In this document: positions 1-64,000 of the stretch, in pieces
How the letters are laid out: every line of letters starts with the position of its first letter
Numbering within the stretch: position 1 is the stretch's first letter
Origin: an uncultured Thermoplasmata archaeon
GTDB taxonomy: Archaea > Thermoplasmatota > Thermoplasmata > SG8-5
Direction of reading: 5' to 3'
Assembly (NCBI GenBank): GCA_964354755.1
Contig: CAYHBA010000005.1
Location: forward strand, 13,014 to 77,013
Length of the DNA: 64,000 nt
Notes under the pieces: model-generated
The model's database searches: none
What the model saw: only the letters and a program-made list of their open reading frames with translations
Told to the model about the DNA's origin: nothing
Program-made: the position numbers and the translations under genes

Positions 1-2135
1 TGACAACGAACCTGATGGTGACCTGCTGCTTGTAGAACACTGTCTCCGGGTCAATGGTCTGCTCGGAGATTGCCACGTCCTGCGTGAACTTGCTGGTGAT
101 GTTCCCGAGCCACAGTATGGCCTTGTAGGCGTACTGGCACTGCGTGGCTGTGTCGCTGATCCTGGAGAATTCCCAGGTCTGCGCCAGGATTCTCGAATCT
201 ATTATAGTGTCCGATGGATAATCGTCGGAATTATAGGAAAGAGCGTAAACCCTGGTGTTGGCGCTGTCGTTCAGCGCTATTCTGGGCTTGTCCGGTATGT
301 CGTTGTAGCCCCAGTAATAGGCAGAGTCGGTTCCTGCGACTCTCACCTCGGTATTGATTGGGATATCTGCGAAGTAATCGGTCACCGGGTGCGAGGCATT
401 TCCGTACAGCTCTGTCGGAAGCGGAGCGATATTGCCAGCCGAAGGAATGCTGACATGTAGATATGCGTTCGCGAAGGTTGCGAGGCTCGACGTGGTCTGC
501 GCTTCGGTCCAGAAGCCCTGGCTGATGAGCCATAAGCTCCCGCCGTTCAGACCGTCTATGACTGTGCCGTTGGGATTACCCGTAAGGTATTTTTGCAGGT
601 TGGCCACGTCGTCGGTCCTGTCGGACCACGGGGCATTGGACACGGTGAGAGTCTTGCTTGTCCGGTATCCGGTCATCCAGATGACCACGTCGTAATCCAT
701 GAGCGGGTAATCCCCGTAATTGTATCCGGGGCCGTCACCCGCGCCGACAATAGTGAAGTCGTACTCGAAGTCCGCGGACTCCAGCGAGGCGCGCATGAAG
801 GATACGGTGTCGCTGTCGCTCAGGTCATTGACATGCGAATCGTCGTCCACCAGTAGTATCTTCGGCATGACTGATATATTGGTGTAGTTCGTGTTGTCCG
901 TCATGTCCGGGTCATAGAAATCCGCGGTGACCGTGGCAGGGCTGACTTCCGCATAGACGATAATCATGTGAACGCCGCCGGGCGATGCCAACCAGGACAC
1001 CTTTGCGTCCTGCTGGCCTACCTCAGGGACCAGTATGGTCCTCGGAACCGTGTTGATGAGGCTGGCAGCGTTTAGGTAGTCCATGTAGAAATACACGTCG
1101 ACATTGGCGCCCTTCCCGCCCAGGTTGAGTATCGTGGCAGTTATCTCGACGGTGTCGCCGTTCGTGGGCTCCGGGTTGCTGAATGTGATGTATTCATATT
1201 TATCTGTCTCGGGATTGTTCCCCTTGACGACTATCTGGGGTTTCTCTCCCACAATCTGGCCGACCGGGAACCTTCCTGCAAACATTGACGAATGTCCTGT
1301 GATATCGGTCGCATTGAAGATGAACATGTAATAACCTATGGGTATCTTGAACGGGCCGTTGCTGTAGGCGACATAGATGTTGTCGTTCGGCGCGTCCCGC
1401 GAGTCAAGCACATCCTGGAGCTGTATGGGCGATATCGTGGAATTGAAGATGGAGCTCACATTGACCCAGAGGTCGCTCTTGTTAAGGCCGTTAACCGTGT
1501 CGAATCCCTCCGGGTCGACAATCTCAGCGTAGATCTTGAACTGCTTCTCGAACCCGATGGGGCCGTAATCGTCCACCTCCGGCGTGGCCAGGTCGCTGTC
1601 TATCCAGGCCCTCTTTATTATCGGGCCGTAGTTGTTCGCGCCCTCGCCCAATGTCTCGTGCCAGACCAGGGCGTTCTTCTCCTGGTCGATGATGGTGATT
1701 GTGTACACAGCGTTCGGGTCCAGTGCCACGGGCATTACTTCCACGTTGGATATTCTATAAACCCACCATTCCCCGACACCCCAGTTTGAATCGCCATTCA
1801 CGTCGGTCGAGTTGAGACCGTCAGCCACACCCTTAGTGAGCATCTTGTTGTCCACGGTTATGTATATCTTTATCCACAGTGGGTCCATCACCTGGCCGCC
1901 CTGGTGCAGCACCCTGAAATCCACGCCCTGCGTCCAGTCATCCTGGTTTACCGGCTTCAGGCTGCACTTCAGGTCCACGATGAAGGTCTGCCTCGGGGCC
2001 GGCATTGAGCCGACCATGGTGATTATACTCGAGAAAAGGACAACTGTGATGCTCAGCATCAGAATGGTCCCGATAATCTCGCTCACACCGGATTTCTCCC
2101 AAACAATCCGTCTCCTGATCATGTGTTCTGCCATA
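1..2135 (-). CDS. Large secreted/surface protein with an N-terminal archaeal class III (type IV pilin-like) signal peptide. The C-terminal part runs off the left edge of the window (partial).
   Basis: A continuous minus-strand reading frame runs from ATG (rc of cat at 2133-2135) to position 1, >700 codons with no stop, translated by eye. The N-terminus reads MAEHMIRRRIVWEKSGVSEIIGTILMLSITVVLFSSII, matching the [K/R]G-hydrophobic-E class III signal pattern. The mature part is rich in N-x-S/T sequons and Thr/Asp, typical of glycosylated surface proteins. An AT-rich TATA-like box (tataaata) and a purine run lie upstream. Confidence 0.6.
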
Positions 2136-2303
2136 ACGATACCTCTTTTCCTGATGGTACTATATCTAAAGGATGATATTTATACATAACTTGGTTAAAA
2201 CCACATTTTAACCACAGAACAGGCAGGAGAAAGCTGATTATTGCGGCATGCCCCGGCTGATGCTGGCATATTAGCGGCTGTAAGGCTGGGGCATGCGAAT
2301 GTT

Positions 2304-3278
2304 CTAGACAACTCTCTTTTTCGAGACCTTCTTCGCGGGCTTCGTCTCAATCTTCGTGCCGCATGCATAGCACATGACCGCGTCGTTGCTGATCATGGTT
2401 CCGCAGGACGGGCAGGGTATTTCCTCTTCGCCGCCGGCCGGGGCTTCCTCAGCCGGAGCCTCCTCGCTGCCGATCTTCGTGCCGCATGCATAGCACATGA
2501 CCGCATCGTTGCTGATCATGGTTCCGCAGGACGGGCAAGGCACTTCCCCCTCGGCTGCGGCTGCAGCCTCCTCTTTGACTGGCTCCGGTTCAGGTTCGGC
2601 CTCTGGTTCCGGCGCGGGTTCCTCTTCGGGCTCGGCTTTGGCTGTTTCGCCCACAGGCACTGGTTTCACGGCGCCGCGCAGCTGCTCCTCTTTGTCCAGG
2701 AGCTGTTGTTCCTTCTCTAACAGCTTTTTGGCGTCCTTCATCAGTTTGTCCTTATTGGCACCGAGTTCCTTTTCCTCCTTGGTAAGAGCCCTTTCTCTCG
2801 AAAGAATCTCTTCTGATTTGGATTTGAACTCCTCGAGAAGCGAGGCCATGTCCGATGCCGTGACCTTTGCCTTCTCGCCTGCTTCGATGAAGATCTTTCT
2901 CTTGTTGGCAATTTCGTCTTCGAGCTTCTTTATCTCTTCCTGCCTCTTCAGGATGTCCTGCTCTTGCGAAGAGAACTCCTTCTGCCTGCGTGTAATTTCA
3001 GCTTCTCTCGATTTCAGGTTGTTCTCTAGCTCAAGGATGGAATTCTTATGCGCCTCGAAGTCCTTCTGGTCATTCTTCAGTTTGGCGGACCTCTTCTCAA
3101 GGTCCCTCGTCTTCGAGTCAAGTTCATTTTGTTTGGAAGCCAGTTCCTTCTCATTGGCCTCGATGGCCTTGGTCTGTTCCTGGATGTCCAGGGCTTTCTG
3201 GCGGAGCTCCTGCTCTTTCTGCTTGAACTGCTCGGCCTGTTTCTGCATAACCTCCCAGATTGATGGTTCCTCACCCAA
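2304..3278 (-). CDS. Coiled-coil protein with two tandem C-terminal C4 zinc-ribbon modules
   Basis: 324-aa ORF. The N-terminal ~200 aa are strongly K/E/Q-rich heptad-like sequence (QKQAEQFKQKEQELRQKALDIQEQ...), then an acidic P/E/A linker. The module PCPSCGTMISNDAVMCYACGTKI occurs twice, 41 aa apart, encoded by a 123-bp tandem DNA repeat. Confidence 0.7.
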   Translation of the reverse strand: MGEEPSIWEVMQKQAEQFKQKEQELRQKALDIQEQTKAIEANEKELASKQNELDSKTRDLEKRSAKLKNDQKDFEAHKNSILELENNLKSREAEITRRQKEFSSQEQDILKRQEEIKKLEDEIANKRKIFIEAGEKAKVTASDMASLLEEFKSKSEEILSRERALTKEEKELGANKDKLMKDAKKLLEKEQQLLDKEEQLRGAVKPVPVGETAKAEPEEEPAPEPEAEPEPEPVKEEAAAAAEGEVPCPSCGTMISNDAVMCYACGTKIGSEEAPAEEAPAGGEEEIPCPSCGTMISNDAVMCYACGTKIETKPAKKVSKKRVV

Positions 3279-3356
3279 AGGGATTCCTCCGTTTCACTTA
3301 TGATATTGGTCGACATGGATACTTTGATACATTAAGTATTTTTGCTATATGAGCGG

Positions 3357-4067
3357 TCATTCGCCCGTGTCAAATATCGGCCCAAGGACAACTATGCCGT
3401 CCTTGGCGACCTCCACGGCATGCTTCTCCATGCTGTGCTGCGAAGCCCTCATCTTCTCGACCTGGAGATACCTGACCAGCTTTCCGCGGTTCCTGTCGAG
3501 GCCCAGCATTATGATCCCGTCCACCAGGAAACCCTCGTTGCCGAGCATCTGCGATTCTCCGCCAGCGGCTCTTTCCATCACGATGAAGGCCGTGATATTG
3601 TTGTCCCTCAGCATCTTGAAGAAGTAGAACATGCGCTTCCGCATCTTCGAGACATCCTCCATCAGAGAATAAAGGGCACCCAGGGAGTCGAGGCAGAACA
3701 CGGAGAACTTGTCCCCGTACTTTTTCTTGAAGTACATTATCATCTTCTCGACGAATTTGATGTAATCTGTTTCCTCGCCCTGGTCGACTACCTTGTCCAC
3801 TTCCCTCAGGTCAGTGAAATCGGAAATCTGCATGTGCGGCGAAAGCTTGATTCCCAAGCTCTTCATGTTCCTGAGATGGCTTTTGGATGTTTCCTCCAGG
3901 GTGCAGTAAAGTCCGAACTGGCTCACAGATTCCAGGTATCTCGACATCAGCGTGTAGCAGAAGCTTGTCTTCATGGAACCCGGCGGGCCCGTGATGAGCA
4001 CCACGCAGGGCGGATCAATATCTGTCTTGAACACCTTTTCCATTCCGGGTATCGAGTTCTTGAACAT
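3357..4067 (-). CDS. KaiC/RadA-like single-domain RecA-superfamily ATPase (COG0467-like)
   Basis: 236 aa. Walker A reads VVLITGPPGSMKTSF and a Walker B-like hydrophobic strand ends in D (FSVFCLDSLG). Size and motif spacing resemble archaeal KaiC-like/ArlH-like ATPases. It is co-directional with, and immediately upstream of, the coiled-coil zinc-ribbon gene. Confidence 0.8.
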   Translation of the reverse strand: MFKNSIPGMEKVFKTDIDPPCVVLITGPPGSMKTSFCYTLMSRYLESVSQFGLYCTLEETSKSHLRNMKSLGIKLSPHMQISDFTDLREVDKVVDQGEETDYIKFVEKMIMYFKKKYGDKFSVFCLDSLGALYSLMEDVSKMRKRMFYFFKMLRDNNITAFIVMERAAGGESQMLGNEGFLVDGIIMLGLDRNRGKLVRYLQVEKMRASQHSMEKHAVEVAKDGIVVLGPIFDTGE

Positions 4068-4176
4068 CGCAAACCCCCAAATATTTATTGTCGTGGGCTT
4101 GAAGGCATTTTAGGATTTATACTTACCCGTGCCTCACGCTCTCGCCCATGCATATTCAGTAATTATTAATACCCAA

Positions 4177-5883
4177 ATGAGTTTTACCGATGATAATACA
4201 ATAGGTGATAATCTGGCAGACGGAGCCAATGTGCAAAAAAGTAGGACTTGCCCAGTATGCGACGAGGCTGTTCCGCCCGATGCCCAGGTATGCCCTTCCT
4301 GCAGCACTGACCTATCGCTTTTCTCAGCCGATGACTCAGGCGGCGACCTGACAGACCCCGAGGAGCTTAAAAGGTCGCTGTTGTCAGCAGAAAATGGGCA
4401 TGTGGCTGAGCTTCTTCACGCGGCCGAGGACAACCTCCCGCCCCTTCCTCCGAAACCGTCCGCGGCAGAGTCTGGCGAGTCCGCCGAATGCCCTGCATGC
4501 CACAAATCCATAGCCATGGAGGCAGTGAAATGCCCGCATTGCGGCGTCGAGTTCGTTATAGAAGAGGTGTTCGAGTGCCCGATGTGCGGAACGCTTGTGG
4601 ATATTCATGTCAATAAATGCCCCAGCTGCAACGCAGAGTTCGTGGACGAAGCTGAACCGGCCGCCTCACAACCCCCGGTCCAACATGCGGCAGCCCCGAA
4701 ACCGCCCCAGCCCGAGCCCAAGCTCGAGCCTGCCAGTTTCGTCGACAGGCTCAGGCAGATGAAGGATGAAGGCCCGTCAAAACCGGCTGAATCTGCCCAG
4801 CCCAAGAAGGAACTGTCATTTGCGGAGCGGATGAAATTGATGAAGGGCGACAAACCGGCTGAGGTTGCGCCCGCGCAACCAGCTCCGACAACCCCGGCTC
4901 GGCCCCCCTCCCAGGCAGCCTCGAAGCCTCAGGCACAGCCGCAGAAGGTTCCTCCGCAGGCAACCCAGGCAGCAGCCCAGCCCAAGAAGGAGGCCAGCAT
5001 CTCGGACAGGGTCAAGTCATTGAAGGATGGGGCAGTTACACAGGCCAAACCCGCGCAGCCGGTGCCGACGCAGAAACCGACCCAGCCCCAGGTTCCGACA
5101 CCCGAGGCATCTGTGAAGGAGGGATACAAGGAACTGCCTGTTTACATCGGCGAGGTGAAGAAACTGCTTATCATAGCCAATAATCTTTACATTGATGTTT
5201 CAACGAGCAAGGCCCTCATCAACAGGGCCGTATCGGCCGGAAAGACCCGGGACCTGGAGAATGCAGTCAAACTCGTCAAGGAGGGCAAGACGGGTCTCGA
5301 GAAGGACATAAGAATCGCAATGCTGTCCAAGCTCAGGACATTAGAAACGGCTCTCTCCCTGGAGAGGAAATCGGGCAAGGACACATCCCCGCAGGAACGG
5401 GCCATCAGCGAATCCAGGAAATCCATCGATGTGGCCGATTTCCAGTCTGCCATAGACACGATGAAAAGGTTGGAGAATCATTTGCTCAGCACTTCAACCG
5501 CCAACCTTTCCCAGGTGGAACTGGAGTCCGTATCCTGCGCGATGGCCGACGCAGACGCCCTTCACCTGAATGTTGGCGAGGCCAAGGCATTGTACAATGC
5601 CGCTGTGCAGGCCAATGCCCAGAAGGATTCACAGAAATTGGCTCAGTATTCAAAGCAGGCAACCGAAGTGCTCAACAAGGTCTTGCCCCCCTACATCTCG
5701 GCCGAGATGAGGAAGGCCAAGGTCACCCTGAGGGAAATCAAAATGATGAACGTGGACATCTCCAGCCCGGTGAACCTCCTGAAGGAGGCCAACGATCACG
5801 TTCTCAGTGGCAATTACTGCGCGGCCCTGGGTTCCATTAAAAAATTCAAGGATTTTGTCGATAGGGCACAGCAGCAGGGTTGA
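4177..5883 (+). CDS. Multi-zinc-ribbon protein with a long P/Q/A-rich low-complexity linker and a C-terminal alpha-helical domain
   Basis: ATG at 4177 is in frame with track ORF 4129 (M17). It is preceded by an AT-rich TATA-like stretch and is likely leaderless. At least four C-x2-C...C-x2-C ribbons are present (CPVCDE..CPSC, CPACHK..CPHCG, CPMCG..CPSCN). A ~200-aa P/Q/A/K-rich linker is followed by a conserved helical C-terminal domain. Confidence 0.7.
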   Translation: MSFTDDNTIGDNLADGANVQKSRTCPVCDEAVPPDAQVCPSCSTDLSLFSADDSGGDLTDPEELKRSLLSAENGHVAELLHAAEDNLPPLPPKPSAAESGESAECPACHKSIAMEAVKCPHCGVEFVIEEVFECPMCGTLVDIHVNKCPSCNAEFVDEAEPAASQPPVQHAAAPKPPQPEPKLEPASFVDRLRQMKDEGPSKPAESAQPKKELSFAERMKLMKGDKPAEVAPAQPAPTTPARPPSQAASKPQAQPQKVPPQATQAAAQPKKEASISDRVKSLKDGAVTQAKPAQPVPTQKPTQPQVPTPEASVKEGYKELPVYIGEVKKLLIIANNLYIDVSTSKALINRAVSAGKTRDLENAVKLVKEGKTGLEKDIRIAMLSKLRTLETALSLERKSGKDTSPQERAISESRKSIDVADFQSAIDTMKRLENHLLSTSTANLSQVELESVSCAMADADALHLNVGEAKALYNAAVQANAQKDSQKLAQYSKQATEVLNKVLPPYISAEMRKAKVTLREIKMMNVDISSPVNLLKEANDHVLSGNYCAALGSIKKFKDFVDRAQQQG

Positions 5884-5890
5884 ATTCCGG

Positions 5891-8191
5891 CTATTTCTGG
5901 AGGAAGCTGACTATCTCCATCTCCCTTTCAAGTATTTTCAGGCCCTGTTCATCAATGGTCTCGGGCGTCACCGATGTTATGAATATGGCATCGCTTTCCG
6001 AGACCTCGTCGATGAGCCTCCTGAGGAATCTCAGCACGGCATCGAAGTTGTTGTTGCTGATAAGATAGTCAAGGCCGTCTATGAGCAGCACTGATTTCCC
6101 CGGGGAATTGAGGAAGTCCTCTATTCTGTAAATTATCCTCTCCAGAACAGGCATGACCCTGTTATCAGAATCGCCCTCCTTGTCTGTCAGCCACAGTATG
6201 GAGGCATCTCCGATGTCGAACTGCTCCCTCACGCGCTTCGGGTTGATTCTGGTCAGGGCAAAGCCCTTCATGCCCACGTTCAGATTGTCCACGAAGTACT
6301 CGAAGCACTTGACTGGTCTTTCCTCCTCGATGAGGTAGCTGTGGGAAATTTTCAGGCTCTCCTCCCTTTTGTGAATGGGCGCAATCTCCGCGGTGACCTT
6401 CACCTCCTCCTCCGGGACATTGTCCTCGGGCAGCTCGTCCTTGAGGGCCAATTTGGCTGTTTCGGTGGTGATGGGCACCTTCATGAGTTCCGAATAAGCC
6501 GCCAGGGTTTTCAGCGCCCCTTCCAGCATGCGGATGTTCCTGACGTACCTCTTTGCGATGTAGTACACGACATCGTCGCCCAATACGATTTTCTTGGCTT
6601 CCGCCTTTTTCTTGAGTATTGCCTGCCTCGTTTCAATGTCTGGCGGCAGCATTTCTGTGGCAAGGCCGGCGTCGAACCTCGATACCAGCCTCTCCTTCAT
6701 GCCGGAAACCTCCCTTATCGGGCGGTCGCAGGTCATGACAATCTGCTTCCCGTCCTTGTAAAGGGCGTTGAACATGTGGAAGAACTCGTCCTGCACAGCT
6801 TCTTGGCCAGCGATGAAATGCACATCGTCCAGGAGGAGGAAGTCCAGGTCCCTGTATTTCTTCCTGAACTGTTTCTTCTTGTTTCCTTTGATGGCATCGA
6901 TGAATTCGTTGATGAATTTCTCCGCCGAGACATACAGCACCCTCTTGTTGGAATAGTTCTCGGAAACATAGTTGCCTATGGCATGAAGCAGGTGGGTCTT
7001 TCCCAGCCCGGTGCAGCTGCATATGAACAGGGGATTGTACTGAGATGTCCCGGGTTTGGCCACGGCCGTGGCTGCGGACTGGCTGAATCTGTTGGATTCG
7101 CCCACGACGAAATTGTCGAAGGTGAAGTTAGGGATGAGGTTGGACTCCCCGATGGGCCGCGGCACATCGCCCAACGGCGAATTGTCCGCCCCGCATGTGG
7201 GGCATTCCATTTTCCCGTAAAGCCCTGCGCCGCACACCGTGCATTTGTCATCGTGCATCTTCTCGGGCGGGAAAATATCCCCCTGGCCGCCCAATTTTTC
7301 CTCCGCATCTTCCTCTGGCATTTCCGACTCCGAAACTGTAACGAGCTCCTGGGATGCCTGGACAGTGGAAGGCGATGTGGCTTTCTCCGGCGTCTCCGAG
7401 TCCTCGGCCAGGTATTGCGCCAGCTTATCCTCCCTCTTTTTGACCTTTTCAAGCTCTACCTTCAGTTTCAGCCCCTGGATGGCCGCCTCTATCGCGGTGA
7501 TCTTCGAGGGATTCTTCAGCATGGCCCTGATGCGCTCCACATCCGTGCTGAACATCTTGCAGTCAAGGGTTTCCATTTCTTTTTTGAGGAACTCGGCCCT
7601 TTCCAGATTCGCTCCGAACTGGTTGAAAGCCAGGGTTGCGCCGGCAGGGTTTTTCTGAAGCTCCTCCTCAAGAGGCTTGACAATGTATCCCCGCGACCGC
7701 CAGTCATCCAGCTTTTTCCTGAGTTCCTCTGGCGCACCGGCGATGTCCGCGGCCGCGGCCTGCTCCTCCTCCTCTCCCCAGGCCAGGGAAAAGCGTGTCC
7801 TCCTTTTGACCACCTTTTTCTCGGTCTTCACGACATTTGAGCTGGGATATTTCTGGAGAATATCGGATATGTCCAGCCTGCCATGGACCTCCAACAGGGC
7901 TTCGGGCTCGTATGTGTCCCCCCAGGCGAGCTTCAGACCCTCCTCGCCCAGCTTCGTGGGGACGAACCGACCTTCAGTCTGCCGCCCATAGATGGCCGCG
8001 ATGAGCACACCGTCCCTGATGACAAGGTACCCCTCGGAAGTGTAATTGTCGCGTTTCCGCTTGGTGAGCATATAGCCGGAGAAACCGAACTTCTTCAGCT
8101 TCTCGATGCTGAGTTCCAGAGCCTTTGGGCTGCCGTGTATGGTGCTCAGCACCTTACCCTCTGGGATGCCTTCGCTTGCGATATGCAACAC
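5891..8191 (-). CDS. Multidomain protein: N-terminal alpha/beta domain, coiled coil, C4 zinc ribbon, bacterial-DnaA-type AAA+ ATPase (DnaA domain III), and a C-terminal DUF835-like domain
   Basis: 766 aa. The central ~230 aa align residue-by-residue with E. coli DnaA domain III as recalled: FTFDNFVVGESNRF...YNPLFICSCTGLGKTHLLHAIGN (Walker A), DFLLLDDVHFIAGQEAVQDEFFHMFNAL (Walker B/sensor), TCDRPIREVSGMKERLVSRFDAGL (box VII Arg finger), and IAKRYVRNIRMLEGAL (sensor II). A zinc ribbon CTVCGAGLYGKMECPTCG lies upstream. The C-terminal ~130 aa (ALTRINPKRVREQF...LLIDGLDYL...) resemble DUF835. No DnaA domain IV HTH is present. Confidence 0.8.
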   Translation of the reverse strand: MLHIASEGIPEGKVLSTIHGSPKALELSIEKLKKFGFSGYMLTKRKRDNYTSEGYLVIRDGVLIAAIYGRQTEGRFVPTKLGEEGLKLAWGDTYEPEALLEVHGRLDISDILQKYPSSNVVKTEKKVVKRRTRFSLAWGEEEEQAAAADIAGAPEELRKKLDDWRSRGYIVKPLEEELQKNPAGATLAFNQFGANLERAEFLKKEMETLDCKMFSTDVERIRAMLKNPSKITAIEAAIQGLKLKVELEKVKKREDKLAQYLAEDSETPEKATSPSTVQASQELVTVSESEMPEEDAEEKLGGQGDIFPPEKMHDDKCTVCGAGLYGKMECPTCGADNSPLGDVPRPIGESNLIPNFTFDNFVVGESNRFSQSAATAVAKPGTSQYNPLFICSCTGLGKTHLLHAIGNYVSENYSNKRVLYVSAEKFINEFIDAIKGNKKKQFRKKYRDLDFLLLDDVHFIAGQEAVQDEFFHMFNALYKDGKQIVMTCDRPIREVSGMKERLVSRFDAGLATEMLPPDIETRQAILKKKAEAKKIVLGDDVVYYIAKRYVRNIRMLEGALKTLAAYSELMKVPITTETAKLALKDELPEDNVPEEEVKVTAEIAPIHKREESLKISHSYLIEEERPVKCFEYFVDNLNVGMKGFALTRINPKRVREQFDIGDASILWLTDKEGDSDNRVMPVLERIIYRIEDFLNSPGKSVLLIDGLDYLISNNNFDAVLRFLRRLIDEVSESDAIFITSVTPETIDEQGLKILEREMEIVSFLQK

Positions 8192-8298
8192 CTGCCTTCT
8201 GCCTCACTGCCGGTCTAGGCCGGGTGGAATGAAGCCAAGTATTGAACAGCGTTATATAAGTTTTCAGTTGATAGGTCAACATCATATAAAAGTATAAA

Positions 8299-8724
8299 AT
8301 GGGGAACGTGTATAAGGGTGCGATAAGCATGCTCACCGAAATCAGCGAACTGTTGGGAATGGAAGTTTACACAGACAAGGGAATAGCCCTGGGCAATGTC
8401 GACGATCTCATCATCGAGACCGACACCCAGAGGATAGACGGACTCTTCATCGGAAATCCGAATCCGCTTCTGGTCGAGCACTCCAAGCCTGTCAGCGTGC
8501 CCTACAGATGGATAAACAATGTCGGCGATGTTATTATACTCAAGTATTTCCCGAAATTCGTGCAGACCGGTGCATCTCCGGAGCGCGTGCCCAAGGTGAG
8601 GAAACTTGCCGATGAGATGAGGCAATTTGCCCATACTACCGAGGAGAAGCTTCTTCATGCGGAACATGCGGCCGCCGAGAAGCTGAAGGGCAAGCCCCTG
8701 TCAGAGGAAATCAAGGAAATCTAA
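8299..8724 (+). CDS. PRC-barrel domain protein
   Basis: 141 aa. The sequence ELLGMEVYTDKGIALGNVDDLIIETDTQRIDGLFIG matches the PRC-barrel consensus. TATA-like elements (tatataag 8255-8262, tataaaag 8284-8291) lie upstream. Confidence 0.7.
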   Translation: MGNVYKGAISMLTEISELLGMEVYTDKGIALGNVDDLIIETDTQRIDGLFIGNPNPLLVEHSKPVSVPYRWINNVGDVIILKYFPKFVQTGASPERVPKVRKLADEMRQFAHTTEEKLLHAEHAAAEKLKGKPLSEEIKEI

Positions 8725-9690
8725 TCAGATTTTCCTTATCTTGCCCATCATGGGTTCGTATATCATGCCTTTGTCCAGGAGTCCTTCCGCGGCACCGTCG
8801 AAAGCCTCCTTCTTCAGGCCTGCCTTCTTGGCAGCTTTCTCGAGCACATCCCAGTCGATTCCGGCGGCCTTGGGATCGGTGCTGGTTATGACCTTCAGCA
8901 ATTTCTCCTCATCGGCGGTCAGCTCCTCATCGCCCTCAGCTTCAGGCGCGGGTTCAGGTTCCGCGGCCGGCGGTGCAGGCGGCGTGTCTATGCCCTCCTC
9001 AACTTCCTCGAACTCGGGCGGTTCGATATCCTCTGTTTCCTCGGATTCCGGAATATCCGGGGTTCCGCCCTCCTCGGGTATGAGGTACCTCAGGCAGTCG
9101 ATGAGCATTGTATGGTATTTGTCAAGCGGCACATCCCCGTAATGGTCCCTTGCCCTGACTATGCCCTCTGCAAGGTTCTGGCCGTAACCCAGTTTCACCA
9201 ACGCCTCCGCGGAAAGGCCATCCATCTTGACAGCTTCCCCGGCTGCGTCAAGCCTGTGCCTGAGGCTTATACAGCTGTCAAGCACCCAAATGTCCCTCGC
9301 TGATTTTTCCATCTGCTTGACTGTCTCCGGCCGCACCGAAATGTACATGACCCCGTCCTCGGGCGAATACACCCTGACCTTGCCTATTATTGCGGCAAAG
9401 CCAGGGACAGTGAGCTTGGACATGGCCACGGCAGCTTCGGGCTGGAACTGGCCCGCCGAGATGTATGTGGTTCCGGTGGGGTCTATCAACTTGGCCCTCC
9501 ACAATGGCTCCTCGGGCGAGCCCATGTTCTCCAGGTCTGTCACGACGCCCACGATGTAGACGCGGTTGATCTTGGCCCCGAGCGGCGTTATGACATATGT
9601 CGGGGCGCGCTCCTCCTCGCCCTGCATGACCAGGGACGAATCGTTCAGCTCCCCGGCGAACACCCTCCACGCGACTTCCCTTGCGTTCAT
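8725..9690 (-). CDS. OB-fold RPA-associated protein (putative small RPA subunit / RPAP-like) with an acidic linker and a C-terminal helical tail
   Basis: 321 aa, immediately downstream of and co-directional with the RPA gene. An N-terminal OB-like region (INRVYIVGVVTDLEN...) is followed by an acidic P/E-rich linker and a C-terminal helical region. Euryarchaeal rpa-rpap operons are a known arrangement. Confidence 0.5.
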   Translation of the reverse strand: MNAREVAWRVFAGELNDSSLVMQGEEERAPTYVITPLGAKINRVYIVGVVTDLENMGSPEEPLWRAKLIDPTGTTYISAGQFQPEAAVAMSKLTVPGFAAIIGKVRVYSPEDGVMYISVRPETVKQMEKSARDIWVLDSCISLRHRLDAAGEAVKMDGLSAEALVKLGYGQNLAEGIVRARDHYGDVPLDKYHTMLIDCLRYLIPEEGGTPDIPESEETEDIEPPEFEEVEEGIDTPPAPPAAEPEPAPEAEGDEELTADEEKLLKVITSTDPKAAGIDWDVLEKAAKKAGLKKEAFDGAAEGLLDKGMIYEPMMGKIRKI

Positions 9691-9754
9691 GCATTCACCT
9701 CCTGCTTCGCAGCAGGCTCTTCATGAAAGAGCGATTGATGGAAAGCGATTAGTT

Positions 9755-11062
9755 TCATGATATCTCCTCCAGGATTCTGCGTGCTTCAGCCTGGGTGTCC
9801 ACCTTCGGGTAATCTGTCCCCGAGGCAATCATCATCAGCCCGAACTCGTCGGACGTAACATTCCCGGTGACGCTGATAGGCTTCGCCACCAGCTTCTCGA
9901 AGAGCTGGTCCTTGATTATGCCGTGGTCCATGGCCTTAGTCGCTTCCTTCAGGCACTTGTCCAGGGACTTGCCTAGCAACCTTTCCGTGATATCTCTATT
10001 CATTATAACATTAAGAGCTCCTGTGCCATCATCCACAATTGCCTTGATGCGCAGGTCCGCGATCCCCTCCTGTTGTCCGTGCACCCTGCATACATTCTTC
10101 TGCAAAGCCCGGTTGCATTCCGGGCATCTGAACACCAGGCCGCTGCCCTCCCTGACGTCCAGAATGACGCCGTTGAGGGAGGCGTCCACCATCCCCCCGA
10201 CCCTTGAAAGGTAATCGACACTGACCACGGACGGTTTCTCGAGTTCTTCGCTGGCCGGCATCTTCTCCTTGGACTTCTCGGTATTCGTTGCGTCAAAGTT
10301 CAGCTGCGGCATGCCCCTCCATTTCCTCAGGTAGCCGCTGTTGACCTTGATGATGTCCCCCTCCTTGAACTTGGCCTTGCCCCAGCAGGTAAATGAGACT
10401 TTTCCTGTTTCATCCGCCATTATGCCGGACATGACCTCCTTCTTCTCGCCGCTGACGGTGACTTCCCTGATATCCACGGTCAGGATTCTGGCCACGACCG
10501 AGAGGTTGCCTGTGGCATCCCCCAGGTCGATTATCTTGCAGGCCTTCGCGGTTCTGGGGGCGCCCGTGCCCTTGAACTCTGGCATTTCAGATTTATCCGC
10601 CTTCACGACCCTGCCCCTGTATCCTACATTTACCTGAGGCTCCTCGCGGTACTCGGTGATATAGGCATGCTCCATCCGCACGACGTCGCCCTTCTCCAGC
10701 TTCAGGTCCGCCTTCTCCCAGATTGTGAAGGGCACAGTCCCGGATTCGTCCCCCAGTATCCCAGAGATGATTGCCGTATCCTGCCCGTCCCTCTTGATGG
10801 TCTTCTCGGTGACGAAAACGACCCTGCAGAGCAAATTCACATTTTTATCCAGCGGGGTGAGTTCTTTTATTTGCTTCTTGTCCCCTTCCGGTGAAAACGA
10901 GCTCCCGCCGTGCTTCCTGATGACGAGCCTCGCCGCCTCGTCCGCCTCGAACCTGAACTCGTCCATGTAATGCTTCAGGTCCTTCTCGATCTCTTTCCTG
11001 TCGGCATCCTTGCCGAGCGCCTTCAGAATATCCTCAACATGCTTGTTTTTCTTTTCAGCCAT
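9755..11062 (-). CDS. rpa: Replication protein A (single-stranded DNA-binding protein, multiple OB folds plus zinc ribbon)
   Basis: 435 aa with repeated OB-fold segments (NVNLLCRVVFVTEK..., LSVVARILTVDIREV...) and the C4 motif CPECNRALQKNVCRVHG typical of archaeal RPA1. Confidence 0.8.
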   Translation of the reverse strand: MAEKKNKHVEDILKALGKDADRKEIEKDLKHYMDEFRFEADEAARLVIRKHGGSSFSPEGDKKQIKELTPLDKNVNLLCRVVFVTEKTIKRDGQDTAIISGILGDESGTVPFTIWEKADLKLEKGDVVRMEHAYITEYREEPQVNVGYRGRVVKADKSEMPEFKGTGAPRTAKACKIIDLGDATGNLSVVARILTVDIREVTVSGEKKEVMSGIMADETGKVSFTCWGKAKFKEGDIIKVNSGYLRKWRGMPQLNFDATNTEKSKEKMPASEELEKPSVVSVDYLSRVGGMVDASLNGVILDVREGSGLVFRCPECNRALQKNVCRVHGQQEGIADLRIKAIVDDGTGALNVIMNRDITERLLGKSLDKCLKEATKAMDHGIIKDQLFEKLVAKPISVTGNVTSDEFGLMMIASGTDYPKVDTQAEARRILEEIS

Positions 11063-11338
11063 AGGTTCACGTCCTGTTCAATGGTGAACTGTCGCAATCC
11101 CTATTCGCGGCTCGGTATTAAAGGGTTGAGGGGGGGTGGGCGAAACTACTCAAAGGATGAGAGAGACGGTTCCGTGCGAACCACGCAAGAGTTTGAAATA
11201 TGGATCCCCGGCCTTCAGTTCTTTTAATGCTATCATCAGCCGGGGCATCGAGGGATTCTGCACACGCAGTGAAAAGCGCACTCGCTCGGAAGATATAGTA
11301 AAACCCCGCCCTGCCAGGCGGGGCATGCTGCTGGCAAA

Positions 11339-11947
11339 ATGCCTGTTGGCAGATTGCCGAATGCGCTGGTGCCGAAAGGATTATTACAGCGCATTCGCAT
11401 ATTGCATTGTCCGGAGGTTGGCGTGTCCCCGATAGTCCACGGAATGATTGCTTGGCTTGTGGCAGTATTATTTGCCAAGCGGATAAATGACCGTCGGTTC
11501 ATCACAGTTGCTGGCGTTGTCCCCGACATTGACGGCATTTTCATCCTGTTGAGCAATTCCTCGTATTCGGAATTCCATCACACCTTCGGGCATTCTTTCG
11601 TGTTCGGGATTCTTGTAGCAGTCACTGTTTACGCGCTTTCTACTGACCGAGTGAAAGCATTCTTCGGGGCGCTGACAGCATTCTCGCTGCACCTTGCTGC
11701 CGATATCGTGGGGACCAATTGGTCTGTGCCAATTTTCTACCCGGTCTCTGATTTTTCAATGACCGCGGGATTGGACCATTTCCAAATATTCACCATCATT
11801 TCGGTTGTTTTCTTCGTCTCCCTGGCCCTCATAATTATCTTGATGTTCCGCAAAGGCATTTCCCCAATTGAGTTTATATCGGAGAGGCTGGACAGGTATC
11901 TTGTGGAGAAGGTTTTTCCGATGAGGATTGAGAAAAATAAAGGTTGA
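11339..11947 (+). CDS. Membrane-bound metal-dependent hydrolase (YdjM/DUF457-like)
   Basis: 202 aa, multi-TM, with conserved His/Asp (VHGMIAWL..., VVPDIDGIF, HHTFGHS). The start is uncertain and an internal ATG is possible. Confidence 0.55.
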   Translation: MPVGRLPNALVPKGLLQRIRILHCPEVGVSPIVHGMIAWLVAVLFAKRINDRRFITVAGVVPDIDGIFILLSNSSYSEFHHTFGHSFVFGILVAVTVYALSTDRVKAFFGALTAFSLHLAADIVGTNWSVPIFYPVSDFSMTAGLDHFQIFTIISVVFFVSLALIIILMFRKGISPIEFISERLDRYLVEKVFPMRIEKNKG

Positions 11948-11977
11948 GAGAAACGAGTCTGTGCGAGAATTGAAAAA

Positions 11978-12769
11978 CTACTCTTCCAGTATGCTCTTCG
12001 GCGCGCCCGCCAGCTCCACCAGCGCCCGCGCCTCCAAAAAGTGCAGCTCTCCCGGGATCACGACAGAATGCAGCGGAGGGCCGTAGTCCGCCTCAATCAT
12101 GTTGTCGAGCAGTCCAGCCCTAACCAGGCAGTCGTTGGATCCGGCCCTTGCCACCACGCAGACCAATCTCTCCGGCGTGAGGAAGTCCTCCCCAAGCTGC
12201 TCTTCGACCTCGGCCAGGGTCTTCAGGGCCTCGTTCGCTGTCATGAACCTGTTCTGTTCCTGTTTTATATCCAGCAGGCAGAGCGTGTGCATGCCCCGGC
12301 GGAAGTTCTCCAGAGTCTTCACGTAGAAGCTGGTCGGGCTGTAGTTCGGCTCAGGGAACGGAATAGTCACTGTGCAGCCAAACTTGTAGCTCTGCAGGCC
12401 CAGGGCTGCCGGTATGGCCGTGAATGCCGACACACCCCCGATTACCTCCGTGTCAATGCCCAGGGCATGGGCCCTCAGCCTCAGGTCCACATGGGTCGTG
12501 GCGCTCATCGCATCCCCGGGGACAAGCAGGCACGCGTCCTCAGCGGCCGCATGTTCCAGGACAGTGTCCTCTGTCTCGATTGCATTCCTGTTGACTATTG
12601 TGATTTTCCTATTCAGCAGCTCCTCCAGCCTCGGGATGCTGCCCTCCTCAAGCGTGGAAGTGTAATTCTCCATGAACAGAACCTTGCAGGACCGTGCCGC
12701 CTCCATCCCCCTGAGCGTTATGCCCTTCTCGTTTCCCAGCCCCAAACCTATGAATATTAGCTTTCCCAT
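11978..12769 (-). CDS. dph5: Diphthine synthase (Dph5)
   Basis: 263 aa. MGKLIFIGLGLGNEKGITLRGMEA... matches the tetrapyrrole-methylase-fold diphthine synthase N-terminus. The gene is universal in archaea and eukaryotes. Confidence 0.85.
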   Translation of the reverse strand: MGKLIFIGLGLGNEKGITLRGMEAARSCKVLFMENYTSTLEEGSIPRLEELLNRKITIVNRNAIETEDTVLEHAAAEDACLLVPGDAMSATTHVDLRLRAHALGIDTEVIGGVSAFTAIPAALGLQSYKFGCTVTIPFPEPNYSPTSFYVKTLENFRRGMHTLCLLDIKQEQNRFMTANEALKTLAEVEEQLGEDFLTPERLVCVVARAGSNDCLVRAGLLDNMIEADYGPPLHSVVIPGELHFLEARALVELAGAPKSILEE

Positions 12770-12778
12770 ATCAGCACC

Positions 12779-13780
12779 GTGAAATGTCTCTGCGCGGTCG
12801 TTCCCAAGGCAGAAGGGGAGAAGGTACGTAAAAAGCTTTCAGAGGAAGGCTTCCTGAGGTTGGACGCAAGGATTACTAGCGACGACAAGCATGTTTTCAT
12901 ACCCGTGCTGAAGATAAAGGGGCTTTTTTATCCGCTATTGGAGGTCGAGACCGAGCCTGTCGAGGTTCCGAAGAATTACAAGGAACTGTTGAACATGCCG
13001 CGCGGGCTCATGGAGCTCCTGCCGACATCCTTCGACGTGATTGGCGACATATTCGTCCTGAAGCTCATAGACGAGATACTGCCTTATGCAAAGGACATCG
13101 CGAATGCCCTCCTGGAGACTAACAGGAACGCCAAGGTCGTAGCGCTGGACCGCGGCGTCAAGGGCGAGTTTCGCACCAGGGACCTTAAGATACTTGCGGG
13201 GGAGAAGCGCACGACCACTGTCCAGAAGGAATACGGTCTCAGGTTCAGCGTTGACATTGCAAAGGTCTATTTCTCGCCGAGGCTGGCAACAGAGCACCGC
13301 CGCATAGCGGACCTGGTCCAGGACGGCGAAACCGTAATGGACATGTTCTGCGGGGTCGGCCCGTTCGCAATAATGCTGGCCAGCACCGGAAAGCCGACCA
13401 GCGTGTATGCCGTTGACAAGAATCCTGAGGCCATTGATTATTTAATTAATAATATAAAATTAAATAAAATTAATGGGATATCACCCATGCTGGGCGATGC
13501 CAGGGTTTTGGCGCCGCAGCTGCCCAGGCCCGACCGCATAATCATGAACCTGCCCCACACTGCGATAGACTATCTCGACGTGGCGCTAGGAATAGTCAAC
13601 AGGCGTGGCACGATACACCTTTACGCGATAATGGAGGAGGAGAGCAGGGAGCTGATAAGGAAGTCCATTGCCATGCTGGCTGTGGCCGAGGGCCGGGCCA
13701 TATCCTTCAAGAAGACACACGAGGTCCACACATACTCGCCCACCCAGTCCATGTATTGTTTCGACCTTATCATTGGATGA
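12779..13780 (+). CDS. trm5: tRNA (m1G37) methyltransferase Trm5 / Taw2 family (Met-10+ like SAM-dependent MTase)
   Basis: 333 aa. The motif DMFCGVGPFA and ...NLPH... are class-I MTase signatures of the Trm5/Taw2 family. Confidence 0.8.
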   Translation: MKCLCAVVPKAEGEKVRKKLSEEGFLRLDARITSDDKHVFIPVLKIKGLFYPLLEVETEPVEVPKNYKELLNMPRGLMELLPTSFDVIGDIFVLKLIDEILPYAKDIANALLETNRNAKVVALDRGVKGEFRTRDLKILAGEKRTTTVQKEYGLRFSVDIAKVYFSPRLATEHRRIADLVQDGETVMDMFCGVGPFAIMLASTGKPTSVYAVDKNPEAIDYLINNIKLNKINGISPMLGDARVLAPQLPRPDRIIMNLPHTAIDYLDVALGIVNRRGTIHLYAIMEEESRELIRKSIAMLAVAEGRAISFKKTHEVHTYSPTQSMYCFDLIIG

Positions 13781-13784
13781 TGCG

Positions 13785-14504
13785 TCATCGGATGAGGTTC
13801 ACGAGTTCGTCCATGGTCTGGATCTTTGTTATGTCCCTCGGAACCCCTGCCGGAATCCTCCTGCCCCTGAGAATCAGCACCGGCTTCATGCCAACTGCCT
13901 GGGAGCCGACATAGTCTTTGTCATAACGGTCCCCCACGAATATTATCTCGTCAGGCCTCAGCCCGAGGGTGCCGGCAGCATGGAGGAAAGGCCTGGGGTC
14001 AGGCTTTGAGGCTCCGGCTGTGTCCCTGCCCACGATGACATCGAACATCTCAGCCCTCAGAAGATTGCCCGGCTTCCCGGATTTGGACACGGACTCGATT
14101 ATGGCGTCCACCTCCTCCCTGTACCCGTTTGTCACTATGCCAAGGCGGAGGCCCATGGCAGACAGCCTCCTCAGCACGGGAACGGCATCGTCAAAAGCCT
14201 TCAGCCCTGCCATCTCGAACCAGCGCTGGTTGATGTACTTTCCCAGGCCTTTCTTCTTCACCCCCAGCTCCCTCATCACCTCGTTGTCCCAATCCGCATA
14301 CACCTGGTTATAATCCTCCATGGCATCGGGGCGGATGTCCCCGTGCCTGGCAAGAAATGTGGCCGTGGCCCGCCTGTGCGCCTCCTTTATCTCCACCAGG
14401 CTCTTTTCGATGCCCTTCTCCCTCAGTATCTGCTGGAAGATATCCTCGGTATCCAGGCTGGTTATCAGGGTCTCCCCTATGTCGAAGAGCACTGCACGTA
14501 TCAC
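13785..14504 (-). CDS. HAD-superfamily hydrolase
   Basis: 239 aa. Motif I LFDIGETL (DxG-like) at the N-terminus and motif IV GDRYDKD. Confidence 0.75.
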   Translation of the reverse strand: MIRAVLFDIGETLITSLDTEDIFQQILREKGIEKSLVEIKEAHRRATATFLARHGDIRPDAMEDYNQVYADWDNEVMRELGVKKKGLGKYINQRWFEMAGLKAFDDAVPVLRRLSAMGLRLGIVTNGYREEVDAIIESVSKSGKPGNLLRAEMFDVIVGRDTAGASKPDPRPFLHAAGTLGLRPDEIIFVGDRYDKDYVGSQAVGMKPVLILRGRRIPAGVPRDITKIQTMDELVNLIR

Positions 14505-14983
14505 GAGAGCTTCACCCCTCTCTGGCCCTGGTAGCTCCCGGAGCGCTGGGCATAGGCTTTCTCCGAAGGCGCGTCAAGCCTCTCGAAGACAATCTGGGCG
14601 AACCTTTGGCCTATGGGAATCACGACCTCCCTGTCCGATGAATTATACGCGGAGAGCGTGAGAGTGCCCTCGAAGCCCGCGTCTACTTTGCCGAAGCTGG
14701 AAATTATGCCTTTCCTGGCCCAGCTTGTCCTTATCCAGAGTTGCGTCGAGATTGTTGGGCCGCATCTCACGTATTCGAGCGTGCTGACAGCGAACCACTT
14801 TCCCGGCGGAACAGCGACGTCCCCGGATGCCTGGGTATTGCCGTCCTGCCCGACCTTTATCTCCGCAATGGTGAGGTCATACCCGTTCGGCGTGAGGTTC
14901 TTCTCGTTGAAATTCTCGATCGCCAGTTCCCCGGCCTTCATGGCCGCGAGTATGCCCCCGTCTGAAAGCACCGCCATGGCCAC
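14501..14983 (-). CDS. dcd: dCTP deaminase (dUTPase superfamily)
   Basis: 160 aa. LTPNGYDLT and the GQRFAQIVF-type C-terminal motifs match the dCTP deaminase/dUTPase fold. There is a 4-nt overlap with the downstream HAD gene. Confidence 0.8.
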   Translation of the reverse strand: MAMAVLSDGGILAAMKAGELAIENFNEKNLTPNGYDLTIAEIKVGQDGNTQASGDVAVPPGKWFAVSTLEYVRCGPTISTQLWIRTSWARKGIISSFGKVDAGFEGTLTLSAYNSSDREVVIPIGQRFAQIVFERLDAPSEKAYAQRSGSYQGQRGVKLS

Positions 14984-15168
14984 GCCATACTGTTCGGCCT
15001 ACAAAATCATTGCGGAGGAAAACTACCAGCCATGATTAGCCAGGGCACTCGGTTATCCTTTGTCAACTGGGCTGGAAATTTTCCGGATGGCAGTTGCATG
15101 CCAGATTTATCAAAGCCTTATGGCTTTGAATTACAGCGATAAAAATATGCACGGCATGCAACGGTCTT

Positions 15169-16155
15169 TCACGCCAGCCTCTGAAGGTCTCCAGCTGTGC
15201 CAATAAAAGGCTCCGCGTCGAGTTGGTCCAGCCATGCCTCTTTGCATTTGCAGCCCCCGGATTTCAGGTCGCCAGTGTCCCCGGACAGGGAGAACCTTTC
15301 GATGCACTTGAGCAGGGCTTCGTCGCATTTCCCGCAGTTGTGCACTCCGCGCTTCGATCCTCCACCGGAAGGCGAGGACATGAGCCTGGCATCAGTGAGT
15401 TTGGAGCCGCGCTCCAATACCGATATAAGGCTCCAGAGCCACGGAGGCCTGTACATTTTTTTCTTCCAAAGCCCCTCCACCAGGGTGCCGCGTTGCACGT
15501 TCATGGGATTCACCGATATCGTTTGGCTCATCTTCCCGGCCCTCTCAATCGAAGCAAGAGTATCCGCGATGGCATCGCCTTCGGTCATGTATGGGGGTTT
15601 CAGCAGGAGGTATGTGCGTACGCTGGCACCGGCATCCGCGACAGTTTTGCAGGCTCTCTCGAAGTCCTTAAAGGCAAAGCCCTTGTTGATGCACCTCGAC
15701 CTTACATCATCATTTGCCGTTTCCAGACCGATGGCAACTTCCAGGTTTTTCACATGAGCCAGCGCTGCATCCAGGGTTGTTTGGCTGACAAACTCAGGCC
15801 TGGATTCGACGAGCACATGGCTCGCCTTCTGCCCGGCAAGGCCGAGTATAGAATCCCTTGCCTTGGGCTCTATCTCCCCGGGGTCCAGGAAGCTCCCGGA
15901 TGTGTAAATTTTGATGAACGGCTGGTCCTTGTGCATATCCATGGCTTTGCTAAACTGCGCAATCAGGTCCTGGGCTCCCACGCTTTCAAGGCTGTCATTG
16001 TTGTAACCGCACATTAAACAACCCGACTTCTTGGACCAGTAACAGCCTCTGCTCCGCAGTATGACGACCAGGGCATTGACGGTCTTTCCGCCTATCACAT
16101 CTCTCTCTGCCCAGACCGACGCAGGCTCGGTCGGGTCAGCATTGCGCCTGGCCAT
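15169..16155 (-). CDS. Radical SAM protein, archaeal TIGR01210-like family (archaeosine/tRNA-modification-related?)
   Basis: 328 aa. Cys cluster RSRGCYWSKKSGCLMCGY (C-x7-C-x2-C). The remainder resembles the archaeal radical-SAM family linked to the ArcS/RaSEA system. Confidence 0.7.
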   Translation of the reverse strand: MARRNADPTEPASVWAERDVIGGKTVNALVVILRSRGCYWSKKSGCLMCGYNNDSLESVGAQDLIAQFSKAMDMHKDQPFIKIYTSGSFLDPGEIEPKARDSILGLAGQKASHVLVESRPEFVSQTTLDAALAHVKNLEVAIGLETANDDVRSRCINKGFAFKDFERACKTVADAGASVRTYLLLKPPYMTEGDAIADTLASIERAGKMSQTISVNPMNVQRGTLVEGLWKKKMYRPPWLWSLISVLERGSKLTDARLMSSPSGGGSKRGVHNCGKCDEALLKCIERFSLSGDTGDLKSGGCKCKEAWLDQLDAEPFIGTAGDLQRLA

Positions 16156-16816
16156 CCACGATCCTCCCGTCCTTTATCGTCACGACATTGTCTGCATATT
16201 CAGCAATGTCTCTCTCATGGGTGACAAGTATAACTGTCCTTCCCTGTGCGGCCAGGGATTTGAAAAGCTCGATTATCTCAAGACCGGTCTGCGAATCCAA
16301 GTTGCCTGTCGGCTCGTCCGCAAGTATGATGGGCGGGTCGTTTATCAGCGCCCTGGCTATCGCCACCCTCTGGCGCTCGCCGCCGCTGAGTTCGCCCGGA
16401 TGATGCTCCGGTCTTTGGGACATGCCCACCATCTTCAGAAGTCCGTCAGCTTTCCCCTGGTCCATGCCGCCGTCGAACATGGCCGGCATGAGGATGTTTT
16501 CCCTGGCAGTGAGAGTGGGAATCAGGTTGAAGAACTGGAACACGAATCCGATATTTTCCCTGCGGAATGACGTGAGCTCCGAATCCCCCATGCTGACAAT
16601 GTCCTTTCCGTTAATCGTCACAGTCCCTGAAGTGGGCGAGTCCAGGCATCCGAGTATATGCAGCAGCGTGGATTTCCCTGCACCGCTGGGTCCCGCGATC
16701 GAAGTGAAGCTCCCTCTCCGGATGCAGAGGCTTACGCCGTCAAGGGCCCGTATGTCCACCTTTCCCATCCTGTATGTTTTGCGAATCTCAGTCATCGTTA
16801 TGATCGGCTCATTCAT
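16136..16816 (-). CDS. ABC transporter ATP-binding protein (MacB/LolD-like)
   Basis: Walker A GPSGAGKST, signature LSGGERQRV, Walker B ILADEPT. The start was moved to the in-frame ATG (rc cat 16814-16816, MNEPIITM), just downstream of the permease stop. Confidence 0.85.
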   Translation of the reverse strand: MNEPIITMTEIRKTYRMGKVDIRALDGVSLCIRRGSFTSIAGPSGAGKSTLLHILGCLDSPTSGTVTINGKDIVSMGDSELTSFRRENIGFVFQFFNLIPTLTARENILMPAMFDGGMDQGKADGLLKMVGMSQRPEHHPGELSGGERQRVAIARALINDPPIILADEPTGNLDSQTGLEIIELFKSLAAQGRTVILVTHERDIAEYADNVVTIKDGRIVDGQAQC

Positions 16817-18122
16817 AGCGAAGCGCCTCCGTCGGTTCCAGCCTTGCGGCCCTCCATGCAGGGTACAGTGCGGCAAGCATTCCAACACCTATGCTTATGC
16901 CCACGACATAGCTGATGACGAAAGGCGTCATATGGGTCGGCGCGAAGAAAATCCCGCCGGCCTCGGCCTCGTACTGGAAGTCGAAGAACCCGACCAGGAA
17001 GCCACCCACCGCGCCCCCGATGACCAGGGACAGGAGAACGAGCAGTAAAGCCTCTCCGAGAACTATCTGGTAAATCCTCGGCTTCGATACTCCGACTGCC
17101 TTCAACGTGCCTATCTCCCTGCGGCGCTCGGTCACGCTCATCAGCATAGTGTTGCTGATACCCACCACCGTGATTATGCTCAGAAGCAGAATGACCGCGA
17201 GCAGCCAGCCGTCCACAGTCCTGCGCATCTCCTCCTGCTTTTCTATTTCTGTCTCATGGGCCTGAATCGTCCTCTTTATGTAGTTCTCGTTGTCGCTGAT
17301 GGCCCTGTCGTTTATGCCGGTCATGGACTTCAGGCCAGTCCGGACCTCCGTGAAATCAATGAGGGAAGCGTCCTCCACCCATATGGACACGAAGAAATAC
17401 TCGTATTCCCCGGTCGAGGGATCGTACATGCCTGTCTGCTCCTGCATGAACCTTATAGGCATTGCAGCGAAGTTGTCGTAGACGATGCTGGAGTCGAGAA
17501 TGCCGGTGATTGTCACGTTGCGAATTGTTATCAGCTGGCCGTCCAGGAAGGAAAGGGTCTCCACATCCACTATGTCACCGACCTGGGTCCCGGGGTAATT
17601 GGTCATCCAGACTTTATTACCCAACACCATCTGCGCCTCGGTGTCAGAGCTCAGGAACTGGCCCTGGACGTCCACTGTCTCACGGTTGAAGGTGATGAAG
17701 TCGTACTTTATCCCCTTCTCGGGGTCGATGCCGAAAAGCACGAACATGTCATCCGAGTCAGGCTCGACTGACTGAAGGAGGTTGATTCCTAGCGGATAGA
17801 CCTCGCCTGTCGTGTTGTGCTCATCGCAGTAACCGGCCATGAACTCTTCCATTCCCCTCAGTTCTGTGTCGTTGAACATGTCCATGTTGAAAGGGTCCAT
17901 ATTCATGAGTGTGAAGAATCCGGCTCTCTGCTCGGCAAGGGCATCTTCCTGCCTGGCTATCTCGTCCATGATATCGTCCTTCAAGCCTTGGCTAATTGAG
18001 GCGAACAGAAGGAAGAAGGCGATTACGACTGATATGCCGGTGACAGTGATGGCCGACCTTAGGCTGCGCCTCCTGACATTCCTGCCGACATACTTCAGCG
18101 CCCCGAACCTCTTGGCCGCCAT
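16809..18122 (-). CDS. ABC transporter permease, FtsX/MacB family
   Basis: 437 aa. An N-terminal TM helix and a large periplasmic/extracellular domain are followed by a C-terminal 3-TM FtsX-like region (LLAVILLLSIITVVGISNTML...). Confidence 0.8.
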   Translation of the reverse strand: MAAKRFGALKYVGRNVRRRSLRSAITVTGISVVIAFFLLFASISQGLKDDIMDEIARQEDALAEQRAGFFTLMNMDPFNMDMFNDTELRGMEEFMAGYCDEHNTTGEVYPLGINLLQSVEPDSDDMFVLFGIDPEKGIKYDFITFNRETVDVQGQFLSSDTEAQMVLGNKVWMTNYPGTQVGDIVDVETLSFLDGQLITIRNVTITGILDSSIVYDNFAAMPIRFMQEQTGMYDPSTGEYEYFFVSIWVEDASLIDFTEVRTGLKSMTGINDRAISDNENYIKRTIQAHETEIEKQEEMRRTVDGWLLAVILLLSIITVVGISNTMLMSVTERRREIGTLKAVGVSKPRIYQIVLGEALLLVLLSLVIGGAVGGFLVGFFDFQYEAEAGGIFFAPTHMTPFVISYVVGISIGVGMLAALYPAWRAARLEPTEALRYE

Positions 18123-18223
18123 GCTCGGGCGATTGCCTACATAGTAATAATGTATTCCTGTTATTCAATATCTATATATTCCTGTAGAGTTTTTCCCGAT
18201 TACTAATAATTGGAGATGAAACC

Positions 18224-19270
18224 ATGAACAAATGCCCGACATGTTCGAATCCCCTGAGTTATGTGCAGCAATATCAGCAGTGGTACTGCCACACATGCCA
18301 GGCCTATAAGGTCCCTGCTGTGGCTCCTGCGCAGCCGCAACATCAGCAGCAACCGGCGCAGCCCTATGCACAACCGCAGCAGCAACACCAATATCAACAG
18401 CCCGCACAACAGCAAAACCAGGGCCAATACCAGCAGCCCCATCAGGCTCCGACCCAACAGGCATACCAGCAGCAGCCTGCGCAGCAGCAATATCAACAGC
18501 CTGCACAGCAGTCGCAATACCAGGCACAACCCCAGTACGAACAGCCGGTCCAGCAACCCCTGCAGCAGCAATACGAACCGCAGCCCCAACCCATGGTCAG
18601 CGCTGACCTAGTCTGCCGGATAGAGCACTCCCCATCATTCTCAGTCCTGATATTCAGCCTGAAGCCTGGGCAGAGCGTTCTCACCGAAAAAGGGGCCATG
18701 ATGTACATGCACAACACGATAGACATCGAGACGCACGGCCGGAAGGGCGGTCTTACCACTTCCATCCTGGGCGGTGAATCCTTCTTCGTGAACACATACA
18801 CGGCCGCGCGCGGTCCAGGCGAGCTTGCCCTGGTTGGCCCGACAATGGGCGACATAAAGGCGTTGGATGTCGCATACAGGCCTATGATACTTCAGAGCGG
18901 CGCATTCCTTGCATCCCACACAACGGTAGAACTGGACACCAAGTGGCAGGGCCTCAAGGGCTTCCTCTCGGAACGGGACTTCGTCATGCTGCGGGCCTCG
19001 GGCCAGGGCAAAGTTTGGGTCACAAGCTTCGGAGCCATAATGGAGAAGAACCTGCAGCCCGGGGAGGTATTATCTGTCGACACTGGTCATCTGGTCGCAT
19101 TCCCGGACACCCTGCAGTTCTCGGTTCGCCGGGTGGGCGGCTGGAAGTCCACGCTGCTCAGCGGCGAAGGCCTCGTGACGGATTTGGTCGGGCCGGGGAA
19201 GATACTGCTCCAGACGCGGACGATACCGGCGTTCGCTGTGTCGCTGATACCGTATCTGCCTCAGAAATAG
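18224..19270 (+). CDS. Zinc-ribbon, Q/P-rich low-complexity region, then an AIM24/DUF124 (TIGR00266) domain protein
   Basis: 348 aa. MNKCPTCSNPLSY..WYCHTCQ forms a zinc ribbon. An ~110-aa Q/P/A/Y-rich region follows (QQQPAQPYAQPQQQHQYQQ...). The C-terminal ~210 aa match the AIM24 fold family. A TATA-like box (tctatatatt) and an SD (ggag) lie upstream. Confidence 0.7.
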   Translation: MNKCPTCSNPLSYVQQYQQWYCHTCQAYKVPAVAPAQPQHQQQPAQPYAQPQQQHQYQQPAQQQNQGQYQQPHQAPTQQAYQQQPAQQQYQQPAQQSQYQAQPQYEQPVQQPLQQQYEPQPQPMVSADLVCRIEHSPSFSVLIFSLKPGQSVLTEKGAMMYMHNTIDIETHGRKGGLTTSILGGESFFVNTYTAARGPGELALVGPTMGDIKALDVAYRPMILQSGAFLASHTTVELDTKWQGLKGFLSERDFVMLRASGQGKVWVTSFGAIMEKNLQPGEVLSVDTGHLVAFPDTLQFSVRRVGGWKSTLLSGEGLVTDLVGPGKILLQTRTIPAFAVSLIPYLPQK

Positions 19271-19304
19271 GCGAATTCGGTTCATAGATTTATAGGTGCA
19301 GCAT

Positions 19305-19329
19305 GCCCCGCCTGTTAGGGCGGGGTTTT
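19305..19329 (+). terminator. GC hairpin plus T4 tract downstream of the AIM24-domain gene (intrinsic-terminator-like)
   Basis: gccccgcctgttagggcggggtttt. A near-identical 35-bp copy lies inverted at 11296-11330. Confidence 0.5.
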
Positions 19330-19390
19330 GACAGCATTCTGGAACCGAGTGCGAATTACCCAAACATCTGGGGTATTTTGATGCAAAAAG

Positions 19391-19723
19391 CCCCGGGTGT
19401 AAGCCCGGGGTTGCATTTGGGAAGCTCTTGCAAAGGGGCGATTCTCTCTATCTTCCGCGGAAACACAGGCGAAGGGTCGGCGCCAAAGCTTCGGGACCGG
19501 GTTGTGTGCCGATTTAAACACCCCCCCGCCCTCACAGGCGAGGCTTCCTAAGGATGAGCTCAATCGTCACCAACCCGGTTCGCCCAACCGGGTCACGACC
19601 CCGGCCTTGACGCCGAATTCAACAATTCGGCTAACTCGCATTGATGCTCATTGAATGCTGGGGCGCTACAATGCTCGTCCAGTCGAGGCATGATGGCGAA
19701 GGCTGGAACTGAACACAGGGATG
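19391..19723 (+). ncRNA. Candidate structured non-coding RNA, copy A (homolog of the inverted copy at 36115-36308)
   Basis: No plausible ORF. Hairpin ccccgggtgtaagcccgggg, conserved blocks gggaccgggttgtgtgcc and ttcctaaggatgagctca.tcgtcaccaacccggtt, and a 3' block tcgaggcatgatggcgaaggctggaactgaa with RUGAUGR/CUGA (C/D-box-like) spacing. T tracts follow at 19761-19775. Confidence 0.35.
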
Positions 19724-19866
19724 GTTGACCGGTGCCGTGGTGAGGGTTATGGTTTGGCGCTATTTTCGGCATTTTGGGGTACACTTGTAATCAGCAAATC
19801 GAATTATTAGCAACTTTTAATAAGATAATGGCATTCGCGCTACTGCTTTCAGCGATATAAGATAAC

Positions 19867-19939
19867 GCCACTGTAGCTCAGTCGGTGGAGCAGCTGATTT
19901 GTAATCAGCAGGCCGGGAGTTCAAATCTCTCCAGTGGCT
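19867..19939 (+). tRNA. tRNA-Thr (anticodon TGT); CCA not encoded
   Basis: Cloverleaf drawn by hand. Acceptor gccactg/cagtggc, D stem gctc/gagc, anticodon stem gctga/tcagc with loop tttgtaa (anticodon TGT), variable loop aggcc, T stem gggag/ctctc with loop ttcaaat, discriminator T. Confidence 0.9.
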
Positions 19940-19942
19940 CTT
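19925..19942 (+). repeat. 18-bp direct repeat copy 1 (3' end of tRNA-Thr: atctctccagtggctctt)
   Basis: Perfect 18/18 identity with 20019-20036. Confidence 0.8.
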
Positions 19943-20018
19943 AGCTTTTTATTAGCAGAACTGGTGAGAGAGTCGAATTGTGGATTAGGACAATCCAATA
20001 TCTGAACAATTCGACGGC

Positions 20019-20036
20019 ATCTCTCCAGTGGCTCTT
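20019..20036 (+). repeat. 18-bp direct repeat copy 2 (att-like duplicate of the tRNA-Thr 3' end)
   Basis: atctctccagtggctctt, 76 bp downstream of copy 1. The intervening 76 bp contain nested palindromes (gtcgaattg...caattcgac; tggatt...aatcca). Confidence 0.8.
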
Positions 20037-20257
20037 TAATATTTTTCCAGCCACATACCGTGCCCTTACAGGCACGGCTTGGATTGATTTATGCAATTGG
20101 TGTTTGTCACTTGCTAATAAAATAAAACAAGTACCCCGGTCTCTGCGCCGAATTGTGTGCAATTCGGCTTGCTCGCATCGATGCTAATAAACTGAAGCGG
20201 AGCTACGATGCTCGTCCACCCGGGGCATGCTGCATTTAGTTTCGCCCACCTCTCATC

Positions 20258-20860
20258 ATGCTTTTAATACCCGGTCAGCCACATCCACTCATGGATTCCG
20301 CCCCCCGCTTCTTCTATGCCAGCGTCACAGTGAACGAGCATCTCATCCTGGATTTGCTCAAGGATCACGGGGACTGCGTGCTGCACGATACGGAGTCCCC
20401 GCTGGCGAAGCGGTTCAGGAGGGACTGGGACGGAAGGTGCAAGTACGGCGACATCCTGGCGCTGTTCAGGAAGAACAACCTGGACTATCTCGTGGGAATT
20501 GAGGTGAAGGACTGGAAGGCCAGGGTCACTCCCAAGATGTGCTATCAGTACCTGAGGACCTACAGGAAAGGCTGCCAGTATTTCTACATCGCGGCAAGGC
20601 ATTTCTCGCCCAGGTCGTTCGACATCAGCGAGATCGGGTTCATCGACCTTGAGAAAATGGCAGTCATCAAAAAGCCCGAATACCTTCATCCCAGGAAGAA
20701 GGACAGGGAGGGCGTCATCCGCAAGATGAACAAAGCTCCGCAGCCCAGGCGGTATTTCATAATGCACCCTGACCAGACGACCATGGCGGATTTCACGGGT
20801 TCCGCAGCAGAATCCCAGGCCGGCGAATCACAGCCCCTTTTACCAGCGTCTCCCTTGTGA
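20258..20860 (+). CDS. Hypothetical protein with a PD-(D/E)xK-nuclease-like motif
   Basis: 200 aa with no recognisable family. GDILAL...DYLVGIEVKDWK fits a D-x(n)-E-x-K restriction-endonuclease-like core. Its 3' end overlaps the convergent MFS gene by 68 nt. Confidence 0.45.
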   Translation: MLLIPGQPHPLMDSAPRFFYASVTVNEHLILDLLKDHGDCVLHDTESPLAKRFRRDWDGRCKYGDILALFRKNNLDYLVGIEVKDWKARVTPKMCYQYLRTYRKGCQYFYIAARHFSPRSFDISEIGFIDLEKMAVIKKPEYLHPRKKDREGVIRKMNKAPQPRRYFIMHPDQTTMADFTGSAAESQAGESQPLLPASPL

Positions 20861-22001
20861 ACAGGGTTGCAATCAATCCGATTGCCGCCACGGCTGCAGC
20901 CAGGAAGAAAATATTGTCCAGCATTTCCCTGGCCAGGAGATAACCCGCAAGCATCGAACCAATCGCAGCGCCCATGTTGATGGCAGAGTTGACAAGCCCT
21001 ATTCCCCTTCCCCTCTCTTCGGGCTTTGTCAGGTCAGAAACCATGGTGAAAGCCCCGACGCTGAAGAATGACCAGACCGGTATGGCCCACAGAATCGCCG
21101 TCAGAATTGGGTCCACAGTCATGCCCATGCCCCACCAAACAAGGACGTAAGCCGCCCCCGCGCCCATAAGCACCTTTCTGCGTCCGTGCCTGTCGCAAGC
21201 ATGCCCGGCAAGCCCGGAAGCGAATATTCCGGTAACCGCAGAAAGCGCGGTGAACATCCCGGCCACCATTGTCACATCCCAGGGTATGTCCAGGCCCTTG
21301 AGGTAGATTGGGAAGACAGAGAACACTATGTATCCGGCAAGGGGCAGCAGCAGCGCTACCGAAGAGACAGCGATGACTCCTCTTCTATCTCCGAAGGACA
21401 AGATGCCGCTTTTTGAAATTGCAGGCCTGCTCTTGGACCGTTCCTTCATAGGCAGCAATGACAAGGCACCCAGGACTGTTATTATCCCGGCCAGCCAGAA
21501 CACAAGGGTGACTGCACCCGAGCCAACTGACATCTGGTTCGATTTCAGGAGAAAGCCGCTCGCAAGGGCGCCCGCCGCCTGGCCTATCGCACCCATCAGT
21601 GCAAGGTTTCCGACGGACATACCCTTCCTCTTCGGGAAGCATTCTGTCGCGACTGCGTTGAGCAACACAAAAGATGTGACAAACGATACCTGGACCAGTC
21701 TTAGGGCAATCAGTCCCGTGGAGCCAACAAAGGGCATTCCGAAGAACAGGATTCCGCCAACAGTCCCTGCAAGGACCATTACAATCCGCCTGCTTCCAAT
21801 CCAGTCCGATACAATGCCCCAGACAATGCTCATTGGCACGGCTGCCAGGAAAGGCAGTGCAATGATTATGCCGACCAGAAAGAAGTCCTGGCTTATTCCG
21901 TAGACATACAATGCCATTATCGGGTAAAGCATTCCGTTGATCACTGAAGTCAGGCCGGAAGCCAGCAGCACGTGCCTGTAGGTTTTCACGGTCCCGGGCA
22001 A
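20793..22001 (-). CDS. MFS transporter
   Basis: 402 aa, 12 predicted TM segments. MFS motif-like G-x3-D-(R/K)-x-G-R (GIVSDWIGSRRIV) and a second-half repeat (AGHACDRHGRRKV). Confidence 0.8.
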   Translation of the reverse strand: MPGTVKTYRHVLLASGLTSVINGMLYPIMALYVYGISQDFFLVGIIIALPFLAAVPMSIVWGIVSDWIGSRRIVMVLAGTVGGILFFGMPFVGSTGLIALRLVQVSFVTSFVLLNAVATECFPKRKGMSVGNLALMGAIGQAAGALASGFLLKSNQMSVGSGAVTLVFWLAGIITVLGALSLLPMKERSKSRPAISKSGILSFGDRRGVIAVSSVALLLPLAGYIVFSVFPIYLKGLDIPWDVTMVAGMFTALSAVTGIFASGLAGHACDRHGRRKVLMGAGAAYVLVWWGMGMTVDPILTAILWAIPVWSFFSVGAFTMVSDLTKPEERGRGIGLVNSAINMGAAIGSMLAGYLLAREMLDNIFFLAAAVAAIGLIATLFTRETLVKGAVIRRPGILLRNP

Positions 22002-22065
22002 TCCGTTCCCGGATTAATAGCTAGCGCAAGTAGGTTCGGCCATCCCCCCGAAGCATTATAATGCG

Positions 22066-24078
22066 GTGAACATCTCGCGCCGGACAATGTCAATGTTCTG
22101 CGAGAGATGCAAGGGACTTCTCAGGATACCGCCGAGCGGACGGTTCGAAGAAAGATATTGCCCCAGGTGCGGTGGCATTGCCGCAGACATTATGGTCCCG
22201 GAGGAGCTCCCGGCCTTCCCGGAGAAAGGCCATCCGACAATGCCATTCTTCCCATTCCCGGAAGTGAGGAAAGGCCAGGACAAGTTCATACGGGACGTTG
22301 CAAAATCCGTTTCCACCAGGAAACATCTGCTCGCCTATGCCCCGACAGGCATAGGCAAGACAGCGGCCGCCCTTGCGCCGGCAGTCGAGGCAGCCATGGA
22401 AATGGGCAAGTGCGTCTGTTTCCTCACATCCAAACAGTCGCAGCATCACATAGCCATCGAGACACTGAAGCGCATGAAGGCGGTTTCTGGGAGGAACATC
22501 AGGGTCGTGGACCTGATTTCCAAGCAGGCCATGTGCCCCTCCGACATAGCCCAGGAATACCCGCCGGCCTTCAGGATGCTGTGCTACATGAACGTGATAA
22601 GCCATTCCTGCCAGTACTTTGAAAACGAGGACCAGGACACTGTCGGGTTCATCAGGTCAAACGTGATGCACGTGGAGGAGGTCAAGACCCTGGCAACCCG
22701 CAGGAGAACCTGCCCGCACAGGGCTGCAATGCAGGCTGCCGAGGCTGCGGACGTCATAGTCTGCGATTACAATCATATATTCGACCTCGTGGTCCGCGGC
22801 AATCCAGAGGAGGCTTTCGGCCGGCCGGTGGAGAATTTTATAATCATAGTCGATGAAGCCCACAACCTTCCTGACCGCATCAGGGGCTATTATTCAATGA
22901 GTCTCACCGCCAACATGGTGGAGGAGGCCCTCTACGAGGTGAGGGACCGCCAGGTGGCAGAAATGCTGAAAGGCTTGAAAAAGGACCTGGGCAAGATGCT
23001 CGAGGACTTGGAAGAAGGCAAGGAGAAACTAACTGACTCGCGCCCCCTCCTTGAGGCCATCGAGAAGCGGCTGGGTCAGTCAATAACAGACCGCCTGGAC
23101 TTCGATTCGTTCATCGAACAGCTCAGGGACACCGGTGTCAAGAGGATGGCCGAGGGAAGGCAAAGCATAGCCTTCGAGATTGCCGAATTCCTCCAGGGCT
23201 ACAGGCAGAATATCAAGGGCCAGGTCAGGATATTGAGCCGGAAGGACGGCATGATGCTGAACTACAGACTCCTCGACCCCTCGACTGTTGCGGCCCCGAT
23301 GTTCGCCAGTTTCCATTCCAGCGTGCTCATGAGCGGGACACTGTTCCCGAACAATGTTTACGCGGACATACTGGGCATCCCGGAGAAATCCCGGATGCTG
23401 GGCACGTACAAATCCCCCTTCCCGGAGGAGAATAGGCCTGTTTTCCTGGCTGGCGATGTCACCACGCTCTACAACGAACGGGGCGACGCCATGTACAGGA
23501 AGATAGCCGCGCGTATAAGCGATGCCTGTTCTCAGATACCGGGCAATGTGGCAGTGTTCTTCCAGTCTTACGGCATGCTGGAGAGCGTGAGCCAGTTCAT
23601 AGAAACACCGAAGAAGCGCATTGCCGAGTCAAGGGAGTCCACCAAGGCGGAGAAACGCGACCTCGTGACAAACCTGGTCAAGCTGAAAGCCGGAAAAGGG
23701 GGCATCATGCTGGCCGTGATGGGCGGGTCCATGTCAGAGGGCATAGACTACCGGGACAACCTGCTTGACTCCGTGATAGTCGTGGGCGTGCCTTATGCAC
23801 CGCCGTCGCTGGAGCAGGACCAGCTCATCAAGTACTATGAAGAGAAGTTCGGCCAGGGCAGGGGCAGGGATTATGGATACATATACCCTGCAATGAACAG
23901 GGTGCTCCAAGCACTCGGCAGATGCATCAGGTCTGAAACGGACAGGGCCGCTGTCATCCTGCTGGACAGGCGCTTCAGCAATCCCGTGTACAGGAAATAT
24001 TTCCCCCGGGACATCAGGCTGGACAACCCGAAGGACCTGAACGCCAGCCTCGGAAGGTTCTACGGCCAAAAGGGTTGA
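22066..24078 (+). CDS. xpd: XPD/Rad3-family 5'-3' DNA helicase (Fe-S helicase) with an extra N-terminal C4 zinc ribbon
   Basis: 670 aa. Helicase motif I AYAPTGIGKT, Fe-S domain with 4 Cys (CPSD...C..C...CPH), DEAH-box variant VDEAHNL, C-terminal motifs GSMSEGIDY and QALGRCIRSETD. N-terminus reads FCERCKGLL...YCPRCGG. Confidence 0.85.
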   Translation: MNISRRTMSMFCERCKGLLRIPPSGRFEERYCPRCGGIAADIMVPEELPAFPEKGHPTMPFFPFPEVRKGQDKFIRDVAKSVSTRKHLLAYAPTGIGKTAAALAPAVEAAMEMGKCVCFLTSKQSQHHIAIETLKRMKAVSGRNIRVVDLISKQAMCPSDIAQEYPPAFRMLCYMNVISHSCQYFENEDQDTVGFIRSNVMHVEEVKTLATRRRTCPHRAAMQAAEAADVIVCDYNHIFDLVVRGNPEEAFGRPVENFIIIVDEAHNLPDRIRGYYSMSLTANMVEEALYEVRDRQVAEMLKGLKKDLGKMLEDLEEGKEKLTDSRPLLEAIEKRLGQSITDRLDFDSFIEQLRDTGVKRMAEGRQSIAFEIAEFLQGYRQNIKGQVRILSRKDGMMLNYRLLDPSTVAAPMFASFHSSVLMSGTLFPNNVYADILGIPEKSRMLGTYKSPFPEENRPVFLAGDVTTLYNERGDAMYRKIAARISDACSQIPGNVAVFFQSYGMLESVSQFIETPKKRIAESRESTKAEKRDLVTNLVKLKAGKGGIMLAVMGGSMSEGIDYRDNLLDSVIVVGVPYAPPSLEQDQLIKYYEEKFGQGRGRDYGYIYPAMNRVLQALGRCIRSETDRAAVILLDRRFSNPVYRKYFPRDIRLDNPKDLNASLGRFYGQKG

Positions 24079-24114
24079 ATCCTCTCTACACAACAGGGAC
24101 GAGAGAGGAATCAA

Positions 24115-25272
24115 TCATTCCAGGCCGGACTCCAGCCTCTCCAGGGCCTCCCTTACCGTTTCCATGCTGGTGGCATAGGATAACCGGATGTATCCCTCAC
24201 CGCTCGGGCCGAACCCTGTCCCGGGCAGCAGCGCGATGCCCAGTTTCTCGATTGCGAAATCGGCGAACTGCCTGCTGTCCATGCCCGTCTTCGTGATGTT
24301 TGGGAAGGCGTAGAATGCGCCCTGCGGCATTACGCAGCTGAGCTTGGGAATCCTGTTCAGGCCGTTCACGAGTGTGTCTCGGCGCTCCCTGAAGGTCTTC
24401 ATCATCATGTCAACGAACTGCGGGCCTTTGAGCGCTGCAATGCCGCCATGCTGGATGAACTCGGGCACGCATGAGACCGAGGTTTCCAGGACTCTGGTCA
24501 TCTTTTCGATTACGTCCTTCGGGCCCACGGCATAACCCAGCCGCCATCCTGTCATGGCATATGACTTGGAGAATCCGTCCAGGAGTATTGTCCTTTCCTT
24601 GCACTCGTCCCGGACTGCTGCGCTGTGGTGCTTCCTGTCGTATGTCATCTTGCTGTAAATCTCGTCCGAGAGCAGGTAAACATCCCTCTCCTCGGCAATC
24701 TCGGCAACCCTTTCAATCTCCCCCTCGGTCATCACCCCTCCGGTGGGGTTTGACGGGGAATTGACAATTATCAGCCTGGTCTTTTCATCCAAAGCCTTCT
24801 CCAGGTCGTCCGGGTCCAGCCTGAACTCGTTCTCCTCCTTCAACCTGACCATGTTTCCTTTCACCCCGGAGCACTGCAACACGGCCAGATAGGTCAGGAA
24901 CATCGGGTCTTGCAAGGCTATGTTGTGCCTCTGGTCGGCCACGCATGTCACCAGATAGTAAATTATCGGGTTCCCTCCGGGCGTTACAAGGACCTGGTCG
25001 GGCTCCGGCCTGAATCCCCTTGTCCTCTCGACCTCCTCGCATATCGCCTCCCTCAGCTCGAATATCCCGTTGGAATTGACATATCTGGTCCGCCCTTCTC
25101 TCAAGGCTTTTACCGCAGCGTCCTTTATGTGGTCGGGTGTGTCGAAGTTGGGTTCGCCGATCTCGAAGTGCAGGACTTTCCTGCCCTGCCTCTCCAGGGC
25201 TTTGGCCTTGGCAAGGTACTCGAATGCCGCATTCGGCGTAATCCTTAGGGCGCTGTCCGTGAAAGACCTCAT
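24115..25272 (-). CDS. PLP-dependent aminotransferase, class I (aspartate/aromatic aminotransferase-like)
   Basis: The in-frame ATG at 25272 (MRSFTDSALRI) was chosen because the track start is a TTG. Fold-type I aminotransferase motifs are present (NPTG, SKSYAMTGWRLGY with the PLP lysine). Confidence 0.85.
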   Translation of the reverse strand: MRSFTDSALRITPNAAFEYLAKAKALERQGRKVLHFEIGEPNFDTPDHIKDAAVKALREGRTRYVNSNGIFELREAICEEVERTRGFRPEPDQVLVTPGGNPIIYYLVTCVADQRHNIALQDPMFLTYLAVLQCSGVKGNMVRLKEENEFRLDPDDLEKALDEKTRLIIVNSPSNPTGGVMTEGEIERVAEIAEERDVYLLSDEIYSKMTYDRKHHSAAVRDECKERTILLDGFSKSYAMTGWRLGYAVGPKDVIEKMTRVLETSVSCVPEFIQHGGIAALKGPQFVDMMMKTFRERRDTLVNGLNRIPKLSCVMPQGAFYAFPNITKTGMDSRQFADFAIEKLGIALLPGTGFGPSGEGYIRLSYATSMETVREALERLESGLE

Positions 25273-25329
25273 TGCGCCGGGCAATAACCCTCCGCATGAC
25301 AAATATCTTTTCCATGCTTTCGATGGAAA

Positions 25330-25923
25330 ATGTTTTATAGTCTGGAGGGACTATGTTCAAGCGAGAGCATGAAAGGCAAGCTTCCTGTCAGCGAGATAAT
25401 GTGCACGGACATCCCCCTGATGGAGCCGTTCGATACAGTGGAGGACGCCGCAGCCAAGATGGTCGAGCATGCCACCGGCTGCGTCATCATCACTGAGGAA
25501 GGGAATCCGATAGGCATGGTCACGGAGCGCGACATAGTAAGAAAAGTGGTGAGTGCCAGGAAGAATCCTGCCAGGGTGCAGCTGAAGGAGATAATGAGCT
25601 CGCCCATCGTATGGATACCAAGGAACACGGACATCCTTGAGGCTGCCAGACAGATGTCAAAGTTGAAGATAAGGAAACTGGTCGTGATGCACGAAGGCCG
25701 GCTACTCGGCGTGGTCTCGGTCCAGGATATTCTCGGAATCGCTCCACACCTCATCGAGGTTACTAGGGAACTGGCAAATCTCTCATCCGAGCAGGACGAC
25801 ATGCTCACGGCATCGATTGAGCAGGCATCCGGCTACTGCGAATCATGCAAAGTTTATTCGGACATGCTCGAGTATCATGATGATTTACTCATCTGCCCGG
25901 ACTGCAAGGAAAGGCTCGAGTGA
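25330..25923 (+). CDS. CBS-domain pair protein with a C-terminal zinc ribbon
   Basis: Two CBS motifs (VSEIMCTDIP..., LKEIMSSPIVWI...) and a C-terminal C..C...CPDC ribbon. The alternative ATG at 25369 (MKGKLPVSEIM) would give a canonical CBS N-terminus. Confidence 0.7.
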   Translation: MFYSLEGLCSSESMKGKLPVSEIMCTDIPLMEPFDTVEDAAAKMVEHATGCVIITEEGNPIGMVTERDIVRKVVSARKNPARVQLKEIMSSPIVWIPRNTDILEAARQMSKLKIRKLVVMHEGRLLGVVSVQDILGIAPHLIEVTRELANLSSEQDDMLTASIEQASGYCESCKVYSDMLEYHDDLLICPDCKERLE

Positions 25924-25968
25924 GGCCGACTAGTTACCTTTTTATAAACACCCGGTTTTCCTTCACAC

Positions 25969-26616
25969 ATGAAGCTTAATAGCCGACTGATACTGGCGCT
26001 GGACATCACGGATTGCGAGAAGGCCAATACGATAGTCTCAAAGGTCGCGGGCAGCGTAGATGCCGTGAAGGTGAATTATCCATTCGTTCTGGGCTGCGGC
26101 ATGGGCGCGGTCAGGGAGCTGGCTGAAAAGACCGATGTCATTTGCGACTTCAAGGTCGCGGACATACCCAACACGAACCGCCTTATCGTCGAGCAGGTGG
26201 TTAGATTAGGCGCGAAGGGCATGATATGCCATGCATTCCCTGGCAGGGACTCCCTGGAGGCCTGCATAAAGGCAGCTTCGGGAATGGATGTTTTCGTCGT
26301 CACCGAGATGAGCCATCCCGGAGCCGGGATGTTCATGGCCCCGGTGGCCGAGAAGATGGCCAGGCTGGCAGTCGAGGTCGGAGCTTCCGGGATAATTGCA
26401 CCGGCAACGAGGCCGGAGAGGATCATAGCACTGAGGAAAATAGTGGGTGGCCTGAAGATTCTTTCTCCCGGGGTCAGCGCCCAGGGCGGCTCGGCCGCCG
26501 ACACGATAAGGGCAGGCGCGGATTACATAATAGTCGGAAGGGCGATATACGACGCCAAAGACCCGGTCAAGGCTGCCAATGAGCTCGCCAGGGAAATCAA
26601 GGATGCAATCAGATGA
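25969..26616 (+). CDS. pyrF: Orotidine 5'-phosphate decarboxylase
   Basis: 215 aa. LILALD, the KVADIPNT catalytic Lys motif, and GADYIIVGRAI at the C-terminus. Confidence 0.85.
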   Translation: MKLNSRLILALDITDCEKANTIVSKVAGSVDAVKVNYPFVLGCGMGAVRELAEKTDVICDFKVADIPNTNRLIVEQVVRLGAKGMICHAFPGRDSLEACIKAASGMDVFVVTEMSHPGAGMFMAPVAEKMARLAVEVGASGIIAPATRPERIIALRKIVGGLKILSPGVSAQGGSAADTIRAGADYIIVGRAIYDAKDPVKAANELAREIKDAIR

Positions 26617-27245
26617 GCGCTCAAATACCCGCCTCGATGAACGCAGAATGCCCCGAATGCGGCGAAGAAACTCTCCACAAGACCCTGAAAGGCCGGATGG
26701 CCGGCAAGAAGCGGCTGGAACTGGTTCTTAAATGCACTAAGTGTGGCCACGTAAGGGCGGAGGCGATGACGGCCGCGCGCCAGGCCGATGTCAAGATAAT
26801 AATCAGCAGGGACGAAGTCTCCGAAAGGACCACCACCAGACTTCCGTTGGACTGGACGCTCTCTGTGGGGGAGGAGTTCATGCACGGGGACGAGAACCTG
26901 CTTGTCACCGGCATCGAGGTCAAGGGCCGGAAGACGAACAGTGCCAAAACCGGCGAAATACAGACCCTCTGGGCCAAGAACTTCGACCAGGTGAGGGTGA
27001 AGATAGCCATAAACAGGCACGGTCGGACTGTCTCGACCGAGATAATGGCCGATCCGGACGAAGAATTCACTGTCGAGGACGAGATGGAGATTGATGATGT
27101 TCCCGTGAAGATACATTCTATAAAGCTCGAGGACAGGACAATCCGCAGAGGTTCAGCTTGCGCTAGGGACATCGTGCGCGTCTATTGCACGGATTCACGA
27201 CCACCGCGCCAGCCCAGAAACCGGGGCGGAGTTAGTCGGTCTTGA
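26613..27245 (+). CDS. Conserved archaeal zinc-ribbon protein of unknown function
   Basis: 210 aa. ECPECGEETLHKTL...LKCTKCGHV forms an N-terminal C4 ribbon. The ATG overlaps the pyrF stop (ATGA). Confidence 0.6.
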   Translation: MSAQIPASMNAECPECGEETLHKTLKGRMAGKKRLELVLKCTKCGHVRAEAMTAARQADVKIIISRDEVSERTTTRLPLDWTLSVGEEFMHGDENLLVTGIEVKGRKTNSAKTGEIQTLWAKNFDQVRVKIAINRHGRTVSTEIMADPDEEFTVEDEMEIDDVPVKIHSIKLEDRTIRRGSACARDIVRVYCTDSRPPRQPRNRGGVSRS

Positions 27246-28293
27246 TAAGGGCCACCACGGCAACACCCACGATGCCTATGGCGGCCAGCAATGTCACGAG
27301 CCCGTCCACGCCCAGTTCGGGCTCAGGCCCGGCTATCGATATCACGCTGTCAGCGTTCTGCGGGATATAAACCACGACGTCGTATCCCATGTCGGTTTTC
27401 GATGCGAAGTACGATGCCTCGTCCCCTGTGCCCCAGAGGGTCTCGCTTATCCCCGCGCCCAGGCTCACCTTTGTTCCATTCAGCGTCACCCTGAGGTCGT
27501 CGGCTGACCCGTAATCCAGGTATGAATCGCTCACATGGAGGACGACGGCTTTTTGCGCGGAGTCGCCCAGGACCTGGATGTCCACTTTCTCTTCGGAAGC
27601 GGCCACGGTCCACATGTCGGTGCTGTCAAAGGACACAGTATCCCAGCCGACCTCCCACTCTCCTCCCGAGTCCAATATATACATCTCGGCGGAGACTAGA
27701 CCGTCTGCGACAGCGCTTCCCACAGTGGGGTCAAGTGGCGTATCCGCCCTGAAAATGACTGTCGAGCCGGCAGGCATGGCGAAAACCACGTCCTGGTTTG
27801 TGATGGACGCGGTCGCGCCCCCGGACATTACCATCACGCCACTGGCATCCTCGCTTCCCACCATCACGGCGCTGCCTTTTTTAATAGCGCCGGTCCCACC
27901 GGTCAGTTCGAACTTCATGGAGTTCGCGTCCGAAGCCGAGTATTCTATCACCGTGCTGGGCATTTCGTGAATGTGGAGAACGCCATACTGGTCGGTATGT
28001 GTTATTGTTGTCACTCCCTCGAACTCGATGCCTGACTCGAAATGCTGGAACCCCACCCTGCTGAACAATCCCACAGTTTCGCTGCCGCGGACAAGGGAAT
28101 AGTTGGCCAGCGGGTAAATGTAATCCGCAGACGGTGGGTGTACGGCAATCTCATAGGAGGAGTATTCATTGATTCTCGGGACATACTGGCCGCTGCCCGT
28201 GAGAATGATGACGGACACAGCGAGAGAGACCAGGGTGATTATGGCGACAAAGCCTCTTGCCAGTCTGCGCCTCGTTTTTGTCATAAACATCAT
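27232..28293 (-). CDS. Cell-surface protein with an N-terminal signal/TM and a C-terminal TM anchor
   Basis: The start was moved to ATGATG (rc catcat 28288-28293; MMFMTKTRRRLARGFVAIITLVSLAVSVIILTG). The upstream part of the track ORF is R/H/G-rich shadow. The C-terminus (LVTLLAAIGIVGVAVVALIKTD) is a TM anchor. Confidence 0.6.
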   Translation of the reverse strand: MMFMTKTRRRLARGFVAIITLVSLAVSVIILTGSGQYVPRINEYSSYEIAVHPPSADYIYPLANYSLVRGSETVGLFSRVGFQHFESGIEFEGVTTITHTDQYGVLHIHEMPSTVIEYSASDANSMKFELTGGTGAIKKGSAVMVGSEDASGVMVMSGGATASITNQDVVFAMPAGSTVIFRADTPLDPTVGSAVADGLVSAEMYILDSGGEWEVGWDTVSFDSTDMWTVAASEEKVDIQVLGDSAQKAVVLHVSDSYLDYGSADDLRVTLNGTKVSLGAGISETLWGTGDEASYFASKTDMGYDVVVYIPQNADSVISIAGPEPELGVDGLVTLLAAIGIVGVAVVALIKTD

Positions 28294-28448
28294 CTGGGAA
28301 AGAATGGAGGAGGCTACCTCCCCCGTTTCCGGGGGAGGTTCTATTATGTGGGCAGAATAATAGATATTAGCCTCTAATAGACAATAACGTTGATGTAGTT
28401 TATATAGGGTTTGGTACAAGCTTCGAACAGATGCCCTTGCCCGATTTT

Positions 28449-29090
28449 TCAGGACACGACCCGGCCGCCAAGCATTAATGACACAAGAACGCAGAGCATG
28501 GCAGTGATAATTCCCACTATCAGCATTTTGATTCCGTGGCGGAGCATGTTCTCCTTGGTCACCCTTGCCAGATAGACTCCCAGGAGGGCGAGTATCGTTA
28601 ATGTCATGGCCAGGGAGGCAATGAAGGCCGAGTTCATGGACAGCCAACCCAAGCTGACAAAGATGTAGGGCATGATGACTATGAATGCGGCAATTGCCGG
28701 GCTGACAGCATCCACCATTGCCGTGACCTTGGTGGCGAAAGCCGCGGCTTCTTTGTGCAGGGACTCGTCCTTCATAGGTGTGCACATGGCGGCTTCGATG
28801 TCCTTCAGTTCCTTGGTTCGTTCCGCACTTTCCGCCATGTAGGCGCCGCTGAAACCTGAAATGCCCATGGCAAAGGATCCTGATATCCCCGCTATTATTA
28901 TTACAGCAGGGTCATCCGAGTGCGCCATGCTTGCGCCGATGACAACTCCGAGCATTGTGAGCGCCCCGTCGAAGGCGTTCATCACAAAATACCGTCTGGC
29001 AATGGGTCCGAGGTCTGAGATTTCCGCATAGGTCCTCCAGCGCTCAAGGCGGCCGGTACGCTGTCTACTGCTCGGTTCCTCGTCTTCCAT
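28449..29090 (-). CDS. VIT1/CCC1-family iron/manganese transporter
   Basis: 213 aa with the DUF125/VIT1 pattern (NAFDGALTMLGVVIG...GISGSFAMGISGF...), 5 TM. Confidence 0.75.
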   Translation of the reverse strand: MEDEEPSSRQRTGRLERWRTYAEISDLGPIARRYFVMNAFDGALTMLGVVIGASMAHSDDPAVIIIAGISGSFAMGISGFSGAYMAESAERTKELKDIEAAMCTPMKDESLHKEAAAFATKVTAMVDAVSPAIAAFIVIMPYIFVSLGWLSMNSAFIASLAMTLTILALLGVYLARVTKENMLRHGIKMLIVGIITAMLCVLVSLMLGGRVVS

Positions 29091-29263
29091 CTAGGCTTCC
29101 GGAGGTTTGAATTGTCGGTGGGTATTAAAATTTTCGGTTTTTCCTGCCATTGGACATATCTCCCCGATTGAAAAAAAAAGAACTAACATTAAATAGGAGG
29201 ACACATATCCGTGCCTACCTCAACTGGTATTTTAATGTGCCAGCAATCACGGGGGGACATCAA

Positions 29264-29722
29264 ATGGCAAGGATGCATGCGCGCAAGAAAGGCAAGTCGT
29301 CTTCGAAGCGACCGTTCCTGACCGAGAACCCGAAATGGGTGCCTCTCGACAAAGCCGATATAGAGGACCTTGTGACCAAATTGGCCACGGACGGGAACAG
29401 CAGCGCGAAGATCGGCCTCATTCTGAGAGACCAGCACGGAGTTCCCAACGTGAAGTTGGCCACGGGGAAGACAGTGACCCAGATTTTGAAGGAGAAAGGC
29501 CAGATGCCCAAACTTCCTGAGGATCTTGGGGCGCTGCTTAAAAAAGTCATCAGCCTGAGCGCTTACCTGAAGCACAACCCGCGCGACCTGCACAACAAGA
29601 GAAACCTCCACCTGCTGGAAGCCAAGATAAGGCGTCTGGAGCGCTATTACAAGGGAAAGGGTGCGATTCCCGAGTCCTGGAAATACACGCTGGACCGTGC
29701 CGAACTGGAACTGAGCAGGTAA
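29264..29722 (+). CDS. rps15: 30S ribosomal protein S15 (uS15, archaeal/eukaryotic S13e type)
   Basis: ATG at 29264 is preceded by gggggg. MARMHARKKGKSSSKRPF... is the archaeal-type N-terminal extension. The C-terminal HLLEAKIRRLERYYK helix is the S15 signature. Confidence 0.85.
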   Translation: MARMHARKKGKSSSKRPFLTENPKWVPLDKADIEDLVTKLATDGNSSAKIGLILRDQHGVPNVKLATGKTVTQILKEKGQMPKLPEDLGALLKKVISLSAYLKHNPRDLHNKRNLHLLEAKIRRLERYYKGKGAIPESWKYTLDRAELELSR

Positions 29723-29724
29723 TC

Positions 29725-31098
29725 ATGCCCAAGGCCGAGTTGCCCACCCTCACATTCAGCGCCTCACTCTCGAGGCGCTTGGAGGATGCGGCTGCCCTAC
29801 TCAGGTCGCATGAAGGCCAGGTAAGAATATTCTCGCATTACGACCCGGACGGCATAGGCTCCGCGGCGGTTGCTTGCCAGATGGTAAAACGCCTGGGCCT
29901 TGGATTCCAGGCGACTCTCTCCCACAAGCTTGACGATGCCAAGCTGAAGGAAATGCAGGAGACGCCCCCGGAGCACCTTATTATACTTACGGACATGGGC
30001 GCCGCGAAGATAAGCCAGCTGGACGGGTTTCAGCACAGCATTATTGTCATAGACCATCACCAGCCCGAAGCCGAAGGCCAGAGAGTCATCCATCTTAACC
30101 CGCATCTTTTCGGGATTGACGGGGCCAGGGAAGCGTCCGCATCGAGCTTCGCCTTTGCCTTGGCGGTGACGCTGGACGAGGCAAACTGGAACCTCATTGG
30201 CCTTGCCCTTGCAGGCGCAGTGGGAGACCGCCAGAGCCTGGGCGGTTTCAGGGGGTACAACGAGGACCTCGTGATAGCGGCGGCTGGAAGGGAACTGGTG
30301 AAGCTCGAGCAGGTCCCGAACCTGAAGGGCGGCACAATACTAGAATCACTGCTTGAACACCCTGAACCTTATTTCAAGGGGATAAGCGGGCGCAAGAGGG
30401 AGGCAAGCCATCTCATCAAATGGCTGGGCTTCGGCAAGGAAGCCAAACTTTCCGACCTGGACGAGGAGAAGAAGCGCTTCCTGGCCTCCATATGCGCAAT
30501 GCGGCTTCTCAGGCAGGGCGCCACTCCGGAAGCAGCCTGCGACCTGGTCATGACAAGGTACTGGCTCTATGACTGGAGCATGCACGCGGACCAATTGAGC
30601 TCGCTGTTCAACAGCTGCGCCAGGCAGGGCGAGTCAGGCCTCGGACTTGCGCTGGCCCTGGGGGACAGAGAGGCAATGGGCAAGGCCCAGGAGCACGAGA
30701 GGGTCCACAGGGAATTCATACTTCAGAACCTCAGGGAGCTGGAGGCAGAGCCGCCCAAGCCAATGAAGCACATTCAGCATTTCCGGTCCTCGGAAGTAAA
30801 TTATGCGGGCGTCCTCGCCGGCCTCGGAACGCTTTATCTGTTCGACGGCTCGAAGCCAAGCTTTGCCATCTCCGAGAAGGACGGCGAGATTCATGTTTCC
30901 GCTAGGGCGCCGAGGAACCTGGTCAAGGCTGGGCTGAACCTCGGCCTGGCATGCAAGCTTGCTGCAGAGAGTCTGGGCGGCGCAGGGGGCGGCCATGACA
31001 TTGCGGCCGGGGCTACAGTGCCGATAGATGCGGAAAAGAAGTTCCTGAAGGAAGTGGACTCGTTGGTCGGGAAGCAGCTGGTCACCCCTGTCCAGTAG
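29725..31098 (+). CDS. DHH/DHHA1 phosphoesterase, archaeal RecJ-like (GAN-like) nuclease
   Basis: 457 aa. DHH motifs HYDPDGIGSAAV, IVIDHHQP, and the C-terminal DHHA1-like GGGH (GGAGGGHDIAAGA). Confidence 0.75.
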   Translation: MPKAELPTLTFSASLSRRLEDAAALLRSHEGQVRIFSHYDPDGIGSAAVACQMVKRLGLGFQATLSHKLDDAKLKEMQETPPEHLIILTDMGAAKISQLDGFQHSIIVIDHHQPEAEGQRVIHLNPHLFGIDGAREASASSFAFALAVTLDEANWNLIGLALAGAVGDRQSLGGFRGYNEDLVIAAAGRELVKLEQVPNLKGGTILESLLEHPEPYFKGISGRKREASHLIKWLGFGKEAKLSDLDEEKKRFLASICAMRLLRQGATPEAACDLVMTRYWLYDWSMHADQLSSLFNSCARQGESGLGLALALGDREAMGKAQEHERVHREFILQNLRELEAEPPKPMKHIQHFRSSEVNYAGVLAGLGTLYLFDGSKPSFAISEKDGEIHVSARAPRNLVKAGLNLGLACKLAAESLGGAGGGHDIAAGATVPIDAEKKFLKEVDSLVGKQLVTPVQ

Positions 31099-31135
31099 GT
31101 GCCGCCGTTAGGGACTGCGAAGCGGCAGCGAAATC

Positions 31136-31915
31136 GTGTTATACTACATGGAGGATTCTCTGGCAATGTTCACATTGATGGTCATCCTGCTCTACGGTTT
31201 TCTGATGGGCCTGAGGCGCGGTTTCAGTTCATGCCTTGCCCTCTGTATTCCATCCCTGATACCGACCATAATAGAGGAGGGCGGGGATTGGCGGAAAGGC
31301 GTCAAAATTGCCCTATGGTTCAATGCGCCGAGGATTGCATTGCTCACACTGCTCGGGGCCATCGTGGGCGCGGGCGGTTTTTTGATAGGCACCACTGTCG
31401 ATTCGACCGCAACGGGGTCGGACACCTTGCTGGCAGGCTACGCGCTCATAGGCATTCTGATGTTCCTCTACGGGCTTCATGTGTTCATTTCGGCCGACGG
31501 GAAACTGGAAGAGCTGGCTGAGGGCAAGGACCCATCATCGGAATGCAGGCCGGCCCACCCATTGCTCTCGAAATTAAAAATCGCGACTCCCAGGAGCAGG
31601 TCCGGATTATTGCTATGGGGGGGATTGGTCAGCATTGCCTGCATCGGCGAAACCGTGCTGAGCCTGGAGACTATTTTCGTCGGACTATCGCTGACAGATG
31701 TATCTTCACCCCTGGCCGGTGCTGTCCTCGGGGGCATGGCCTTTTTCCTGTTCTCTCTTGGGGCAACAGTCCCCAGCCTCGGGTTCGCGGGCATAGGCAG
31801 CAACATGGCGCGGAAGGAGAAGCGTACAGAAAGGCTGCTGCAGGCAGAGAGGGTGTCAGGCGGGCTGATGATATTATTCGGTGGAATATATTTATCTCTT
31901 TTTATATTCATATAA
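31136..31915 (+). CDS. Integral membrane protein (6-7 TM; possibly a CcdA/DsbD-like or TauE-like exporter fold)
   Basis: 259 aa hydrophobic ORF; family assignment uncertain. Confidence 0.5.
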   Translation: MLYYMEDSLAMFTLMVILLYGFLMGLRRGFSSCLALCIPSLIPTIIEEGGDWRKGVKIALWFNAPRIALLTLLGAIVGAGGFLIGTTVDSTATGSDTLLAGYALIGILMFLYGLHVFISADGKLEELAEGKDPSSECRPAHPLLSKLKIATPRSRSGLLLWGGLVSIACIGETVLSLETIFVGLSLTDVSSPLAGAVLGGMAFFLFSLGATVPSLGFAGIGSNMARKEKRTERLLQAERVSGGLMILFGGIYLSLFIFI

Positions 31916-31918
31916 TCA

Positions 31919-33037
31919 TTATATCAATTTTCCCCACGAGTGCTCGAAGTTGCTCGCAGTAAATCCAAGGTCATTCTTTCCGACAGTCAGCGAACCGTCC
32001 AGCATCCTGAACCTGAACTCATCGACCTCGGCAGGATATTCGTTGTAATAGAGGACCGACCGCATGCCCATCCTCCTGGGCTGTTCGAACCTCCAGAACG
32101 CGCGTGTATAGGCCTTCAGCCTGAGGAAGAATTCCTTTTCCCTGTCCTTGCCAGTTATCTCGAAGACAGGCAGGCCGCCCACCACCCTGTGCTTTATCCT
32201 GGTGTGCTTGGTCCTGAACTTATACTCCTTCCCGGTGGGCGCGTGGTAGAAGTGTATGGACTTGTGAAGCCGTATGTCGCAACTGTCCCACCATGACTCG
32301 GCAGCCTCCTTGTACCTGAATATCTGCGGCCCGATGTAGGGCATGAAATAGTCGATATAGCTCCCATCTTCGCAGTGCACCAGGCCCCAGTACCAGGGCG
32401 GAGCAGGCGCGTTGACGGTGACCCTCTGGTGGTAGGCGCTGCCCTCTATGGGCTTTCCTTTTATCGCGCCAGCGAGCTTCATCCCGAAGATCTTCATGAT
32501 GTTGTAGCTGTATTTTTTAGTGTACTGGCTCTCGTTGAACCTGTGCTGCTGCAGGTAGTCGTTCCAGGGCGTCATCTCGAAATGGAAGTCATTGTCTTTG
32601 TCCTTGATGTTGACAGTGTATTTATCAGGGCCGCCGAAGAACCTGTAATCAGTCCCTTCGAGAATGGGCTTCAGCTCGCCTCGGTCCCCATTGTGCCGCA
32701 CCTCGAAGTCCGCCTCCTCCAGAACCAGCGGGTCATACATCTCTTTTCCGTCGAACCACCATGCTGCCACCATGCCATTGAACTTCAGCACGTCCCCATC
32801 CCATGTCGGAAGCCTGGAAACGCTCCACTTGTGGTCCATGACCTTGATATTATCGGTATATTTCGTCGACCAAAGGATCATCAGCTGCTTCGTCCTGCCA
32901 GGATGCTCCGGGTCCCTTATGAAGAATATCCACCACCACCACCACCAGGTCAGGTTCGGAATCATCTGGTCCGTCTTGAGGACCCACATGTTCTCGTATG
33001 GTTTGTGCGCCTTAGCGGTCACGTCCTTGGCCATCAC
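31919..33037 (-). CDS. Hypothetical Trp-rich protein with a hexa-tryptophan run
   Basis: 372 aa. W6 is encoded by (TGG)6 at 32930-32947. Overall 23 Trp, plus many Tyr/Phe/His. No recognised family. Confidence 0.6.
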   Translation of the reverse strand: MMAKDVTAKAHKPYENMWVLKTDQMIPNLTWWWWWWIFFIRDPEHPGRTKQLMILWSTKYTDNIKVMDHKWSVSRLPTWDGDVLKFNGMVAAWWFDGKEMYDPLVLEEADFEVRHNGDRGELKPILEGTDYRFFGGPDKYTVNIKDKDNDFHFEMTPWNDYLQQHRFNESQYTKKYSYNIMKIFGMKLAGAIKGKPIEGSAYHQRVTVNAPAPPWYWGLVHCEDGSYIDYFMPYIGPQIFRYKEAAESWWDSCDIRLHKSIHFYHAPTGKEYKFRTKHTRIKHRVVGGLPVFEITGKDREKEFFLRLKAYTRAFWRFEQPRRMGMRSVLYYNEYPAEVDEFRFRMLDGSLTVGKNDLGFTASNFEHSWGKLI

Positions 33038-33123
33038 CGTTCTTGACTGCGCCCGGATACTTTAACCTGTCGGGCGGTAATTTATAATCATGCACCACAT
33101 ATCCAGCAGCGTGAGGTTTCCGG

Positions 33124-34626
33124 ATGGACAGAATCTATAAGGAACTGTGTGAGAAAGCGGCAGAACTATCAGATATCGGCGCGGCCGCATCGGTGCTTGG
33201 CTGGGACCAGCAGACGTACATGCCTCGGGGGGGCGCCGAGGCCAGGGGCAGGCAGATGGCCACGCTTGCCAAGATGGCCCATCAGAAGCTCATCGACCCG
33301 AGGAACGGCATGCTGCTGGAGAAGCTGGCGCCGTACGAGAAGGCCAAGGGCTATGATTCTCAGGAAGCTGGCCTGATCAGGCTTGCCAGGAGGGAGTACG
33401 AGAAGGCTGTGAAAGTACCCCCGGAGTTCACGGTTCGGATGAACATCACCCAGTCGGAATGCTTCGACCTTTGGCTGAAAGCAAGGCCAGCAAATGATTA
33501 TTCAATGGTCCGGTCGAGCCTCGAGAAGGTTTTCGGGCTGTGCAGGGAGTACTCCGACTTCTTCCCTGGATACGAGCATCCCCTGGACCCGCTTATTGAC
33601 AACAATGATTACGGGATGAAGGCCTCTGACATCCGGAAGATATTCGCCAGGCTGCGGAAGGAGCTTGTCCCTCTCGTGGATTCCATCGCGTCCAAAGAAC
33701 CAGCGGACAACTCATTTCTTGCACAAAGTTATGACGCTCAAACCCAGCTGGACTTCGGCAAAGCCGTGGTGACAGACTTCGGATATGACTTCGCCAGGGG
33801 CCGCCAGGACATGGCTGCCCATCCCTTCACCACGAGCTTCTCTGTCGGCGACGTCAGGATAACCACCAGGGTGCACCCCGAGTTCTTGGGCGCAGCCCTA
33901 TTCGGGACAATGCACGAGGCAGGCCACGCCATGTACGAGCAGGGCTCGGACATGGCATATGATGGCACGCTGCTGAGGGGAGGGACATCCATAGGCGTCC
34001 ATGAGAGCCAGTCAAGGCTCTGGGAGAACATTGTCGGCCGCTCGATGCCATTCTGGGGGCATTATTACCCTGCTCTGCAGGCGAAATTTCCGAACGACCT
34101 TGGCAATGTCCAGCTGGACAGGTTTTACGGGGGCATAAACAAGGTCGGACGCAGCCTCATAAGGGTGGAGGCGGACGAGGTCACGTACAGTCTGCATGTC
34201 ATGCTTAGGTTCGATTTCGAATGCTCGGTCATGGAGGGTTCGATGGCCGTAAAGGACCTTCCCGGGGCATGGAACGACAGGATGGAGGCTGACCTGGGAA
34301 TCAGACCTCCGAATGACGCGATGGGCGTGATGCAGGACATTCACTGGTACAACGGCATAGTAGGCTACTTCCAGGGATACGCATTGGGCAACATAATGAG
34401 CGCCCAGTTCTATGACGCCGCGGTCAAGGCCCACCCGGAAATTCCCGAGGAGACCGGCCAGGGCAAGTTCGGAACCCTGCATGCCTGGCTGGTTGAGAAC
34501 ATATATCGCCATGGCAGGATGTACACGGCCAACGAGCTGCTGGAAAGGGTCACGGGAAACGGCCTGGACATAGGCCCGTACATGAAATACCTAAGGACGA
34601 AGTACGGAGAGCTCTATAACCTCTAG
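33124..34626 (+). CDS. Carboxypeptidase Taq (M32 family metallocarboxypeptidase)
   Basis: 500 aa. HEAGHAMYEQG (HExxH), HESQSRLWEN, and DYGM family motifs. Confidence 0.85.
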   Translation: MDRIYKELCEKAAELSDIGAAASVLGWDQQTYMPRGGAEARGRQMATLAKMAHQKLIDPRNGMLLEKLAPYEKAKGYDSQEAGLIRLARREYEKAVKVPPEFTVRMNITQSECFDLWLKARPANDYSMVRSSLEKVFGLCREYSDFFPGYEHPLDPLIDNNDYGMKASDIRKIFARLRKELVPLVDSIASKEPADNSFLAQSYDAQTQLDFGKAVVTDFGYDFARGRQDMAAHPFTTSFSVGDVRITTRVHPEFLGAALFGTMHEAGHAMYEQGSDMAYDGTLLRGGTSIGVHESQSRLWENIVGRSMPFWGHYYPALQAKFPNDLGNVQLDRFYGGINKVGRSLIRVEADEVTYSLHVMLRFDFECSVMEGSMAVKDLPGAWNDRMEADLGIRPPNDAMGVMQDIHWYNGIVGYFQGYALGNIMSAQFYDAAVKAHPEIPEETGQGKFGTLHAWLVENIYRHGRMYTANELLERVTGNGLDIGPYMKYLRTKYGELYNL

Positions 34627-35555
34627 TCAAGGAATTTTACCCAGGGCTCCAGCATGTCATAGTCGCGGAACCCGGCCTTTTCATAAAGCGCCTTGGCGGC
34701 GTCGCTGTGCCCTGTCAGGTATGCCCTCCGGCATCCGAGCGTCCTCAACCGGCGAAGGCCCTCTGTAATGCAGGCAAGCGCCAGCCCCTTCCTCTGATGT
34801 TCGGGGTGCGTGCCAACCGGTTCGAAGTACGCGGTATTGGTGGCATCGTCGAACCATACTGTAGTGAAAGAGGCAATTTCGCCATCCGGTTCAACAACCA
34901 CCAAGTCTAGGTCGGGCCTGTATTGCGGGATAGCCTGCACATTTTCATACCATCTCCAGCCCTCGTATTTCTCGTCCGGATCGTTCGGGTGGAACGATTT
35001 CCAAGAGCACCAGCTCCTAGAAGGTATGTCATCCGGGTTCTGCGACCTCACCGAATATTCCGCGGGAATCTTTGCCGCCGGTATATCGCTGTTGAGGTCC
35101 TGCCAGCCTTGCCTTCCGGTTGCCTCCCACTCATCATACTTCTCGTATCCTCTCTTGCGGAGAGCCCTGTGGGCGATGTCGTCCTTCCAGTCAACCCAGA
35201 CATAGAGCTTGCGCTTCCCGTCACCGCCGATGCCGGAGAGGTCGGCTTCCGCGGTTTCAAGGATTTTCCCATAGAGGCTGCCTCTCAGGTATTCCGGGTG
35301 TATCTGGACGAACGCATTGATGGGCCCTTCAAGAAGAACGAATGCGACAATTTTCCCTTCTGCTTCCCAGAGTCTGACGTTCTCCAGGCCGGGATCGCCG
35401 CAGTTCATGACCCCGTGCCACCTGTACCAGTCCAGCCTGCCAGGGTGCCAGGAGAATTCCCGCAGCTCATTTGCCACGAGCGCATCGGCCAATAATTTCC
35501 GCAGCCCGGGATAATCCTCATCCCCGGCGTAATGCCGCATAACTGGCCTGGACAA
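34623..35555 (-). CDS. GNAT-family N-acetyltransferase (two-domain)
   Basis: 310 aa. The C-terminal GNAT motif A reads HPEHQRKGLALACITEGLRRL. There is a 4-nt overlap with the M32 gene end. Confidence 0.6.
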   Translation of the reverse strand: MSRPVMRHYAGDEDYPGLRKLLADALVANELREFSWHPGRLDWYRWHGVMNCGDPGLENVRLWEAEGKIVAFVLLEGPINAFVQIHPEYLRGSLYGKILETAEADLSGIGGDGKRKLYVWVDWKDDIAHRALRKRGYEKYDEWEATGRQGWQDLNSDIPAAKIPAEYSVRSQNPDDIPSRSWCSWKSFHPNDPDEKYEGWRWYENVQAIPQYRPDLDLVVVEPDGEIASFTTVWFDDATNTAYFEPVGTHPEHQRKGLALACITEGLRRLRTLGCRRAYLTGHSDAAKALYEKAGFRDYDMLEPWVKFLD

Positions 35556-35562
35556 AATCCCA

Positions 35563-35847
35563 CTATCCTCTTGTATCGGTGACCTTGATTATGTGCCAGC
35601 CGAACTGGGTCTTGATAGGCCCGACAATGTCGCCCTTCTTCGCGCTGAAAGCGGCCGTTTCAAATTCCTTGACCATCTTGTTCCGGGTGAAGTACCCAAG
35701 GTCGCCGCCCTTCTTCCCCGAGGGGCACGTGGAGAACTTCCTGGCCAGGTCCTCGAAGTTGGCCCCGCCCTTCAGTTTGTCCATAATCCTGTCCGCGTCT
35801 GGCTTCTTGTCCACAAGGATGTGGCTCGCACGTACTTCGTTTGCCAT
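35563..35847 (-). CDS. Parvulin-type peptidyl-prolyl cis-trans isomerase (PpiC)
   Basis: 94 aa. ASHILV...GGDLGYF...GWHIIK is the parvulin signature. Confidence 0.8.
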   Translation of the reverse strand: MANEVRASHILVDKKPDADRIMDKLKGGANFEDLARKFSTCPSGKKGGDLGYFTRNKMVKEFETAAFSAKKGDIVGPIKTQFGWHIIKVTDTRG

Positions 35848-35909
35848 GGTTGCACCGAAGGCTAATCCCTTTCGGAATATTTAATACTAATATTCTCTAT
35901 ATTGTAATC

Positions 35910-36101
35910 ATGGACTGCAAAAAAGAACAGAATCTGAAACACTGCAACTGCACCTACACATGCGGCAAGAAGGGCATGTGCTGCGAATGCCTCCGGTACC
36001 ACCTGGAGATGCAGCAGCTCCCAGCGTGCTGCTTCCCTCCCGAGGCTGAGAAGACCTACGACAGAAGCTTCGAAAAATTTGCGGAAGCCTGGAACCTCTA
36101 A
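35910..36101 (+). CDS. Small cysteine-rich protein (9 Cys in 63 aa)
   Basis: ATG at 35910; the track start at 35841 is a TTG. MDCKKEQNLKHCNCTYTCGKKGMCCECLRYHLEMQQLPACCFP resembles a conserved C-x-C/CC-x-C small-protein family (I recall it as DUF6485-like). Confidence 0.5.
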   Translation: MDCKKEQNLKHCNCTYTCGKKGMCCECLRYHLEMQQLPACCFPPEAEKTYDRSFEKFAEAWNL

Positions 36102-36114
36102 ATCAAACGGAAAA

Positions 36115-36308
36115 ATTTTTTCATCCATCCCTCCATTCAGTTCCAGCCACCGCCATCATGCCTCGCCTGAATGGGTACATTTTGATATCTAGAGGGCGGG
36201 GTTGTGACCCGGTTTCCGGAACCGGGTTGGTGACGACTGAGCTCATCCTTAGGAAACCCCGGGTGTAAGCCCGGGGAGGTGTCTAAACCGGCACACAACC
36301 CGGTCCCA
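36115..36308 (-). ncRNA. Candidate structured non-coding RNA, copy B (inverted homolog of 19391-19723)
   Basis: The reverse complement aligns block-by-block with copy A: gggaccgggttgtgtgcc, hairpin ccccggg.ttacacccgggg, ttcctaaggatgagctca(g/a)tcgtcaccaacccggtt, and gaggcatgatggcg.tggctggaactgaa. Hairpin loops differ with stems preserved. A T tract (minus strand) follows at ~36110-36122. Confidence 0.35.
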
Positions 36309-36361
36309 GGGCTATGGCACCGGCCAACTCCCTCTCGGAACCTGAGTCCCGATACCTAAAA

Positions 36362-37732
36362 TTACCGACCAATTCTTTTTATCGCAATATCCGCCGCTCT
36401 CGAGAGCAGGTCGAAGACATCGCTCACGGGCGGGCAGTACGCGAACTCCATGTCCTGAAGGTCATGGACGGTCATTCCTTTAGAGGCCATGATTCCGATG
36501 ACATTTATTCTCCAGGCAGCGCCTTCCTTTCCCATGGCCTGGCCTCCGAGGATTTTGCCTGTGTCCCCATCGACAATCAGCCTTAGTGACAGTTCTGAAT
36601 TGTTGGCTATGTAATGCGGCTTTATCGCGCCTTTTACTGAAACCGCTTTCACGTTCGCATGACCGGCCTTCTGCGCGGCCTCCAGGTTCAGCCCTGTGGC
36701 GGATATTTCTATATCGCCCACAAGGGATACGAAGGTGTTGTAGAAGCCCTTGTACTTCGCGTCCCCGCCGGCGGCATTTATACCAGCGATGGCGCCCTGC
36801 CTGTAAGCAGTCGTGGCTAGAAGGGCGGGACCTTTCGAGCCGTCAAGCCTTGAGAACGATTCTGCGCAATCCCCCACCGCGAAAACGCCAGGAACGTTCG
36901 TTTCCATGCGCTCGTTCGTGACGAATCCGTTCTTGTTTGCGATTATGCCGTTGCCTTCTGCCAAATATGTCCGGGCTTTCATCCCTACTGCCATCACGAC
37001 AATGTCGCAGGGGATTACCTGGCCCGCTATAGTCACGGACTCGACGCAGTCTGTTCCGTTCACGCTGTCTATGCCCTTTCCGAAGTACTGGTGTATCCCA
37101 AGTTCAGCAAGCTTGTTGATGACCAACTCACCCATCTCCGGGTCGAAGATATCCGCCATGACAGGCGGGGTCCTCTTTGTAACATGGACATCCAGACCCA
37201 GCACCTTCAGGGCTGCCGCGATCTCCAATCCTGTCGCACCGCCCCCGACCACGCATGCCGCTTTCTTCTTCGAGCTCAAGGCAGCCTCCCGCAGCGCCAT
37301 CGCATTGGACGGGTTGGTGCAGAAATGAACGCCTTTTCCCTCAAGCTCCTTCGCCCCCGGTATCGGGAGGTTTATCGGTTCCGCGCCTGTGGCTAATACC
37401 AGGGAGTCCCAAGCAATCTCCGAAACATCACCGGTCTTCAGGTCTTTTACAGTAAGCTTCTTTTCAGGGACGTCTATGGACTGGACCTCGTGCGAAAGTA
37501 GTTTTTTAAGTCTCCCGACCTCCGGGATAGAATACTGGAGATCGGCGAAGTCTTTGACCACGCCCTCTATGGCATAGGGCAGCCCGCAGGGGCTGAACTG
37601 GTCGAAGTCCCTCTTCTCGATTATCGTGATGTTCGCCTTGCGGTTCGTACCCGAGGCATACTTGGAAGCGTAGAGGCCCCCGATACCCAGGCCTATGATT
37701 ACCACATTCATTTCATTGTCCGCCGACGGCAT
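36362..37732 (-). CDS. FAD-dependent pyridine nucleotide-disulfide oxidoreductase, NADH oxidase / CoA-disulfide reductase family
   Basis: 456 aa. N-terminal GxGxxG (IIGLGIGG), active-site Cys in SPCGLPY (Nox/CoADR single-Cys type), a second NAD-binding GGGATG, and a C-terminal dimerisation domain. Confidence 0.8.
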   Translation of the reverse strand: MPSADNEMNVVIIGLGIGGLYASKYASGTNRKANITIIEKRDFDQFSPCGLPYAIEGVVKDFADLQYSIPEVGRLKKLLSHEVQSIDVPEKKLTVKDLKTGDVSEIAWDSLVLATGAEPINLPIPGAKELEGKGVHFCTNPSNAMALREAALSSKKKAACVVGGGATGLEIAAALKVLGLDVHVTKRTPPVMADIFDPEMGELVINKLAELGIHQYFGKGIDSVNGTDCVESVTIAGQVIPCDIVVMAVGMKARTYLAEGNGIIANKNGFVTNERMETNVPGVFAVGDCAESFSRLDGSKGPALLATTAYRQGAIAGINAAGGDAKYKGFYNTFVSLVGDIEISATGLNLEAAQKAGHANVKAVSVKGAIKPHYIANNSELSLRLIVDGDTGKILGGQAMGKEGAAWRINVIGIMASKGMTVHDLQDMEFAYCPPVSDVFDLLSRAADIAIKRIGR

Positions 37733-37900
37733 GGTTCACATCCTGCACTGCTGTCGGCAAAGCGCGTTTCGGATATGACCTTTTCGATAAATGACTTACT
37801 GCAGAAATGCCGAGAACACTCAGACCTTCAGGGCTGAGATGAATCGGCATGAGCAGTCGTCAATCCACCGTTGCATACCGTGCTTATATTATCAAAATAA

Positions 37901-37921
37901 ATCGAAGCTTCTAGCTTCGAT
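37901..37921. promoter_or_regulatory. Imperfect palindrome (9-bp arms, 3-bp spacer) in the divergent nox / gcvT intergenic region
   Basis: atcgaagct-tct-agcttcgat. A second 8-bp palindrome gtagctac lies at 37970-37977 and a partial repeat cgattcgaagc at 37978-37988. Candidate operator for a transcription factor. Confidence 0.3.
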
Positions 37922-38101
37922 AAATTAGGTGTGCAACTGCCCTATGGTAAACATACTGCCCCGAATCATGTAGCTACGATTCGAAGCGTAACGCCAGCCA
38001 CTTTAGGGGCTGGTAGTTTACACCCTTGACCGGAAGTCTAGATAAGTTTTTTGTATGCAATTCGTATGTCCCACCCTGGAAAAAGCGAATAAGGTGATGT
38101 A

Positions 38102-39190
38102 ATGACAATAAAAACTCCATTTTACGACAAACATGCAAAGCTCGGCGGTCACGTTGTGGATTTTCACGGATGGTTCCTGTCAATGATGTTCTCAGGCATA
38201 CCGGACGAGCACATGGTAGTCCGCGAAAGCGTCGGAATGTTCGACGTCTCCCACATGGGCAATTTCACCATCAAGGGAAAGGGGGCAACAGACTTCCTGA
38301 ACGAAACGCTGACGAACAGGTTCGATAATGTCAAATTGTTCCAGTGTAGGTACTGCCACATACTGCAGGATGACGGGAAGATAATAGACGACAACATCGT
38401 TTCCAAGATAGGGGACGAGGATTATTTCTGTGTGCCCAATGCCACCATGATAAAGACCGATTTCGATTGGTACACCAAGCACGCTCCCAAGACCGTGAAG
38501 ATCGAAAACCTCTCTGACAAGTACGGCATTCTTGCCCTTCAGGGTCCGAAGGCGAAACTGGTCATGCAGAAGGTGACGGACTTCGATGTCTCATCTGTGA
38601 AATTCTTCTTCTGCGGTATGATGAGGATTAAAGGTCTGGACCACGACACTCTCGTCTGGCGCACTGGATACACTGGAGAGGACGGCTTCGAGATAATGGT
38701 GCCGCAGAAGGACGCTTCCCATATCTGGGATGCGGTGTACGAAGCGGGCAAAGAGTTCGGGATAAAACCCATCGGGCTCGGGGCGAGGGACACTCTCAGG
38801 CTCGAGAAGGGTTTATTGCTCTCCGGCCAGGACTTCAATTACGACCGAACTACGGTTGAAACATACCAGAGCGGCCAGTTCGCACTGAACATGAATCACG
38901 ATTTTCGCGGGAAGAAGGTGCTTGAGCAGCAGCTTGCAAAGGACGATTACTGGCGCATTATCGGCATAGACATCGGAAAGGGCGGAATACCCAGAACCGG
39001 CTACGAGGTCGTCCACTCCGGCAAGGTCATCTCCAAGGTTACCTCCGGGACATTCGTGCCAACCACGAAGAGGGGGATCGCCATGGCCTACCTGCCGCCA
39101 GAGCTTGCGAAACCTGGTGTCGAGCTCTCGATACGCATTAGGGGAAAGGACATACCCGGGAAGGTCTTCAGTTTCCGCGACAAAGCCTAA
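38102..39190 (+). CDS. gcvT: Glycine cleavage system T protein (aminomethyltransferase)
   Basis: 362 aa. The ESVGMFDVSHMG signature of GcvT. An SD (aaggtgat) lies upstream. Confidence 0.85.
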   Translation: MTIKTPFYDKHAKLGGHVVDFHGWFLSMMFSGIPDEHMVVRESVGMFDVSHMGNFTIKGKGATDFLNETLTNRFDNVKLFQCRYCHILQDDGKIIDDNIVSKIGDEDYFCVPNATMIKTDFDWYTKHAPKTVKIENLSDKYGILALQGPKAKLVMQKVTDFDVSSVKFFFCGMMRIKGLDHDTLVWRTGYTGEDGFEIMVPQKDASHIWDAVYEAGKEFGIKPIGLGARDTLRLEKGLLLSGQDFNYDRTTVETYQSGQFALNMNHDFRGKKVLEQQLAKDDYWRIIGIDIGKGGIPRTGYEVVHSGKVISKVTSGTFVPTTKRGIAMAYLPPELAKPGVELSIRIRGKDIPGKVFSFRDKA

Positions 39191-39332
39191 TTCTGGGAAG
39201 GAAAATGTTGCTCGGACAATTCTCCACGGTCAAATCACATTTTCCCGGCCAATACAGCCTTTGACTTTTTCATATTCTATTAAATAGTCTTATTCTAATC
39301 ACCCCCCGCCTACATGGCAGGGTTGATATTGC

Positions 39333-39584
39333 ATGGAAATAATGTCCCTGATCAACATCGCTTTGTTATTGTCGACCGCAATACTGTTTGTGTTGGCCAT
39401 CGAGCTTAAAAAACTTGTGAATGCCTGCATCATGCTGGGTGCGGGAAGCGCAATACTGGCCTGTGTTTTCTTCATAGCCGGGGCACCGTTCGCAGCGGCG
39501 TTCGAGCTCGTGGTCGGCGCGGGCCTGGTGACTGTCCTCTTTATAAGCGCCATAAGCCTGACTAAGCCCGGGGGTGGTGAGTGA
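39333..39584 (+). CDS. Small membrane subunit of a group-4 hydrogenase / Mrp-like module (MbhD/E- or MrpB-like)
   Basis: 83 aa, 3 TM, first gene of the operon. Confidence 0.55.
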   Translation: MEIMSLINIALLLSTAILFVLAIELKKLVNACIMLGAGSAILACVFFIAGAPFAAAFELVVGAGLVTVLFISAISLTKPGGGE

Positions 39585-39823
39585 TGGACCATGCGGGCAA
39601 ACTGGCAGGCGCCCTGTTGGCAGGATTCGTTTTCGTCATGCTCATACTGGTTTTCGGCACGATGATGATGGATGAGGCCGAGGTGCAGGGCGGGGAAGCC
39701 CAGGAAATCGGCTTCCAGCTCTGGGAACTGAGGCCGCTAGAATTGCTGGTGCTGTCAGTCATAATGTTCGGCGCCGTTTTGGGAATCCTGAAGCTCGTCG
39801 GAGGTGAGTTCAGATGGAGCTGA
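39584..39823 (+). CDS. Small membrane subunit (MbhE/MrpB-like)
   Basis: ATG at 39584 overlaps the upstream stop (TGATG). ~80 aa, 2-3 TM. Confidence 0.55.
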   Translation: MDHAGKLAGALLAGFVFVMLILVFGTMMMDEAEVQGGEAQEIGFQLWELRPLELLVLSVIMFGAVLGILKLVGGEFRWS

Positions 39824-40110
39824 GCGATGTACAGGTCAATATGCTGGCTTCCCTCGTGCTCTTATTCCTGGGTCTTTACTGTGTCATCAGCAAGAAGAAC
39901 CTCATCAAGATAATAGTCGGCATCGAGATAATGGCCAAAGGCGCATTGCTGAGTTTCATAGCGAGCGGCGGGGCGAACATCCAATCCGTGGTCATAATCG
40001 CCATAGGGATAGACGCCATCATCGCTGCTGTGGCCCTATCAATAATAGTGAACGCCTGGAAACACACCAAGAGCTTGGATGTGACCAAACTTACAAAGCT
40101 GAGGGGGTAG
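39814..40110 (+). CDS. NuoK/MrpC-like membrane subunit (MbhG-like)
   Basis: 98 aa. LFLGLYCVISKKNLIKIIVGIEIMAKGALLSF matches the NuoK/MnhC consensus. Overlaps the upstream gene. Confidence 0.7.
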   Translation: MELSDVQVNMLASLVLLFLGLYCVISKKNLIKIIVGIEIMAKGALLSFIASGGANIQSVVIIAIGIDAIIAAVALSIIVNAWKHTKSLDVTKLTKLRG

Positions 40111-40116
40111 ATTCAA

Positions 40117-41934
40117 ATGTTGCTGGATAACGGCTTGCTGCTCGGGCTTGTCGTCCTCATTCCGTTCATTGCCGCGGCTCTCATACCCGTCATCGGAAAG
40201 GCAGCTCCAAGAGCGGTGGCATGGTTCGCTGTTTTGGCCGCCCTGATACTTGCCGGGCTTGTCGCATTGCTCGTCCCGGACATATTCCTGGACAATGTGG
40301 CGCCCATAGGCATGGGCGACGGCATCGAATATAATTGGATACCTGACGCGGGCATTACCTTCGGATTCCACATAGACCCGCTGGCCTTGACGCTGGCCGT
40401 GGTCGCCTCATTCATTGGCATGCTGGCCGTGATATACTCTGTCAAGTACATGGAGGGCAAGAAAGGCCTTCCGAGGTATTACTCGCTGGTCCTTCTGTTC
40501 ATAGGCTCTATGGTTTGCTTGGTTTTCACAAATAATTTACTTGTTCTCTACATATTCTGGGAGATAATAGGGCTGTGCTCCTACGCCCTCATCGGGTTCT
40601 ACAACGAGGACCCGAAGGCCGCGAAAGCCGGAATAAAGGCCTTCGTGTTCACCAGGATAGGCGACATCGGCCTTCTCCTGGGAATTTTCATTCTCTACCT
40701 GGGCGCAGGCACATTCAACATCCAGGACATTATAGCAAGCCCGCCGGCCATGGAATACCTCGGACCCGCAGCATTCCTGTTCATACTCGGCGCCATGGGC
40801 AAATCCGCCCAGGTGCCGCTGCACGTGTGGCTTCCGGATGCGATGGAAGCCCCGACGACCATCAGCGCCCTCATCCACGCCGCGACTCTTGTAAACTCGG
40901 GAATATATATCCTGGCGAGGATGTCGCCCGTGTTCTTCGACATTCCCGGCTGGGGAACAATGCTCCTGTTCATCGGCGGTCTTACGGCGCTGTTGGCTGC
41001 AGTAATGGCCTGCGCGGAGCCGGACCTGAAGAAGCTACTGGCCTATTCGACCATAAGCCAGCTCGGGTACATGGTGTTCGCTCTGGGCATCATTGTGAAC
41101 GAACCGGACATCGGCCTGGTTCAAATCGGCATCCTGGCAGCCACGTTCCACCTGTTCAGCCATGCAATATTCAAGGCGCTCCTTTTCCTGGGCGCCGGCT
41201 CTGTCATACACTCTGTCGGAACCAGGGACATGCGCGGGATGGGCGGTCTCAAGGACACCATGAAAATTACCCATTGGACAATGCTGTTCGGCGCGCTCGC
41301 GCTCGCAGGCATTGTGCCTTTCAGCGGATTCTGGAGCAAGGACCTGATATTCGCAGGCGCTTGGGAAGCCGACATGTGGTTCCCCCTGTTCGTGGTGGTT
41401 CTGACTGCGGTGCTCACTGTCGCTTACTCGCTAAGGATGTACTGGCTCGTGTTCCAGGGCAAGCCGCGCAACAATGCCCGCACCCACGAGTCCCCCGGAG
41501 CCATGACACTGCCCCTGGTCATTCTGGCCGTCGGAGCCATAGCCTCATGGGCACTAATCGGCGTATTCAGCGGAGCGATGCATGCACCAGTCTACGGATT
41601 CGAGGGCGCGGAATCCTATGACATTCCCGGGTTCCTGGAACACACGTTCACCAGCCCCGCGGTTCTGTTGTCGTTCCTGGCCATGGGCCTCGGGCTGCTT
41701 ATATTCCTCGCCCGCAAGAACTACCTGCTCAGGAGGCCGAGGACCTTCATCATGAAGCTGGCCGCCAAGGGCTTTCACTTCGATACATTCTATAACGGAG
41801 TGCTCTGCCGGCTCAGGATAATGGCCAAGGGCCTGAGGCTCACCCAGACCGGAGACGCCAATATGAACGCGGTCGGCATTGCGGCAGCCTTCCTGCTTGC
41901 ATTCATATTCATATTCATCTGGGGGGTGTTCTGA
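40117..41934 (+). CDS. Proton/sodium-translocating antiporter-like subunit (NuoL/MrpA family)
   Basis: 605 aa with ~16 TM. PF00361-type conserved core (WLPDAMEAPTTISALIHAATLVNSGIYILAR...). Confidence 0.85.
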   Translation: MLLDNGLLLGLVVLIPFIAAALIPVIGKAAPRAVAWFAVLAALILAGLVALLVPDIFLDNVAPIGMGDGIEYNWIPDAGITFGFHIDPLALTLAVVASFIGMLAVIYSVKYMEGKKGLPRYYSLVLLFIGSMVCLVFTNNLLVLYIFWEIIGLCSYALIGFYNEDPKAAKAGIKAFVFTRIGDIGLLLGIFILYLGAGTFNIQDIIASPPAMEYLGPAAFLFILGAMGKSAQVPLHVWLPDAMEAPTTISALIHAATLVNSGIYILARMSPVFFDIPGWGTMLLFIGGLTALLAAVMACAEPDLKKLLAYSTISQLGYMVFALGIIVNEPDIGLVQIGILAATFHLFSHAIFKALLFLGAGSVIHSVGTRDMRGMGGLKDTMKITHWTMLFGALALAGIVPFSGFWSKDLIFAGAWEADMWFPLFVVVLTAVLTVAYSLRMYWLVFQGKPRNNARTHESPGAMTLPLVILAVGAIASWALIGVFSGAMHAPVYGFEGAESYDIPGFLEHTFTSPAVLLSFLAMGLGLLIFLARKNYLLRRPRTFIMKLAAKGFHFDTFYNGVLCRLRIMAKGLRLTQTGDANMNAVGIAAAFLLAFIFIFIWGVF

Positions 41935-43407
41935 ATGGAAGCAATGATGCCCATTCTGGTTTTGGTGGGCGGTGCATACCTTTCATATGCCGCGCTCAGG
42001 GCAGTCCCGGGCAAGCCGCATATCGGCGGCATCGTGGCCACGATGTTCGCATTGCTCAGCTTCTTCCTGACGCTGTGGATAGGTCTGAAGGTCTGGGACG
42101 GGGAGGTCGTGGAATTCACCTTTGCCTCCAGCACTGTGCAGGCAGACGCCCTTGGCGTATTGCTGGCCCTGGTTGCGACCGGACTGGCCAGCATGGTCTC
42201 CGTATATTCAGTCGGATACATGAAGGACGACAATGGCTTGGAGAGCTATTACCCGCTGCTCCTGCTCATGGTCGCGGGGATAGTGGGCATCGGTTTCTCT
42301 ACAGACTTCTTCATGCTGTTCGTGTTCTTCGAGCTCATGGCTATTTCGTCATATGCACTGGTCACCTTCCACAAGGAGAAGCGCGACGCGGCAGAGGCAG
42401 GCGTGAAATACGTCATACTTAGCGCGATGGGCTCGGCAGTCGCCCTGTTCGGCATATCCCTGATATACGGCCAGACCGGAACCCTGAACATTGCGGCATC
42501 CATGCCCCTTCTCACAGACAATGCCTTCTCGATGATGGCCATAATGATGCTCATTGTCGGCTTCGGAGTGAAAGCCGCGATAGTTCCGCTGCATACCTGG
42601 CTGCCAGACGCGCATTCCGCGGCTCCGTCCGGCATCAGTGCGATACTGTCCGGCATAGTGATACAGGCCGGGTTCATTGCCATGCTCAAGTGCCTGCTGT
42701 CCTTCGGCGGCTCAGGCATATCCATAGGGATATTGCTCATCGGATTTGCCCTCATCACAATGACTCTGGGCAACATGCTGGCCTTCGCCCAGGCCTACAT
42801 CCGGAAAGGCGACCTGAAGCGCGTGCTGGCCTATTCGAGCATAGCTCAGATGGGATACATCATCCTCGGCATCGGGCTTTGGATGCAGTACGGCACCGAG
42901 ATGGGCCTGCAGGGCGGCCTGTTCCACATAATGACCCATGCATTCATGAAGGGCCTGGCCTTCATGTGCGCCGGCCTGATAATCTATAGGCTGGGCACGA
43001 GGCAACTGTCCAAGATGCAGGGCATAGGCCATGTTATGCCTCTCACAGCATTCTGCTTCACGGTCGCGGTGCTGGCGCTTGCCGGCGCGCCTCCGCTCAG
43101 CGGATTCATGAGCGAGTGGATGATATTCAAAGCAGGCGTGGACGCGAGCGCGACCATCGGCATCTGGGGGATACTAATCACCCTTGTAGCCGTTCTGAAC
43201 AGCATCCTGTCAATGGGCTATTACCTGCCCATGGTCAAGACATTCTTCCTGAAGCCCAAAGGGAGCTTTACTAATCTAAGACCTGCTCCGAGGTCCATGA
43301 TGGTGCCGATACTGGTGCTGACGGCAATAACCATAATCCTGGGCATATGGCCGCAGCTCGGCCTCGGGGCGATAACTCCGATACTCCAGCTACTGGGAGG
43401 TGCTTAA
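41935..43407 (+). CDS. Antiporter-like subunit (NuoN/NuoM/MrpD family; MbhH-like)
   Basis: 490 aa. WLPDAHSAAPSGISAILSGIVIQAGFIAMLK core. Confidence 0.85.
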   Translation: MEAMMPILVLVGGAYLSYAALRAVPGKPHIGGIVATMFALLSFFLTLWIGLKVWDGEVVEFTFASSTVQADALGVLLALVATGLASMVSVYSVGYMKDDNGLESYYPLLLLMVAGIVGIGFSTDFFMLFVFFELMAISSYALVTFHKEKRDAAEAGVKYVILSAMGSAVALFGISLIYGQTGTLNIAASMPLLTDNAFSMMAIMMLIVGFGVKAAIVPLHTWLPDAHSAAPSGISAILSGIVIQAGFIAMLKCLLSFGGSGISIGILLIGFALITMTLGNMLAFAQAYIRKGDLKRVLAYSSIAQMGYIILGIGLWMQYGTEMGLQGGLFHIMTHAFMKGLAFMCAGLIIYRLGTRQLSKMQGIGHVMPLTAFCFTVAVLALAGAPPLSGFMSEWMIFKAGVDASATIGIWGILITLVAVLNSILSMGYYLPMVKTFFLKPKGSFTNLRPAPRSMMVPILVLTAITIILGIWPQLGLGAITPILQLLGGA

Positions 43408-43753
43408 TATGGATTTCAGGCTGTTCTTCACGCCGCTTTTCGCCTTCCTGGTGTTCCTTCTGATTGCCTACCTGATATATAGGTTCGGAGGCGCCATAGG
43501 CCCGGCAAGGAAGCGCCAGTCCAGACACAAGCTGAGCACATACGCCTGCGGCGAGGAATTCGAAGGCGGCAAAGTCCAGCAGTCGTTCACGCTGTTCCAT
43601 GTGGCCTTCATATTCACGATTTTCCACATCGCGGCCATGATAATCGCCACGATACCGGACGGGGACAATGCGCTCTACGGGCTGCTGTTCATAAGTGGAC
43701 TTCTGATAGCCGCTGTTGCGTTGGTCACATCGGGAGGTGAGGGCCATGTTTGA
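43400..43753 (+). CDS. NuoA/MbhI-like small membrane subunit
   Basis: 117 aa, 3 TM. YACGEEFEGG resembles the NuoA YECG motif. Confidence 0.6.
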   Translation: MLNMDFRLFFTPLFAFLVFLLIAYLIYRFGGAIGPARKRQSRHKLSTYACGEEFEGGKVQQSFTLFHVAFIFTIFHIAAMIIATIPDGDNALYGLLFISGLLIAAVALVTSGGEGHV

Positions 43754-44177
43754 GAAAGTGGTCAAATGGTCAAGGTACAAGTCCCCCTGGGTGGTACATT
43801 TCAACTCGGGCAGTTGCAACGGATGCGACATCGAGATAATTGCCGCGCTGATGCCGAGGTTCGATGCCGAGAGGTTCGGCGTGCTCCTAAAGGGAACGCC
43901 CAGGCATGGCGACGTCCTGCTCGTAACAGGGCCGGTCTCGGAACAGATGAAGGACCGCCTCATCAAGATATACGAGCAGATGCCTGAACCCAAGTTCGTT
44001 GTCGCATTCGGCGAGTGCGGGTGCAGCGGCGCCGTGTACACTGGCGCATACAATGTCGAGGGCGGTGTGGACAAGGTGATACCCGTTAATGCATACATCC
44101 CGGGCTGCCCCCCCAAGCCCGAGGCGATTCTCGACGGCATAGTGAAACTGCTCACCGCTTTCAAGGAGAGTGAGTGA
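43746..44177 (+). CDS. [NiFe]-hydrogenase small subunit / NuoB-like (MbhJ-like) with a proximal 4Fe-4S cluster
   Basis: ATG at 43746 with SD ggaggtga. Cys ligands GSCNGCDIE, GECGCSG and IPGCPP. Confidence 0.85.
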   Translation: MFEKVVKWSRYKSPWVVHFNSGSCNGCDIEIIAALMPRFDAERFGVLLKGTPRHGDVLLVTGPVSEQMKDRLIKIYEQMPEPKFVVAFGECGCSGAVYTGAYNVEGGVDKVIPVNAYIPGCPPKPEAILDGIVKLLTAFKESE

Positions 44178-44178
44178 C

Positions 44179-44634
44179 ATGGCTGACGATTATGTGTCCA
44201 ACCTGACAGCCAGGTTCCGGGGCATTGCCAAAGCCATAACCGAGGACAAGCAGGCGAAGGTCTACATGGAAGTCCCCAGGGAATCGCTGCTGAAGGTCGT
44301 GGAGATACTGAAGAACGAATTTGACGGATACCACATCTCGACGATAACGGTTCTCGACTCGGGTGAAAGGTTCGAACTCCTGTACCACATGCCGATCGGC
44401 CCAAGGCTCCTGAGCCTGAGGGTATTCCTGCCGAAGGGCGACCCGACGATCGATACTCTCACAAGGATACTGCCTGGCGCCATCCTTTACGAGAGGGAGC
44501 TGCACGACATCATGGGCATCCAGGTCAAGAATCACCCTGACATGCGCCGGCTTTTACTTCCGGATTCCTGGGGCGACAAGGGCTACCCGCTTAGGAAGGA
44601 CTGGGCGGATCCAAGGAAGAAGGAGGTGAAGTGA
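44179..44634 (+). CDS. NuoC-like (30 kDa) subunit (MbhK-like)
   Basis: ATG at 44179 with SD aaggagag. ERELHDIMGIQVKNHPD matches the NuoC signature. Confidence 0.8.
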   Translation: MADDYVSNLTARFRGIAKAITEDKQAKVYMEVPRESLLKVVEILKNEFDGYHISTITVLDSGERFELLYHMPIGPRLLSLRVFLPKGDPTIDTLTRILPGAILYERELHDIMGIQVKNHPDMRRLLLPDSWGDKGYPLRKDWADPRKKEVK

Positions 44635-45815
44635 TGACCAAGGTCACTATACCCATAGGCCCCCAGCACCCGGCCCTCAAGGAACCGGAGCGCTTCATGG
44701 TGACCGTGGAGGGAGAGACGATAGTCGACGCAGACGTGCGCATCGGCCATACTCACCGCGGCCTGGAGAAGCTGTTCGAGCAGCGCACCTACCTGCAGAA
44801 CATACACATCACCGAGAGGATATGCGGCATTTGCTCGTTCACGCACAGCACCAATTTCTGCCAGGCCACAGAATATATACTCGGGGCCGAGCCCCCGAGG
44901 CGCGGCCTTTACCTGAGAACCCTGATGAACGAGCTGGAGAGATTGCACAGCCACCTTCTATGGCTGGGCGTCGCTGGGCACGAGATGGGCTTCGACACCC
45001 TGCTCATGTGGTCCTGGGACGACAGGGAGCGCGTGCTCGATTTATTCGAGGACCTCACTGGCAACAGGGTCACGCATGCCTACAATACCGTAGGTGGGGT
45101 AAGGCGCGACATCACCGACGCCCAGGTGCAAAGAGTGCTTCACACCATGGACATACTGGAGGAGCGCACAAAGGCCTACATACAGGTCGGCCTCAACGAG
45201 CAGACAATCCTCAAGAGGACGCAGGGCGTGGGTATTTTAACCACTGCCGATGCGAAGAAGCTATGCGCGGTGGGCCCGAGGCTGAGAGCCTCCAACGTGA
45301 AATACGACGTGAGGAAGAACCATCCCTACGCCGCCTACGGCGAGCTGCCGTTCGAGGTTATCACATCGGACACGCTGGACGTGCACGGCCAGTTGGTCGT
45401 GAGGGCTCTGGAGATAATGGAGACCGTCAAGATGTGCAGATACATGATGCAGAACCTCCCGCCCGGGGAAATCAGGGTAAAGGTTCCGAGGAAGGTCCCG
45501 CCCGGAGAGGCTATCTCCAGAACCGAGGCGCCCAGAGGCGAGGACATACACTACCTCAGGGCGAACGGGACAGACAAACCGGAGCGCCTGAAGGTCAGGG
45601 CTCCCACCATGGCCAACATACTCAACGTGGCCCACACCTTGAAAGGCGCCAACATCGCAGATATTCCACTTATTGTGGCAGGAATCGACCCGTGCATGGG
45701 CTGCATGGACCGCGTACTGATACTTGACAGGGACAAGGAGACGGCCAGCATCATGACTAAGGAGCAGCTGCGCGAGTATTCCATCGCATGGTACGAGAAG
45801 GAGGCGCACAGATGA
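44631..45815 (+). CDS. Group-4 [NiFe]-hydrogenase large subunit (NuoD-like; MbhL-like) with intact Ni-Fe ligands and a cleavable C-terminal extension
   Basis: 394 aa. N-terminal L1 motif RICGICSFTH (RxCGxCxxxH). C-terminal L2 motif DPCMGCMDR (DPCxxCxxR), followed by a 32-aa tail typical of a HycI-processed precursor. Confidence 0.9.
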   Translation: MMTKVTIPIGPQHPALKEPERFMVTVEGETIVDADVRIGHTHRGLEKLFEQRTYLQNIHITERICGICSFTHSTNFCQATEYILGAEPPRRGLYLRTLMNELERLHSHLLWLGVAGHEMGFDTLLMWSWDDRERVLDLFEDLTGNRVTHAYNTVGGVRRDITDAQVQRVLHTMDILEERTKAYIQVGLNEQTILKRTQGVGILTTADAKKLCAVGPRLRASNVKYDVRKNHPYAAYGELPFEVITSDTLDVHGQLVVRALEIMETVKMCRYMMQNLPPGEIRVKVPRKVPPGEAISRTEAPRGEDIHYLRANGTDKPERLKVRAPTMANILNVAHTLKGANIADIPLIVAGIDPCMGCMDRVLILDRDKETASIMTKEQLREYSIAWYEKEAHR

Positions 45816-46792
45816 ACGAGATCGAGTCGATAATTTACCTGCTCGTGTTCCCGGGATTCCTGTTCCTCACGAGCTTCGCATTCGCATGCCAGTACATCGA
45901 CAGGAAACTGTACGCAAGGTTCCAGAAGAGGGTCGGCCCCCCGTTCCTGCAGCCAGTCGCGGATTTCATAAAGCTCCTGTCCAAGGAGGACATAGTGCCA
46001 AAGGCCGCAGACAGGACCATGTTCACGGCCGCACCGATAGTCGGCCTGGCGGCTGTTTTAACTGCCTTCATCTTCATACCCGTGCTTGCCCTTCACGCCC
46101 TGATACCGACATTCGAGGGTGACCTGATTATGGTGCTCTACCTGCTGACAATTCCCTCGCTGGCCATTTTCCTGGCAGGATGGTCGTCCGGAAACCCGTT
46201 CGGCCAGATAGGGGCGATGAGGGCAGTCGTCCAGATGCTGAGCTACGAGATACCCTTCTTCCTTGCCCTGCTCGGCCCCGCTCTGGTGGTCGGGAGCTGG
46301 AGCCTTGGTAAAATACTTGATTACCAGCTCGGGGGCATGTGGCTCGTGCTGCTTGCGCCTCTCGGCCTGTTCGTGGCCATAATAACGCTCCAGGGGAAGC
46401 TGGAGCGTTTGCCCTTTGACATTCCGGACGCGGAAACCGAGATAGTGGGCGGGCCCATGGCCGAGTACTCGGGAAGGAGGCTGGCCCTGTTCAGGACCAT
46501 GCTGGACATAGAGATGGTTGTCGGAGCCGCACTGATCGTCACGCTGTTCCTGGGAGGCTACGACCTGATAATCAGTTTCTCAAACCTTCCGTGGTACCTT
46601 CCGTACATGGTCAATGGAGTGATATTCTTCCTCAAGGTCCTGCTTGTTGTGGGGATACTGGCCCTCATCAAGGCCGTGGTGGCCAGGTACAGGATTGACC
46701 AGATGGTGTCCCTGTCCTACAGGTGGATGATTCCGCTGTCGGTCGCGCAGATAATTGTGATAGTGATGCTGAAATTCGGAGGCTGGTTCTGA
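45812..46792 (+). CDS. NuoH-like membrane subunit (MbhM-like)
   Basis: ATG at 45812 overlaps the large-subunit stop (ATGA). ~326 aa, 8 TM. Conserved GLLQPVADFIKL-type motif (GPPFLQPVADFIKLL). Confidence 0.85.
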   Translation: MNEIESIIYLLVFPGFLFLTSFAFACQYIDRKLYARFQKRVGPPFLQPVADFIKLLSKEDIVPKAADRTMFTAAPIVGLAAVLTAFIFIPVLALHALIPTFEGDLIMVLYLLTIPSLAIFLAGWSSGNPFGQIGAMRAVVQMLSYEIPFFLALLGPALVVGSWSLGKILDYQLGGMWLVLLAPLGLFVAIITLQGKLERLPFDIPDAETEIVGGPMAEYSGRRLALFRTMLDIEMVVGAALIVTLFLGGYDLIISFSNLPWYLPYMVNGVIFFLKVLLVVGILALIKAVVARYRIDQMVSLSYRWMIPLSVAQIIVIVMLKFGGWF

Positions 46793-47133
46793 TGAAGAGG
46801 CCAGGAGTGATGATAAAGGATGCGTTGGGGCGCTTGGGCAAGAAGCCTGTCACATCGAAATACCCGTACGAGAAATCGCCTGCTGAGCCCGGATACCGCG
46901 GCGTGATGCAGTTCCACGTGGACCTGTGCATCAGCTGCGGGATGTGCGCGAAGGACTGCCCGTCCTTCGCCTGCGTGATGGAGACGATAGACGGCAAGAA
47001 GCGGCCCGTCTTCTACCTGGACAGGTGCATGTTCTGCGCCCAGTGCGAGGAGTCCTGCCCCAAGGACGCGATAAAGATGACGCAGGAATACGAGCTTGCC
47101 CATCTGGCCGGAAACCAGCCCATCGTGAAGTAA
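46792..47133 (+). CDS. 2x[4Fe-4S] ferredoxin-like subunit (NuoI/MbhN-like)
   Basis: ATG at 46792 overlaps the NuoH-like stop. Two C-x2-C-x2-C-x3-CP motifs (CISCGMCAKDCP; CMFCAQCEESCP). Confidence 0.85.
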   Translation: MKRPGVMIKDALGRLGKKPVTSKYPYEKSPAEPGYRGVMQFHVDLCISCGMCAKDCPSFACVMETIDGKKRPVFYLDRCMFCAQCEESCPKDAIKMTQEYELAHLAGNQPIVK

Positions 47134-47135
47134 AC

Positions 47136-47606
47136 ATGAGCTTCGCCGAACGCCTGACAAAAGCCCTCGAGGGTGCATCGAAAGTGGTGGTGGTCGGCAT
47201 GGGCAATGAGCTGAACGGCGACGACGGGTTCGGCGTCCATGTCGCGAAAGCACTTGGGAATTACAGGAATGTAATCAGCATCCAAGCTCATACAGTCCCG
47301 GAAAATTTCATCTCCAAAATAGCCTCCGAGAAACCCAGCCATGTGATTTTCATTGATGCTGCAATCCTCGATACTCCCCCCGGAACAATGGAACTCCTTG
47401 AGACTCAGGATCTGGCCAGGGTCAAAATCCTTACCCATCGCATGCCGCTTCCGAAGCTGATTGAGAGGCTGAAGGAGACCCACAAGGCCAAGGTCTTGAT
47501 AGTCGCCATGCAACCGAAGGGGATGGAAGTCGGAACCCCGCTGTCCCCAGAGGCCAGTTCGGCCGCAAGGGAATTGATAAGTCTATTCAGGAAGAACTTC
47601 TCATAA
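47136..47606 (+). CDS. Hydrogenase maturation endopeptidase (HycI/HybD family)
   Basis: ATG at 47136, 3 nt after the ferredoxin-subunit stop. VVVGMGNELNGDDGFGVHVAKAL and FIDAA are hallmark motifs of [NiFe]-hydrogenase C-terminal processing proteases. Confidence 0.8.
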   Translation: MSFAERLTKALEGASKVVVVGMGNELNGDDGFGVHVAKALGNYRNVISIQAHTVPENFISKIASEKPSHVIFIDAAILDTPPGTMELLETQDLARVKILTHRMPLPKLIERLKETHKAKVLIVAMQPKGMEVGTPLSPEASSAARELISLFRKNFS

Positions 47607-47652
47607 TTGCCCTTTAACTGTATGCTAATGTACAAATAGGCCCATTCCATAT

Positions 47653-48711
47653 GTGAAATATATGAATATCATGGATGACGAGTTCAACCTCAGACTTCTG
47701 AGGCTCCTGGTTTCCGGCGGGGGTGTGCGGGTGAACATCAATGCCCTGGCGAAGGAACTTAATATGCACCGGACCACAATAAAGAATCGTCTGGACTTTC
47801 TCTTTAAAGAAGGCCTTCTGGACAGACCCAGATATCCTTTCATTCACCTGTTCCAGGAATATCCCCTGCTCATACTGGCACTTGCCGACATCCCCCGGAC
47901 ACCACAGGCCAGGCACTTCTTCGAGGAGGATTCGCACATTTTTGCGGCGTACGCATGCAGGGAAGGGGCATACAACACCTTGCTCATCGAGTTCTTCAGG
48001 GACATCGAATCGTACCATTCCTGGCGCGAGAAAATCGTGCTCGAAGAGAAGCTGCCAAAGAGGGAGAGCCGCGCCACCGCGGACGTGTTCTTCTTCAGCA
48101 ACAGGCTCTGCTTCAAGTACAATCCTGCATGCTTCTTCACCGAGATAGGCGGGCTGATTGCCAGGGGCGGGACTGCCCGGCTGAAGGGCGCCTCGCTTGA
48201 TAAGACGGATTTCCTCATCATGAGCAATCTCTCGAACGGAAGGAGTCTCTACCCGAACGAGACCTTTCTCGCTGCCCAGCTGGATACGAACCGCAAGAAG
48301 GTTCAGAGGAGGATATCTGTCCTGCTCGAGAATAAGATAATTGACACGCCCAAATGTTATTTTCCGGACCTGCTCACTCCTCCAGGCTACAACATGGTGA
48401 TTACGCTTCTCGAAATTAAAGCCAAGAAAAGCCAGATAAAGCAGGATATCATGAACAACAACTACATTCCCAGGGCTTTGGAGAGCAGCACCGGAAGATA
48501 CAACACGCTCCTGTTCTCGTCATTCCCGACCATTGACGATTTCTTCGAATGGTCGGAAAATCTGGCGGATACGTACCCGGACAGCATCGGGGCCATGTCA
48601 AATTTCATTCTTTCCTCGAAGCCCAGGCATGCGATAAATCCGCAAAAAGTCTCTGTCGGGCTGATTGAAAAGAAACTGTGGGAATCCAAAACAGGAATTC
48701 GTACAGAATGA
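47653..48711 (+). CDS. Tandem (duplicated) Lrp/AsnC-family-like transcriptional regulator
   Basis: 352 aa. Two HTH_AsnC-like modules (DEFNLRLLRLLVSGGGVRVNINALAKELNMHRTTIKNRL and DKTDFLIMSNLSNGRSLYPNETFLAAQLDTNRKKVQRRI), each followed by an RAM-like domain. Confidence 0.6.
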   Translation: MKYMNIMDDEFNLRLLRLLVSGGGVRVNINALAKELNMHRTTIKNRLDFLFKEGLLDRPRYPFIHLFQEYPLLILALADIPRTPQARHFFEEDSHIFAAYACREGAYNTLLIEFFRDIESYHSWREKIVLEEKLPKRESRATADVFFFSNRLCFKYNPACFFTEIGGLIARGGTARLKGASLDKTDFLIMSNLSNGRSLYPNETFLAAQLDTNRKKVQRRISVLLENKIIDTPKCYFPDLLTPPGYNMVITLLEIKAKKSQIKQDIMNNNYIPRALESSTGRYNTLLFSSFPTIDDFFEWSENLADTYPDSIGAMSNFILSSKPRHAINPQKVSVGLIEKKLWESKTGIRTE

Positions 48712-48795
48712 TATGTTTTCTTATTATTTTCATCCCTAATTGTATGTTATTTACTGCCAGAAAATGCTATATCATTAAATACAGAAGTGTATTTT

Positions 48796-48814
48796 CCTGA
48801 TTTAGGAAATCAGG
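48796..48814. promoter_or_regulatory. Palindrome cctgattt-agg-aaatcagg immediately upstream of the gdh start and overlapping its SD
   Basis: 8-bp perfect arms, 9 nt upstream of ATG 48823. An AT-rich TATA-like stretch (tatatcattaaata) lies further upstream. Confidence 0.3.
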
Positions 48815-48822
48815 TGGCCGAT

Positions 48823-50106
48823 ATGGACAAAGGATTCAACGCATTCACAATGGCACAGGAACAATTCGACAAGATTGCGGAGCAACTTGAACTGGACCAA
48901 GCGACAAAGGAACTGCTGAGGACTCCAATGAGGGAGTATCATTTCTCGATACCTGTAAAGATGGACGACGGCACGACCAGGATATTCAGGGGCTTCAGGA
49001 TGCAGCACAACGATGCCAGGGGCCCGTGCAAAGGCGGAATACGCTTCCATCCTCAGGAAACAGGCGATACCGTAAAGGCACTTTCTATGTGGATGACCTG
49101 GAAGTGCGCAGTCGCTGACATACCCCTAGGCGGAGGCAAGGGCGGAGTGATTTGCGACCCCCACAACCTTTCCCTGAGGGAACAGGAGGCAATATGCCGG
49201 GGATGGGTAAGGCAGATATACCGGAATATCGGCCCTCAGGCCGACGTCCCGGCGCCGGATGTGATGACGAACAGCCAACATATGCTTTGGATGCTTGACG
49301 AGTACGAGAAATTGACAGGCGGCAGATACCCCGGGTTCATCACAGGAAAACCCGTGGGGATGGGCGGCTCTTTGGGCAGGACCGAGGCCACGGGATATGC
49401 GGCAGTGTTTGCGCTCAGAGAGGCATGCAAGGATCTCGAACTCGACATTGGCAAATCCACAGCATCCATCCAGGGTTTCGGGAATGTGGGCCAGTATGTC
49501 ATTGAAATGTACATCAAGTACGGCGGGACAGTGAAGGCCATATCTTGCTGGGACCAGAAGGAGAGCAAGGCCTACACATTCCTTAAGGCCGACGGCATAG
49601 GCCTTAAGGAACTCAGAGACATAACAGACAAGTTCGGATCCATAGACAAAAAGAAGGCCAAGGAGCTTGGCTACGACATTCAGGAAGGTCACGTATGGGC
49701 TGAGCAGGAAGTCGACATACTCATCCCGGCAGCATTGGAAAATTCAATCACCGAGGACGTGGCTGAGAAGATTCCCTCTAGCGTCAAGATATTATTGGAG
49801 GGTGCAAACGGTCCGACCACTCCCGAAGCTGACAAGATACTCAACATGAACAAGATCATGGTCATACCCGACTTCCTGGCGAACTCGGGCGGTGTTGTCT
49901 GCAGCTACTTCGAGCAGGTCCAGTCGAACATGAACTACTTCTGGCCCAAGGACGAGGTCCTCGGCAAGCTCGACGACAAGATGACACAGGCTTTCTACTC
50001 GGTGCTCGAGCTGTCCAAGAAGAAGAAATGTTCTCTCAGGGATGCGGCGTACATGATCGCCATCTCGCGGGTCGCGGAAGCCTGCCACCTGCGCGGCTGG
50101 GTCTGA
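48823..50106 (+). CDS. gdh: Glutamate dehydrogenase (archaeal/hexameric short type)
   Basis: ATG at 48823; the track start is a GTG. Glu/Leu/Phe/Val dehydrogenase signature [11 protein letters not shown], the GGGKGG catalytic-Lys region, and the NAD(P) fold GFGNVG. Confidence 0.85.
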   Translation: MDKGFNAFTMAQEQFDKIAEQLELDQATKELLRTPMREYHFSIPVKMDDGTTRIFRGFRMQHNDARGPCKGGIRFHPQETGDTVKALSMWMTWKCAVADIPLGGGKGGVICDPHNLSLREQEAICRGWVRQIYRNIGPQADVPAPDVMTNSQHMLWMLDEYEKLTGGRYPGFITGKPVGMGGSLGRTEATGYAAVFALREACKDLELDIGKSTASIQGFGNVGQYVIEMYIKYGGTVKAISCWDQKESKAYTFLKADGIGLKELRDITDKFGSIDKKKAKELGYDIQEGHVWAEQEVDILIPAALENSITEDVAEKIPSSVKILLEGANGPTTPEADKILNMNKIMVIPDFLANSGGVVCSYFEQVQSNMNYFWPKDEVLGKLDDKMTQAFYSVLELSKKKKCSLRDAAYMIAISRVAEACHLRGWV

Positions 50107-50113
50107 GATTCGC

Positions 50114-53059
50114 ATGCCACAGAAGCCTCAGGGCGAAAACGGCATAGCCAAACTGATCGGCGACATAGTCGGAAGGCGGTTGGACCAGTCCCCGCAGTCT
50201 CAGGTGCCCCCTTACAGAATAAACAATGTACTGGTGATTTCCACCGATTATGACTATTTCATTCTGGACGAGGAAGGCCGGCTGAGGAATCTCATAGTCC
50301 AGCAGTGCAGGAAGGAGGAGCGGACATCCGTTCCAGCCCTGACACATGCCACCGAGGAGAAGGCCGGCGAGGTCCTGAAGGCGGCGAAGTTTGACGCAGC
50401 CATCCTGTTCAATACTCCCACCAAGTCCGACATCATGGAACTGGCGAAGTCTGTTAAAGCGGTACAGGACATCCCGGTCGTGCTTGTCGGGAGAAGCGCC
50501 TCCGATATGACGAGAACCGCGAAAAGTTATAGCCAATCCCCAATAGACCACATGTTCACCTGGTCCGGCGACGGCAAGGTGTTCCTCGACATCATCCAGT
50601 TCCTGGAGGATTCCGAGCCCGAATCAGAGCCCCAAAGGCGGGCGATTCTTCTCGCTGACAGCCAGCCGCAGTATTATTCAAGGCTGGTTTACGAGGCCTA
50701 TAAAGTGGTTTCCGAGCACATGGCTGCGGTCGTGCCGGAGGACCTGATCCACAGCCAGAGAACCTCGAGGATGAGGAAGCGGCCCCGCGTGATCTTGGCC
50801 AAGACAAGCAAGGAACTGGGCGACATCTACCAGAGGAACAAACACTCAGTGTCCTGCATGATAATCGACATGAATATGGAGCAGCCAGAGACCGAATTGG
50901 CAGCATTCATATTAAAATTGCCGAAGTCGGGACCGCAGGTGCCAGTAATCCTGCTTTCATGCGCGAAGCATGACAGGTTCAGATGCCTGGATAAAAATTC
51001 TCCGGCATTCTTCACGGAATGCTCACGCTTCATTGCAGATGCCATAGGCCCGACACGCCTTTCGTTCAGGGATTCAGCCGGGACCGAGATTGCGTCCGTG
51101 TCTTCGCCCAAGGAGCTGGAGGCTGCCATGTGGAGCCTGCCCGCCGAGTCATTCGATCGGCACATGGACAATGGCGACGTGGCGAGATGGCTGGACGTGC
51201 TAATGGAGTCCGAGCTTTCCGAAAGGATCCGCAGACTCGTCAAATCCACGGGCGACATAGAGGAGCTTAGGAACAAGGCCATCAGTGCCATTTCGGAGCA
51301 CAGGAAAGCGGTCCAGAAGGGCGTGATAACGACTTACTCGAGGGGAGAAAACGAGCAGTCCAGGTTCAGCCGGATCGGCAAGGGCGCGATGGGCGGCAAA
51401 GCCCGCGGCCTGGCTTTCGCTGACAAGCTCATAAGCACCTACCTCGGGGAGGGCACGGTGCCCGGCATCAGCGTCAGGATTCCGAGGACCATTGTCCTCT
51501 GCTCGGACATATTCGACCAGTTCATCGAGGACAACGGCATCGACATAGAGGACCTGAGCCATCATTCGGACGAGAGAATAGCCCAGAAATTCATGGAAGG
51601 CGACCTTCCTGCGCCGGTGCTTGGGGACATCCGGGCATTCATTCGCGGGACCAAGGCGCCGATAGTTGTCAGGTCGTCCAGCCTCCTCGAGGACGCACTG
51701 CACCACCCGTTCGCCGGCGTTTACGCTTCACTTCTGCTTCCGAACGAATCATGGGAGACTGACATCCGGTTCCAGGAGCTCTGCGCTTCAGTGAAGTATG
51801 TCTTTGCGTCTGTATTCTTCCAGAAAGCAAGAACCTACATGGCTTCCCTAAAGGACATAAGGGAGGATGAGAAGATGGCCGTTGTCGTCCAAGAACTGGT
51901 CGGCTCAAAGCACGGCTCGATTTTCTATCCAACAACTTCAGGCGTGGCCAAGTCATACGATTATTACCCATCGGGAAGGTGCAAGGCCACGGACGGTGTG
52001 GTGAACATCGCCCTGGGTCTGGGGAAGGAAGTGGTGGACGGCGGAACCGCCTACAGGTTCTGCCCAGTACATCCGAAGACGCCGAAACACGGGACTCTCG
52101 AAAACCTTCTTGAGCATGCCCAGAAAGATTTCTTCGCTGTTGACCTGAATTCCTATGTGAACATAGTCCAGAGGAACGAGGACAGCACCATCAAGCATTT
52201 TCCCATATCTGTCGCTGAATCTCATGGTTCCTTGGAACAGGTTGCTTCGACCTACGAGCGTGAGGAGGGGCGTCTCTACCCCGGCACGGGAAGGGACGGA
52301 ATCAGGGTGCTTGACTTCGCGCCCCTGATAATTCTTGAGACCTATCCGGTAGCTAAACTGCTTCATACCCTACTGCGCGTGAACGAGCTGGCAGTGGGCT
52401 CGCCCGTAGAGATTGAATTTGCCATGGACATACCGTCGGAATCCAGCCAGCAACCGGATTTCTATGTGCTTCAGGTCAGAAGCATGCGCTCGACTGAGCA
52501 GGATTTCGACATCGAGCTGGGAACCCACGCCCCCGATGAAATTTTCTGCCATGCTATGCATGCGATGGGAAACGGCGTCATTTTGGGAATTCGGGACATA
52601 GTTTATGTCAAACGCGGGAATTACGACATTGCGGACAACCAGAAGATCATTCCGCAGATTCGCGTCATGAATGAAAAGATGTTGAAAGGCCGCACACCCT
52701 ACATTCTTGTAGGTCCTGGGAGATGGGGCTCTACGGACCCGTGGCTGGGCATACCGGTGAACTGGAGCGACATTGCCGGTGCAAGGCTGATAGTGGAGAC
52801 GCCAATAGAGGAAAGACCCGTGGATCCGTCGCAAGGCTCGCATTTCTTCCACAACATGGTGGCTGCCCGGACAGGGTATCTGACCATAATCCCAGGCACC
52901 GAGAGCTCGATAGACTGGGAGTGGCTCGAGGGCATCGGACCGGTCGAGGAGGAACAGCACATCATGCACGTTCGCCTGCCCGAACCGGTGGAAATCCGAA
53001 TCAACGGCGGAAGGGGCGAGGGCGTAATATTGAAAAAAGCAAAACCAGGAGCTGAGTGA
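50114..53059 (+). CDS. PEP-synthase-like phosphotransferase paralog 1: receiver-like domain, receiver-like domain, PPDK_N ATP-grasp domain, substrate domain, diverged phosphohistidine swivel domain (no PEP/pyruvate TIM barrel)
   Basis: 981 aa. GGKARGLAF and IVVRSSSLLEDALHHPFAGVYAS match PF01326 nucleotide-binding motifs. The C-terminal YILVGPGRWGSTDPW...ARLIVETP...GSHFFHN parallels the PEP-utilisers motif DILV..TDPDW...GIVTE.GG.TSHAAI. The two N-terminal domains have a REC-like fold. Confidence 0.8.
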   Translation: MPQKPQGENGIAKLIGDIVGRRLDQSPQSQVPPYRINNVLVISTDYDYFILDEEGRLRNLIVQQCRKEERTSVPALTHATEEKAGEVLKAAKFDAAILFNTPTKSDIMELAKSVKAVQDIPVVLVGRSASDMTRTAKSYSQSPIDHMFTWSGDGKVFLDIIQFLEDSEPESEPQRRAILLADSQPQYYSRLVYEAYKVVSEHMAAVVPEDLIHSQRTSRMRKRPRVILAKTSKELGDIYQRNKHSVSCMIIDMNMEQPETELAAFILKLPKSGPQVPVILLSCAKHDRFRCLDKNSPAFFTECSRFIADAIGPTRLSFRDSAGTEIASVSSPKELEAAMWSLPAESFDRHMDNGDVARWLDVLMESELSERIRRLVKSTGDIEELRNKAISAISEHRKAVQKGVITTYSRGENEQSRFSRIGKGAMGGKARGLAFADKLISTYLGEGTVPGISVRIPRTIVLCSDIFDQFIEDNGIDIEDLSHHSDERIAQKFMEGDLPAPVLGDIRAFIRGTKAPIVVRSSSLLEDALHHPFAGVYASLLLPNESWETDIRFQELCASVKYVFASVFFQKARTYMASLKDIREDEKMAVVVQELVGSKHGSIFYPTTSGVAKSYDYYPSGRCKATDGVVNIALGLGKEVVDGGTAYRFCPVHPKTPKHGTLENLLEHAQKDFFAVDLNSYVNIVQRNEDSTIKHFPISVAESHGSLEQVASTYEREEGRLYPGTGRDGIRVLDFAPLIILETYPVAKLLHTLLRVNELAVGSPVEIEFAMDIPSESSQQPDFYVLQVRSMRSTEQDFDIELGTHAPDEIFCHAMHAMGNGVILGIRDIVYVKRGNYDIADNQKIIPQIRVMNEKMLKGRTPYILVGPGRWGSTDPWLGIPVNWSDIAGARLIVETPIEERPVDPSQGSHFFHNMVAARTGYLTIIPGTESSIDWEWLEGIGPVEEEQHIMHVRLPEPVEIRINGGRGEGVILKKAKPGAE

Positions 53060-53060
53060 T

Positions 53061-56000
53061 ATGAGCGAGAAGGAGCAGCAGACCGCGGACACGACCAAGA
53101 TACTGCAGGAAAGATTGAAGGAACTCAACTGCATTTACGGAATATCAACATTGATACAGGACGAGTCCATCGACCTTGAAGGAACCCTTGAGAAGTCCAT
53201 GGTTCTGATTCAAAATGCATGGCAGTATCCGGATATCACATGCGTCAGGATAATTTCCGGAGACAAGACTTTCGCGACCACCAATTTCAAGGAGACGGAG
53301 TGGAAGCAATCAGCCCCCATATCGTACCGCAGGAAGAGGATAGGCGCGGTCGAGATTTATTACCTCGTGTACAAGGAAACCGCAGACGAGGGCCCGTTCC
53401 TTCGGGAAGAAAGAAGGCTGCTTAATGCGGTCGCGGACCTCCTTTCAACTTATATCGAAAAGCAGGACATCAACATAAAGCTGAACGGATTCGAGACCAA
53501 GGAGAAACCAATCGACAAAAACGACTGGGAAATAATACTCGAGCTTCTGGTGAAGACCGATCCGAGGGGCGCGCTGCGCATCACAAGGCGAATGATATAC
53601 TACCTTTACAGGATTCAGAACGAGGAGATCACCGGAATCCTGGCCAAAGTGTGTCCGATAGATGGTAAAGCAGACGAGTGGTGTGGCATCAATATACCCA
53701 ATCCGAAAGAGGACGCGCAGGAGCTTCAGAGAGTTCAGAGAAAGGTCTTCGAGATAGCCAAAAGAGCCATCCCCAAGGAGGAAATATCTGATCTCTTCCA
53801 GACCTGGCTGAAATCCGACAAGGGCCGTCCGCTTCTTATAGCCTCCCAGAAGCAAGGCATATCGCTGGGCGAGATAACCAGCGAAATAAACAGGTATTGG
53901 GACATTCCCGAGGATGCTAGGGTGCTTATGCCCGAGGACGAGCGAGCGATAAGCGCGGGCCTCATCCGCCGGTTCTTCTCCGGGCGTCTGAACTACCTGA
54001 ATGTGGCAAAGGACTACATTCACCTGGACGATTTTGTTGACCTCACAAAGCGCATTGTCGGCCCCTCCCAGGGAGAAGGGAAACTGGGTGGCAAGAGCTC
54101 GGGCCTGTACCTCGCCCACAAGATTGTGGAGGTCGAGAAGAAGCGGGTGAAGGACCTTGAGAACATTAAAACTCCGAAGAGTTGGTATCTCACCTCCGAT
54201 TCGATGATGCACCTGATACGCTACAACGACCTTGACGACCTGATAAATATAAAATATCTCGACCCGAACGAGATACGCCAAGAACATGCGTTCCTGGAAC
54301 AGCTTTTCAAGAACTCCGTGTTCCCGCCGGACATAATCTCCGGGCTGAGGAGCGTCCTGCTGGACGCAGGGGACCATCCGATAATCGTGAGGTCTTCGAG
54401 CCTTCTCGAGGACAGCTTCGAGGCTGCATTCTCAGGCAAGTATAAGAGCCTGTTCCTTGTGAACACTGGTACGCTCGAGGAGAGGCTGAGCAACCTGATG
54501 AACGCCATAGCGGAAATTTACGCATCCGTATTCGCCCCCTCGCCCCTGGAATACAGGAGGGAGCGCGGCCTTCTCGAGTTCTCAGAGGAGATGAGTATTC
54601 TGATACAGGAGGTGGTCGGCACCAGGATAGGCCCATACTTCCTCCCGGTTTATGCGGGTGTATCGCTTTGCAACAACGAGTTCAGCTGGTCCCCGCGGAT
54701 ACGCAGGGAGGACGGCATGGTCAGGCTCGTTTCCGGGCTGGGCACCAGGGCAGTGGACCGCGTTGGGGACGATTACCCCGTGCTCATGGCTCCGTTCAGG
54801 CCCGAGATACGCGTCAACAGGCTGATCGACGAGGCCATACAGTACTCCCAACGCTATATCGACGTGATAAATGTCGAGAAGCGAACCTTGGAGACAGTCG
54901 ACAGCACTGAACTCCTTACGAAATACTGGGACGAGTACCCAATGGTTCACCAGATGATATCCTTACACAAGGAGGGAATGCTCCAGCCAGCCAGGAGCGT
55001 CCTGATAGATTCCGAAGGCGCAGACATGGTCATCACCTTCGACAAGATGATAGAAAAGACAGAGTTTGTCCCGCAGATCAAAGCCCTCCTTACAATTCTG
55101 AAGAACAAGCTCGAGACACCAGTTGACATTGAGTTCGCCTATGACGGCAAGAACCTTTACCTGCTCCAATGCAGGCCCCAGCACCAGGCCTTGGAGGTCG
55201 ACAGGGTCCCTGTCCCCAAGAACATTGCCCCCAACAGGAAGCTGTTCTCAGCGAACAAGTATATCACGACCAGCCACCTGGAAAACATCGAGTACCTGGT
55301 TTACGTCGACCCGAACGAGTACAGCGACCTCAAGGACCGCAACCAGATGCTGGACGTCGCCAAGGCCGTGGGTATATTGAACAAGCAGCTTCCGAAGAGG
55401 CGCTTCATCCTGATGGGCCCGGGCAGGTGGGGCAGCAGGGGCGACATCAAGCTGGGCGTCCCGGTCCAGTATTCGGACATCAACAACACCTCGCTTCTGA
55501 TAGAGATAGCCAGGCAAAGAGGCGGGTATCAGCCGGACCTGTCGTTCGGGACTCATTTCTTCCAGGACCTGGTCGAGGCGGACATCCATTACATGCCGCT
55601 GTATCCCGACGAGACTGGCAACCTTCTCAACGAGGAATTCATATCCATGGCACCGAACAGGCTTGCTGAGCTTGTTCCGAAATACAAGGCTCTTGAGCAT
55701 GTGATAAAGGTGGTGCGGATATCCGATGTGGAGGACGGCGGCACCATGACTGTGGTCATGGACGGCGAAGCGAACCTGGCGCTTGCTTACACTGTTCCTG
55801 CGGACCATTGGATATGGCGTGTCAGGAAGGCCGAGGAGATTGGGATGGCGCTCGACACCGAGCTTTACGGTGTCGAGGCAATGTATCTGATTGGCAGCTC
55901 CAAGGACGGCACTGCCAGGGCAGCCAGCGATCTTGACCTGGTGATTCATGCGAAGGGGTCCCAGGACCAGACCGAATCCCTCTTGCGTTGGCTCAAAGGA

Positions 56001-56183
56001 TGGGATGAGAAACTCGCGGCTGAGAACCGCGAGCGCACAGGCGCGGATACCACAGAGATACTGGATGTACACATTGTCACCGACGAGGATATTGCCGCGA
56101 AATCGTCATGGGCCGCCCACATAGGCAATCCCTACAACCCTGCGAGGGAGATAAGGTTAAGGAAGCCAGCTACCGATGAGTGA
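53061..56183 (+). CDS. PEP-synthase-like phosphotransferase paralog 2: GAF-like sensor, PPDK_N ATP-grasp domain, substrate domain, swivel domain, C-terminal minimal nucleotidyltransferase (Pol-beta superfamily)
   Basis: 1040 aa. The N-terminus resembles an archaeal GAF sensor (LKELNCIYGISTL...QYPDITCVRII...). PPDK_N motifs GGKSSGLYLA and IIVRSSSLLEDSFEAAFSGKY. C-terminal swivel block FILMGPGRWGSRGD...GTHFFQD. The final ~120 aa carry an MNT motif YLIGSSKDGTARAASDLDLVIHA. Confidence 0.8.
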   Translation: MSEKEQQTADTTKILQERLKELNCIYGISTLIQDESIDLEGTLEKSMVLIQNAWQYPDITCVRIISGDKTFATTNFKETEWKQSAPISYRRKRIGAVEIYYLVYKETADEGPFLREERRLLNAVADLLSTYIEKQDINIKLNGFETKEKPIDKNDWEIILELLVKTDPRGALRITRRMIYYLYRIQNEEITGILAKVCPIDGKADEWCGINIPNPKEDAQELQRVQRKVFEIAKRAIPKEEISDLFQTWLKSDKGRPLLIASQKQGISLGEITSEINRYWDIPEDARVLMPEDERAISAGLIRRFFSGRLNYLNVAKDYIHLDDFVDLTKRIVGPSQGEGKLGGKSSGLYLAHKIVEVEKKRVKDLENIKTPKSWYLTSDSMMHLIRYNDLDDLINIKYLDPNEIRQEHAFLEQLFKNSVFPPDIISGLRSVLLDAGDHPIIVRSSSLLEDSFEAAFSGKYKSLFLVNTGTLEERLSNLMNAIAEIYASVFAPSPLEYRRERGLLEFSEEMSILIQEVVGTRIGPYFLPVYAGVSLCNNEFSWSPRIRREDGMVRLVSGLGTRAVDRVGDDYPVLMAPFRPEIRVNRLIDEAIQYSQRYIDVINVEKRTLETVDSTELLTKYWDEYPMVHQMISLHKEGMLQPARSVLIDSEGADMVITFDKMIEKTEFVPQIKALLTILKNKLETPVDIEFAYDGKNLYLLQCRPQHQALEVDRVPVPKNIAPNRKLFSANKYITTSHLENIEYLVYVDPNEYSDLKDRNQMLDVAKAVGILNKQLPKRRFILMGPGRWGSRGDIKLGVPVQYSDINNTSLLIEIARQRGGYQPDLSFGTHFFQDLVEADIHYMPLYPDETGNLLNEEFISMAPNRLAELVPKYKALEHVIKVVRISDVEDGGTMTVVMDGEANLALAYTVPADHWIWRVRKAEEIGMALDTELYGVEAMYLIGSSKDGTARAASDLDLVIHAKGSQDQTESLLRWLKGWDEKLAAENRERTGADTTEILDVHIVTDEDIAAKSSWAAHIGNPYNPAREIRLRKPATDE

Positions 56184-57114
56184 CGACTTCCCTCGTTGCA
56201 TTGTCCAGGTTGTCGGTGCTGAACCTCACAACGGCCAGCCCCGGACCGTCATGCGAACCACCGAAGGAATGTGACTTCCCGAGTCTCACCCTCCAGTCCC
56301 CGGTCAGCCTAACAGACTCATGTATATGGCCATGCAGTGTAAGGAGGGGAGAAGTTTTTTCTATGAATCTCCTGATGGCAATGCTGCCGACATGGATATC
56401 GGCGGGGGCATGGTCTACGAACTTGCCGTCATTGGCCGTCCTGTCCAGGGGAGTGTCGGAAGGCGGGGCATGGAACAGGTAGACTGTGCTACCAGGGTCG
56501 GATAGCTTGGCCAGTTCAACCAGGTCCTTTTCAATCGTGGAGTATCTCGCATCCTCGGGCGTGACCTCGACGGTTCTTATGCCCTCCTCTGGAGAGACGC
56601 AGCCCACGCCCGTGAACCTTGAAACATCGTATTTCTCCCAGTCCTTTAAAAGGAAAGGCGAGGGCGGAACGAAGGAATAGCCGACAACGCTCAGGCCTCC
56701 GAAGGTGACGCACTTTTGCTGGACATATTCAATAAGCCCGTCATTTGCCATTCTCTCGAGCATGGGCTCGTGAACCCTTGGGTCGTCATTGCCCGGTATA
56801 ATGAAGAAACGTGTTCTCCCGCAAGTTTCCCTGACTTTCCTGATGCGCTGGGACATCCGGCTCAGGAATTCCCCGATGTCGCCTGACCTGCCATATCCGC
56901 CAGGCAGGAGGTCTCCGCCAATGAGGACCCAGTCGGGGCACTCAGTCTCCGCAATGGAGAACAGGATGTCATACCTATCAGGCTTCCCGTGAAGGTCTGT
57001 GACGAAAATGCAGTTCATGCCCGTCATGGATTTCCTCTGTAAGTTCAACTGCCCGTCATACAAATATTTTTGCTTTTTCCTGTATTTTGGCATCAGGTGT
57101 GGAAACAAGGGCAT
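56170..57114 (-). CDS. Calcineurin-like metallophosphoesterase
   Basis: 314 aa. Motifs DLHG, GDLL, GNDD and GHIH. The real start is probably the internal ATG (MNCIFVTDLHG, ~57018). The tail overlaps the paralog-2 stop by 14 nt (convergent). Confidence 0.75.
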   Translation of the reverse strand: MPLFPHLMPKYRKKQKYLYDGQLNLQRKSMTGMNCIFVTDLHGKPDRYDILFSIAETECPDWVLIGGDLLPGGYGRSGDIGEFLSRMSQRIRKVRETCGRTRFFIIPGNDDPRVHEPMLERMANDGLIEYVQQKCVTFGGLSVVGYSFVPPSPFLLKDWEKYDVSRFTGVGCVSPEEGIRTVEVTPEDARYSTIEKDLVELAKLSDPGSTVYLFHAPPSDTPLDRTANDGKFVDHAPADIHVGSIAIRRFIEKTSPLLTLHGHIHESVRLTGDWRVRLGKSHSFGGSHDGPGLAVVRFSTDNLDNATREVVTHR

Positions 57115-57212
57115 TATGTTCGATACATCTCAAGAAAACAGTATAAGCGTTAAAATACTTGAAAACTTATCCCGCCGCATCGCGGGCAACTGCGAGTAAG
57201 AGGAGGAATTAA

Positions 57213-58556
<1,344 letters not shown>

Positions 58557-58582
58557 TCCAGACCAGCATTCCAAGAAACCTC

Positions 58583-58615
58583 AATCCCTGGCCTTTCGAG
58601 ATCAGGGATTCTTTT
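58583..58615 (+). terminator. Hairpin plus T tract between convergent gdhA and PEPS-like paralog 3
   Basis: aatccctg-(12 nt loop)-cagggatt followed by cttttcatttt. Confidence 0.5.
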
Positions 58616-58619
58616 CATT

Positions 58620-61586
58620 TTATTCTTGTTTTCTTGTTATACAGCCAAGACCGGTCCTGCCGTCGACCTTCACCTCTAGCTCGAACGGGAGCTCTACATG
58701 GGTAACATGACCCACCTTTTTCCTCTTTCCGGCTTTCTCCAGCCAATCCCAGTCTATCGATGCATCGTCCGAGCCATGTGGAATGGTGAAATACATTATC
58801 CCGAGTGAGGTGATGTTGTGGAAAAAATGCGTGCCGTGAGATGGATCGATCCTGTACCCCTCCAGGCCCACCTCCACCATTGCCCTGGCCCAGGAAATCT
58901 GTTTCCAATCCACAGGTATCCCCAGGAACCTGTCCCTTGTACCCCATCGTCCCGGGCCGATGAGCAGATAGGGCCTGTCCATGCCGTCGTTGACCTCCCC
59001 GATATCCCTGGCCAAGTCAGCGGTCTTTGTATTGTCGAATTCCGAAGGGCTGATATAAACCACATCCCTGATTCCCCTGAGCACGCCATTGCCGAGCGCT
59101 TTGGATGAATAGGCGAAGGCTCCCTGTCTGTCATCCTCCGACACGGTCACGCTTGCCTTTTCCCTCATGGTCAGAAGGGGGCGAATCTGGAGCACATTGA
59201 ACTCGGGTTTTCCCGCGCAGTCCAGCCTCAGCGCGAATTCCATCTCAATCGGCGAGCCCATTCCGACAGTGCCGAAATCCAGGAGACTGTCAATGACACC
59301 GGGCAGAGGCAGCAATCCGTATTTCAGGACACCGGAGAATGTCACCACTCTGGGGCCGTCAGCGCCAACTCCTTCCCTAATCCTGCCGTCAGCCGGGTCG
59401 TATGTGCTTGCCACATAATTCAGCGTGCCATCCTCCTCCGCGTCTGACACCTGCAGTCTGAGAAGGGTGGAATCGTCGCCTTTTATCAGGTCGTAATCGG
59501 ATGTGGCCATGTCAAGGCAGTAGAAGTAACTCTGCGTGTTCTTGATAATGTCATTCGGCGTGGAGAATCCCGGGGTTATGCCAGGATTCTTCGGTGAGAA
59601 TGCCAGGACCCTCCCGCCCTCCACGACAGTCTTGCCGAGCCCCAGCGCCACGCTCGCTATCCCGTCCTCCCGTTTCAGGGGCGCGACAGGATAGAAATTG
59701 TATGACTGGGCGACACCGGAGAAAATCGGGTAGAATCTGTCCCCGTATCTGTTGCCGACCATCTTCTGGAGAACGATGGCCATCTTCTCCTCCTCGGTTG
59801 TATGCACTGTGTTCTGGATGTAAGCCTTGGCCGATGCCAGAAACGCCGAGGCATAGACAAGTTTGATTGCGTCCAGGAGACGCACGAGCCTTGCATCGTT
59901 CCCAGTTTCGTTGTTGGGCAGCATGAATGTCGAGTAAATACCGGCGAAAGGCTGATTCTGGCTGTCCTCCAGCAGGCTTGAGGAGCGGACGGCCAGCGGC
60001 TCCCTGACATGCCTGATATATTCTCCCAGTGCCTTGAGGATGTCATCGGGCATCTTGCCCTTGAGGAAAATTTTCTTGATGCTGATGTCGTCCGGTTTCT
60101 TGGAAATTGCCTCGCTCAGCTTGTTTTCCTCGATGAACCTGTCGAATATATCGGTTCCCATTACCAGTGTGTCAGGGATGCGGACACGGCATTCTGGTAT
60201 TGTCTCGTCGATGTTCTTCTGGGCGAACAGGGCGAACAGGAATGCCAGACCCCTGCCCTTGCCCCCGAGCGAGCCGCCGCCCAGCCTGGTGAATGTTTCT
60301 TCCACTTCGAAATTCTGCTGCCAGAAATCTGTAATCATGCCCCGCCTTTTGGCCCGGTCCAGTTCCCTGAATGTGGCGGCCAGGTACCTTCTGATGTCCT
60401 CGTCGTCCTTGAAGTCAGAAACTTTCTTGGGTCTGAGCTTCAGGGCCATTCCTATCTCGCCCCTTGCCATAAGCCAGTTCGAGAAATGGTTGGCTCCAGC
60501 ATGGTATTTCAATGACTCTGCCGGCACCTTGTCTAGGAGAGTGAGGAATTCAGCCATGTCCCCGGCGCTGCCAATGATTGCGCCTGCAGGGGTTCTGAAA
60601 ACGAAATCGCCGAACCCCAGCGATTCCTTGAAGAACCTCCTCAGGTCGTGCATGAGCTTGTCCGAATGCTTTCCTATGAACTTGACGCCGAGGCTCTCAG
60701 CCTTGGCTCTGTGGGCATCGTCCGAGGACTGCACCAGGATGGGGATGCCCTCGTCCAGGCTCTTCACCAGCTCGAAACCTGCCAGTTCCAGTTCCTCGCC
60801 GTTCCTCGTATATGTCACGTCGGTGATGACGCCAAGGATGTTCTCCCGATACATGTTGTACTTCTCGACCGCCTCCTCATAGGTTTCGGCGAGCACTATC
60901 TTCGGTCTGGCTCTTTTCCTGTAGGTTTTCTCCTGCTCGTTCAGGCTGTCGGAGATGAGGTCATGCGTCTGGAGCATGATCTCCCTGTAAACTATAGGGA
61001 GGAACATCGAGTAATATTTCGGCGAGTCCTCTACCAGCAACAGCACCCGCACGAAGGCGTCCCTCGTGTCCGCCTTCACATTCATGAGGTCTTCGACGAA
61101 TTTGGTTATGGCAAAGAACAGGGCCGAGTCGCCGTTCCAATAGAATATCTTGTCAATCTCATCGCGTTTGTCGGGTATGCTGTAGATCGGAATCTCTGCC
61201 GTATCCGTGAGAAGCAGAATTACTGGAATACTAGGCTGAATGGCCTTTGCCTCCCTCCCGAACTCAAACGGGTTCCTGTCCGTGACCCTGGGCATAGTGA
61301 TGATCATGTCGTAATGTTTCTGCACGAGCGCCTCCAATGCGAGCCTGCAGTTGTCCACCCTCGTAACGGTGGGCGGGGAGGAAGAGATGGACATGGCCTT
61401 GTACTCGCCCGAAATACGGTCTGAGAGCAGCCCCTCCTCCTCAAGGATGAAAGCGTCATACAGGCTGGAGACCAGCAGTATGTCATAGACCCTGCGCTTC
61501 ATGAGGTCTGAAAGCCCGCGCCTGAAATCGCCGTTCTGGCTGTTGTCGTTGAGGTTGGTTTTCTTTGCCTTGCCGCGAGGTTCCAT
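58620..61586 (-). CDS. PEP-synthase-like phosphotransferase paralog 3: receiver-like domain, canonical receiver domain, PPDK_N ATP-grasp domain, substrate domain, swivel domain
   Basis: 988 aa. REC2 has canonical phospho-acceptor geometry (VLLLVEDSP..., ILGVITDVTY, PILVQSS). PPDK_N motifs GGKGRGLAF and LAVRSSSLLEDSQNQPFAGIYSTF. Swivel-like YLLIGPGRWGTRDRFLGIPV...GTHFFHN. Confidence 0.8.
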   Translation of the reverse strand: MEPRGKAKKTNLNDNSQNGDFRRGLSDLMKRRVYDILLVSSLYDAFILEEEGLLSDRISGEYKAMSISSSPPTVTRVDNCRLALEALVQKHYDMIITMPRVTDRNPFEFGREAKAIQPSIPVILLLTDTAEIPIYSIPDKRDEIDKIFYWNGDSALFFAITKFVEDLMNVKADTRDAFVRVLLLVEDSPKYYSMFLPIVYREIMLQTHDLISDSLNEQEKTYRKRARPKIVLAETYEEAVEKYNMYRENILGVITDVTYTRNGEELELAGFELVKSLDEGIPILVQSSDDAHRAKAESLGVKFIGKHSDKLMHDLRRFFKESLGFGDFVFRTPAGAIIGSAGDMAEFLTLLDKVPAESLKYHAGANHFSNWLMARGEIGMALKLRPKKVSDFKDDEDIRRYLAATFRELDRAKRRGMITDFWQQNFEVEETFTRLGGGSLGGKGRGLAFLFALFAQKNIDETIPECRVRIPDTLVMGTDIFDRFIEENKLSEAISKKPDDISIKKIFLKGKMPDDILKALGEYIRHVREPLAVRSSSLLEDSQNQPFAGIYSTFMLPNNETGNDARLVRLLDAIKLVYASAFLASAKAYIQNTVHTTEEEKMAIVLQKMVGNRYGDRFYPIFSGVAQSYNFYPVAPLKREDGIASVALGLGKTVVEGGRVLAFSPKNPGITPGFSTPNDIIKNTQSYFYCLDMATSDYDLIKGDDSTLLRLQVSDAEEDGTLNYVASTYDPADGRIREGVGADGPRVVTFSGVLKYGLLPLPGVIDSLLDFGTVGMGSPIEMEFALRLDCAGKPEFNVLQIRPLLTMREKASVTVSEDDRQGAFAYSSKALGNGVLRGIRDVVYISPSEFDNTKTADLARDIGEVNDGMDRPYLLIGPGRWGTRDRFLGIPVDWKQISWARAMVEVGLEGYRIDPSHGTHFFHNITSLGIMYFTIPHGSDDASIDWDWLEKAGKRKKVGHVTHVELPFELEVKVDGRTGLGCITRKQE

Positions 61587-61733
61587 GATGGAGGTTAATC
61601 TGTTAGGGTATAAAATAATTTGAGATGGCGCATGGATCGTCCGGGCGCCGTTTGCATCGGTTCCTCAGAGGCGGATCAAATGCCCAATGCGGGGATGTGG
61701 CGCGGTTCTTCCGCCAATCCAAAGTGCTCGTGC

Positions 61734-63239
61734 CTATTTCTTCGGCATCTCGCAGGTCATGTCCCCGGGCAGGGCCTCAGGCTTCGGAATGATTTTGGGG
61801 ATGCCCAATAATTTCTCGTGGATGTCCATGGCAGATTTCTTTCCTGCGCCCATGGCCTCGATTACCGTGGCCATGCCTGTGACTATGTCCCCGCCTGCCC
61901 AAACCATGTCTTTCTTCGTCTTCCCCCACTCATCCGCCGCGATATAGCCCCATTTGTTGAGCTCGAGCCCCGGAGTCGACCTTGTAAGCAGCGGATTGGC
62001 CCCTGCGCCGATGGCGTTGATGACTAGGTCGCAGTCGATGACATACTCGGAATCCGGGATGGGCACGGGCCTGCGCCTGCCGGACTCATCCGGTTCCCCC
62101 AGTTCCATCCTCGAGCACTTGAGCCCCTTCACCATGTTGTTCTCGTTGCCCAAAACCTCGACTGGATTGGTGAGGAGGCACATCTTCACCCCCTCCTCCT
62201 CCGCATGGTGGATCTCCTCTATTCTGGCCGGCATCTCCTCCCTGCTCCTGCGGTACACGACAGAGACGTCGCCGCCCAGTCTGAGCGCAGTCCTGGCCGA
62301 GTCCATGGCCACGTTTCCCCCGCCTATGACGCAGACCTTCTTCCCCTTGACGATGGGCGTGTCATACTCAGGGAACCTGTAGGCCTTCATCAGGTTGCTC
62401 CTTGTGAGATACTCGTTGGCCGAGTACATGCCCCCGAAATTCTCCCCAGGGATTCCCAGGAACTTAGGCAGCCCGGCGCCGACGCCTATGAAAACTGCGT
62501 GGAAGCCCCTCTCGTTCAGCAGCTCGTCGATCGATACAGTCCTGCCGACTATCTCGTTGAGCTTCAGCTTCACGCCCAACTTTACCAGATAGTCAACTTC
62601 CTTCTCCACGATGGCCTTCGGGAGCCTGAATTCCGGAATGCCGTACATCAGCACGCCGCCCGGCTTGTGGAAGGCCTCGAAGATAGTTACATCATAACCG
62701 AGAAGGACCATGTCCCCGGCCACTGTAAGGCCGGAAGGTCCCGAGCCCACAATGGCAATCTTTTTTCCGTTGGGCGCAGCCTTTTTGGGGAGCTGGATGA
62801 GATCGTTCTCCCTCTCGTAATCCGCTGCGAATCTCTCCAGTCTGCCTATTGCCACTGCTCTGCCCATCTTGTTAAGCACGCAGTGCTGCTCGCACTGCGT
62901 CTCTTGGGGACAGACCCTTCCGCAAATGGCCGGGAGTGCGTTTGTTTCCTTGATTTTCCTGGCCGCTTCTGCATATTTCCTCTCGGTTATCAATTTGATG
63001 AAGCCCGGGATGTTTATGTTGACAGGGCAGCCGCAGACACATGAGGGAACCTTGCACTGGAGGCATCGCCCGGCCTCCTCCCTGGCCATCTCATCTGTAT
63101 AACCCAGTGGAACCTCCAGGAAGTTGGTTGCGCGGACCTTCGGGTCCTGCTCGGGCATCGGGACTCTGTCCTTCCTGCGCGGTTTCTTCTCGGTCATTGC
63201 TTCACCCCGTGTTCCTCGACGTACTTCTGGAGAGAGCAT
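61734..63239 (-). CDS. Glutamate synthase small-chain-like NAD(P)H oxidoreductase (GltD / SudA / NfnB family)
   Basis: 501 aa. Two Fe-S Cys clusters (CLQCKVPSCVCGCPVNINIP; CGRVCPQETQCEQHCV), then FAD/NAD Rossmann motifs (IAIVGSGPSG, VCVIGGGNVAMD). The start may be the internal ATG at ~63197 (MTEKKPRRK), abutting the upstream partner's stop. Confidence 0.85.
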   Translation of the reverse strand: MLSPEVRRGTRGEAMTEKKPRRKDRVPMPEQDPKVRATNFLEVPLGYTDEMAREEAGRCLQCKVPSCVCGCPVNINIPGFIKLITERKYAEAARKIKETNALPAICGRVCPQETQCEQHCVLNKMGRAVAIGRLERFAADYERENDLIQLPKKAAPNGKKIAIVGSGPSGLTVAGDMVLLGYDVTIFEAFHKPGGVLMYGIPEFRLPKAIVEKEVDYLVKLGVKLKLNEIVGRTVSIDELLNERGFHAVFIGVGAGLPKFLGIPGENFGGMYSANEYLTRSNLMKAYRFPEYDTPIVKGKKVCVIGGGNVAMDSARTALRLGGDVSVVYRRSREEMPARIEEIHHAEEEGVKMCLLTNPVEVLGNENNMVKGLKCSRMELGEPDESGRRRPVPIPDSEYVIDCDLVINAIGAGANPLLTRSTPGLELNKWGYIAADEWGKTKKDMVWAGGDIVTGMATVIEAMGAGKKSAMDIHEKLLGIPKIIPKPEALPGDMTCEMPKK

Positions 63240-64000
63240 TTCTCCTCTGCAAGGTAGATCCTCTGTCTCGAAGTGAGGAGGTTCCAGTCAACCTGATGCC
63301 CGTCGAACTCCGGCCCATCCACGCAAGTGAATTTCGTTTTTCCGTCGATATTCACCCTGCAGCCGCCGCACATGCCTGTGGCGTCTATCATTATCGAATT
63401 GAGGCTGACTATGGTCTTTACACCGAATGGCTTGGTGGTCAGGGAACAGAACTTCATCATGGGGACCGGTCCGATGGCGTATACGATGTCCACTTTTTCC
63501 CTCTCGCAAACCTCCTTCAGGGGCTCGGTGACCAGGCCCTTCCTTGCGAACGTTCCGTCGTCAGTGGTGATTATGTGCTCGTCGCAAACTGTGGCAATCT
63601 TGCCCTGCCAGAACAGCAGGTTCTTCGACCTCGCGCCCTGTATACATATAACCTTGTTTCCAGCCACCTTCATCTCCCTGGCTATGGGATATATCGGCGC
63701 CGTGCCCACGCCGCCCGCCACCAGCACGACGGTCCCGTACTTCTTTATCTCGGATGCATGGCCAAGTGGGCCTACCAATGCGTAGTAGGACTGGCCCGCC
63801 TTCATCGCCGCAAGCTTGTAAGTTGATGTCCCGACTGCCATGAATACGATGGTGACGGTTCCTTTATCCCTGTCAAAATCAGCGATTGTCAGCGGGACGC
63901 GCTCGCCCTTCTCGTCCGGCATGACCACCAGGAACTCCCCGGCCTTCGCCTTCTTAGCAATCTCGGGCGCCTCGATTACGGCTTCGTAAATCGTGGGCAC
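63194..64000 (-). CDS. Ferredoxin-NADP reductase-like partner subunit (NfnA / SudB / PyrK-like: FAD-binding plus 2Fe-2S); N-terminus at or beyond the window edge
   Basis: 268 aa visible. FAD/NAD fold (VVLVAGGVGTAPIYPIA), C-terminal 2Fe-2S Cys cluster (CGGCRVNIDGKTKFTCVDGPEF). The track start is a GTG at the last window codon, so the gene is probably truncated by the window. Confidence 0.75.
   Translation of the reverse strand: MPTIYEAVIEAPEIAKKAKAGEFLVVMPDEKGERVPLTIADFDRDKGTVTIVFMAVGTSTYKLAAMKAGQSYYALVGPLGHASEIKKYGTVVLVAGGVGTAPIYPIAREMKVAGNKVICIQGARSKNLLFWQGKIATVCDEHIITTDDGTFARKGLVTEPLKEVCEREKVDIVYAIGPVPMMKFCSLTTKPFGVKTIVSLNSIMIDATGMCGGCRVNIDGKTKFTCVDGPEFDGHQVDWNLLTSRQRIYLAEEKCSLQKYVEEHGVKQ

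What the first reader, a model, noticed from the sequence alone, without database searches (positions are those of the whole stretch)
2304..5883. Three-gene module beside the DnaA-like gene: coiled-coil/double-zinc-ribbon protein, KaiC-like ATPase, and multi-zinc-ribbon P/Q-rich protein
On the minus strand a KaiC/RadA-like single-domain ATPase (4067..3357) is followed by a 324-aa coiled-coil protein ending in two identical C4 zinc ribbons (3278..2304). Divergently, a 568-aa protein carries at least four zinc ribbons, a ~200-aa P/Q/A-rich disordered linker and a helical C-terminal domain. It ends 8 bp from the stop of the DnaA-like gene (convergent). None of the three matches a characterised family beyond the ATPase fold. 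Coiled coil plus zinc ribbon plus RecA-like ATPase is reminiscent of chromosome-organisation, division or secretion scaffolds (e.g. ArlH-like, CdvA-like, SMC-accessory proteins). Together with the PRC-barrel gene and rpa just downstream, this may be an undescribed archaeal replication/division-associated system.
Basis: inference. Interest (0 to 1): 0.7.

Follow-up and report, generated by a model that had tools for sequence, protein, structure and literature searches.

The report
KaiC-ATPase scaffold module beside giant adhesins
The three genes are real and, with the neighbouring DnaA-like gene, form a conserved, uncharacterised four-gene set in uncultured Thermoplasmata archaea that usually sits beside giant cell-surface adhesin and pilus-assembly genes, so it more likely serves the cell surface than DNA replication.

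Summary
On the minus strand are a 236-aa single-domain KaiC-family ATPase (B) and a 324-aa coiled-coil protein (A) with two Zn ribbons. On the plus strand is a 568-aa protein (C) with three Zn ribbons (not four), a P/A/Q/K-rich linker and a helical C-terminus.

In 59 related Thermoplasmata loci, counting only those with enough flank:
- A follows B in 50/51.
- C is divergent from B in 45/51.
- The DnaA-AAA+/DUF835 fusion (D) is convergent with C in 35/40.

D therefore belongs to the module. PRC-barrel/rpa synteny is confined to close relatives; elsewhere phosphoglycerate kinase lies there.

A giant surface protein follows A in 35/46 loci. It is pilin-like in this lineage. In distant ones it is a transmembrane CARDB protein whose cytoplasmic tail repeats the Zn-ribbon and basic-tail motifs of C and A. 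PilB/TadC genes or pilins lie within 10 kb in 17/27.

C's C-terminus is four three-helix bundles of an unannotated repeat family (813 representative proteins, up to 7,686 aa).

Best reading (confidence about 0.45): a KaiC-centred cytoplasmic scaffold or regulatory module serving a type-IV-pilus-like adhesin system. It works like ArlH/CirA but is not ArlH. The replication reading is weak. I rate it a new variant of a known kind.

The parts
2..2134 (-). 5' part (at least 711 aa) of a giant pilin-like surface protein. It runs off the window start and has its own TATA-like box in the 169-bp spacer after A.
   Evidence: Pfam Pilin_N E = 5e-11 and NCBIfam arch_flag_Nterm. Full-length relatives are 2259-2558 aa with Pilin_N + CARDB + VWA + Ig-like domains. 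Spacer sequence.
2304..3278 (-). Protein A: coiled coil (about aa 1-205; 2664..3278), acidic/Pro linker, Zn ribbon 1 (2481..2540), Zn ribbon 2 (2358..2417), basic C-terminal tail KKVSKKRVV (2307..2348).
   Evidence: The Zn ribbons CPxCGTMISxDAxMCYACG and the tail KKVxKKxV(V/I) are at least 80% conserved across 44 orthologues.
3357..4067 (-). Protein B: single-domain KaiC-family P-loop ATPase. Walker A is GPPGSMKTS, catalytic LEE(T/S), Walker B (h)LDSLG.
   Evidence: Pfam PF06745 at 124 bits. Closest solved structures are PH0186, PH0284 and KaiC. Motif conservation in 57 sequences.
4068..4176 (.). Divergent intergenic spacer between B and C with two A/T-rich TATA-like boxes.
   Evidence: Read directly from the sequence. 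Promoter function is inferred.
4177..5883 (+). Protein C: three Zn ribbons (4243..4644); P/A/Q/K-rich linker with motifs SFVDRLRQMK, SFAERMKLMK and SISDRVKSLK (4645..5124); C-terminal array of four three-helix bundles (5125..5880).
5891..8191 (-). Protein D: N-terminal alpha/beta domain (7832..8191), helical domain with a W(R/K)SxGY motif (7406..7744), Zn ribbon (7187..7246), DnaA-type AAA+ domain III (6419..7147), DUF835 / inactivated KaiC domain (5918..6304). There is no DnaA domain IV.
   Evidence: Pfam Bac_DnaA E = 1e-63 and DUF835 E = 6e-27. 256 bits to DnaA 8btg, covering domain III only. AF2 model of the N-terminal region, pLDDT 81. Adjacent to C in 35/40 loci.

Best explanation
A, B, C and D form one conserved cytoplasmic module built around a KaiC-family ATPase. 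It serves a type-IV-pilus-like / giant-adhesin cell-surface system of uncultured Thermoplasmata.

Proposed working (inferred unless marked as shown):
- B, a KaiC-like ATPase and probably a hexameric NTPase or autokinase, acts as a nucleotide-dependent switch.
- B partners with the inactivated KaiC (DUF835) domain of D and so gates ATP-dependent oligomerisation of D's DnaA-type AAA+ domain. This is analogous to KaiC-like ArlH working on the ATPase ArlI.
- A (a coiled-coil rod) and C (a rod of three-helix bundles) are elongated scaffolds.
- Their near-invariant Zn ribbons, short [ST][FI]x[DE]R[LMV][KR] motifs and basic C-terminal tail dock them to the ATPases, the membrane, or both.
- They dock at the same site as the cytoplasmic tail of the giant surface protein, which carries the same motifs (the motif sharing is shown; the common site is inferred).
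- The result couples surface adhesin or pilus assembly, or sensing, to cytoplasmic ATPase state.

Shown: domain make-up, motif conservation, gene linkage, and motif sharing with the adhesin tail.
Inferred: every physical interaction, the activity of B, and the direction of signalling.
For: Gene linkage:
- B-A adjacent in 50/51 loci, C in 45/51, D in 35/40, down to 63-70% B identity and only 22-27% identity in C's C-terminus.
- In a lineage with D at 33% identity (L070), all four components still lie within 13 kb.
- A D homologue at 34% identity (L069) has a different KaiC-like gene divergently adjacent.

Surface context:
- A giant surface-protein gene directly follows A in 35/46 loci.
- T2SSE (PilB3-like) plus two T2SSF (TadC) genes, or Pilin_N proteins, lie within 10 kb in 17/27 loci.
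- In the distant clade the giant protein has a signal/TM anchor, CARDB/MG2 domains, one TM helix and a cytoplasmic tail of about 220 aa. That tail holds a double Zn ribbon 40-50% identical to C's, a DYKE(K/R)M(R/K) motif resembling C's SFAERMK, a Zn ribbon like A's, and a basic tail like A's.

KaiC partnership:
- DUF835 is described as an inactivated KaiC domain (PMC5847659).

Literature:
- KaiC-family ATPases, double-Zn-ribbon proteins and coiled-coil proteins were already noted as predicted regulators in archaeal type IV pilus loci. Methanomassiliicoccus lacks secretion ATPases (PMC4858521), and no named Methanomassiliicoccus genome was hit in the scan with B.
- The KaiC-like protein CirA regulates motility and cell shape in Haloferax (PMC10983859).

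Alternatives excluded:
- No defence-system or viral signal.
Against: - The giant adhesin is absent next to A in 11/46 loci, including relatives 89-91% identical in B (L003, L005, L056, L061).
- No PilB/TadC genes occur in this 64-kb window. The pilin-like gene appears to have its own promoter.
- C and D are not adjacent to B-A in six to seven loci.
- No interaction has been tested.
- B's Walker A has Met in place of the usual Gly before the Lys, so its ATPase activity is uncertain.
- A DnaA-type AAA+ domain about 50% identical to bacterial DnaA domain III has no precedent in pilus systems.
Confidence: 0.45

Rival explanations
1. A general KaiC-based signalling hub with no specific tie to pili or adhesins. 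B with the iKaiC domain of D senses or times some cellular state, and D's AAA+ domain is the output. A and C are adaptors. The surface genes next door are a frequent but incidental neighbourhood.
For: The core B-A pair is more conserved (50/51) than the adhesin link (35/46). Several lineages have housekeeping genes on both sides. DUF835 also occurs fused to receiver and PAS domains in archaeal signalling proteins (PMC5847659).
Against: The giant protein's cytoplasmic tail shares the Zn-ribbon, DYKERMK-like and basic-tail motifs with C and A. That is hard to explain as coincidence. The same position after A is occupied by two non-homologous kinds of giant surface protein in different clades.
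Confidence: 0.25
2. One reading: a replication-, chromosome-organisation- or division-associated system. D acts on DNA as a DnaA-like initiator or regulator, B acts as a RadA/KaiC-like partner, and A and C are SMC-accessory-like scaffolds.
For: D's AAA+ domain scores 256 bits and is about 50% identical to DnaA domain III, with Walker A/B, sensor I/II and the arginine finger readable in the alignment. rpa and a PRC-barrel gene are adjacent in this lineage. Paralogues (about 1,500 aa) built from C's repeat lie directly after smc-scpA-scpB in two diverged genomes. B's PDB hits include the RadA paralogue SSO2452.
Against: D lacks DnaA domains I and IV, the DNA-binding domain. TIGR00362 scores 334.2, just below its cut-off of 343.9, and matches only model positions 55-348 of 437. 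PRC/rpa synteny is lost outside close relatives and replaced by pgk. No replication gene is consistently linked.
Confidence: 0.12
3. A mobile defence or selfish module: ATPases plus Zn-ribbon proteins acting against viruses or plasmids.
For: Multi-ATPase, Zn-ribbon gene sets are common in defence islands (general knowledge). A Y1 transposase and PIN-domain genes lie a few kb away in L061.
Against: PADLOC gives only spurious coiled-coil hits. No viral-contig relatives were found. B is 63-93% identical across a whole class with stable flanks (pgk, gyrase), which is the pattern of a vertically inherited housekeeping-like gene.
Confidence: 0.03

Closest known systems
ArlH (FlaH), the KaiC-like ATPase of the archaellum motor, which binds the secretion ATPase ArlI
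   Same: A single-domain KaiC-fold ATPase of about 230 aa, encoded beside type-IV-pilus-type machinery and cytoplasmic scaffold proteins. B's proposed role as a nucleotide-state switch acting on a second oligomeric ATPase mirrors this.
   Different: B scores 27 bits against the ArlH cut-off of 215. No arl genes are nearby. The partner ATPase is a DnaA-type AAA+/iKaiC fusion rather than, or in addition to, a PilB-type ATPase. Walker A has Met in place of Gly.
KaiC-family ATPases predicted as regulators of archaeal type IV pilus loci and as 'signal transduction hubs' (Makarova, Koonin & Albers 2016, PMC4858521; Makarova et al. 2017, not held), and CirA of Haloferax volcanii (PMC10983859)
   Same: The same protein family in the same kind of neighbourhood. 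Double-Zn-ribbon and coiled-coil cytoplasmic proteins were also noted in such loci.
   Different: Those papers (as far as held) do not describe this A-B-C-D set, the DnaA-AAA+/DUF835 fusion, or C's repeat family. The lineages concerned are uncultured Thermoplasmata that were barely sampled in 2016.
Bacterial DnaA / Hda
   Same: D's AAA+ domain is a bona fide DnaA-type domain III.
   Different: No domain I, II or IV and no DnaA-box-binding HTH. D carries N-terminal alpha/beta and helical domains, a Zn ribbon and a C-terminal iKaiC domain. The host is archaeal. Source annotations as 'chromosomal replication initiator protein DnaA' are probably wrong.
HP0958 (Helicobacter pylori flagellar biogenesis factor): a coiled-coil hairpin plus Zn ribbon, cited by Makarova 2016 as an analogue for coiled-coil proteins in archaeal type IV pilus loci
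   Same: A also combines a long coiled coil with C4 Zn ribbon(s) in a surface-filament gene context.
   Different: Pfam Zn_ribbon_9 scores only 16 bits against a cut-off of 29. A has two or three ribbons after a disordered linker and a conserved basic tail. No homology is shown.
EzrA / spectrin-like repeat rods
   Different: The repeat is about 62 aa, not about 106. No sequence similarity. Foldseek finds no significant whole-domain match.

Membership tests
KaiC/RadA-like ATPase family (Pfam PF06745) | Profile match above the gathering score over the whole P-loop domain | tested here: met
   B: 124 bits against 26.6, residues 4-228 of 236.
KaiC/RadA-like ATPase family (Pfam PF06745) | Canonical Walker A GxxxxGK[ST], Walker B and catalytic Glu pair | tested here: inconclusive
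   Walker B (LDSLG) and LEE(T/S) are conserved. Walker A is GPPGSMKT, with Met replacing the Gly before Lys in 56/57 orthologues. The effect on activity is unknown.
ArlH (archaellum) | NCBIfam NF052589 equivalog score of at least 215 | tested here: not met
   27.3 bits.
ArlH (archaellum) | Encoded in an arl operon with arlI/arlJ and archaellins | tested here: not met
   No arl genes in the window or the loci. The neighbours are PilB3-like T2SSE, T2SSF and Pilin_N adhesins.
Circadian KaiC | Two tandem KaiC domains (about 500 aa) with KaiB/KaiA partners | tested here: not met
   Single domain of 236 aa. NF006799 scores 80.5 against 408. No KaiB-like gene was seen nearby.
DnaA (chromosomal replication initiator) | AAA+ domain III | tested here: met
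   Pfam Bac_DnaA at 214.6 bits. 256 bits to PDB 8btg.
DnaA (chromosomal replication initiator) | C-terminal DNA-binding domain IV and N-terminal domain I; full-length equivalog score | tested here: not met
   No Bac_DnaA_C hit. TIGR00362 scores 334.2, below its cut-off of 343.9, and matches only model positions 55-348 of 437.
DUF835 / inactivated KaiC (iKaiC) | PF05763 match above the cut-off; no Walker A lysine motif | tested here: met
   D residues 630-758: 94.6 bits against 33.1. No GK[ST] in that stretch (read directly). The iKaiC assignment comes from PMC5847659.
CdvA | N-terminal PRC-barrel followed by a coiled coil and an ESCRT-III-binding tail | tested here: not met
   A has no PRC domain. 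The nearby PRC-barrel gene is separate and not conserved in synteny.
SMC accessory proteins (ScpA/ScpB) | Match to the SMC_ScpA or SMC_ScpB profiles | tested here: not met
   No such hits for A or C. A's SMC/Rad50 hits are weak coiled-coil similarity far below the cut-offs.
Archaeal type IV pilus locus | Class III signal peptide pilin(s) | tested here: met
   Window 2..2134(-): Pilin_N E = 5e-11. Relatives.
Archaeal type IV pilus locus | PilB-type secretion ATPase and TadC/PilC membrane protein in the same locus | tested here: inconclusive
   Present within 10 kb in 10/27 relatives with enough flank. Absent from the 64 kb of this window. The side beyond the window start cannot be seen.
MIT domain / MIM1 motif pair (ESCRT) | Three-helix MIT fold that binds a (D/E)xxLxxRLxxL(K/R) helix | tested here: inconclusive

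The most novel reading that the evidence does not exclude
The module is the cytoplasmic half of a previously unrecognised trans-envelope machine. Rod-like Zn-ribbon scaffolds (a coiled coil and a spectrin-like array of three-helix bundles) tether giant adhesins or pili to two ATPases. One of these is a bacterial-type DnaA AAA+ domain that still engages single-stranded DNA. On this reading the system would be a contact-dependent DNA uptake or exchange apparatus, or a cortical cytoskeleton that senses the surface. C's repeat family, with proteins up to 7,686 aa (some beside smc-scpAB or inside a ubiquitin-like operon), would be a Thermoplasmatota-specific cytoskeletal building block.
Probability: 0.1. 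Interest if true: 0.85.

Novelty: new variant of a known kind. Interest (0 to 1): 0.55.

Why it matters
KaiC-like ATPases are proposed to be the main archaeal signalling hubs, yet almost none has a known partner or output.

This module offers a compact and very well conserved case:
- B is 63-93% identical across a class.
- It has defined candidate partners: an iKaiC domain fused to a DnaA-type AAA+ ATPase, and two rod-like Zn-ribbon proteins.
- It has a plausible output: giant adhesins and a type-IV-pilus-like system whose cytoplasmic tail carries the same docking motifs.

Three practical points follow:
- Genes annotated as 'chromosomal replication initiator DnaA' in archaeal MAGs are probably misannotated.
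- A large, unannotated helical-repeat family that builds some of the largest archaeal proteins has come to light.
- The work yields concrete interaction hypotheses that AlphaFold-Multimer or pull-downs could test directly.

Tried and rejected
- **ArlH membership:** rejected on score and context.
- **Replication link via PRC/rpa:** rejected by synteny. pgk replaces them in the distant clade.
- **Defence system:** PADLOC returned only spurious coiled-coil hits to JetC.
- **Viral or mobile origin:** no relatives on viral contigs.
- **MIT domain for C's bundles:** no Pfam hit even at E <= 10.
- **Homology between D's helical region and C's repeats:** hhalign probability 0.6%, rejected.
- **Direct B versus DUF835 similarity:** none by BLASTP.
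- **Makarova et al. 2017 (mBio) on KaiC hubs:** could not be read because it is not held.
- **The window's own contig:** looking up the window's own A and C proteins in the contig collection failed, and the look-up with B found only a 4.4-kb contig. The region beyond the window start therefore stayed unseen.
- **afdb50 fold library:** unavailable.


Full report
**1. Observation.**

The ORF list and Pfam/NCBIfam scans confirm the three genes. I call them A, B and C.

- **A (2304..3278, minus strand, 324 aa).**
  - About 205 residues rich in E, K, L and Q, with weak SMC/Rad50-type coiled-coil similarity.
  - An acidic, proline-rich linker.
  - Two C4 Zn ribbons identical over 22 residues. They lie on a 101-nt direct repeat with 87% DNA identity.
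  - The tail KKVSKKRVV.
- **B (3357..4067, minus strand, 236 aa).**
  - A single-domain KaiC-family ATPase (PF06745, 124 bits).
  - Its nearest solved relatives are Pyrococcus PH0186 and PH0284 and cyanobacterial KaiC.
- **C (starts at the ATG at 4177, 568 aa).**
  - Three Zn ribbons, not four.
  - A linker of about 160 aa rich in P, A, Q and K, carrying three conserved motifs: SFVDRLRQMK, SFAERMKLMK and SISDRVKSLK.
  - A helical C-terminal domain of about 250 aa.
Directly after A on the minus strand, and running off the window start, is a gene for a protein of at least 711 aa with an archaeal type IV pilin N-terminus.

**2. The neighbouring 'DnaA-like' gene (D, 5891..8191, minus strand, 766 aa).**

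D is a multi-domain fusion.

- A helical domain with a W(R/K)SxGY motif.
- A conserved KRRTRFSLxWG motif.
- One Zn ribbon.
- A DnaA-type AAA+ domain III, about 50% identical to that of PDB 8btg (256 bits). The alignment shows the Walker A/B, sensor and arginine-finger regions.
- A C-terminal DUF835 domain (94.6 bits).

There is no DnaA domain I or IV. TIGR00362 matches only model positions 55-348 of 437 and scores 334.2, below its cut-off of 343.9.

Galperin et al. 2018 list DUF835 as an inactivated KaiC-like domain (PMC5847659). D therefore carries a degenerate copy of B's fold.

**3. Conservation.**

B is very well conserved. More than 100 clusters at 90% identity are 69-92% identical to B, and every named one is from Thermoplasmata or Thermoplasmatota MAGs.

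A scan of one genome per GTDB species gave 59 loci. The closest is Methanomassiliicoccales archaeon UBA147 at 93%, and no named Methanomassiliicoccus genome was hit.

tblastn of the window proteins against these loci, counting only loci with enough flank, gave:

| Partner | Position relative to B | Loci |
|---|---|---|
| A | directly downstream | 50/51 |
| C | divergent | 45/51 |
| D | convergent with C | 35/40 |

This holds although C's C-terminus is only 22-27% identical in the distant clade, and A's coiled coil only 23-30%.

The exceptions (L010, L012, L014, L029, L040, L048) have housekeeping genes upstream of B.

Two very distant D homologues extend the picture.
- L070 (D 33%, B 66%) keeps D convergent with a C-like gene. 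About 6 kb away, behind gyrB and gyrA, lie B and an A-like gene.
- L069 (D 34%) has a different KaiC-like gene (29% identical to B) divergently adjacent to D.

So the conserved unit is four genes. The KaiC/iKaiC pairing is its deepest feature.

**4. What is not part of the module.**

The PRC-barrel gene, the 321-aa gene and rpa are syntenic only in the closest relatives (L001, L006, L009, L056, L061-L063). In the distant clade, phosphoglycerate kinase lies upstream of D. The replication/division reading that rested on these neighbours is therefore not supported.

**5. What is next to the module instead.**

Close relatives:
- A is followed by one or two giant proteins of 1,861-2,558 aa with Pilin_N, CARDB, VWA and Ig-like domains.

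Distant clade:
- A is followed by a 940-1,570-aa protein. It has a signal/TM anchor, a beta-helix-like region (judged from the sequence, not scanned), CARDB/MG2 domains, one TM helix and a cytoplasmic tail of about 220 aa.
- This gene is followed convergently either by a PilB3-like T2SSE ATPase and two T2SSF (TadC) genes, or by a Pilin_N protein.

Counts:
- A giant surface-protein gene follows A in 35/46 loci with at least 3 kb of flank.
- Pilus ATPase/TadC genes or pilins lie within 10 kb in 17/27 loci with at least 9 kb.

The association is frequent but not universal. It is absent in L003, L005, L056 and L061. This window has no PilB/TadC genes in its 64 kb.

**6. Motif sharing.**

The cytoplasmic tail of the distant-clade giant protein contains four elements:
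- a double Zn ribbon 40-50% identical to C's ribbons 2-3;
- directly afterwards, a DYKE(K/R)M(R/K) motif resembling C's SFAERMK;
- a third ribbon (CPTCGTLNSVTATVCHKCG) resembling A's;
- a basic tail (ILKKIVKK / QKRVIKK) resembling A's.

Across 44 A orthologues, the ribbon CPxCGTMISxDAxMCYACG and the C-terminal KKVxKKxV(V/I) are at least 80% conserved, while the coiled coil drifts freely.

This pattern suggests that these short elements are docking modules for a common partner. It is the strongest single argument that the module and the surface protein work together.

**7. C's C-terminal domain.**

- AlphaFold2 (18 sequences; pLDDT 86, pTM 0.73) predicts four tandem three-helix bundles of about 62 aa each, joined pairwise by continuous helices.
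- A profile search of 1.84 billion representative proteins found 813 with E <= 1e-3 and 168 with E <= 1e-30. They fall into two classes:
  - C-like proteins of 450-600 aa;
  - giants of 1,400-7,686 aa with up to 45 matched stretches.
- All named members but two short fragments (labelled Planctomycetota) are 'hypothetical protein' from Thermoplasmatota, Thermoplasmata or Euryarchaeota MAGs.
- In L055, a B-like KaiC (54% identical) is followed directly by a protein of more than 3,300 aa made of this repeat (hmmsearch E = 9.5e-48, 12 domains).

The repeat therefore looks like a rod- or scaffold-building unit that recurrently accompanies this type of KaiC.

**8. Mechanism proposed.**

Shown:
- domain architectures;
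- conserved catalytic motifs in B (LEE, LDSLG), together with an unusual Walker A, GPPGSMKT;
- DnaA-type AAA+ motifs visible in D's alignment to PDB 8btg;
- gene linkage;
- motif sharing with the adhesin tail.

Inferred:
- B acts as a nucleotide-state switch that engages D through its iKaiC domain, by analogy with the stacked KaiC domains and with ArlH working on ArlI.
- This controls oligomerisation of D's AAA+ domain.
- A and C are elongated scaffolds that use their Zn ribbons, short motifs and basic tail to link the ATPases to the membrane and to the adhesin or pilus system.

This fits earlier comparative genomics, which found KaiC-family ATPases, double-Zn-ribbon proteins and coiled-coil proteins in archaeal type IV pilus loci and predicted them to be regulators (PMC4858521). 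It also fits the motility and shape phenotype of the KaiC-like protein CirA (PMC10983859). Confidence is about 0.45.

**9. Rivals.**

- **A general KaiC signalling hub with incidental surface neighbours (0.25).** The B-A pair is more conserved than the adhesin link, which favours this. The shared tail motifs argue against it.
- **A replication or chromosome system (0.12).** The DnaA-type AAA+ domain, rpa and the PRC-barrel gene in this lineage, and the smc-scpAB-linked paralogues of C's repeat favour it. The missing DNA-binding domain and the loss of synteny argue against it.
- **A defence or mobile module (0.03).** PADLOC and viral-contig scans were negative, and the inheritance pattern is vertical.

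**10. Novelty.**

Full-text searches for combinations of KaiC, DnaA, DUF835, Thermoplasmata, Thermoplasmatota, Methanomassiliicoccales, pilin and zinc ribbon found nothing describing this set. The key 2017 paper on KaiC hubs could not be read, so prior mention there cannot be excluded.

I class the finding as a new variant of a known kind. The known kind is KaiC-centred accessory modules of archaeal type-IV-pilus-like systems. It has three new elements:
- the DnaA-AAA+/iKaiC fusion;
- the A-type protein combining a coiled coil, Zn ribbons and a basic tail;
- an unannotated helical-repeat family.

Interest: 0.55.

Noticed in passing
window 5125..5880 (C's C-terminal domain); proteins P0270-P0416: C's four-bundle domain defines a large helical-repeat family with no Pfam model. 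It has 813 representative proteins, including giants of 1,400-7,686 aa with up to 45 repeat stretches. Named members are all 'hypothetical protein', nearly all from Thermoplasmatota/Thermoplasmata MAGs.
   Followed up: partly
L065/L066 8001..12476; L067 7001..11518: Paralogues of about 1,500 aa built from the same repeat (one with a C-terminal Prok-RING-like Zn finger) lie directly downstream of smc-scpA-scpB, on the same strand, in two diverged genomes. They may be SMC-associated proteins.
   Followed up: partly
L068 6138..18316: A 3,106-aa repeat giant with a faint C-terminal Prok-RING_1 hit sits in a gene string ThiF (E1-like), giant, 84-aa ORF, UQ_con (E2), JAB. This looks like a ubiquitin-like operon in which the giant may act as an E3-like component.
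   Followed up: no
L055 130..10827: In an uncultured archaeon, a B-like KaiC (54% identical) is followed directly by a protein of more than 3,300 aa made of C-type repeats. The ORF is interrupted by a run of N. It has an embedded alpha/beta segment that looked Roadblock-like by eye but had no Pfam hit.
   Followed up: partly
window 3357..4067 (B, Walker A near residue 27-35): Walker A reads GPPGSMKT(S), with Met where P-loops almost always have Gly before the Lys. This is conserved in 56/57 orthologues and in the extra paralogue (GSPGTMKTS). The consequence for nucleotide binding is unexplained.
   Followed up: partly
L042 7650..8372; also L046, L051, L053, L054: One sublineage carries a second KaiC-like gene inserted between D and C. 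It scores 121 bits to PF06745 and is about 26% identical to B.
   Followed up: no
window 5891..8191 (D); proteins P0153-P0189: JGI and NCBI name D orthologues 'chromosomal replication initiator protein DnaA' or 'DnaA/Hda family protein'. They lack domain IV and carry DUF835, so the initiator name is probably a misannotation.
   Followed up: yes
proteins P0192-P0269 (e.g. P0223): Bacterial proteins of about 640 aa, mostly from Gemmatimonadaceae, carry two tandem DnaA ATPase domains. The linker between them has a short similarity (EWRTQGY...LE..L; pairwise E = 0.005) to D's W(R/K)SxGY helical region. This hints that D's helical and AAA+ parts may share a bacterial source.
   Followed up: partly
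window 8299..8724, 8725..9690, 9755..11062: A PRC-barrel gene, a 321-aa gene with no Pfam hit, and a multi-OB-fold RPA-like gene. In relatives the rpa gene and the 321-aa gene overlap by 4 nt, which suggests an operon and a possible RPA partner. The block is syntenic only in close relatives.
   Followed up: partly
L042 979..3472: A TackOD1 output-domain protein next to a family-2 (BcsA-like) glycosyltransferase lies a few kb upstream of D in one lineage.
   Followed up: no
window 2350..2573: The two Zn-ribbon units of A lie on a 101-nt direct repeat (87% identity, spacing 123 nt). Orthologues have one to three units, so the ribbon number changes by tandem duplication.
   Followed up: yes
window 19867..19940: tRNA-Thr (TGT). 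It is the only tRNA and the only Rfam match in the 64 kb.
   Followed up: yes

Follow-up and report, generated by a model that had tools for sequence, protein, structure and literature searches.

In a window of archaeal DNA, i.e., the whole 64-kb stretch that was analysed, two homologous non-coding stretches are found in opposite orientation, at positions 19476-19736 (copy A) and 36121-36328 (copy B). This raises the question of their nature. The original prediction, made from the letters of the window, saw in them a conserved RNA with motifs of the box C/D type; a family of repeats would be another answer. In the explanation that we favor, with moderate confidence, both stretches belong, as intact copies, to a lineage-specific family of modular, structured intergenic repeats of Methanomassiliicoccales-type archaea, which would be non-autonomous, similar in kind to REP, REPIN, and PATE elements, and probably once mobile. 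Methanomassiliicoccales-type archaea are poorly studied methanogens of gut and sediment. A structured repeat or non-coding RNA family such as this one, unannotated and absent from Rfam, is new for them; the finding, although real, is of an ordinary kind.

Organization of the Two Intact Copies

Each of two conserved blocks, of 36 and 30 nt, has exactly two matches in the 64-kb window, one on either strand; 100 shuffles yielded no match. Pairwise alignment of copies A and B places the blocks in the same order, with dissimilar stretches between them, and self-BLAST aligns the two copies at 83% identity over 133 nt (E 2e-34) and at 86% identity over 49 nt. Block counts, self-BLAST, and alignment uphold the view of two homologous regions in opposite orientation. 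The borders had to be revised, as copy A, first placed at 19391-19723, corresponds in its intact form to 19476-19736, and copy B to 36121-36328. We also agree that the two copies do not bound a single 16.6-kb element as its terminal inverted repeats.

Copy A is flanked by an AIM24-family gene (18224-19270, + strand) and by the tRNA gene that had already been noticed beside it. The latter encodes tRNA-Thr(UGU) (19867-19939) and is the sole match at the Rfam gathering threshold in the whole window. Copy B is located between two convergent genes, encoding a DUF6485 protein (ending at 36101, + strand) and a pyridine-nucleotide disulfide oxidoreductase (Pyr_redox; 36362-37732, − strand). The DUF6485 gene (35910-36101, + strand), which converges with the oxidoreductase gene, is small and cysteine-rich. 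An 88-aa ORF on the opposite strand (35862-36128), apparently located after copy B, was considered and rejected as no real gene.

The intact unit has a size of ~200-260 nt and is described here on its active strand, which is the − strand for copy A and the + strand for copy B. It starts with the flank motif GGCACCGGYCAACC, followed by the 8-bp GC hairpin Pb, the hairpin P2, and a 27-nt core containing P3. Then come P4, a second 8-bp GC hairpin with a G-U-N-A tetraloop, the hairpin P5, and the flank motif again. In copy A, the flank motif GGCACCGGUCAACC, read from the sequence at 19736-19723, opens the unit. The Pb stem (19688-19681 with 19606-19599) and P2 (ACCCGGUU / AACCGGGU; 19572-19594) precede the near-invariant core UGGUGACGAUUGAGCUCAUCCUUAGGAA (19545-19571), which is identical in most copies and holds P3 (GGUGAC / G-UCAUCC). 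P4 (19524-19543), with its 8-bp GC stem and GUGA tetraloop, is of the type called "RE-like" hairpin, and the 3′ flank motif was again read from the sequence (19485-19476). The corresponding parts of copy B are Pb (36161-36201), P2 (36206-36228), the core with P3 (36229-36256), P4 (36257-36276), P5 (36279-36294), and the 3′ flank motif GGCACCGGCCAAC (36316-36328).

The 14-nt motif GGCACCGGYCAACC forms, on the active strand, a direct repeat at both ends of most copies (e.g., 19723-19736, 36316-36328, L020, and L022). A related CGGCAC..CAACC occurs inside the element, in P5 and the adjoining junction. From complementarity, a pseudoknot is possible between CCAACC and the GGUUGG of the P2/P3 junction (flank motif GGCACCGGCCAACC).

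The loop of Pb falls into three length classes of 3-4, 24-25, and 74 nt. The longest corresponds to an optional module, M4, which occupies the Pb loop of copy A (19607-19680, − strand). M4 folds as a three-way junction, with a helix GCAUUG/CAAUGC and a hairpin GCCGAAUU/AAUUCGGC; it is carried by copy A, by L016, and by the decayed copy D described below, in part by L018, and it shows one compensatory change from U-A to C-G. Copy B has a Pb loop of 25 nt. Loops of a constant 24-25 nt are present in copy B (winB; 36169-36193), L006, L013, L018, L022, and L024. These six loops are AT-rich and have diverged from one another, whereas the 8-bp GC stem that closes them is invariant.

Conserved Helices and Choice of the Strand

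The structure had first been read on the + strand of copy A and the − strand of copy B. Folding of seven copies with RNAalifold yields −48.5 kcal/mol for the opposite strand, versus −35.4 kcal/mol for the strand first proposed. A covariance model, a check that the original prediction had itself suggested, was made on the former strand. This model, R1, was used to search relatives and recovers every copy with 77-159 bits; its matches to copies A and B span 19479-19621 on the − strand (153.9 bits) and 36179-36321 on the + strand (159.3 bits). In the 12-sequence model alignment, standard pairs make up 95.5% of 465 pair cells, a proportion reached in 0 of 500 column shuffles, the slid controls giving 32-57%. 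P2 is paired in 99% of its cells and P4 in 100%. On the strand first proposed, the same helices are only ~74% paired, with the caveat that the structure itself was derived on the favored strand. The model helices contain 106 G.U cells versus 7 A.C cells and, because of this asymmetry, the conserved structure is assigned to the strand opposite to the one first chosen. In principle, P2, P3, P4, and Pb could form on either strand; they clearly favor the active strand.

Each of these helices varies in a manner that keeps its pairing. In P2, two compensatory pairs are seen in L016 (A-U to G-C and C-G to U-A). P3 still pairs in L025 and L022 despite G.U/A-U changes, and in L022 also despite the replacement of its loop. 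P4, with the sequence CCUCGCCY-GUGA/GUAA-RGGCGGGG, has compensatory changes at two pairs, and its conserved U.G would read C.A on the + strand of copy A. Pb, located 5′ of the R1 model, forms a stem of 8 bp in all copies, with a clean G-C/C-G switch and 20 G.U cells versus 1 A.C cell.

The conservation of pairing between copies A and B had been an argument for a structured RNA from the start. It holds for the hairpin located between blocks 1 and 2, the stems of which differ (CCUCGCC/GGCGGGG in A versus CCCCGGG/CCCGGGG in B). It does not hold in the same way for aacccggtt-loop-aaccgggt, where the loop alone differs between A and B and compensation is seen only in the homolog L016.

P1, and hence the full fold, is uncertain. 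The modeled P1 helix would pair GGGGUYG with CRRYYCC, four G residues being common to Pb. Support is poor for the outer four pairs, which are part of Pb, and the inner seven vary by transitions only and overlap Pb. A long-range helix on the strand first proposed, pairing GGGACCGGG with CCCGGUUCC, was rejected: it would compete with P2, which covaries, and more of its pairs are broken.

Occurrence in Other Archaea

Intact and edge-truncated copies taken together, 13 distinct copies are available, from UBA280 (Methanomassiliicoccales) and from metagenome contigs. Among species-representative genomes, exact-pattern scanning yielded L006 and L008, both in Methanomassiliicoccales archaeon UBA280, the remaining matches being due to chance, and a metagenome scan gave the further copies L013, L014, L016, and L018. 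Loci L020-L025 were reached by another route, in which the element was translated and a protein collection was searched for spurious ORFs called over copies. The public gene calls concerned, P0001-P0005 (loci L020-L025), are "hypothetical proteins" of 61-118 aa placed on top of the non-coding element; these spurious calls arise because its GC-rich frames are free of stop codons. BLAST against plasmids and phages gave no match. As for viral contigs, one of two pattern scans gave one chance coding match and the other nothing.

Close homologs of the oxidoreductase flanking copy B are labelled Thermoplasmata, Methanobacteriota, or Thermoplasmatota archaeon, which identifies the window as archaeal. 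According to the exact-pattern scans, the copy number is seemingly low, ~3 per Mb. Copies inside one genome are fairly diverged (~83% identity), which indicates that no recent burst occurred. Both points count against the favored explanation.

In L016, the element is located ~70 nt upstream, on the active strand, of a queD-queC pair involved in 7-deazaguanine biosynthesis (L016 1127-1756 and 453-1148). This adjacency, absent at the other copies, is probably coincidental.

Decayed Copies, Scattered Sites, and Empty Sites

Besides A and B, the window contains remnants of the same unit. Copy C (19296-19440, + strand), inverted with respect to A, was recognized by alignment to copy B, to L021, and to a homologous stretch of L008, and by R1 hairpin matches. 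It retains a Pb-type hairpin (19306-19325) and a P4-type hairpin (19391-19410), P2 and the core being eroded. The latter hairpin had been regarded as a relocated part of copy A; it belongs instead to this second, decayed, inverted copy. The inverted doublet formed by A and C has the same arrangement in L008. Copy D (20040-20250, − strand), identified by alignment and an R1 hairpin match, is located beyond tRNA-Thr as seen from A. It retains Pb with M4 (20133-20233) and a P4-like hairpin (20058-20077; CCGUGCC/GGCACGG, with compensatory changes), its core is eroded, its 3′ part is missing, and BLAST aligns 100 nt of it with M4 of copy A at 75% identity. Finally, a hairpin scan and R1 identified a solitary Pb-type hairpin, GCAGCAUG-CCCCGCC-UGGCA-GGGCGGGG-UUUU (11300-11331, − strand), which is 94% identical to 19298-19329. 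The pattern of decay is one in which the hairpins outlast the core.

The tRNA-Thr gene is bracketed by the intact copy A and the decayed copy D, both in (−) orientation, an arrangement that could stem from a hot spot for insertion beside the tRNA or from a local duplication. In addition, the core (19552-19571 / 36231-36250) holds AGCUCA(A/G)UCG, a string of the D-arm/loop of this tRNA (19873-19886). The version in copy B is AGCUCAGUCG, and on the active strand it forms a 10-nt complement to the tRNA D-arm. This match is probably due to chance.

The neighboring genes differ at all intact copies, no flanking gene is common to any two loci, and no synteny was found between copies of different genomes. 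No consistent position upstream of related genes was found either, the downstream genes being different or convergent whichever strand is considered. A riboswitch or cis-regulatory leader was ruled out on the ground that there is no consistent downstream gene.

The site of copy B was compared with its orthologs in relatives. In L026, where the flanking gene is 94% identical, the synteny of the Pyr_redox-DUF6485 site is fully conserved and the element is absent, the spacer (11360-11625) consisting of an unrelated 266-nt sequence. This site lies on the same 633-kb contig as copies L016 and L018. In L031 (flanking gene 88% identical), the spacer has just 134 nt and lacks the element; in L032 (84%), it is unrelated and lacks the element too. 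R1 gave no match in the orthologous spacers of L026, L031, and L032. Such a polymorphism at the site of copy B is as expected for an element that is mobile or often gained and lost.

The 266-nt insert of L026 contains a long-range stem, GGGCUCCCC ... GGGGAGCCC, and is unrepeated in all the sequences compared; it may be another structured insert. In L031 (2860-2993) and L032 (2135-2230), the spacer opens, right after the stop codon, with tandem-like ATCGGCATCCAAA / ATCTCCATYCAAA repeats.

Scattered, unrelated intergenic sites, decayed or solitary units, and polymorphism at an orthologous site are the marks of a dispersed, non-autonomous repeat, and all three are observed here. The original prediction had set a repeat family against its own reading. 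In essence, the stretches do belong to one, a dispersed repeat with intact, decayed, and solitary-hairpin copies and with presence/absence polymorphism. It is not a classical MITE, as there are no terminal inverted repeats, the ends being the direct repeat GGCACCGGYCAACC; comparison with the orthologous loci did not define any target-site duplication either.

Across the 13 diverged copies, the core and P2 are almost invariant while the stems covary. This conservation would also be understood if the copies were paralogous host genes for small RNAs of ~200-260 nt, transcribed from the active strand, the core serving as a protein- or RNA-binding site and gene turnover accounting for the scattered loci. 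Indeed, invariance of the 27-nt core across paralogs fits host-level selection as well as selection for mobility. A terminator-like hairpin followed by T5 downstream of copy A on the − strand, as well as AT-rich, promoter-like stretches upstream of several copies on the active strand, point in the same direction. We nevertheless regard host genes as a less likely, though live, alternative, given the decayed copies and solitary hairpins in the same window, the orthologous site that is empty in a relative with a 94% identical flanking gene, and the lack of a consistent neighbor or target among the loci. Moreover, in copy B, L006, L013, and L022, the element starts ~40 nt or less past the upstream stop codon, which leaves no room for a promoter of its own.

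Possible Relation to REP-Like Repeats, HgcC, and IS200/IS605 Transposons

The favored explanation, a family of structured intergenic repeats, invites comparison with known elements. Like REP/REPIN and the pneumococcal BOX, the element consists of hairpin units scattered in intergenic DNA, often past stop codons. It occurs as singletons and inverted doublets (cf. copies A and C, and L008), it is modular with optional inserts, and its stems show compensatory changes. It is, however, far larger (~200-260 nt), with at least five helices and an invariant single-stranded core. It also differs from REP/REPIN in its seemingly low copy number and archaeal host, and no RAYT-type transposase was identified in the ~300 kb sampled.

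As had been proposed, the copies were compared with Rfam, and no family reached the threshold for either of them. E-value scans of both copies and of four homolog loci likewise gave nothing above threshold. The recurrent best sub-threshold match, always on the active strand, was HgcC (RF00062), with 19.2 bits for copy A, 15.5 for copy B, 23.3 for L020 (E 0.0033), and 16.6 for L021; the gathering score is 50, and the alignment rests largely on one GC hairpin, the HgcC helices H1 to H3 not being aligned to helices of the element.

HgcC RNAs originate at the 3′ ends of tnpB genes of the IS1341 type (IS200/IS605), and transcripts of this type are now named TnpB omega-RNAs (PMC4615843, PMC4247193, PMC12558985). 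Their "RE-like" hairpin has an 8-bp stem and a UUCA-type (N-U-N-A) tetraloop (PMC4615843). Orphan HgcC copies outside transposases are known (PMC4247193), and palindrome-associated (PATE) derivatives are expressed as RNAs (PMC4615843, PMC4247193, PMC12558985).

The likeness to HgcC is specific in one respect: P4 and Pb of the element are 8-bp GC stems with G-U-N-A loops, to be compared with the N-U-N-A loop of HgcC, and GAGG(A/U)G follows in both. P4 has the form of the RE-like hairpin, whereas the scores stay below the gathering threshold and no copy is located at the 3′ end of a tnpB gene. Both are GC-rich structured RNAs of archaea, and HgcC copies occur inside and outside transposase genes. 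However, no tnpB or tnpA adjoins the element at any of the 13 loci, and the second similar hairpin Pb, the 27-nt invariant core, and the 14-nt direct-repeat flanks have not been described for HgcC.

All six frames of the window and of the loci lack TnpB and Zn-ribbon motifs, and neither tnpA/tnpB motifs nor a Y1 transposase motif were found in the ~300 kb of flanks sampled. Pfam analysis of the window ORFs found no TnpB or TnpA, the flanks consisting of unrelated genes, and the protein-collection search gave no TnpB C-terminus matching a translation of the element. The missing tnpB neighbor does not by itself contradict a relation to HgcC, as orphan HgcC copies are known. To our knowledge, ends made of 14-nt direct repeats are not an end architecture described for IS200/IS605 elements. 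The link to HgcC and IS200/IS605, drawn from sequence resemblance, is a lead rather than a proof.

On this basis, the following mechanism can be proposed for the structured repeats. They would have spread through single-strand recognition of their two similar GC hairpins, by analogy with the Y1 transposases of the IS200/IS605 type, which bind hairpins at the left and right ends. The element is possibly derived from the ends of an IS200/IS605 transposon, hence its resemblance to HgcC and to the omega-RNA region of TnpB. It is probably transcribed, on the active strand, and in many cases the transcript of the gene before it would extend 3′ into the element; a stable structured RNA would result.

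A narrower form of the same idea is that the copies are orphan TnpB omega-RNA scaffolds, derived from the right end of an IS200/IS605 element and used in trans by a TnpB encoded elsewhere. The recurrence of HgcC matches on the correct strand, the RE-like architecture of P4 (8-bp stem, N-U-N-A tetraloop), and the variable sequence found directly 3′ of the conserved end are what such scaffolds would show. On the other hand, no tnpB adjoins any of the 13 copies, no TnpB C-terminus was matched, and the HgcC scores (≤23 bits versus a gathering score of 50) come without alignment of H1 to H3 to helices of the element, so that this reading is unlikely in our opinion. With a similarly small probability, the intact copies would not be inert repeats and would form a domesticated, previously undescribed class of archaeal structured RNA, with several helices and the 27-nt invariant core in ~200 nt, descended from IS200/IS605 ends and still working with a protein partner in trans (e.g., as orphan omega-RNA-like guides of TnpB, or as regulators embedded in 3′-UTRs). 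If the weak link to HgcC and the IS200/IS605 right end were true, transposon ends or omega-RNA-like scaffolds would persist without a nearby nuclease gene, which would bear on the spread and domestication of RNA-guided TnpB systems and their RNAs.

Box C/D and Coding Readings

The identification of the stretches as box C/D elements did not survive. In this reading, the strand first proposed would carry an archaeal box C/D sRNA guiding 2′-O-methylation; it was suggested by AUGAUGG and CUGA, which copies A and B both carry at a spacing of 13 nt. RUGAUGA occurs in no copy, the best match being AUGAUGG, which lacks the terminal GA. The pair AUGAUGG...CUGA is found in only 4 of the 12 assessable copies, and the block that contains it is deleted in L008, L018, L020, L021, L022, and L024. 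A second C′/D′ pair, which a guide RNA of 50-70 nt would have at a spacing of about 12 nt, is absent, the structure favors the other strand, and no C/D family was matched in Rfam. The element differs from archaeal box C/D sRNAs in size, strand, and architecture, the likeness being confined to short string matches, and the reading is effectively refuted. In practical terms, the case shows how a tempting C/D-box interpretation falls once G.U asymmetry is used to assign the strand. Integron attC sites, ORB boxes of replication origins, RNase P, and SRP were considered by sequence inspection, with Rfam as the sole tool; they gave just fragmentary motif matches and were dropped.

Hardly any credence can be given to a small protein-coding gene, in which the frame reading ...PKDELNRHQPGSGNRVTTP..., open in all copies on the strand first proposed, would be translated: in 8 copies it runs through 72-183 codons without a stop, and gene callers placed ORFs (P0001 to P0005) over some of them, but indels shift the frame within conserved nucleotides (+1 in the P2 loop of L006, −1 in L014, +7 in a hairpin loop of L006), there is no conserved start or stop, and the changes in L016 keep base pairing and not the peptide. 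The view that neither region has a credible ORF is thereby confirmed by the frameshifting indels among homologs and by the few unannotated ORFs recovered in the protein search, which covered 5.8 billion proteins and returned just five short ones, with no Pfam domains. The element has already been mis-called in this way, as hypothetical ORFs, in public protein sets.

Follow-up and report, generated by a model that had tools for sequence, protein, structure and literature searches.

What links a pair of glutamate dehydrogenase (GDH) genes to three large proteins that join sensor regions to an ATP-grasp domain of the kind found in phosphoenolpyruvate (PEP) synthase and pyruvate phosphate dikinase (PPDK)? 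The question is raised by a 64,000-nt window, the whole stretch of DNA analysed here, from an uncultured Thermoplasmata archaeon (GCA_964354755.1, contig CAYHBA010000005.1, positions 13,014-77,013). We give roughly even chances to the reading that the three proteins, Par1, Par2 and Par3, are members of a large family, so far uncharacterised, of dikinase-type phosphotransfer enzymes that are gated by signals and act together with GDH.

Gene cluster and sensor regions

The three open reading frames were recovered where the original prediction had placed them: Par1 (981 aa; 50114..53059, + strand), Par2 (1040 aa; 53061..56183, +) and Par3 (988 aa; 58620-61586, -). GDH1 (48787..50106, +) is the first gene of a tight co-directional GDH1-Par1-Par2 unit, with gaps of 7 nt between GDH1 and Par1 and 1 nt between the Par1 stop and the Par2 start. 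GDH1 is a hexameric enzyme of the Pyrococcus/Thermococcus/RocG type (Pfam ELFV_dehydrog_N, E 2e-55, and ELFV_dehydrog, E 2e-66; top PDB match 1euz, E 1.9e-116). Its real start may lie 12 codons downstream of the called one; an orthologue in locus L091 is called at 427 aa. Directly upstream, a 352-aa helix-turn-helix protein (47653..48711, +) has weak HTH_11, AsnC-type and TrmB-like matches in Pfam and NCBIfam. This protein is a possible transcriptional regulator whose place in the module is uncertain; an orthologue with 39% identity lies near Par3, GDH2 and GOGAT genes in locus L005.

The metallophosphoesterase that the original prediction had reported (314 aa, calcineurin-like; 56170..57114, -; Pfam accession PF00149, E 8.5e-9, with 36.6 bits where the cut-off is 21.5) converges with Par2, the two genes sharing 14 nt. 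No match in NCBIfam or among PDB sequences assigns it to a subfamily. GDH2 (57213..58556, +) is of the E. coli GdhA/C. symbiosum type (Pfam match; PDB 5ijz, E 1.6e-175) and converges with Par3 across a 63-nt gap. The two GDHs had been described as being of different types and as bracketing the cluster. The types do differ, but GDH1 heads the Par1-Par2 unit and GDH2 sits between the phosphoesterase and Par3. GltD-like (Fer4_20 plus Pyr_redox_2) and NfnA/SudB-like genes (61734..64000, -), which are found upstream of Par3 and share its strand, encode NAD(P)H/ferredoxin redox partners, which form part of the context and lie outside the core module.

Par1 consists of a pseudo-receiver (pseudo-REC), a REC domain, a linker, the ATP-grasp domain (PPDK_N; aa 426-797) and a C-terminal swivel-like domain (aa ~791-981). 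Par3 has the same order. Its REC1 (aa 35-174; 61065..61484, -) is a pseudo-receiver of (beta-alpha)5 fold in which Thr97 takes the acceptor position; it also carries a conserved SSLYDAFxLEE motif. REC2 (aa 181-321; 60624..61046, -) has the receiver fold, (beta-alpha)5, together with the acidic pair (E186/D187), acceptor Asp (D256), Ser/Thr (S287) and Lys (K306), and carries a long helical insertion (aa 189-225). Folds and acceptor residues thus agree with the expectation of two receivers in Par1 and Par3, the first degenerate and the second competent. The linker module of Par3 (aa 328-414; 60345..60605, -) is a beta-hairpin plus helical bundle in the AF2 model. It is DUF5752-like in orthologues, with PF19027 found at the equivalent position in three of them (P0010, P0042 and P0078).

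Par2 has an N-terminal sensor region of ~340 aa, followed by PPDK_N (aa 341-712), a swivel-like domain and an MntA-like domain. The sensor region had been called GAF-like; matches to GAF (E=0.11) and GAF_3 (E=0.28) are sub-threshold and cover aa 83-133 only, and four orthologues have none.

The ATP-grasp and C-terminal domains

Pfam places PPDK_N (Pfam accession PF01326), as predicted, in Par1 (E 4.9e-36), Par2 (E 6.4e-49) and Par3 (E 3e-40), and each match spans model positions ~3-326 of 328. GGK, VRSSSLLED, E(I/M)EFA, LQxR, GPGRWG and G(S/T)HFF are all present, among them the motifs on which the prediction had drawn. The Par3 ATP-grasp (aa 432-803; 59178..60293, -) carries its catalytic motifs as GGK443, VR534SSS, E781-M-E783-FA and LQ800-I-R802, and K443, R534, E783, Q800 and R/K802 are invariant across 107 sequences. 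Judged by these motifs, the ATP-grasp of all three proteins is predicted to be a catalytically intact PPDK_N domain. NCBIfam gave only partial matches to the N-termini of PEP synthase, rifampin phosphotransferase (RPH) and PigC, all far below threshold (24-36 bits against equivalog cut-offs of 999).

A ~150-aa variable region had been proposed as a domain of its own that binds the acceptor, as the middle domain of RPH does. Instead, this stretch falls inside the continuous PPDK_N match, exceeds its counterpart in E. coli PpsA by only ~40 aa and forms part of the ATP-grasp. The acceptor site would thus be elsewhere, and another protein is its probable location. The claimed lack of a PEP/pyruvate TIM barrel was borne out, as none of the three proteins has a PEP-utilizers_C match (Pfam accession PF02896). 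Par1 and Par3 end ~185 aa past the ATP-grasp, and Par2 extends to ~335 aa because it has an extra C-terminal domain.

Like PEP synthase and PPDK, the Par proteins place a mobile domain after the ATP-grasp and share the ATP-site residues GGK, VRSS..ED, ExEF and LQxR. Unlike them, they are fused to sensors, and their mobile domain is ~60% longer, with two insertions and no detectable sequence similarity. We rejected a true PEP synthase or PPDK, as the TIM barrel is absent.

The C-terminal GPGRWG...G(S/T)HFF domain is a new domain family, missing from current domain databases. In Par3 (aa 804-988; 58623..59177, -) the GPGRWG(T) loop is encoded at 58941-58958 and His920 at 58827-58829. In Par1, GPGRWG is at 52712-52729 and GSHFF at 52835-52849; the Par2 domain spans 55179-55775 (+), with GTHFF at 55548-55562. 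The conserved block and its invariant His stood up in an alignment of 123 C-terminal domains, in which G,G,R,W,G...E...G,H,F,F...Y is invariant, as it is, across many phyla, in 106 full-length relatives. GRWG(S/T)xD, E905, S916, G918 and H920 are invariant in all subtypes, including core-only forms of 581 aa that consist of the ATP-grasp and C-terminal domains and nothing else. The domain directly follows the ATP-grasp, the order seen in PEP synthase and PPDK. Across ~2,100 clusters at 50% identity it is always C-terminal to PPDK_N, and among the proteins checked it never occurs without it.

The original prediction likened this domain to the phosphohistidine swivel of PEP-utilising enzymes, a parallel that is supported at the level of fold only. 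In the domain model (pLDDT 91.6), strand 97-103 is followed by a Gly/Ser loop and then by helix 117-124, which H920 opens. Going by this order of secondary-structure elements, H920 may be equivalent to the catalytic His of known swivels (RPH His825, PPDK His455); the modelled domain resembles a phosphohistidine carrier in fold. Par1, Par2 and Par3 have no Pfam match to PF00391 and no GGxTSH motif, and none of the 123 C-terminal domains matched PF00391 at E<=1. The domain profile retrieved only spurious longin-domain matches from PDB sequences. By hhalign, no relationship to E. coli PpsA alone was found, and the probability was <1% against a PpsA/PtsI-based profile of 120 PF00391 proteins, whose low diversity weakens this negative result. 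Foldseek against the PDB returned nothing significant (best, LD-carboxypeptidase, E 0.03). Sequence aligners favour another, LGIP-anchored register, and there the position of the canonical His lacks conservation. A regex search of the fetched loci found no canonical GGxTSH proteins.

The lack of sequence similarity to PF00391 and the negative Foldseek result would also fit a C-terminal domain that is no phospho-carrier at all. It could be a ligand-binding or oligomerisation module with a generic swivelling beta/beta/alpha fold, comparable to the tail of Geobacillus pyruvate kinase, which is PEP-utiliser-like and non-catalytic, with the ATP-grasp acting allosterically on GDH as an ATP/AMP sensor or ligase. 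However, the His, the preceding Ser/Thr, the Gly-rich loop, an Arg and an acidic residue are invariant in ~230 sequences from many phyla, as is typical of a catalytic centre. The strict retention of all dikinase ATP-site residues and the constant company of PPDK_N also speak against such a module, which we regard as quite unlikely.

RPH (PDB 5HV1) and PigC/RedH resemble the Par proteins in lacking the PEP/pyruvate TIM barrel. In RPH, a separate substrate-binding domain of ~430 aa stands between the ATP-grasp and the swivel, whereas in the Par proteins the swivel-like domain comes directly after the ATP-grasp. The Par proteins further differ from RPH in having no GGxTSH motif or PF00391 match and in carrying N-terminal REC or other sensors. 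An RPH-like antibiotic kinase was rejected, given the missing substrate domain and scores of ~30 bits where the cut-off stands at 999. In PTS Enzyme I, a phospho-His swivel donates to a separate protein, HPr, and is charged by PEP through the TIM barrel rather than by an ATP-grasp; no HPr-like partner for the Par proteins was identified.

Could the acceptor be a receiver domain of the same system? The C-terminal His might donate to Asp256 of REC2, in cis or in a tandem partner, so that the protein substitutes for a histidine kinase and its phospho-REC controls GDH by binding. The REC2 acceptor set is kept in nearly all REC-bearing forms of the family, and the pTM of the full-length model (0.73) suggests packed domains. 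Core-only forms adjoin sensor-bearing paralogues, and PAR-PAR fusions exist. No cognate histidine kinase turned up when the window's larger ORFs were scanned, and a hybrid kinase lies near a family gene in only ~4 loci. Against such a relay, Par2-type and core-only members have no REC and keep all catalytic residues, so REC is not the universal acceptor. Nor is any swivel-domain His known to donate to a receiver Asp, and we consider the relay improbable. Signal-gated phosphotransfer to a partner protein, our preferred reading, leaves REC2 as a gate.

REC-plus-pyruvate phosphate dikinase response regulators are listed by Galperin et al. 2018 (PMC5847659) and probably represent the same family; Heimdallarchaeota and Bacteroidales members are present among the loci that we found. 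The census entry on these regulators gives the architecture only, with no C-terminal domain, function or GDH linkage. When the literature was searched for PPDK_N/response regulator, DUF5752, inactivation of Bacteroides GDH, and PEP synthase with GDH, this architecture note was the only result.

Type-specific linkage to glutamate dehydrogenase genes

The family has at least 599 members among species-representative genomes, cultured Bacteroidota included, this being the number confirmed out of 600 matching stretches, and we sampled the neighbourhoods of 80 loci from these matches. A GDH gene lies within 10 kb in 33 of the 80 loci (>15 phyla) and within 400 bp in 28, and adjacency occurs in every gene orientation. 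The binomial P for the linkage is <=1e-28. The linked taxa include Thermoplasmatota, Heimdallarchaeota, Bacteroidota, Planctomycetota, Cloacimonadota, Spirochaetes, Gemmatimonadota and Chromatiales, among others. Unbiased clustering of neighbours likewise ranked GDH first (30 loci; next family, 9). No GDH was found within the fetched DNA of 47 of the 80 loci, and it was missing in 10 of 11 Desulfobacterales loci. Long family members include no GDH-PAR fusions, and are instead PAR-PAR fusions or have N-terminal extensions.

The linkage is specific to type. Par2-type genes are paired with GDH1-type genes in 8/8 loci, with the phosphoesterase also present where flanking sequence was available, and Par3-type genes are paired with GDH2-type genes. 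In the gene look-up, a 96%-identical relative stood in for the Par3 gene of the window. The convergent GDH2/Par3-type arrangement is repeated in six loci (L002, L005-L008 and L091), and the six-gene module recurs, rearranged, in five (L040, L073, L078, L086 and L091). These results strongly reinforce the original proposal of an uncharacterised signal-regulated system tied to glutamate or nitrogen, as across phyla GDH stands out as the leading conserved neighbour. That PAR genes recur beside GDH genes in so many phyla suggests that this central nitrogen enzyme is under a form of control not described before. Adjacency alone does not establish GDH as the substrate.

Shared pathway membership would account for the same adjacency if the Par proteins phosphorylate a cofactor, or a metabolite at the glutamate/2-oxoglutarate node, much as RPH, PigC and glucan-water dikinase act on small or polymeric substrates. 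To our knowledge, all characterised ATP-grasp-plus-swivel enzymes, the PTS Enzyme I type excepted, act on non-protein acceptors. The other recurrent neighbours are also glutamate/2-oxoglutarate enzymes: GltD-like or NuoF-like genes in ~10 related loci, and 2-oxoacid:ferredoxin oxidoreductase and glutamate racemase in 8 Bacteroidales loci. A small-molecule dikinase is nevertheless unlikely, as the stretch between the ATP-grasp motifs offers no third, substrate-binding domain and the core-only forms have room for none. Moreover, the sensors, the tandem or fused paralogues and the way each type keeps strictly to a single GDH isoform look like features of regulation, not of metabolism.

A candidate GDH control module

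In our preferred reading of the Par proteins as phosphotransfer enzymes working with GDH, PPDK_N would bind ATP and (pyro)phosphorylate the invariant His of the swivel-like domain (H920 in Par3), as in PEP synthase, PPDK and RPH. The phospho-domain would then pass the phosphoryl group to an acceptor outside the enzyme's own middle region. As with PTS Enzyme I, this acceptor would most likely be a partner protein, for which the neighbouring GDH or a GDH-bound factor is the strongest candidate. Gating could come from phosphorylation of REC2 in Par1 and Par3, and from the N-terminal sensor region in Par2.

Two further activities may bear on the GDH1 branch. The C-terminus of Par2 (aa ~906-1040; 55776-56180, +) was overlooked in the original prediction and matches NTP_transf_2 (Pfam accession PF01909, 23.3 bits against a cut-off of 21), with a sub-threshold NCBIfam match to MntA (E 3e-4). 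Its GS...DxD...D motifs are conserved in 7 orthologues, and the pattern hG[GS]x9-13Dh[DE]h plus a third acidic residue is present. We predict a Pol-beta-type, MntA-like nucleotidyltransferase, which may add a second, nucleotidyl modification. Orthologues of the metallophosphoesterase (43-52% identical) lie beside Par2-type genes in L020, L024, L039, L040, L057 and L073, and one in L084, where the contig is short, adjoins a Par3-type gene. This phosphatase or phosphodiesterase is a candidate reversing enzyme that may undo the modification. An anti-phage defence system was rejected, as PADLOC was negative (weak generic nucleotidyltransferase and phosphoesterase matches to candidate models only) and the context is metabolic.

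A more specific and distinctly bolder proposal, possible though we would not bet on it, is that the module is a covalent GDH switch. Each isoform would be phosphorylated by its own sensor-gated "GDH dikinase" by way of a phospho-His swivel domain, and the GDH1 type would also be AMPylated by the Par2 nucleotidyltransferase, with the phosphoesterase reversing the modification. The switch would occur in many anaerobes, both archaea and bacteria, Bacteroidales among them. If true, this would be a GDH counterpart of the GlnE/glutamine synthetase cascade, and the first ATP-grasp/phospho-His enzyme family to act as protein kinases under two-component control. GlnE and GlnD belong to the Pol-beta-type nucleotidyltransferase superfamily, as Par2 is predicted to, with no homology outside the nucleotidyltransferase fold. 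The comparison is one of functional analogy only, both cases setting large multidomain modifiers beside a central ammonia-assimilation enzyme. GlnE and GlnD target glutamine synthetase through a nucleotidylylation cascade, whereas the putative Par target is GDH and the main module is a dikinase-type ATP-grasp.

GDH stands where carbon metabolism meets nitrogen metabolism, and post-translational switching between two GDH isoforms in amino-acid-fermenting or -assimilating anaerobes is poorly understood. The GDH of Bacteroides fragilis was reportedly found, in 1987, to undergo reversible inactivation in vivo. If the swivel relationship is true, dikinase ATP-grasp/phospho-His chemistry reaches into signal transduction. 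This large, phylogenetically broad and uncharacterised family, linked to GDH in an isoform-specific way, offers candidates for GDH control: a catalytic His, a receiver Asp, a nucleotidyltransferase and a phosphoesterase.

Gene layout around the three paralogs

The three PPDK_N-containing genes lie in the window exactly where they were predicted: Par1 (50114-53059, + strand, 981 aa), Par2 (53061-56183, +, 1040 aa) and Par3 (58620-61586, -, 988 aa). GDH1 (48787-50106, +), a glutamate dehydrogenase of the Pyrococcus/RocG type (1euz, E 1.9e-116), lies 7 nt ahead of Par1 on the + strand, and only 1 nt separates Par1 from Par2. A metallophosphoesterase gene (56170-57114, -) is convergent with Par2, with a 14-nt overlap, and starts 98 nt from GDH2 (57213-58556, +), an E. 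coli GdhA-type enzyme (5ijz, E 1.6e-175) that faces Par3 convergently at 63 nt. The GDH1 ORF as listed has a GTG start and encodes 439 aa; because a close relative's orthologue is called at 427 aa, the true start may be 12 codons downstream, with 48787-48822 upstream of it. The same gene set is found in a 96%-identical relative (L091), and the window is assigned to archaea because its best homologues are Thermoplasmatota MAGs.

Upstream of Par3 on the same strand is a GltD-like and NfnA/SudB-like pair (61734-64000, -). In L091 (1-9853), genes for a soluble [NiFe]-hydrogenase come after this pair, one of its subunits being a 1,053-aa NuoF-GltD fusion. These associations suggest NAD(P)H/ferredoxin/H2 redox coupling beside the GDH module. 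An Mbh/Mrp-type membrane-bound [NiFe]-hydrogenase module (40117-47606, +) just upstream of the HTH-GDH1 genes encodes two Proton_antipo_M proteins, a Complex1_49kDa/NiFeSe large subunit, an NADHdh subunit and a HycI maturation protease. Elsewhere, in a 766-aa protein (5891-8191, -), a DnaA-type ATPase domain of the bacterial kind (PF00308, E 1e-63) is fused to DUF835 (E 6e-27) at the C-terminus, an unusual combination on an otherwise archaeal contig.

ATP-grasp, sensor and C-terminal domains

All three paralogs match almost the entire Pfam PPDK_N model, as predicted (E 5e-36, 6e-49 and 3e-40). NCBIfam models of PEP synthase, PigC/RedH and RPH N-termini are matched only in part, far below threshold. 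The GGK, VRSS..ED, FAG, Q.MV, GLG..V, ExEFA and LQxRP motifs align with E. coli PpsA. K443, R534 and E783 (Par3 numbering throughout) are invariant among 107 family members from many phyla, and Q800 and R/K802 occur in each sequence of this set that covers them. The dikinase-type ATP site is intact. A ~150-aa variable region, originally proposed as a separate acceptor-binding domain, instead lies inside the ATP-grasp and is only ~40 residues longer than its PpsA equivalent; there is therefore no counterpart to the substrate-binding domain of RPH, a point against the less likely rival reading of these proteins as small-molecule dikinases.

The second receiver domain of Par1 and Par3 (REC2) retains the full acceptor set expected of it (E186/D187, D256, S287 and K306), with D256, S287 and K306 invariant across 115 orthologues. 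This receiver is competent. An internal His-to-Asp relay is a less likely rival to transfer in trans. REC1 is degenerate, as anticipated, with Thr at the acceptor site and a conserved motif of its own. Pfam receiver-domain scores are sub-threshold. A DUF5752-like hairpin and helical module link REC2 to the ATP-grasp. The GAF-like sensor proposed for the Par2 N-terminus reaches at best E=0.11. At its C-terminus (55776-56180, +), Par2 carries an extra MntA-like Pol-beta nucleotidyltransferase domain, absent from the original prediction, whose GS...DxD...D motifs are retained by seven orthologues belonging to different phyla. No cognate histidine kinase was found among the larger window ORFs scanned. 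PAS-HisKA-HATPase_c-REC hybrid kinases encoded near PAR (family member) genes in locus L051 (11060-13363, -) and three other loci (~4/80) are candidate cognate kinases.

The 185-aa C-terminal block has no relative in Pfam, NCBIfam or PDB sequences, and hhalign against PpsA or a PpsA/PtsI profile of low diversity gave probabilities <1%. At the level of fold, the modelled block scored 6.5 against the Geobacillus pyruvate kinase tail (2e28), 6.3 against RPH (5hv1), 6.2 against the PPDK carrier domain (2fm4), 5.9 against Enzyme I (5woy), 5.7 against PPDK (1vbg), and 5.6 and 5.1 against Enzyme I (5t12 and 2wqd). Mixed in among these entries are further folds of the swivelling beta/beta/alpha kind: DRTGG, the apical domains of the transferrin receptor and GroEL, and LdcA. 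A Foldseek search returned no significant match.

The model's secondary-structure elements run collinearly with those of the canonical swivel domain: first an N-terminal G.G hairpin and an 'ILV' strand (70-75), next a short helix (91-94), then a strand (97-103) that leads through a Gly/Ser loop into a helix (117-124) starting at the invariant His, and finally a strand (128-132) and a terminal hairpin that closes with 'V.VDG..G'. Two insertions set the model apart from the canonical domain, helix 49-64 and the GPGRWG(S/T)xD..LGIPV loop, which is invariant. H920 is present in all 106 full-length relatives covering the region, as are G879-R-W-G882, [ST]883, E905, S916, G918 and F921; D885, [ST]919 and Y932 are kept in all but one to three. 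This extreme conservation spans Par2-type and core-only (ATP-grasp plus C-terminal domain) forms, and counts against a further, less likely rival, that the domain is non-catalytic. An LGIP-anchored register, preferred by mafft and hhalign at noise level, is the less favoured one. Since it matches only ~65 residues and leaves the canonical His position unconserved, whereas the collinear mapping covers ~100, the invariant His of the model probably corresponds to the swivel phospho-His, as originally proposed. A conserved His-bearing domain with a swivel-like fold lies directly downstream of the ATP site.

Family size and architectures

We scanned the full set of 1.84 billion representatives for the C-terminal domains of the three window proteins; 2,124 clusters matched at E<=1e-3, and 1,554 did so at E<=1e-10. 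The domain is always at or near the C-terminus. Architectures include REC-REC-core (~1,000 aa), core only (~580 aa), DUF5752-core (~720-770 aa), Par2 type (~1,065 aa) and PAR-PAR fusions (~1,500-1,650 aa). GTDB species genomes yield at least 599 hits, and among the matches listed are Thermoplasmatota, Heimdallarchaeota, Bacteroidota (Mariniphaga and Carboxylicivirga among its cultured members), Desulfobacterales, Cloacimonadota, Planctomycetota, Acidobacteriota, Spirochaetes, Gemmatimonadota, Ignavibacteria and others. A 'Bacteroides-like REC + pyruvate phosphate dikinase' architecture was noted in Heimdallarchaeota, with no function assigned (Galperin et al., 2018; PMC5847659); we found no functional study of the family in the literature.

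Four proteins (P0361, P0362, P0363 and P0390; 1,484-1,654 aa) contain two complete core units (two PPDK_N and two C-terminal matches each). In them, the paralogues that Bacteroidales loci often carry in tandem are fused, a hint that such paralogues work as a pair. Two others (P0412 and P0478, ~1,540 aa) have an extra ~560-aa N-terminal extension without a Pfam match. In one bacterial locus (L001, 5610-8591), the second tandem paralogue is called as three genes (REC, 333 aa; PPDK_N, 420 aa; C-terminal domain, 196 aa), which may reflect long-read assembly frameshifts or a truly divided enzyme.

Genomic coupling to glutamate dehydrogenase

PAR genes are coupled to GDH genomically, in an isoform-specific manner. 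A tblastn search of 80 fetched genome loci identified GDH in 33, with 28 placing it <=400 bp from the PAR gene, in all relative orientations (binomial P <=1e-28 under generous assumptions). When every neighbour ORF was clustered without bias, GDH came out in 30 loci, against 9 for the next family. Par2-type genes adjoin GDH1-type genes in 8/8 loci, and the phosphoesterase too where flank is available. The partner of Par3-type genes is GDH2-type; in four other archaeal genomes, Par3 orthologues are immediately convergent with a GdhA-type gene while the remaining neighbours differ. The whole six-gene module recurs, rearranged, in MAGs of Thermoplasmatales (L040), Bacteroidota (L073 and L086) and Chromatiales (L078), and two loci (L039 and L057) place a core-only gene (581-588 aa) between GDH1 and Par2. 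A functional coupling of PAR proteins to GDH is very likely.

Further recurrent neighbours likewise touch the glutamate/2-OG node. GltD-like and NuoF-like genes occur in ~10 loci. Eight Bacteroidales loci (L022, L034, L047, L056, L058, L062, L070 and L079) have tandem paralogue pairs and no adjacent GDH, and encode a KorAB-like 2-oxoacid:ferredoxin oxidoreductase and a glutamate racemase; this may be, and probably is, lineage synteny rather than functional linkage.

PAR proteins are not PEPS/PPDK or RPH family members, because defining features that were tested for are lacking; most plausibly they work like these enzymes at the ATP-to-His step. The ATP-grasp would charge the His of the C-terminal domain, and such phospho-His chemistry has slightly better than even chances. 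Given that the proteins have no acceptor domain in cis, and that some forms are core-only, the phosphoryl group would then pass to a separate protein, in the fashion of PTS Enzyme I. The leading candidate acceptor would be the adjacent GDH, tentative as its role as direct acceptor is. REC2 or the N-terminal sensor would gate the reaction, the phosphoesterase would undo the modification and the Par2 nucleotidyltransferase would add a nucleotidyl mark.

The original prediction stands, with corrections, as an observation; its interpretation holds in part and is considerably sharpened. The PAR family represents a new, sensor-fused form of the dikinase module and brings in a new domain family; its partnership with GDH is striking and unreported until now.
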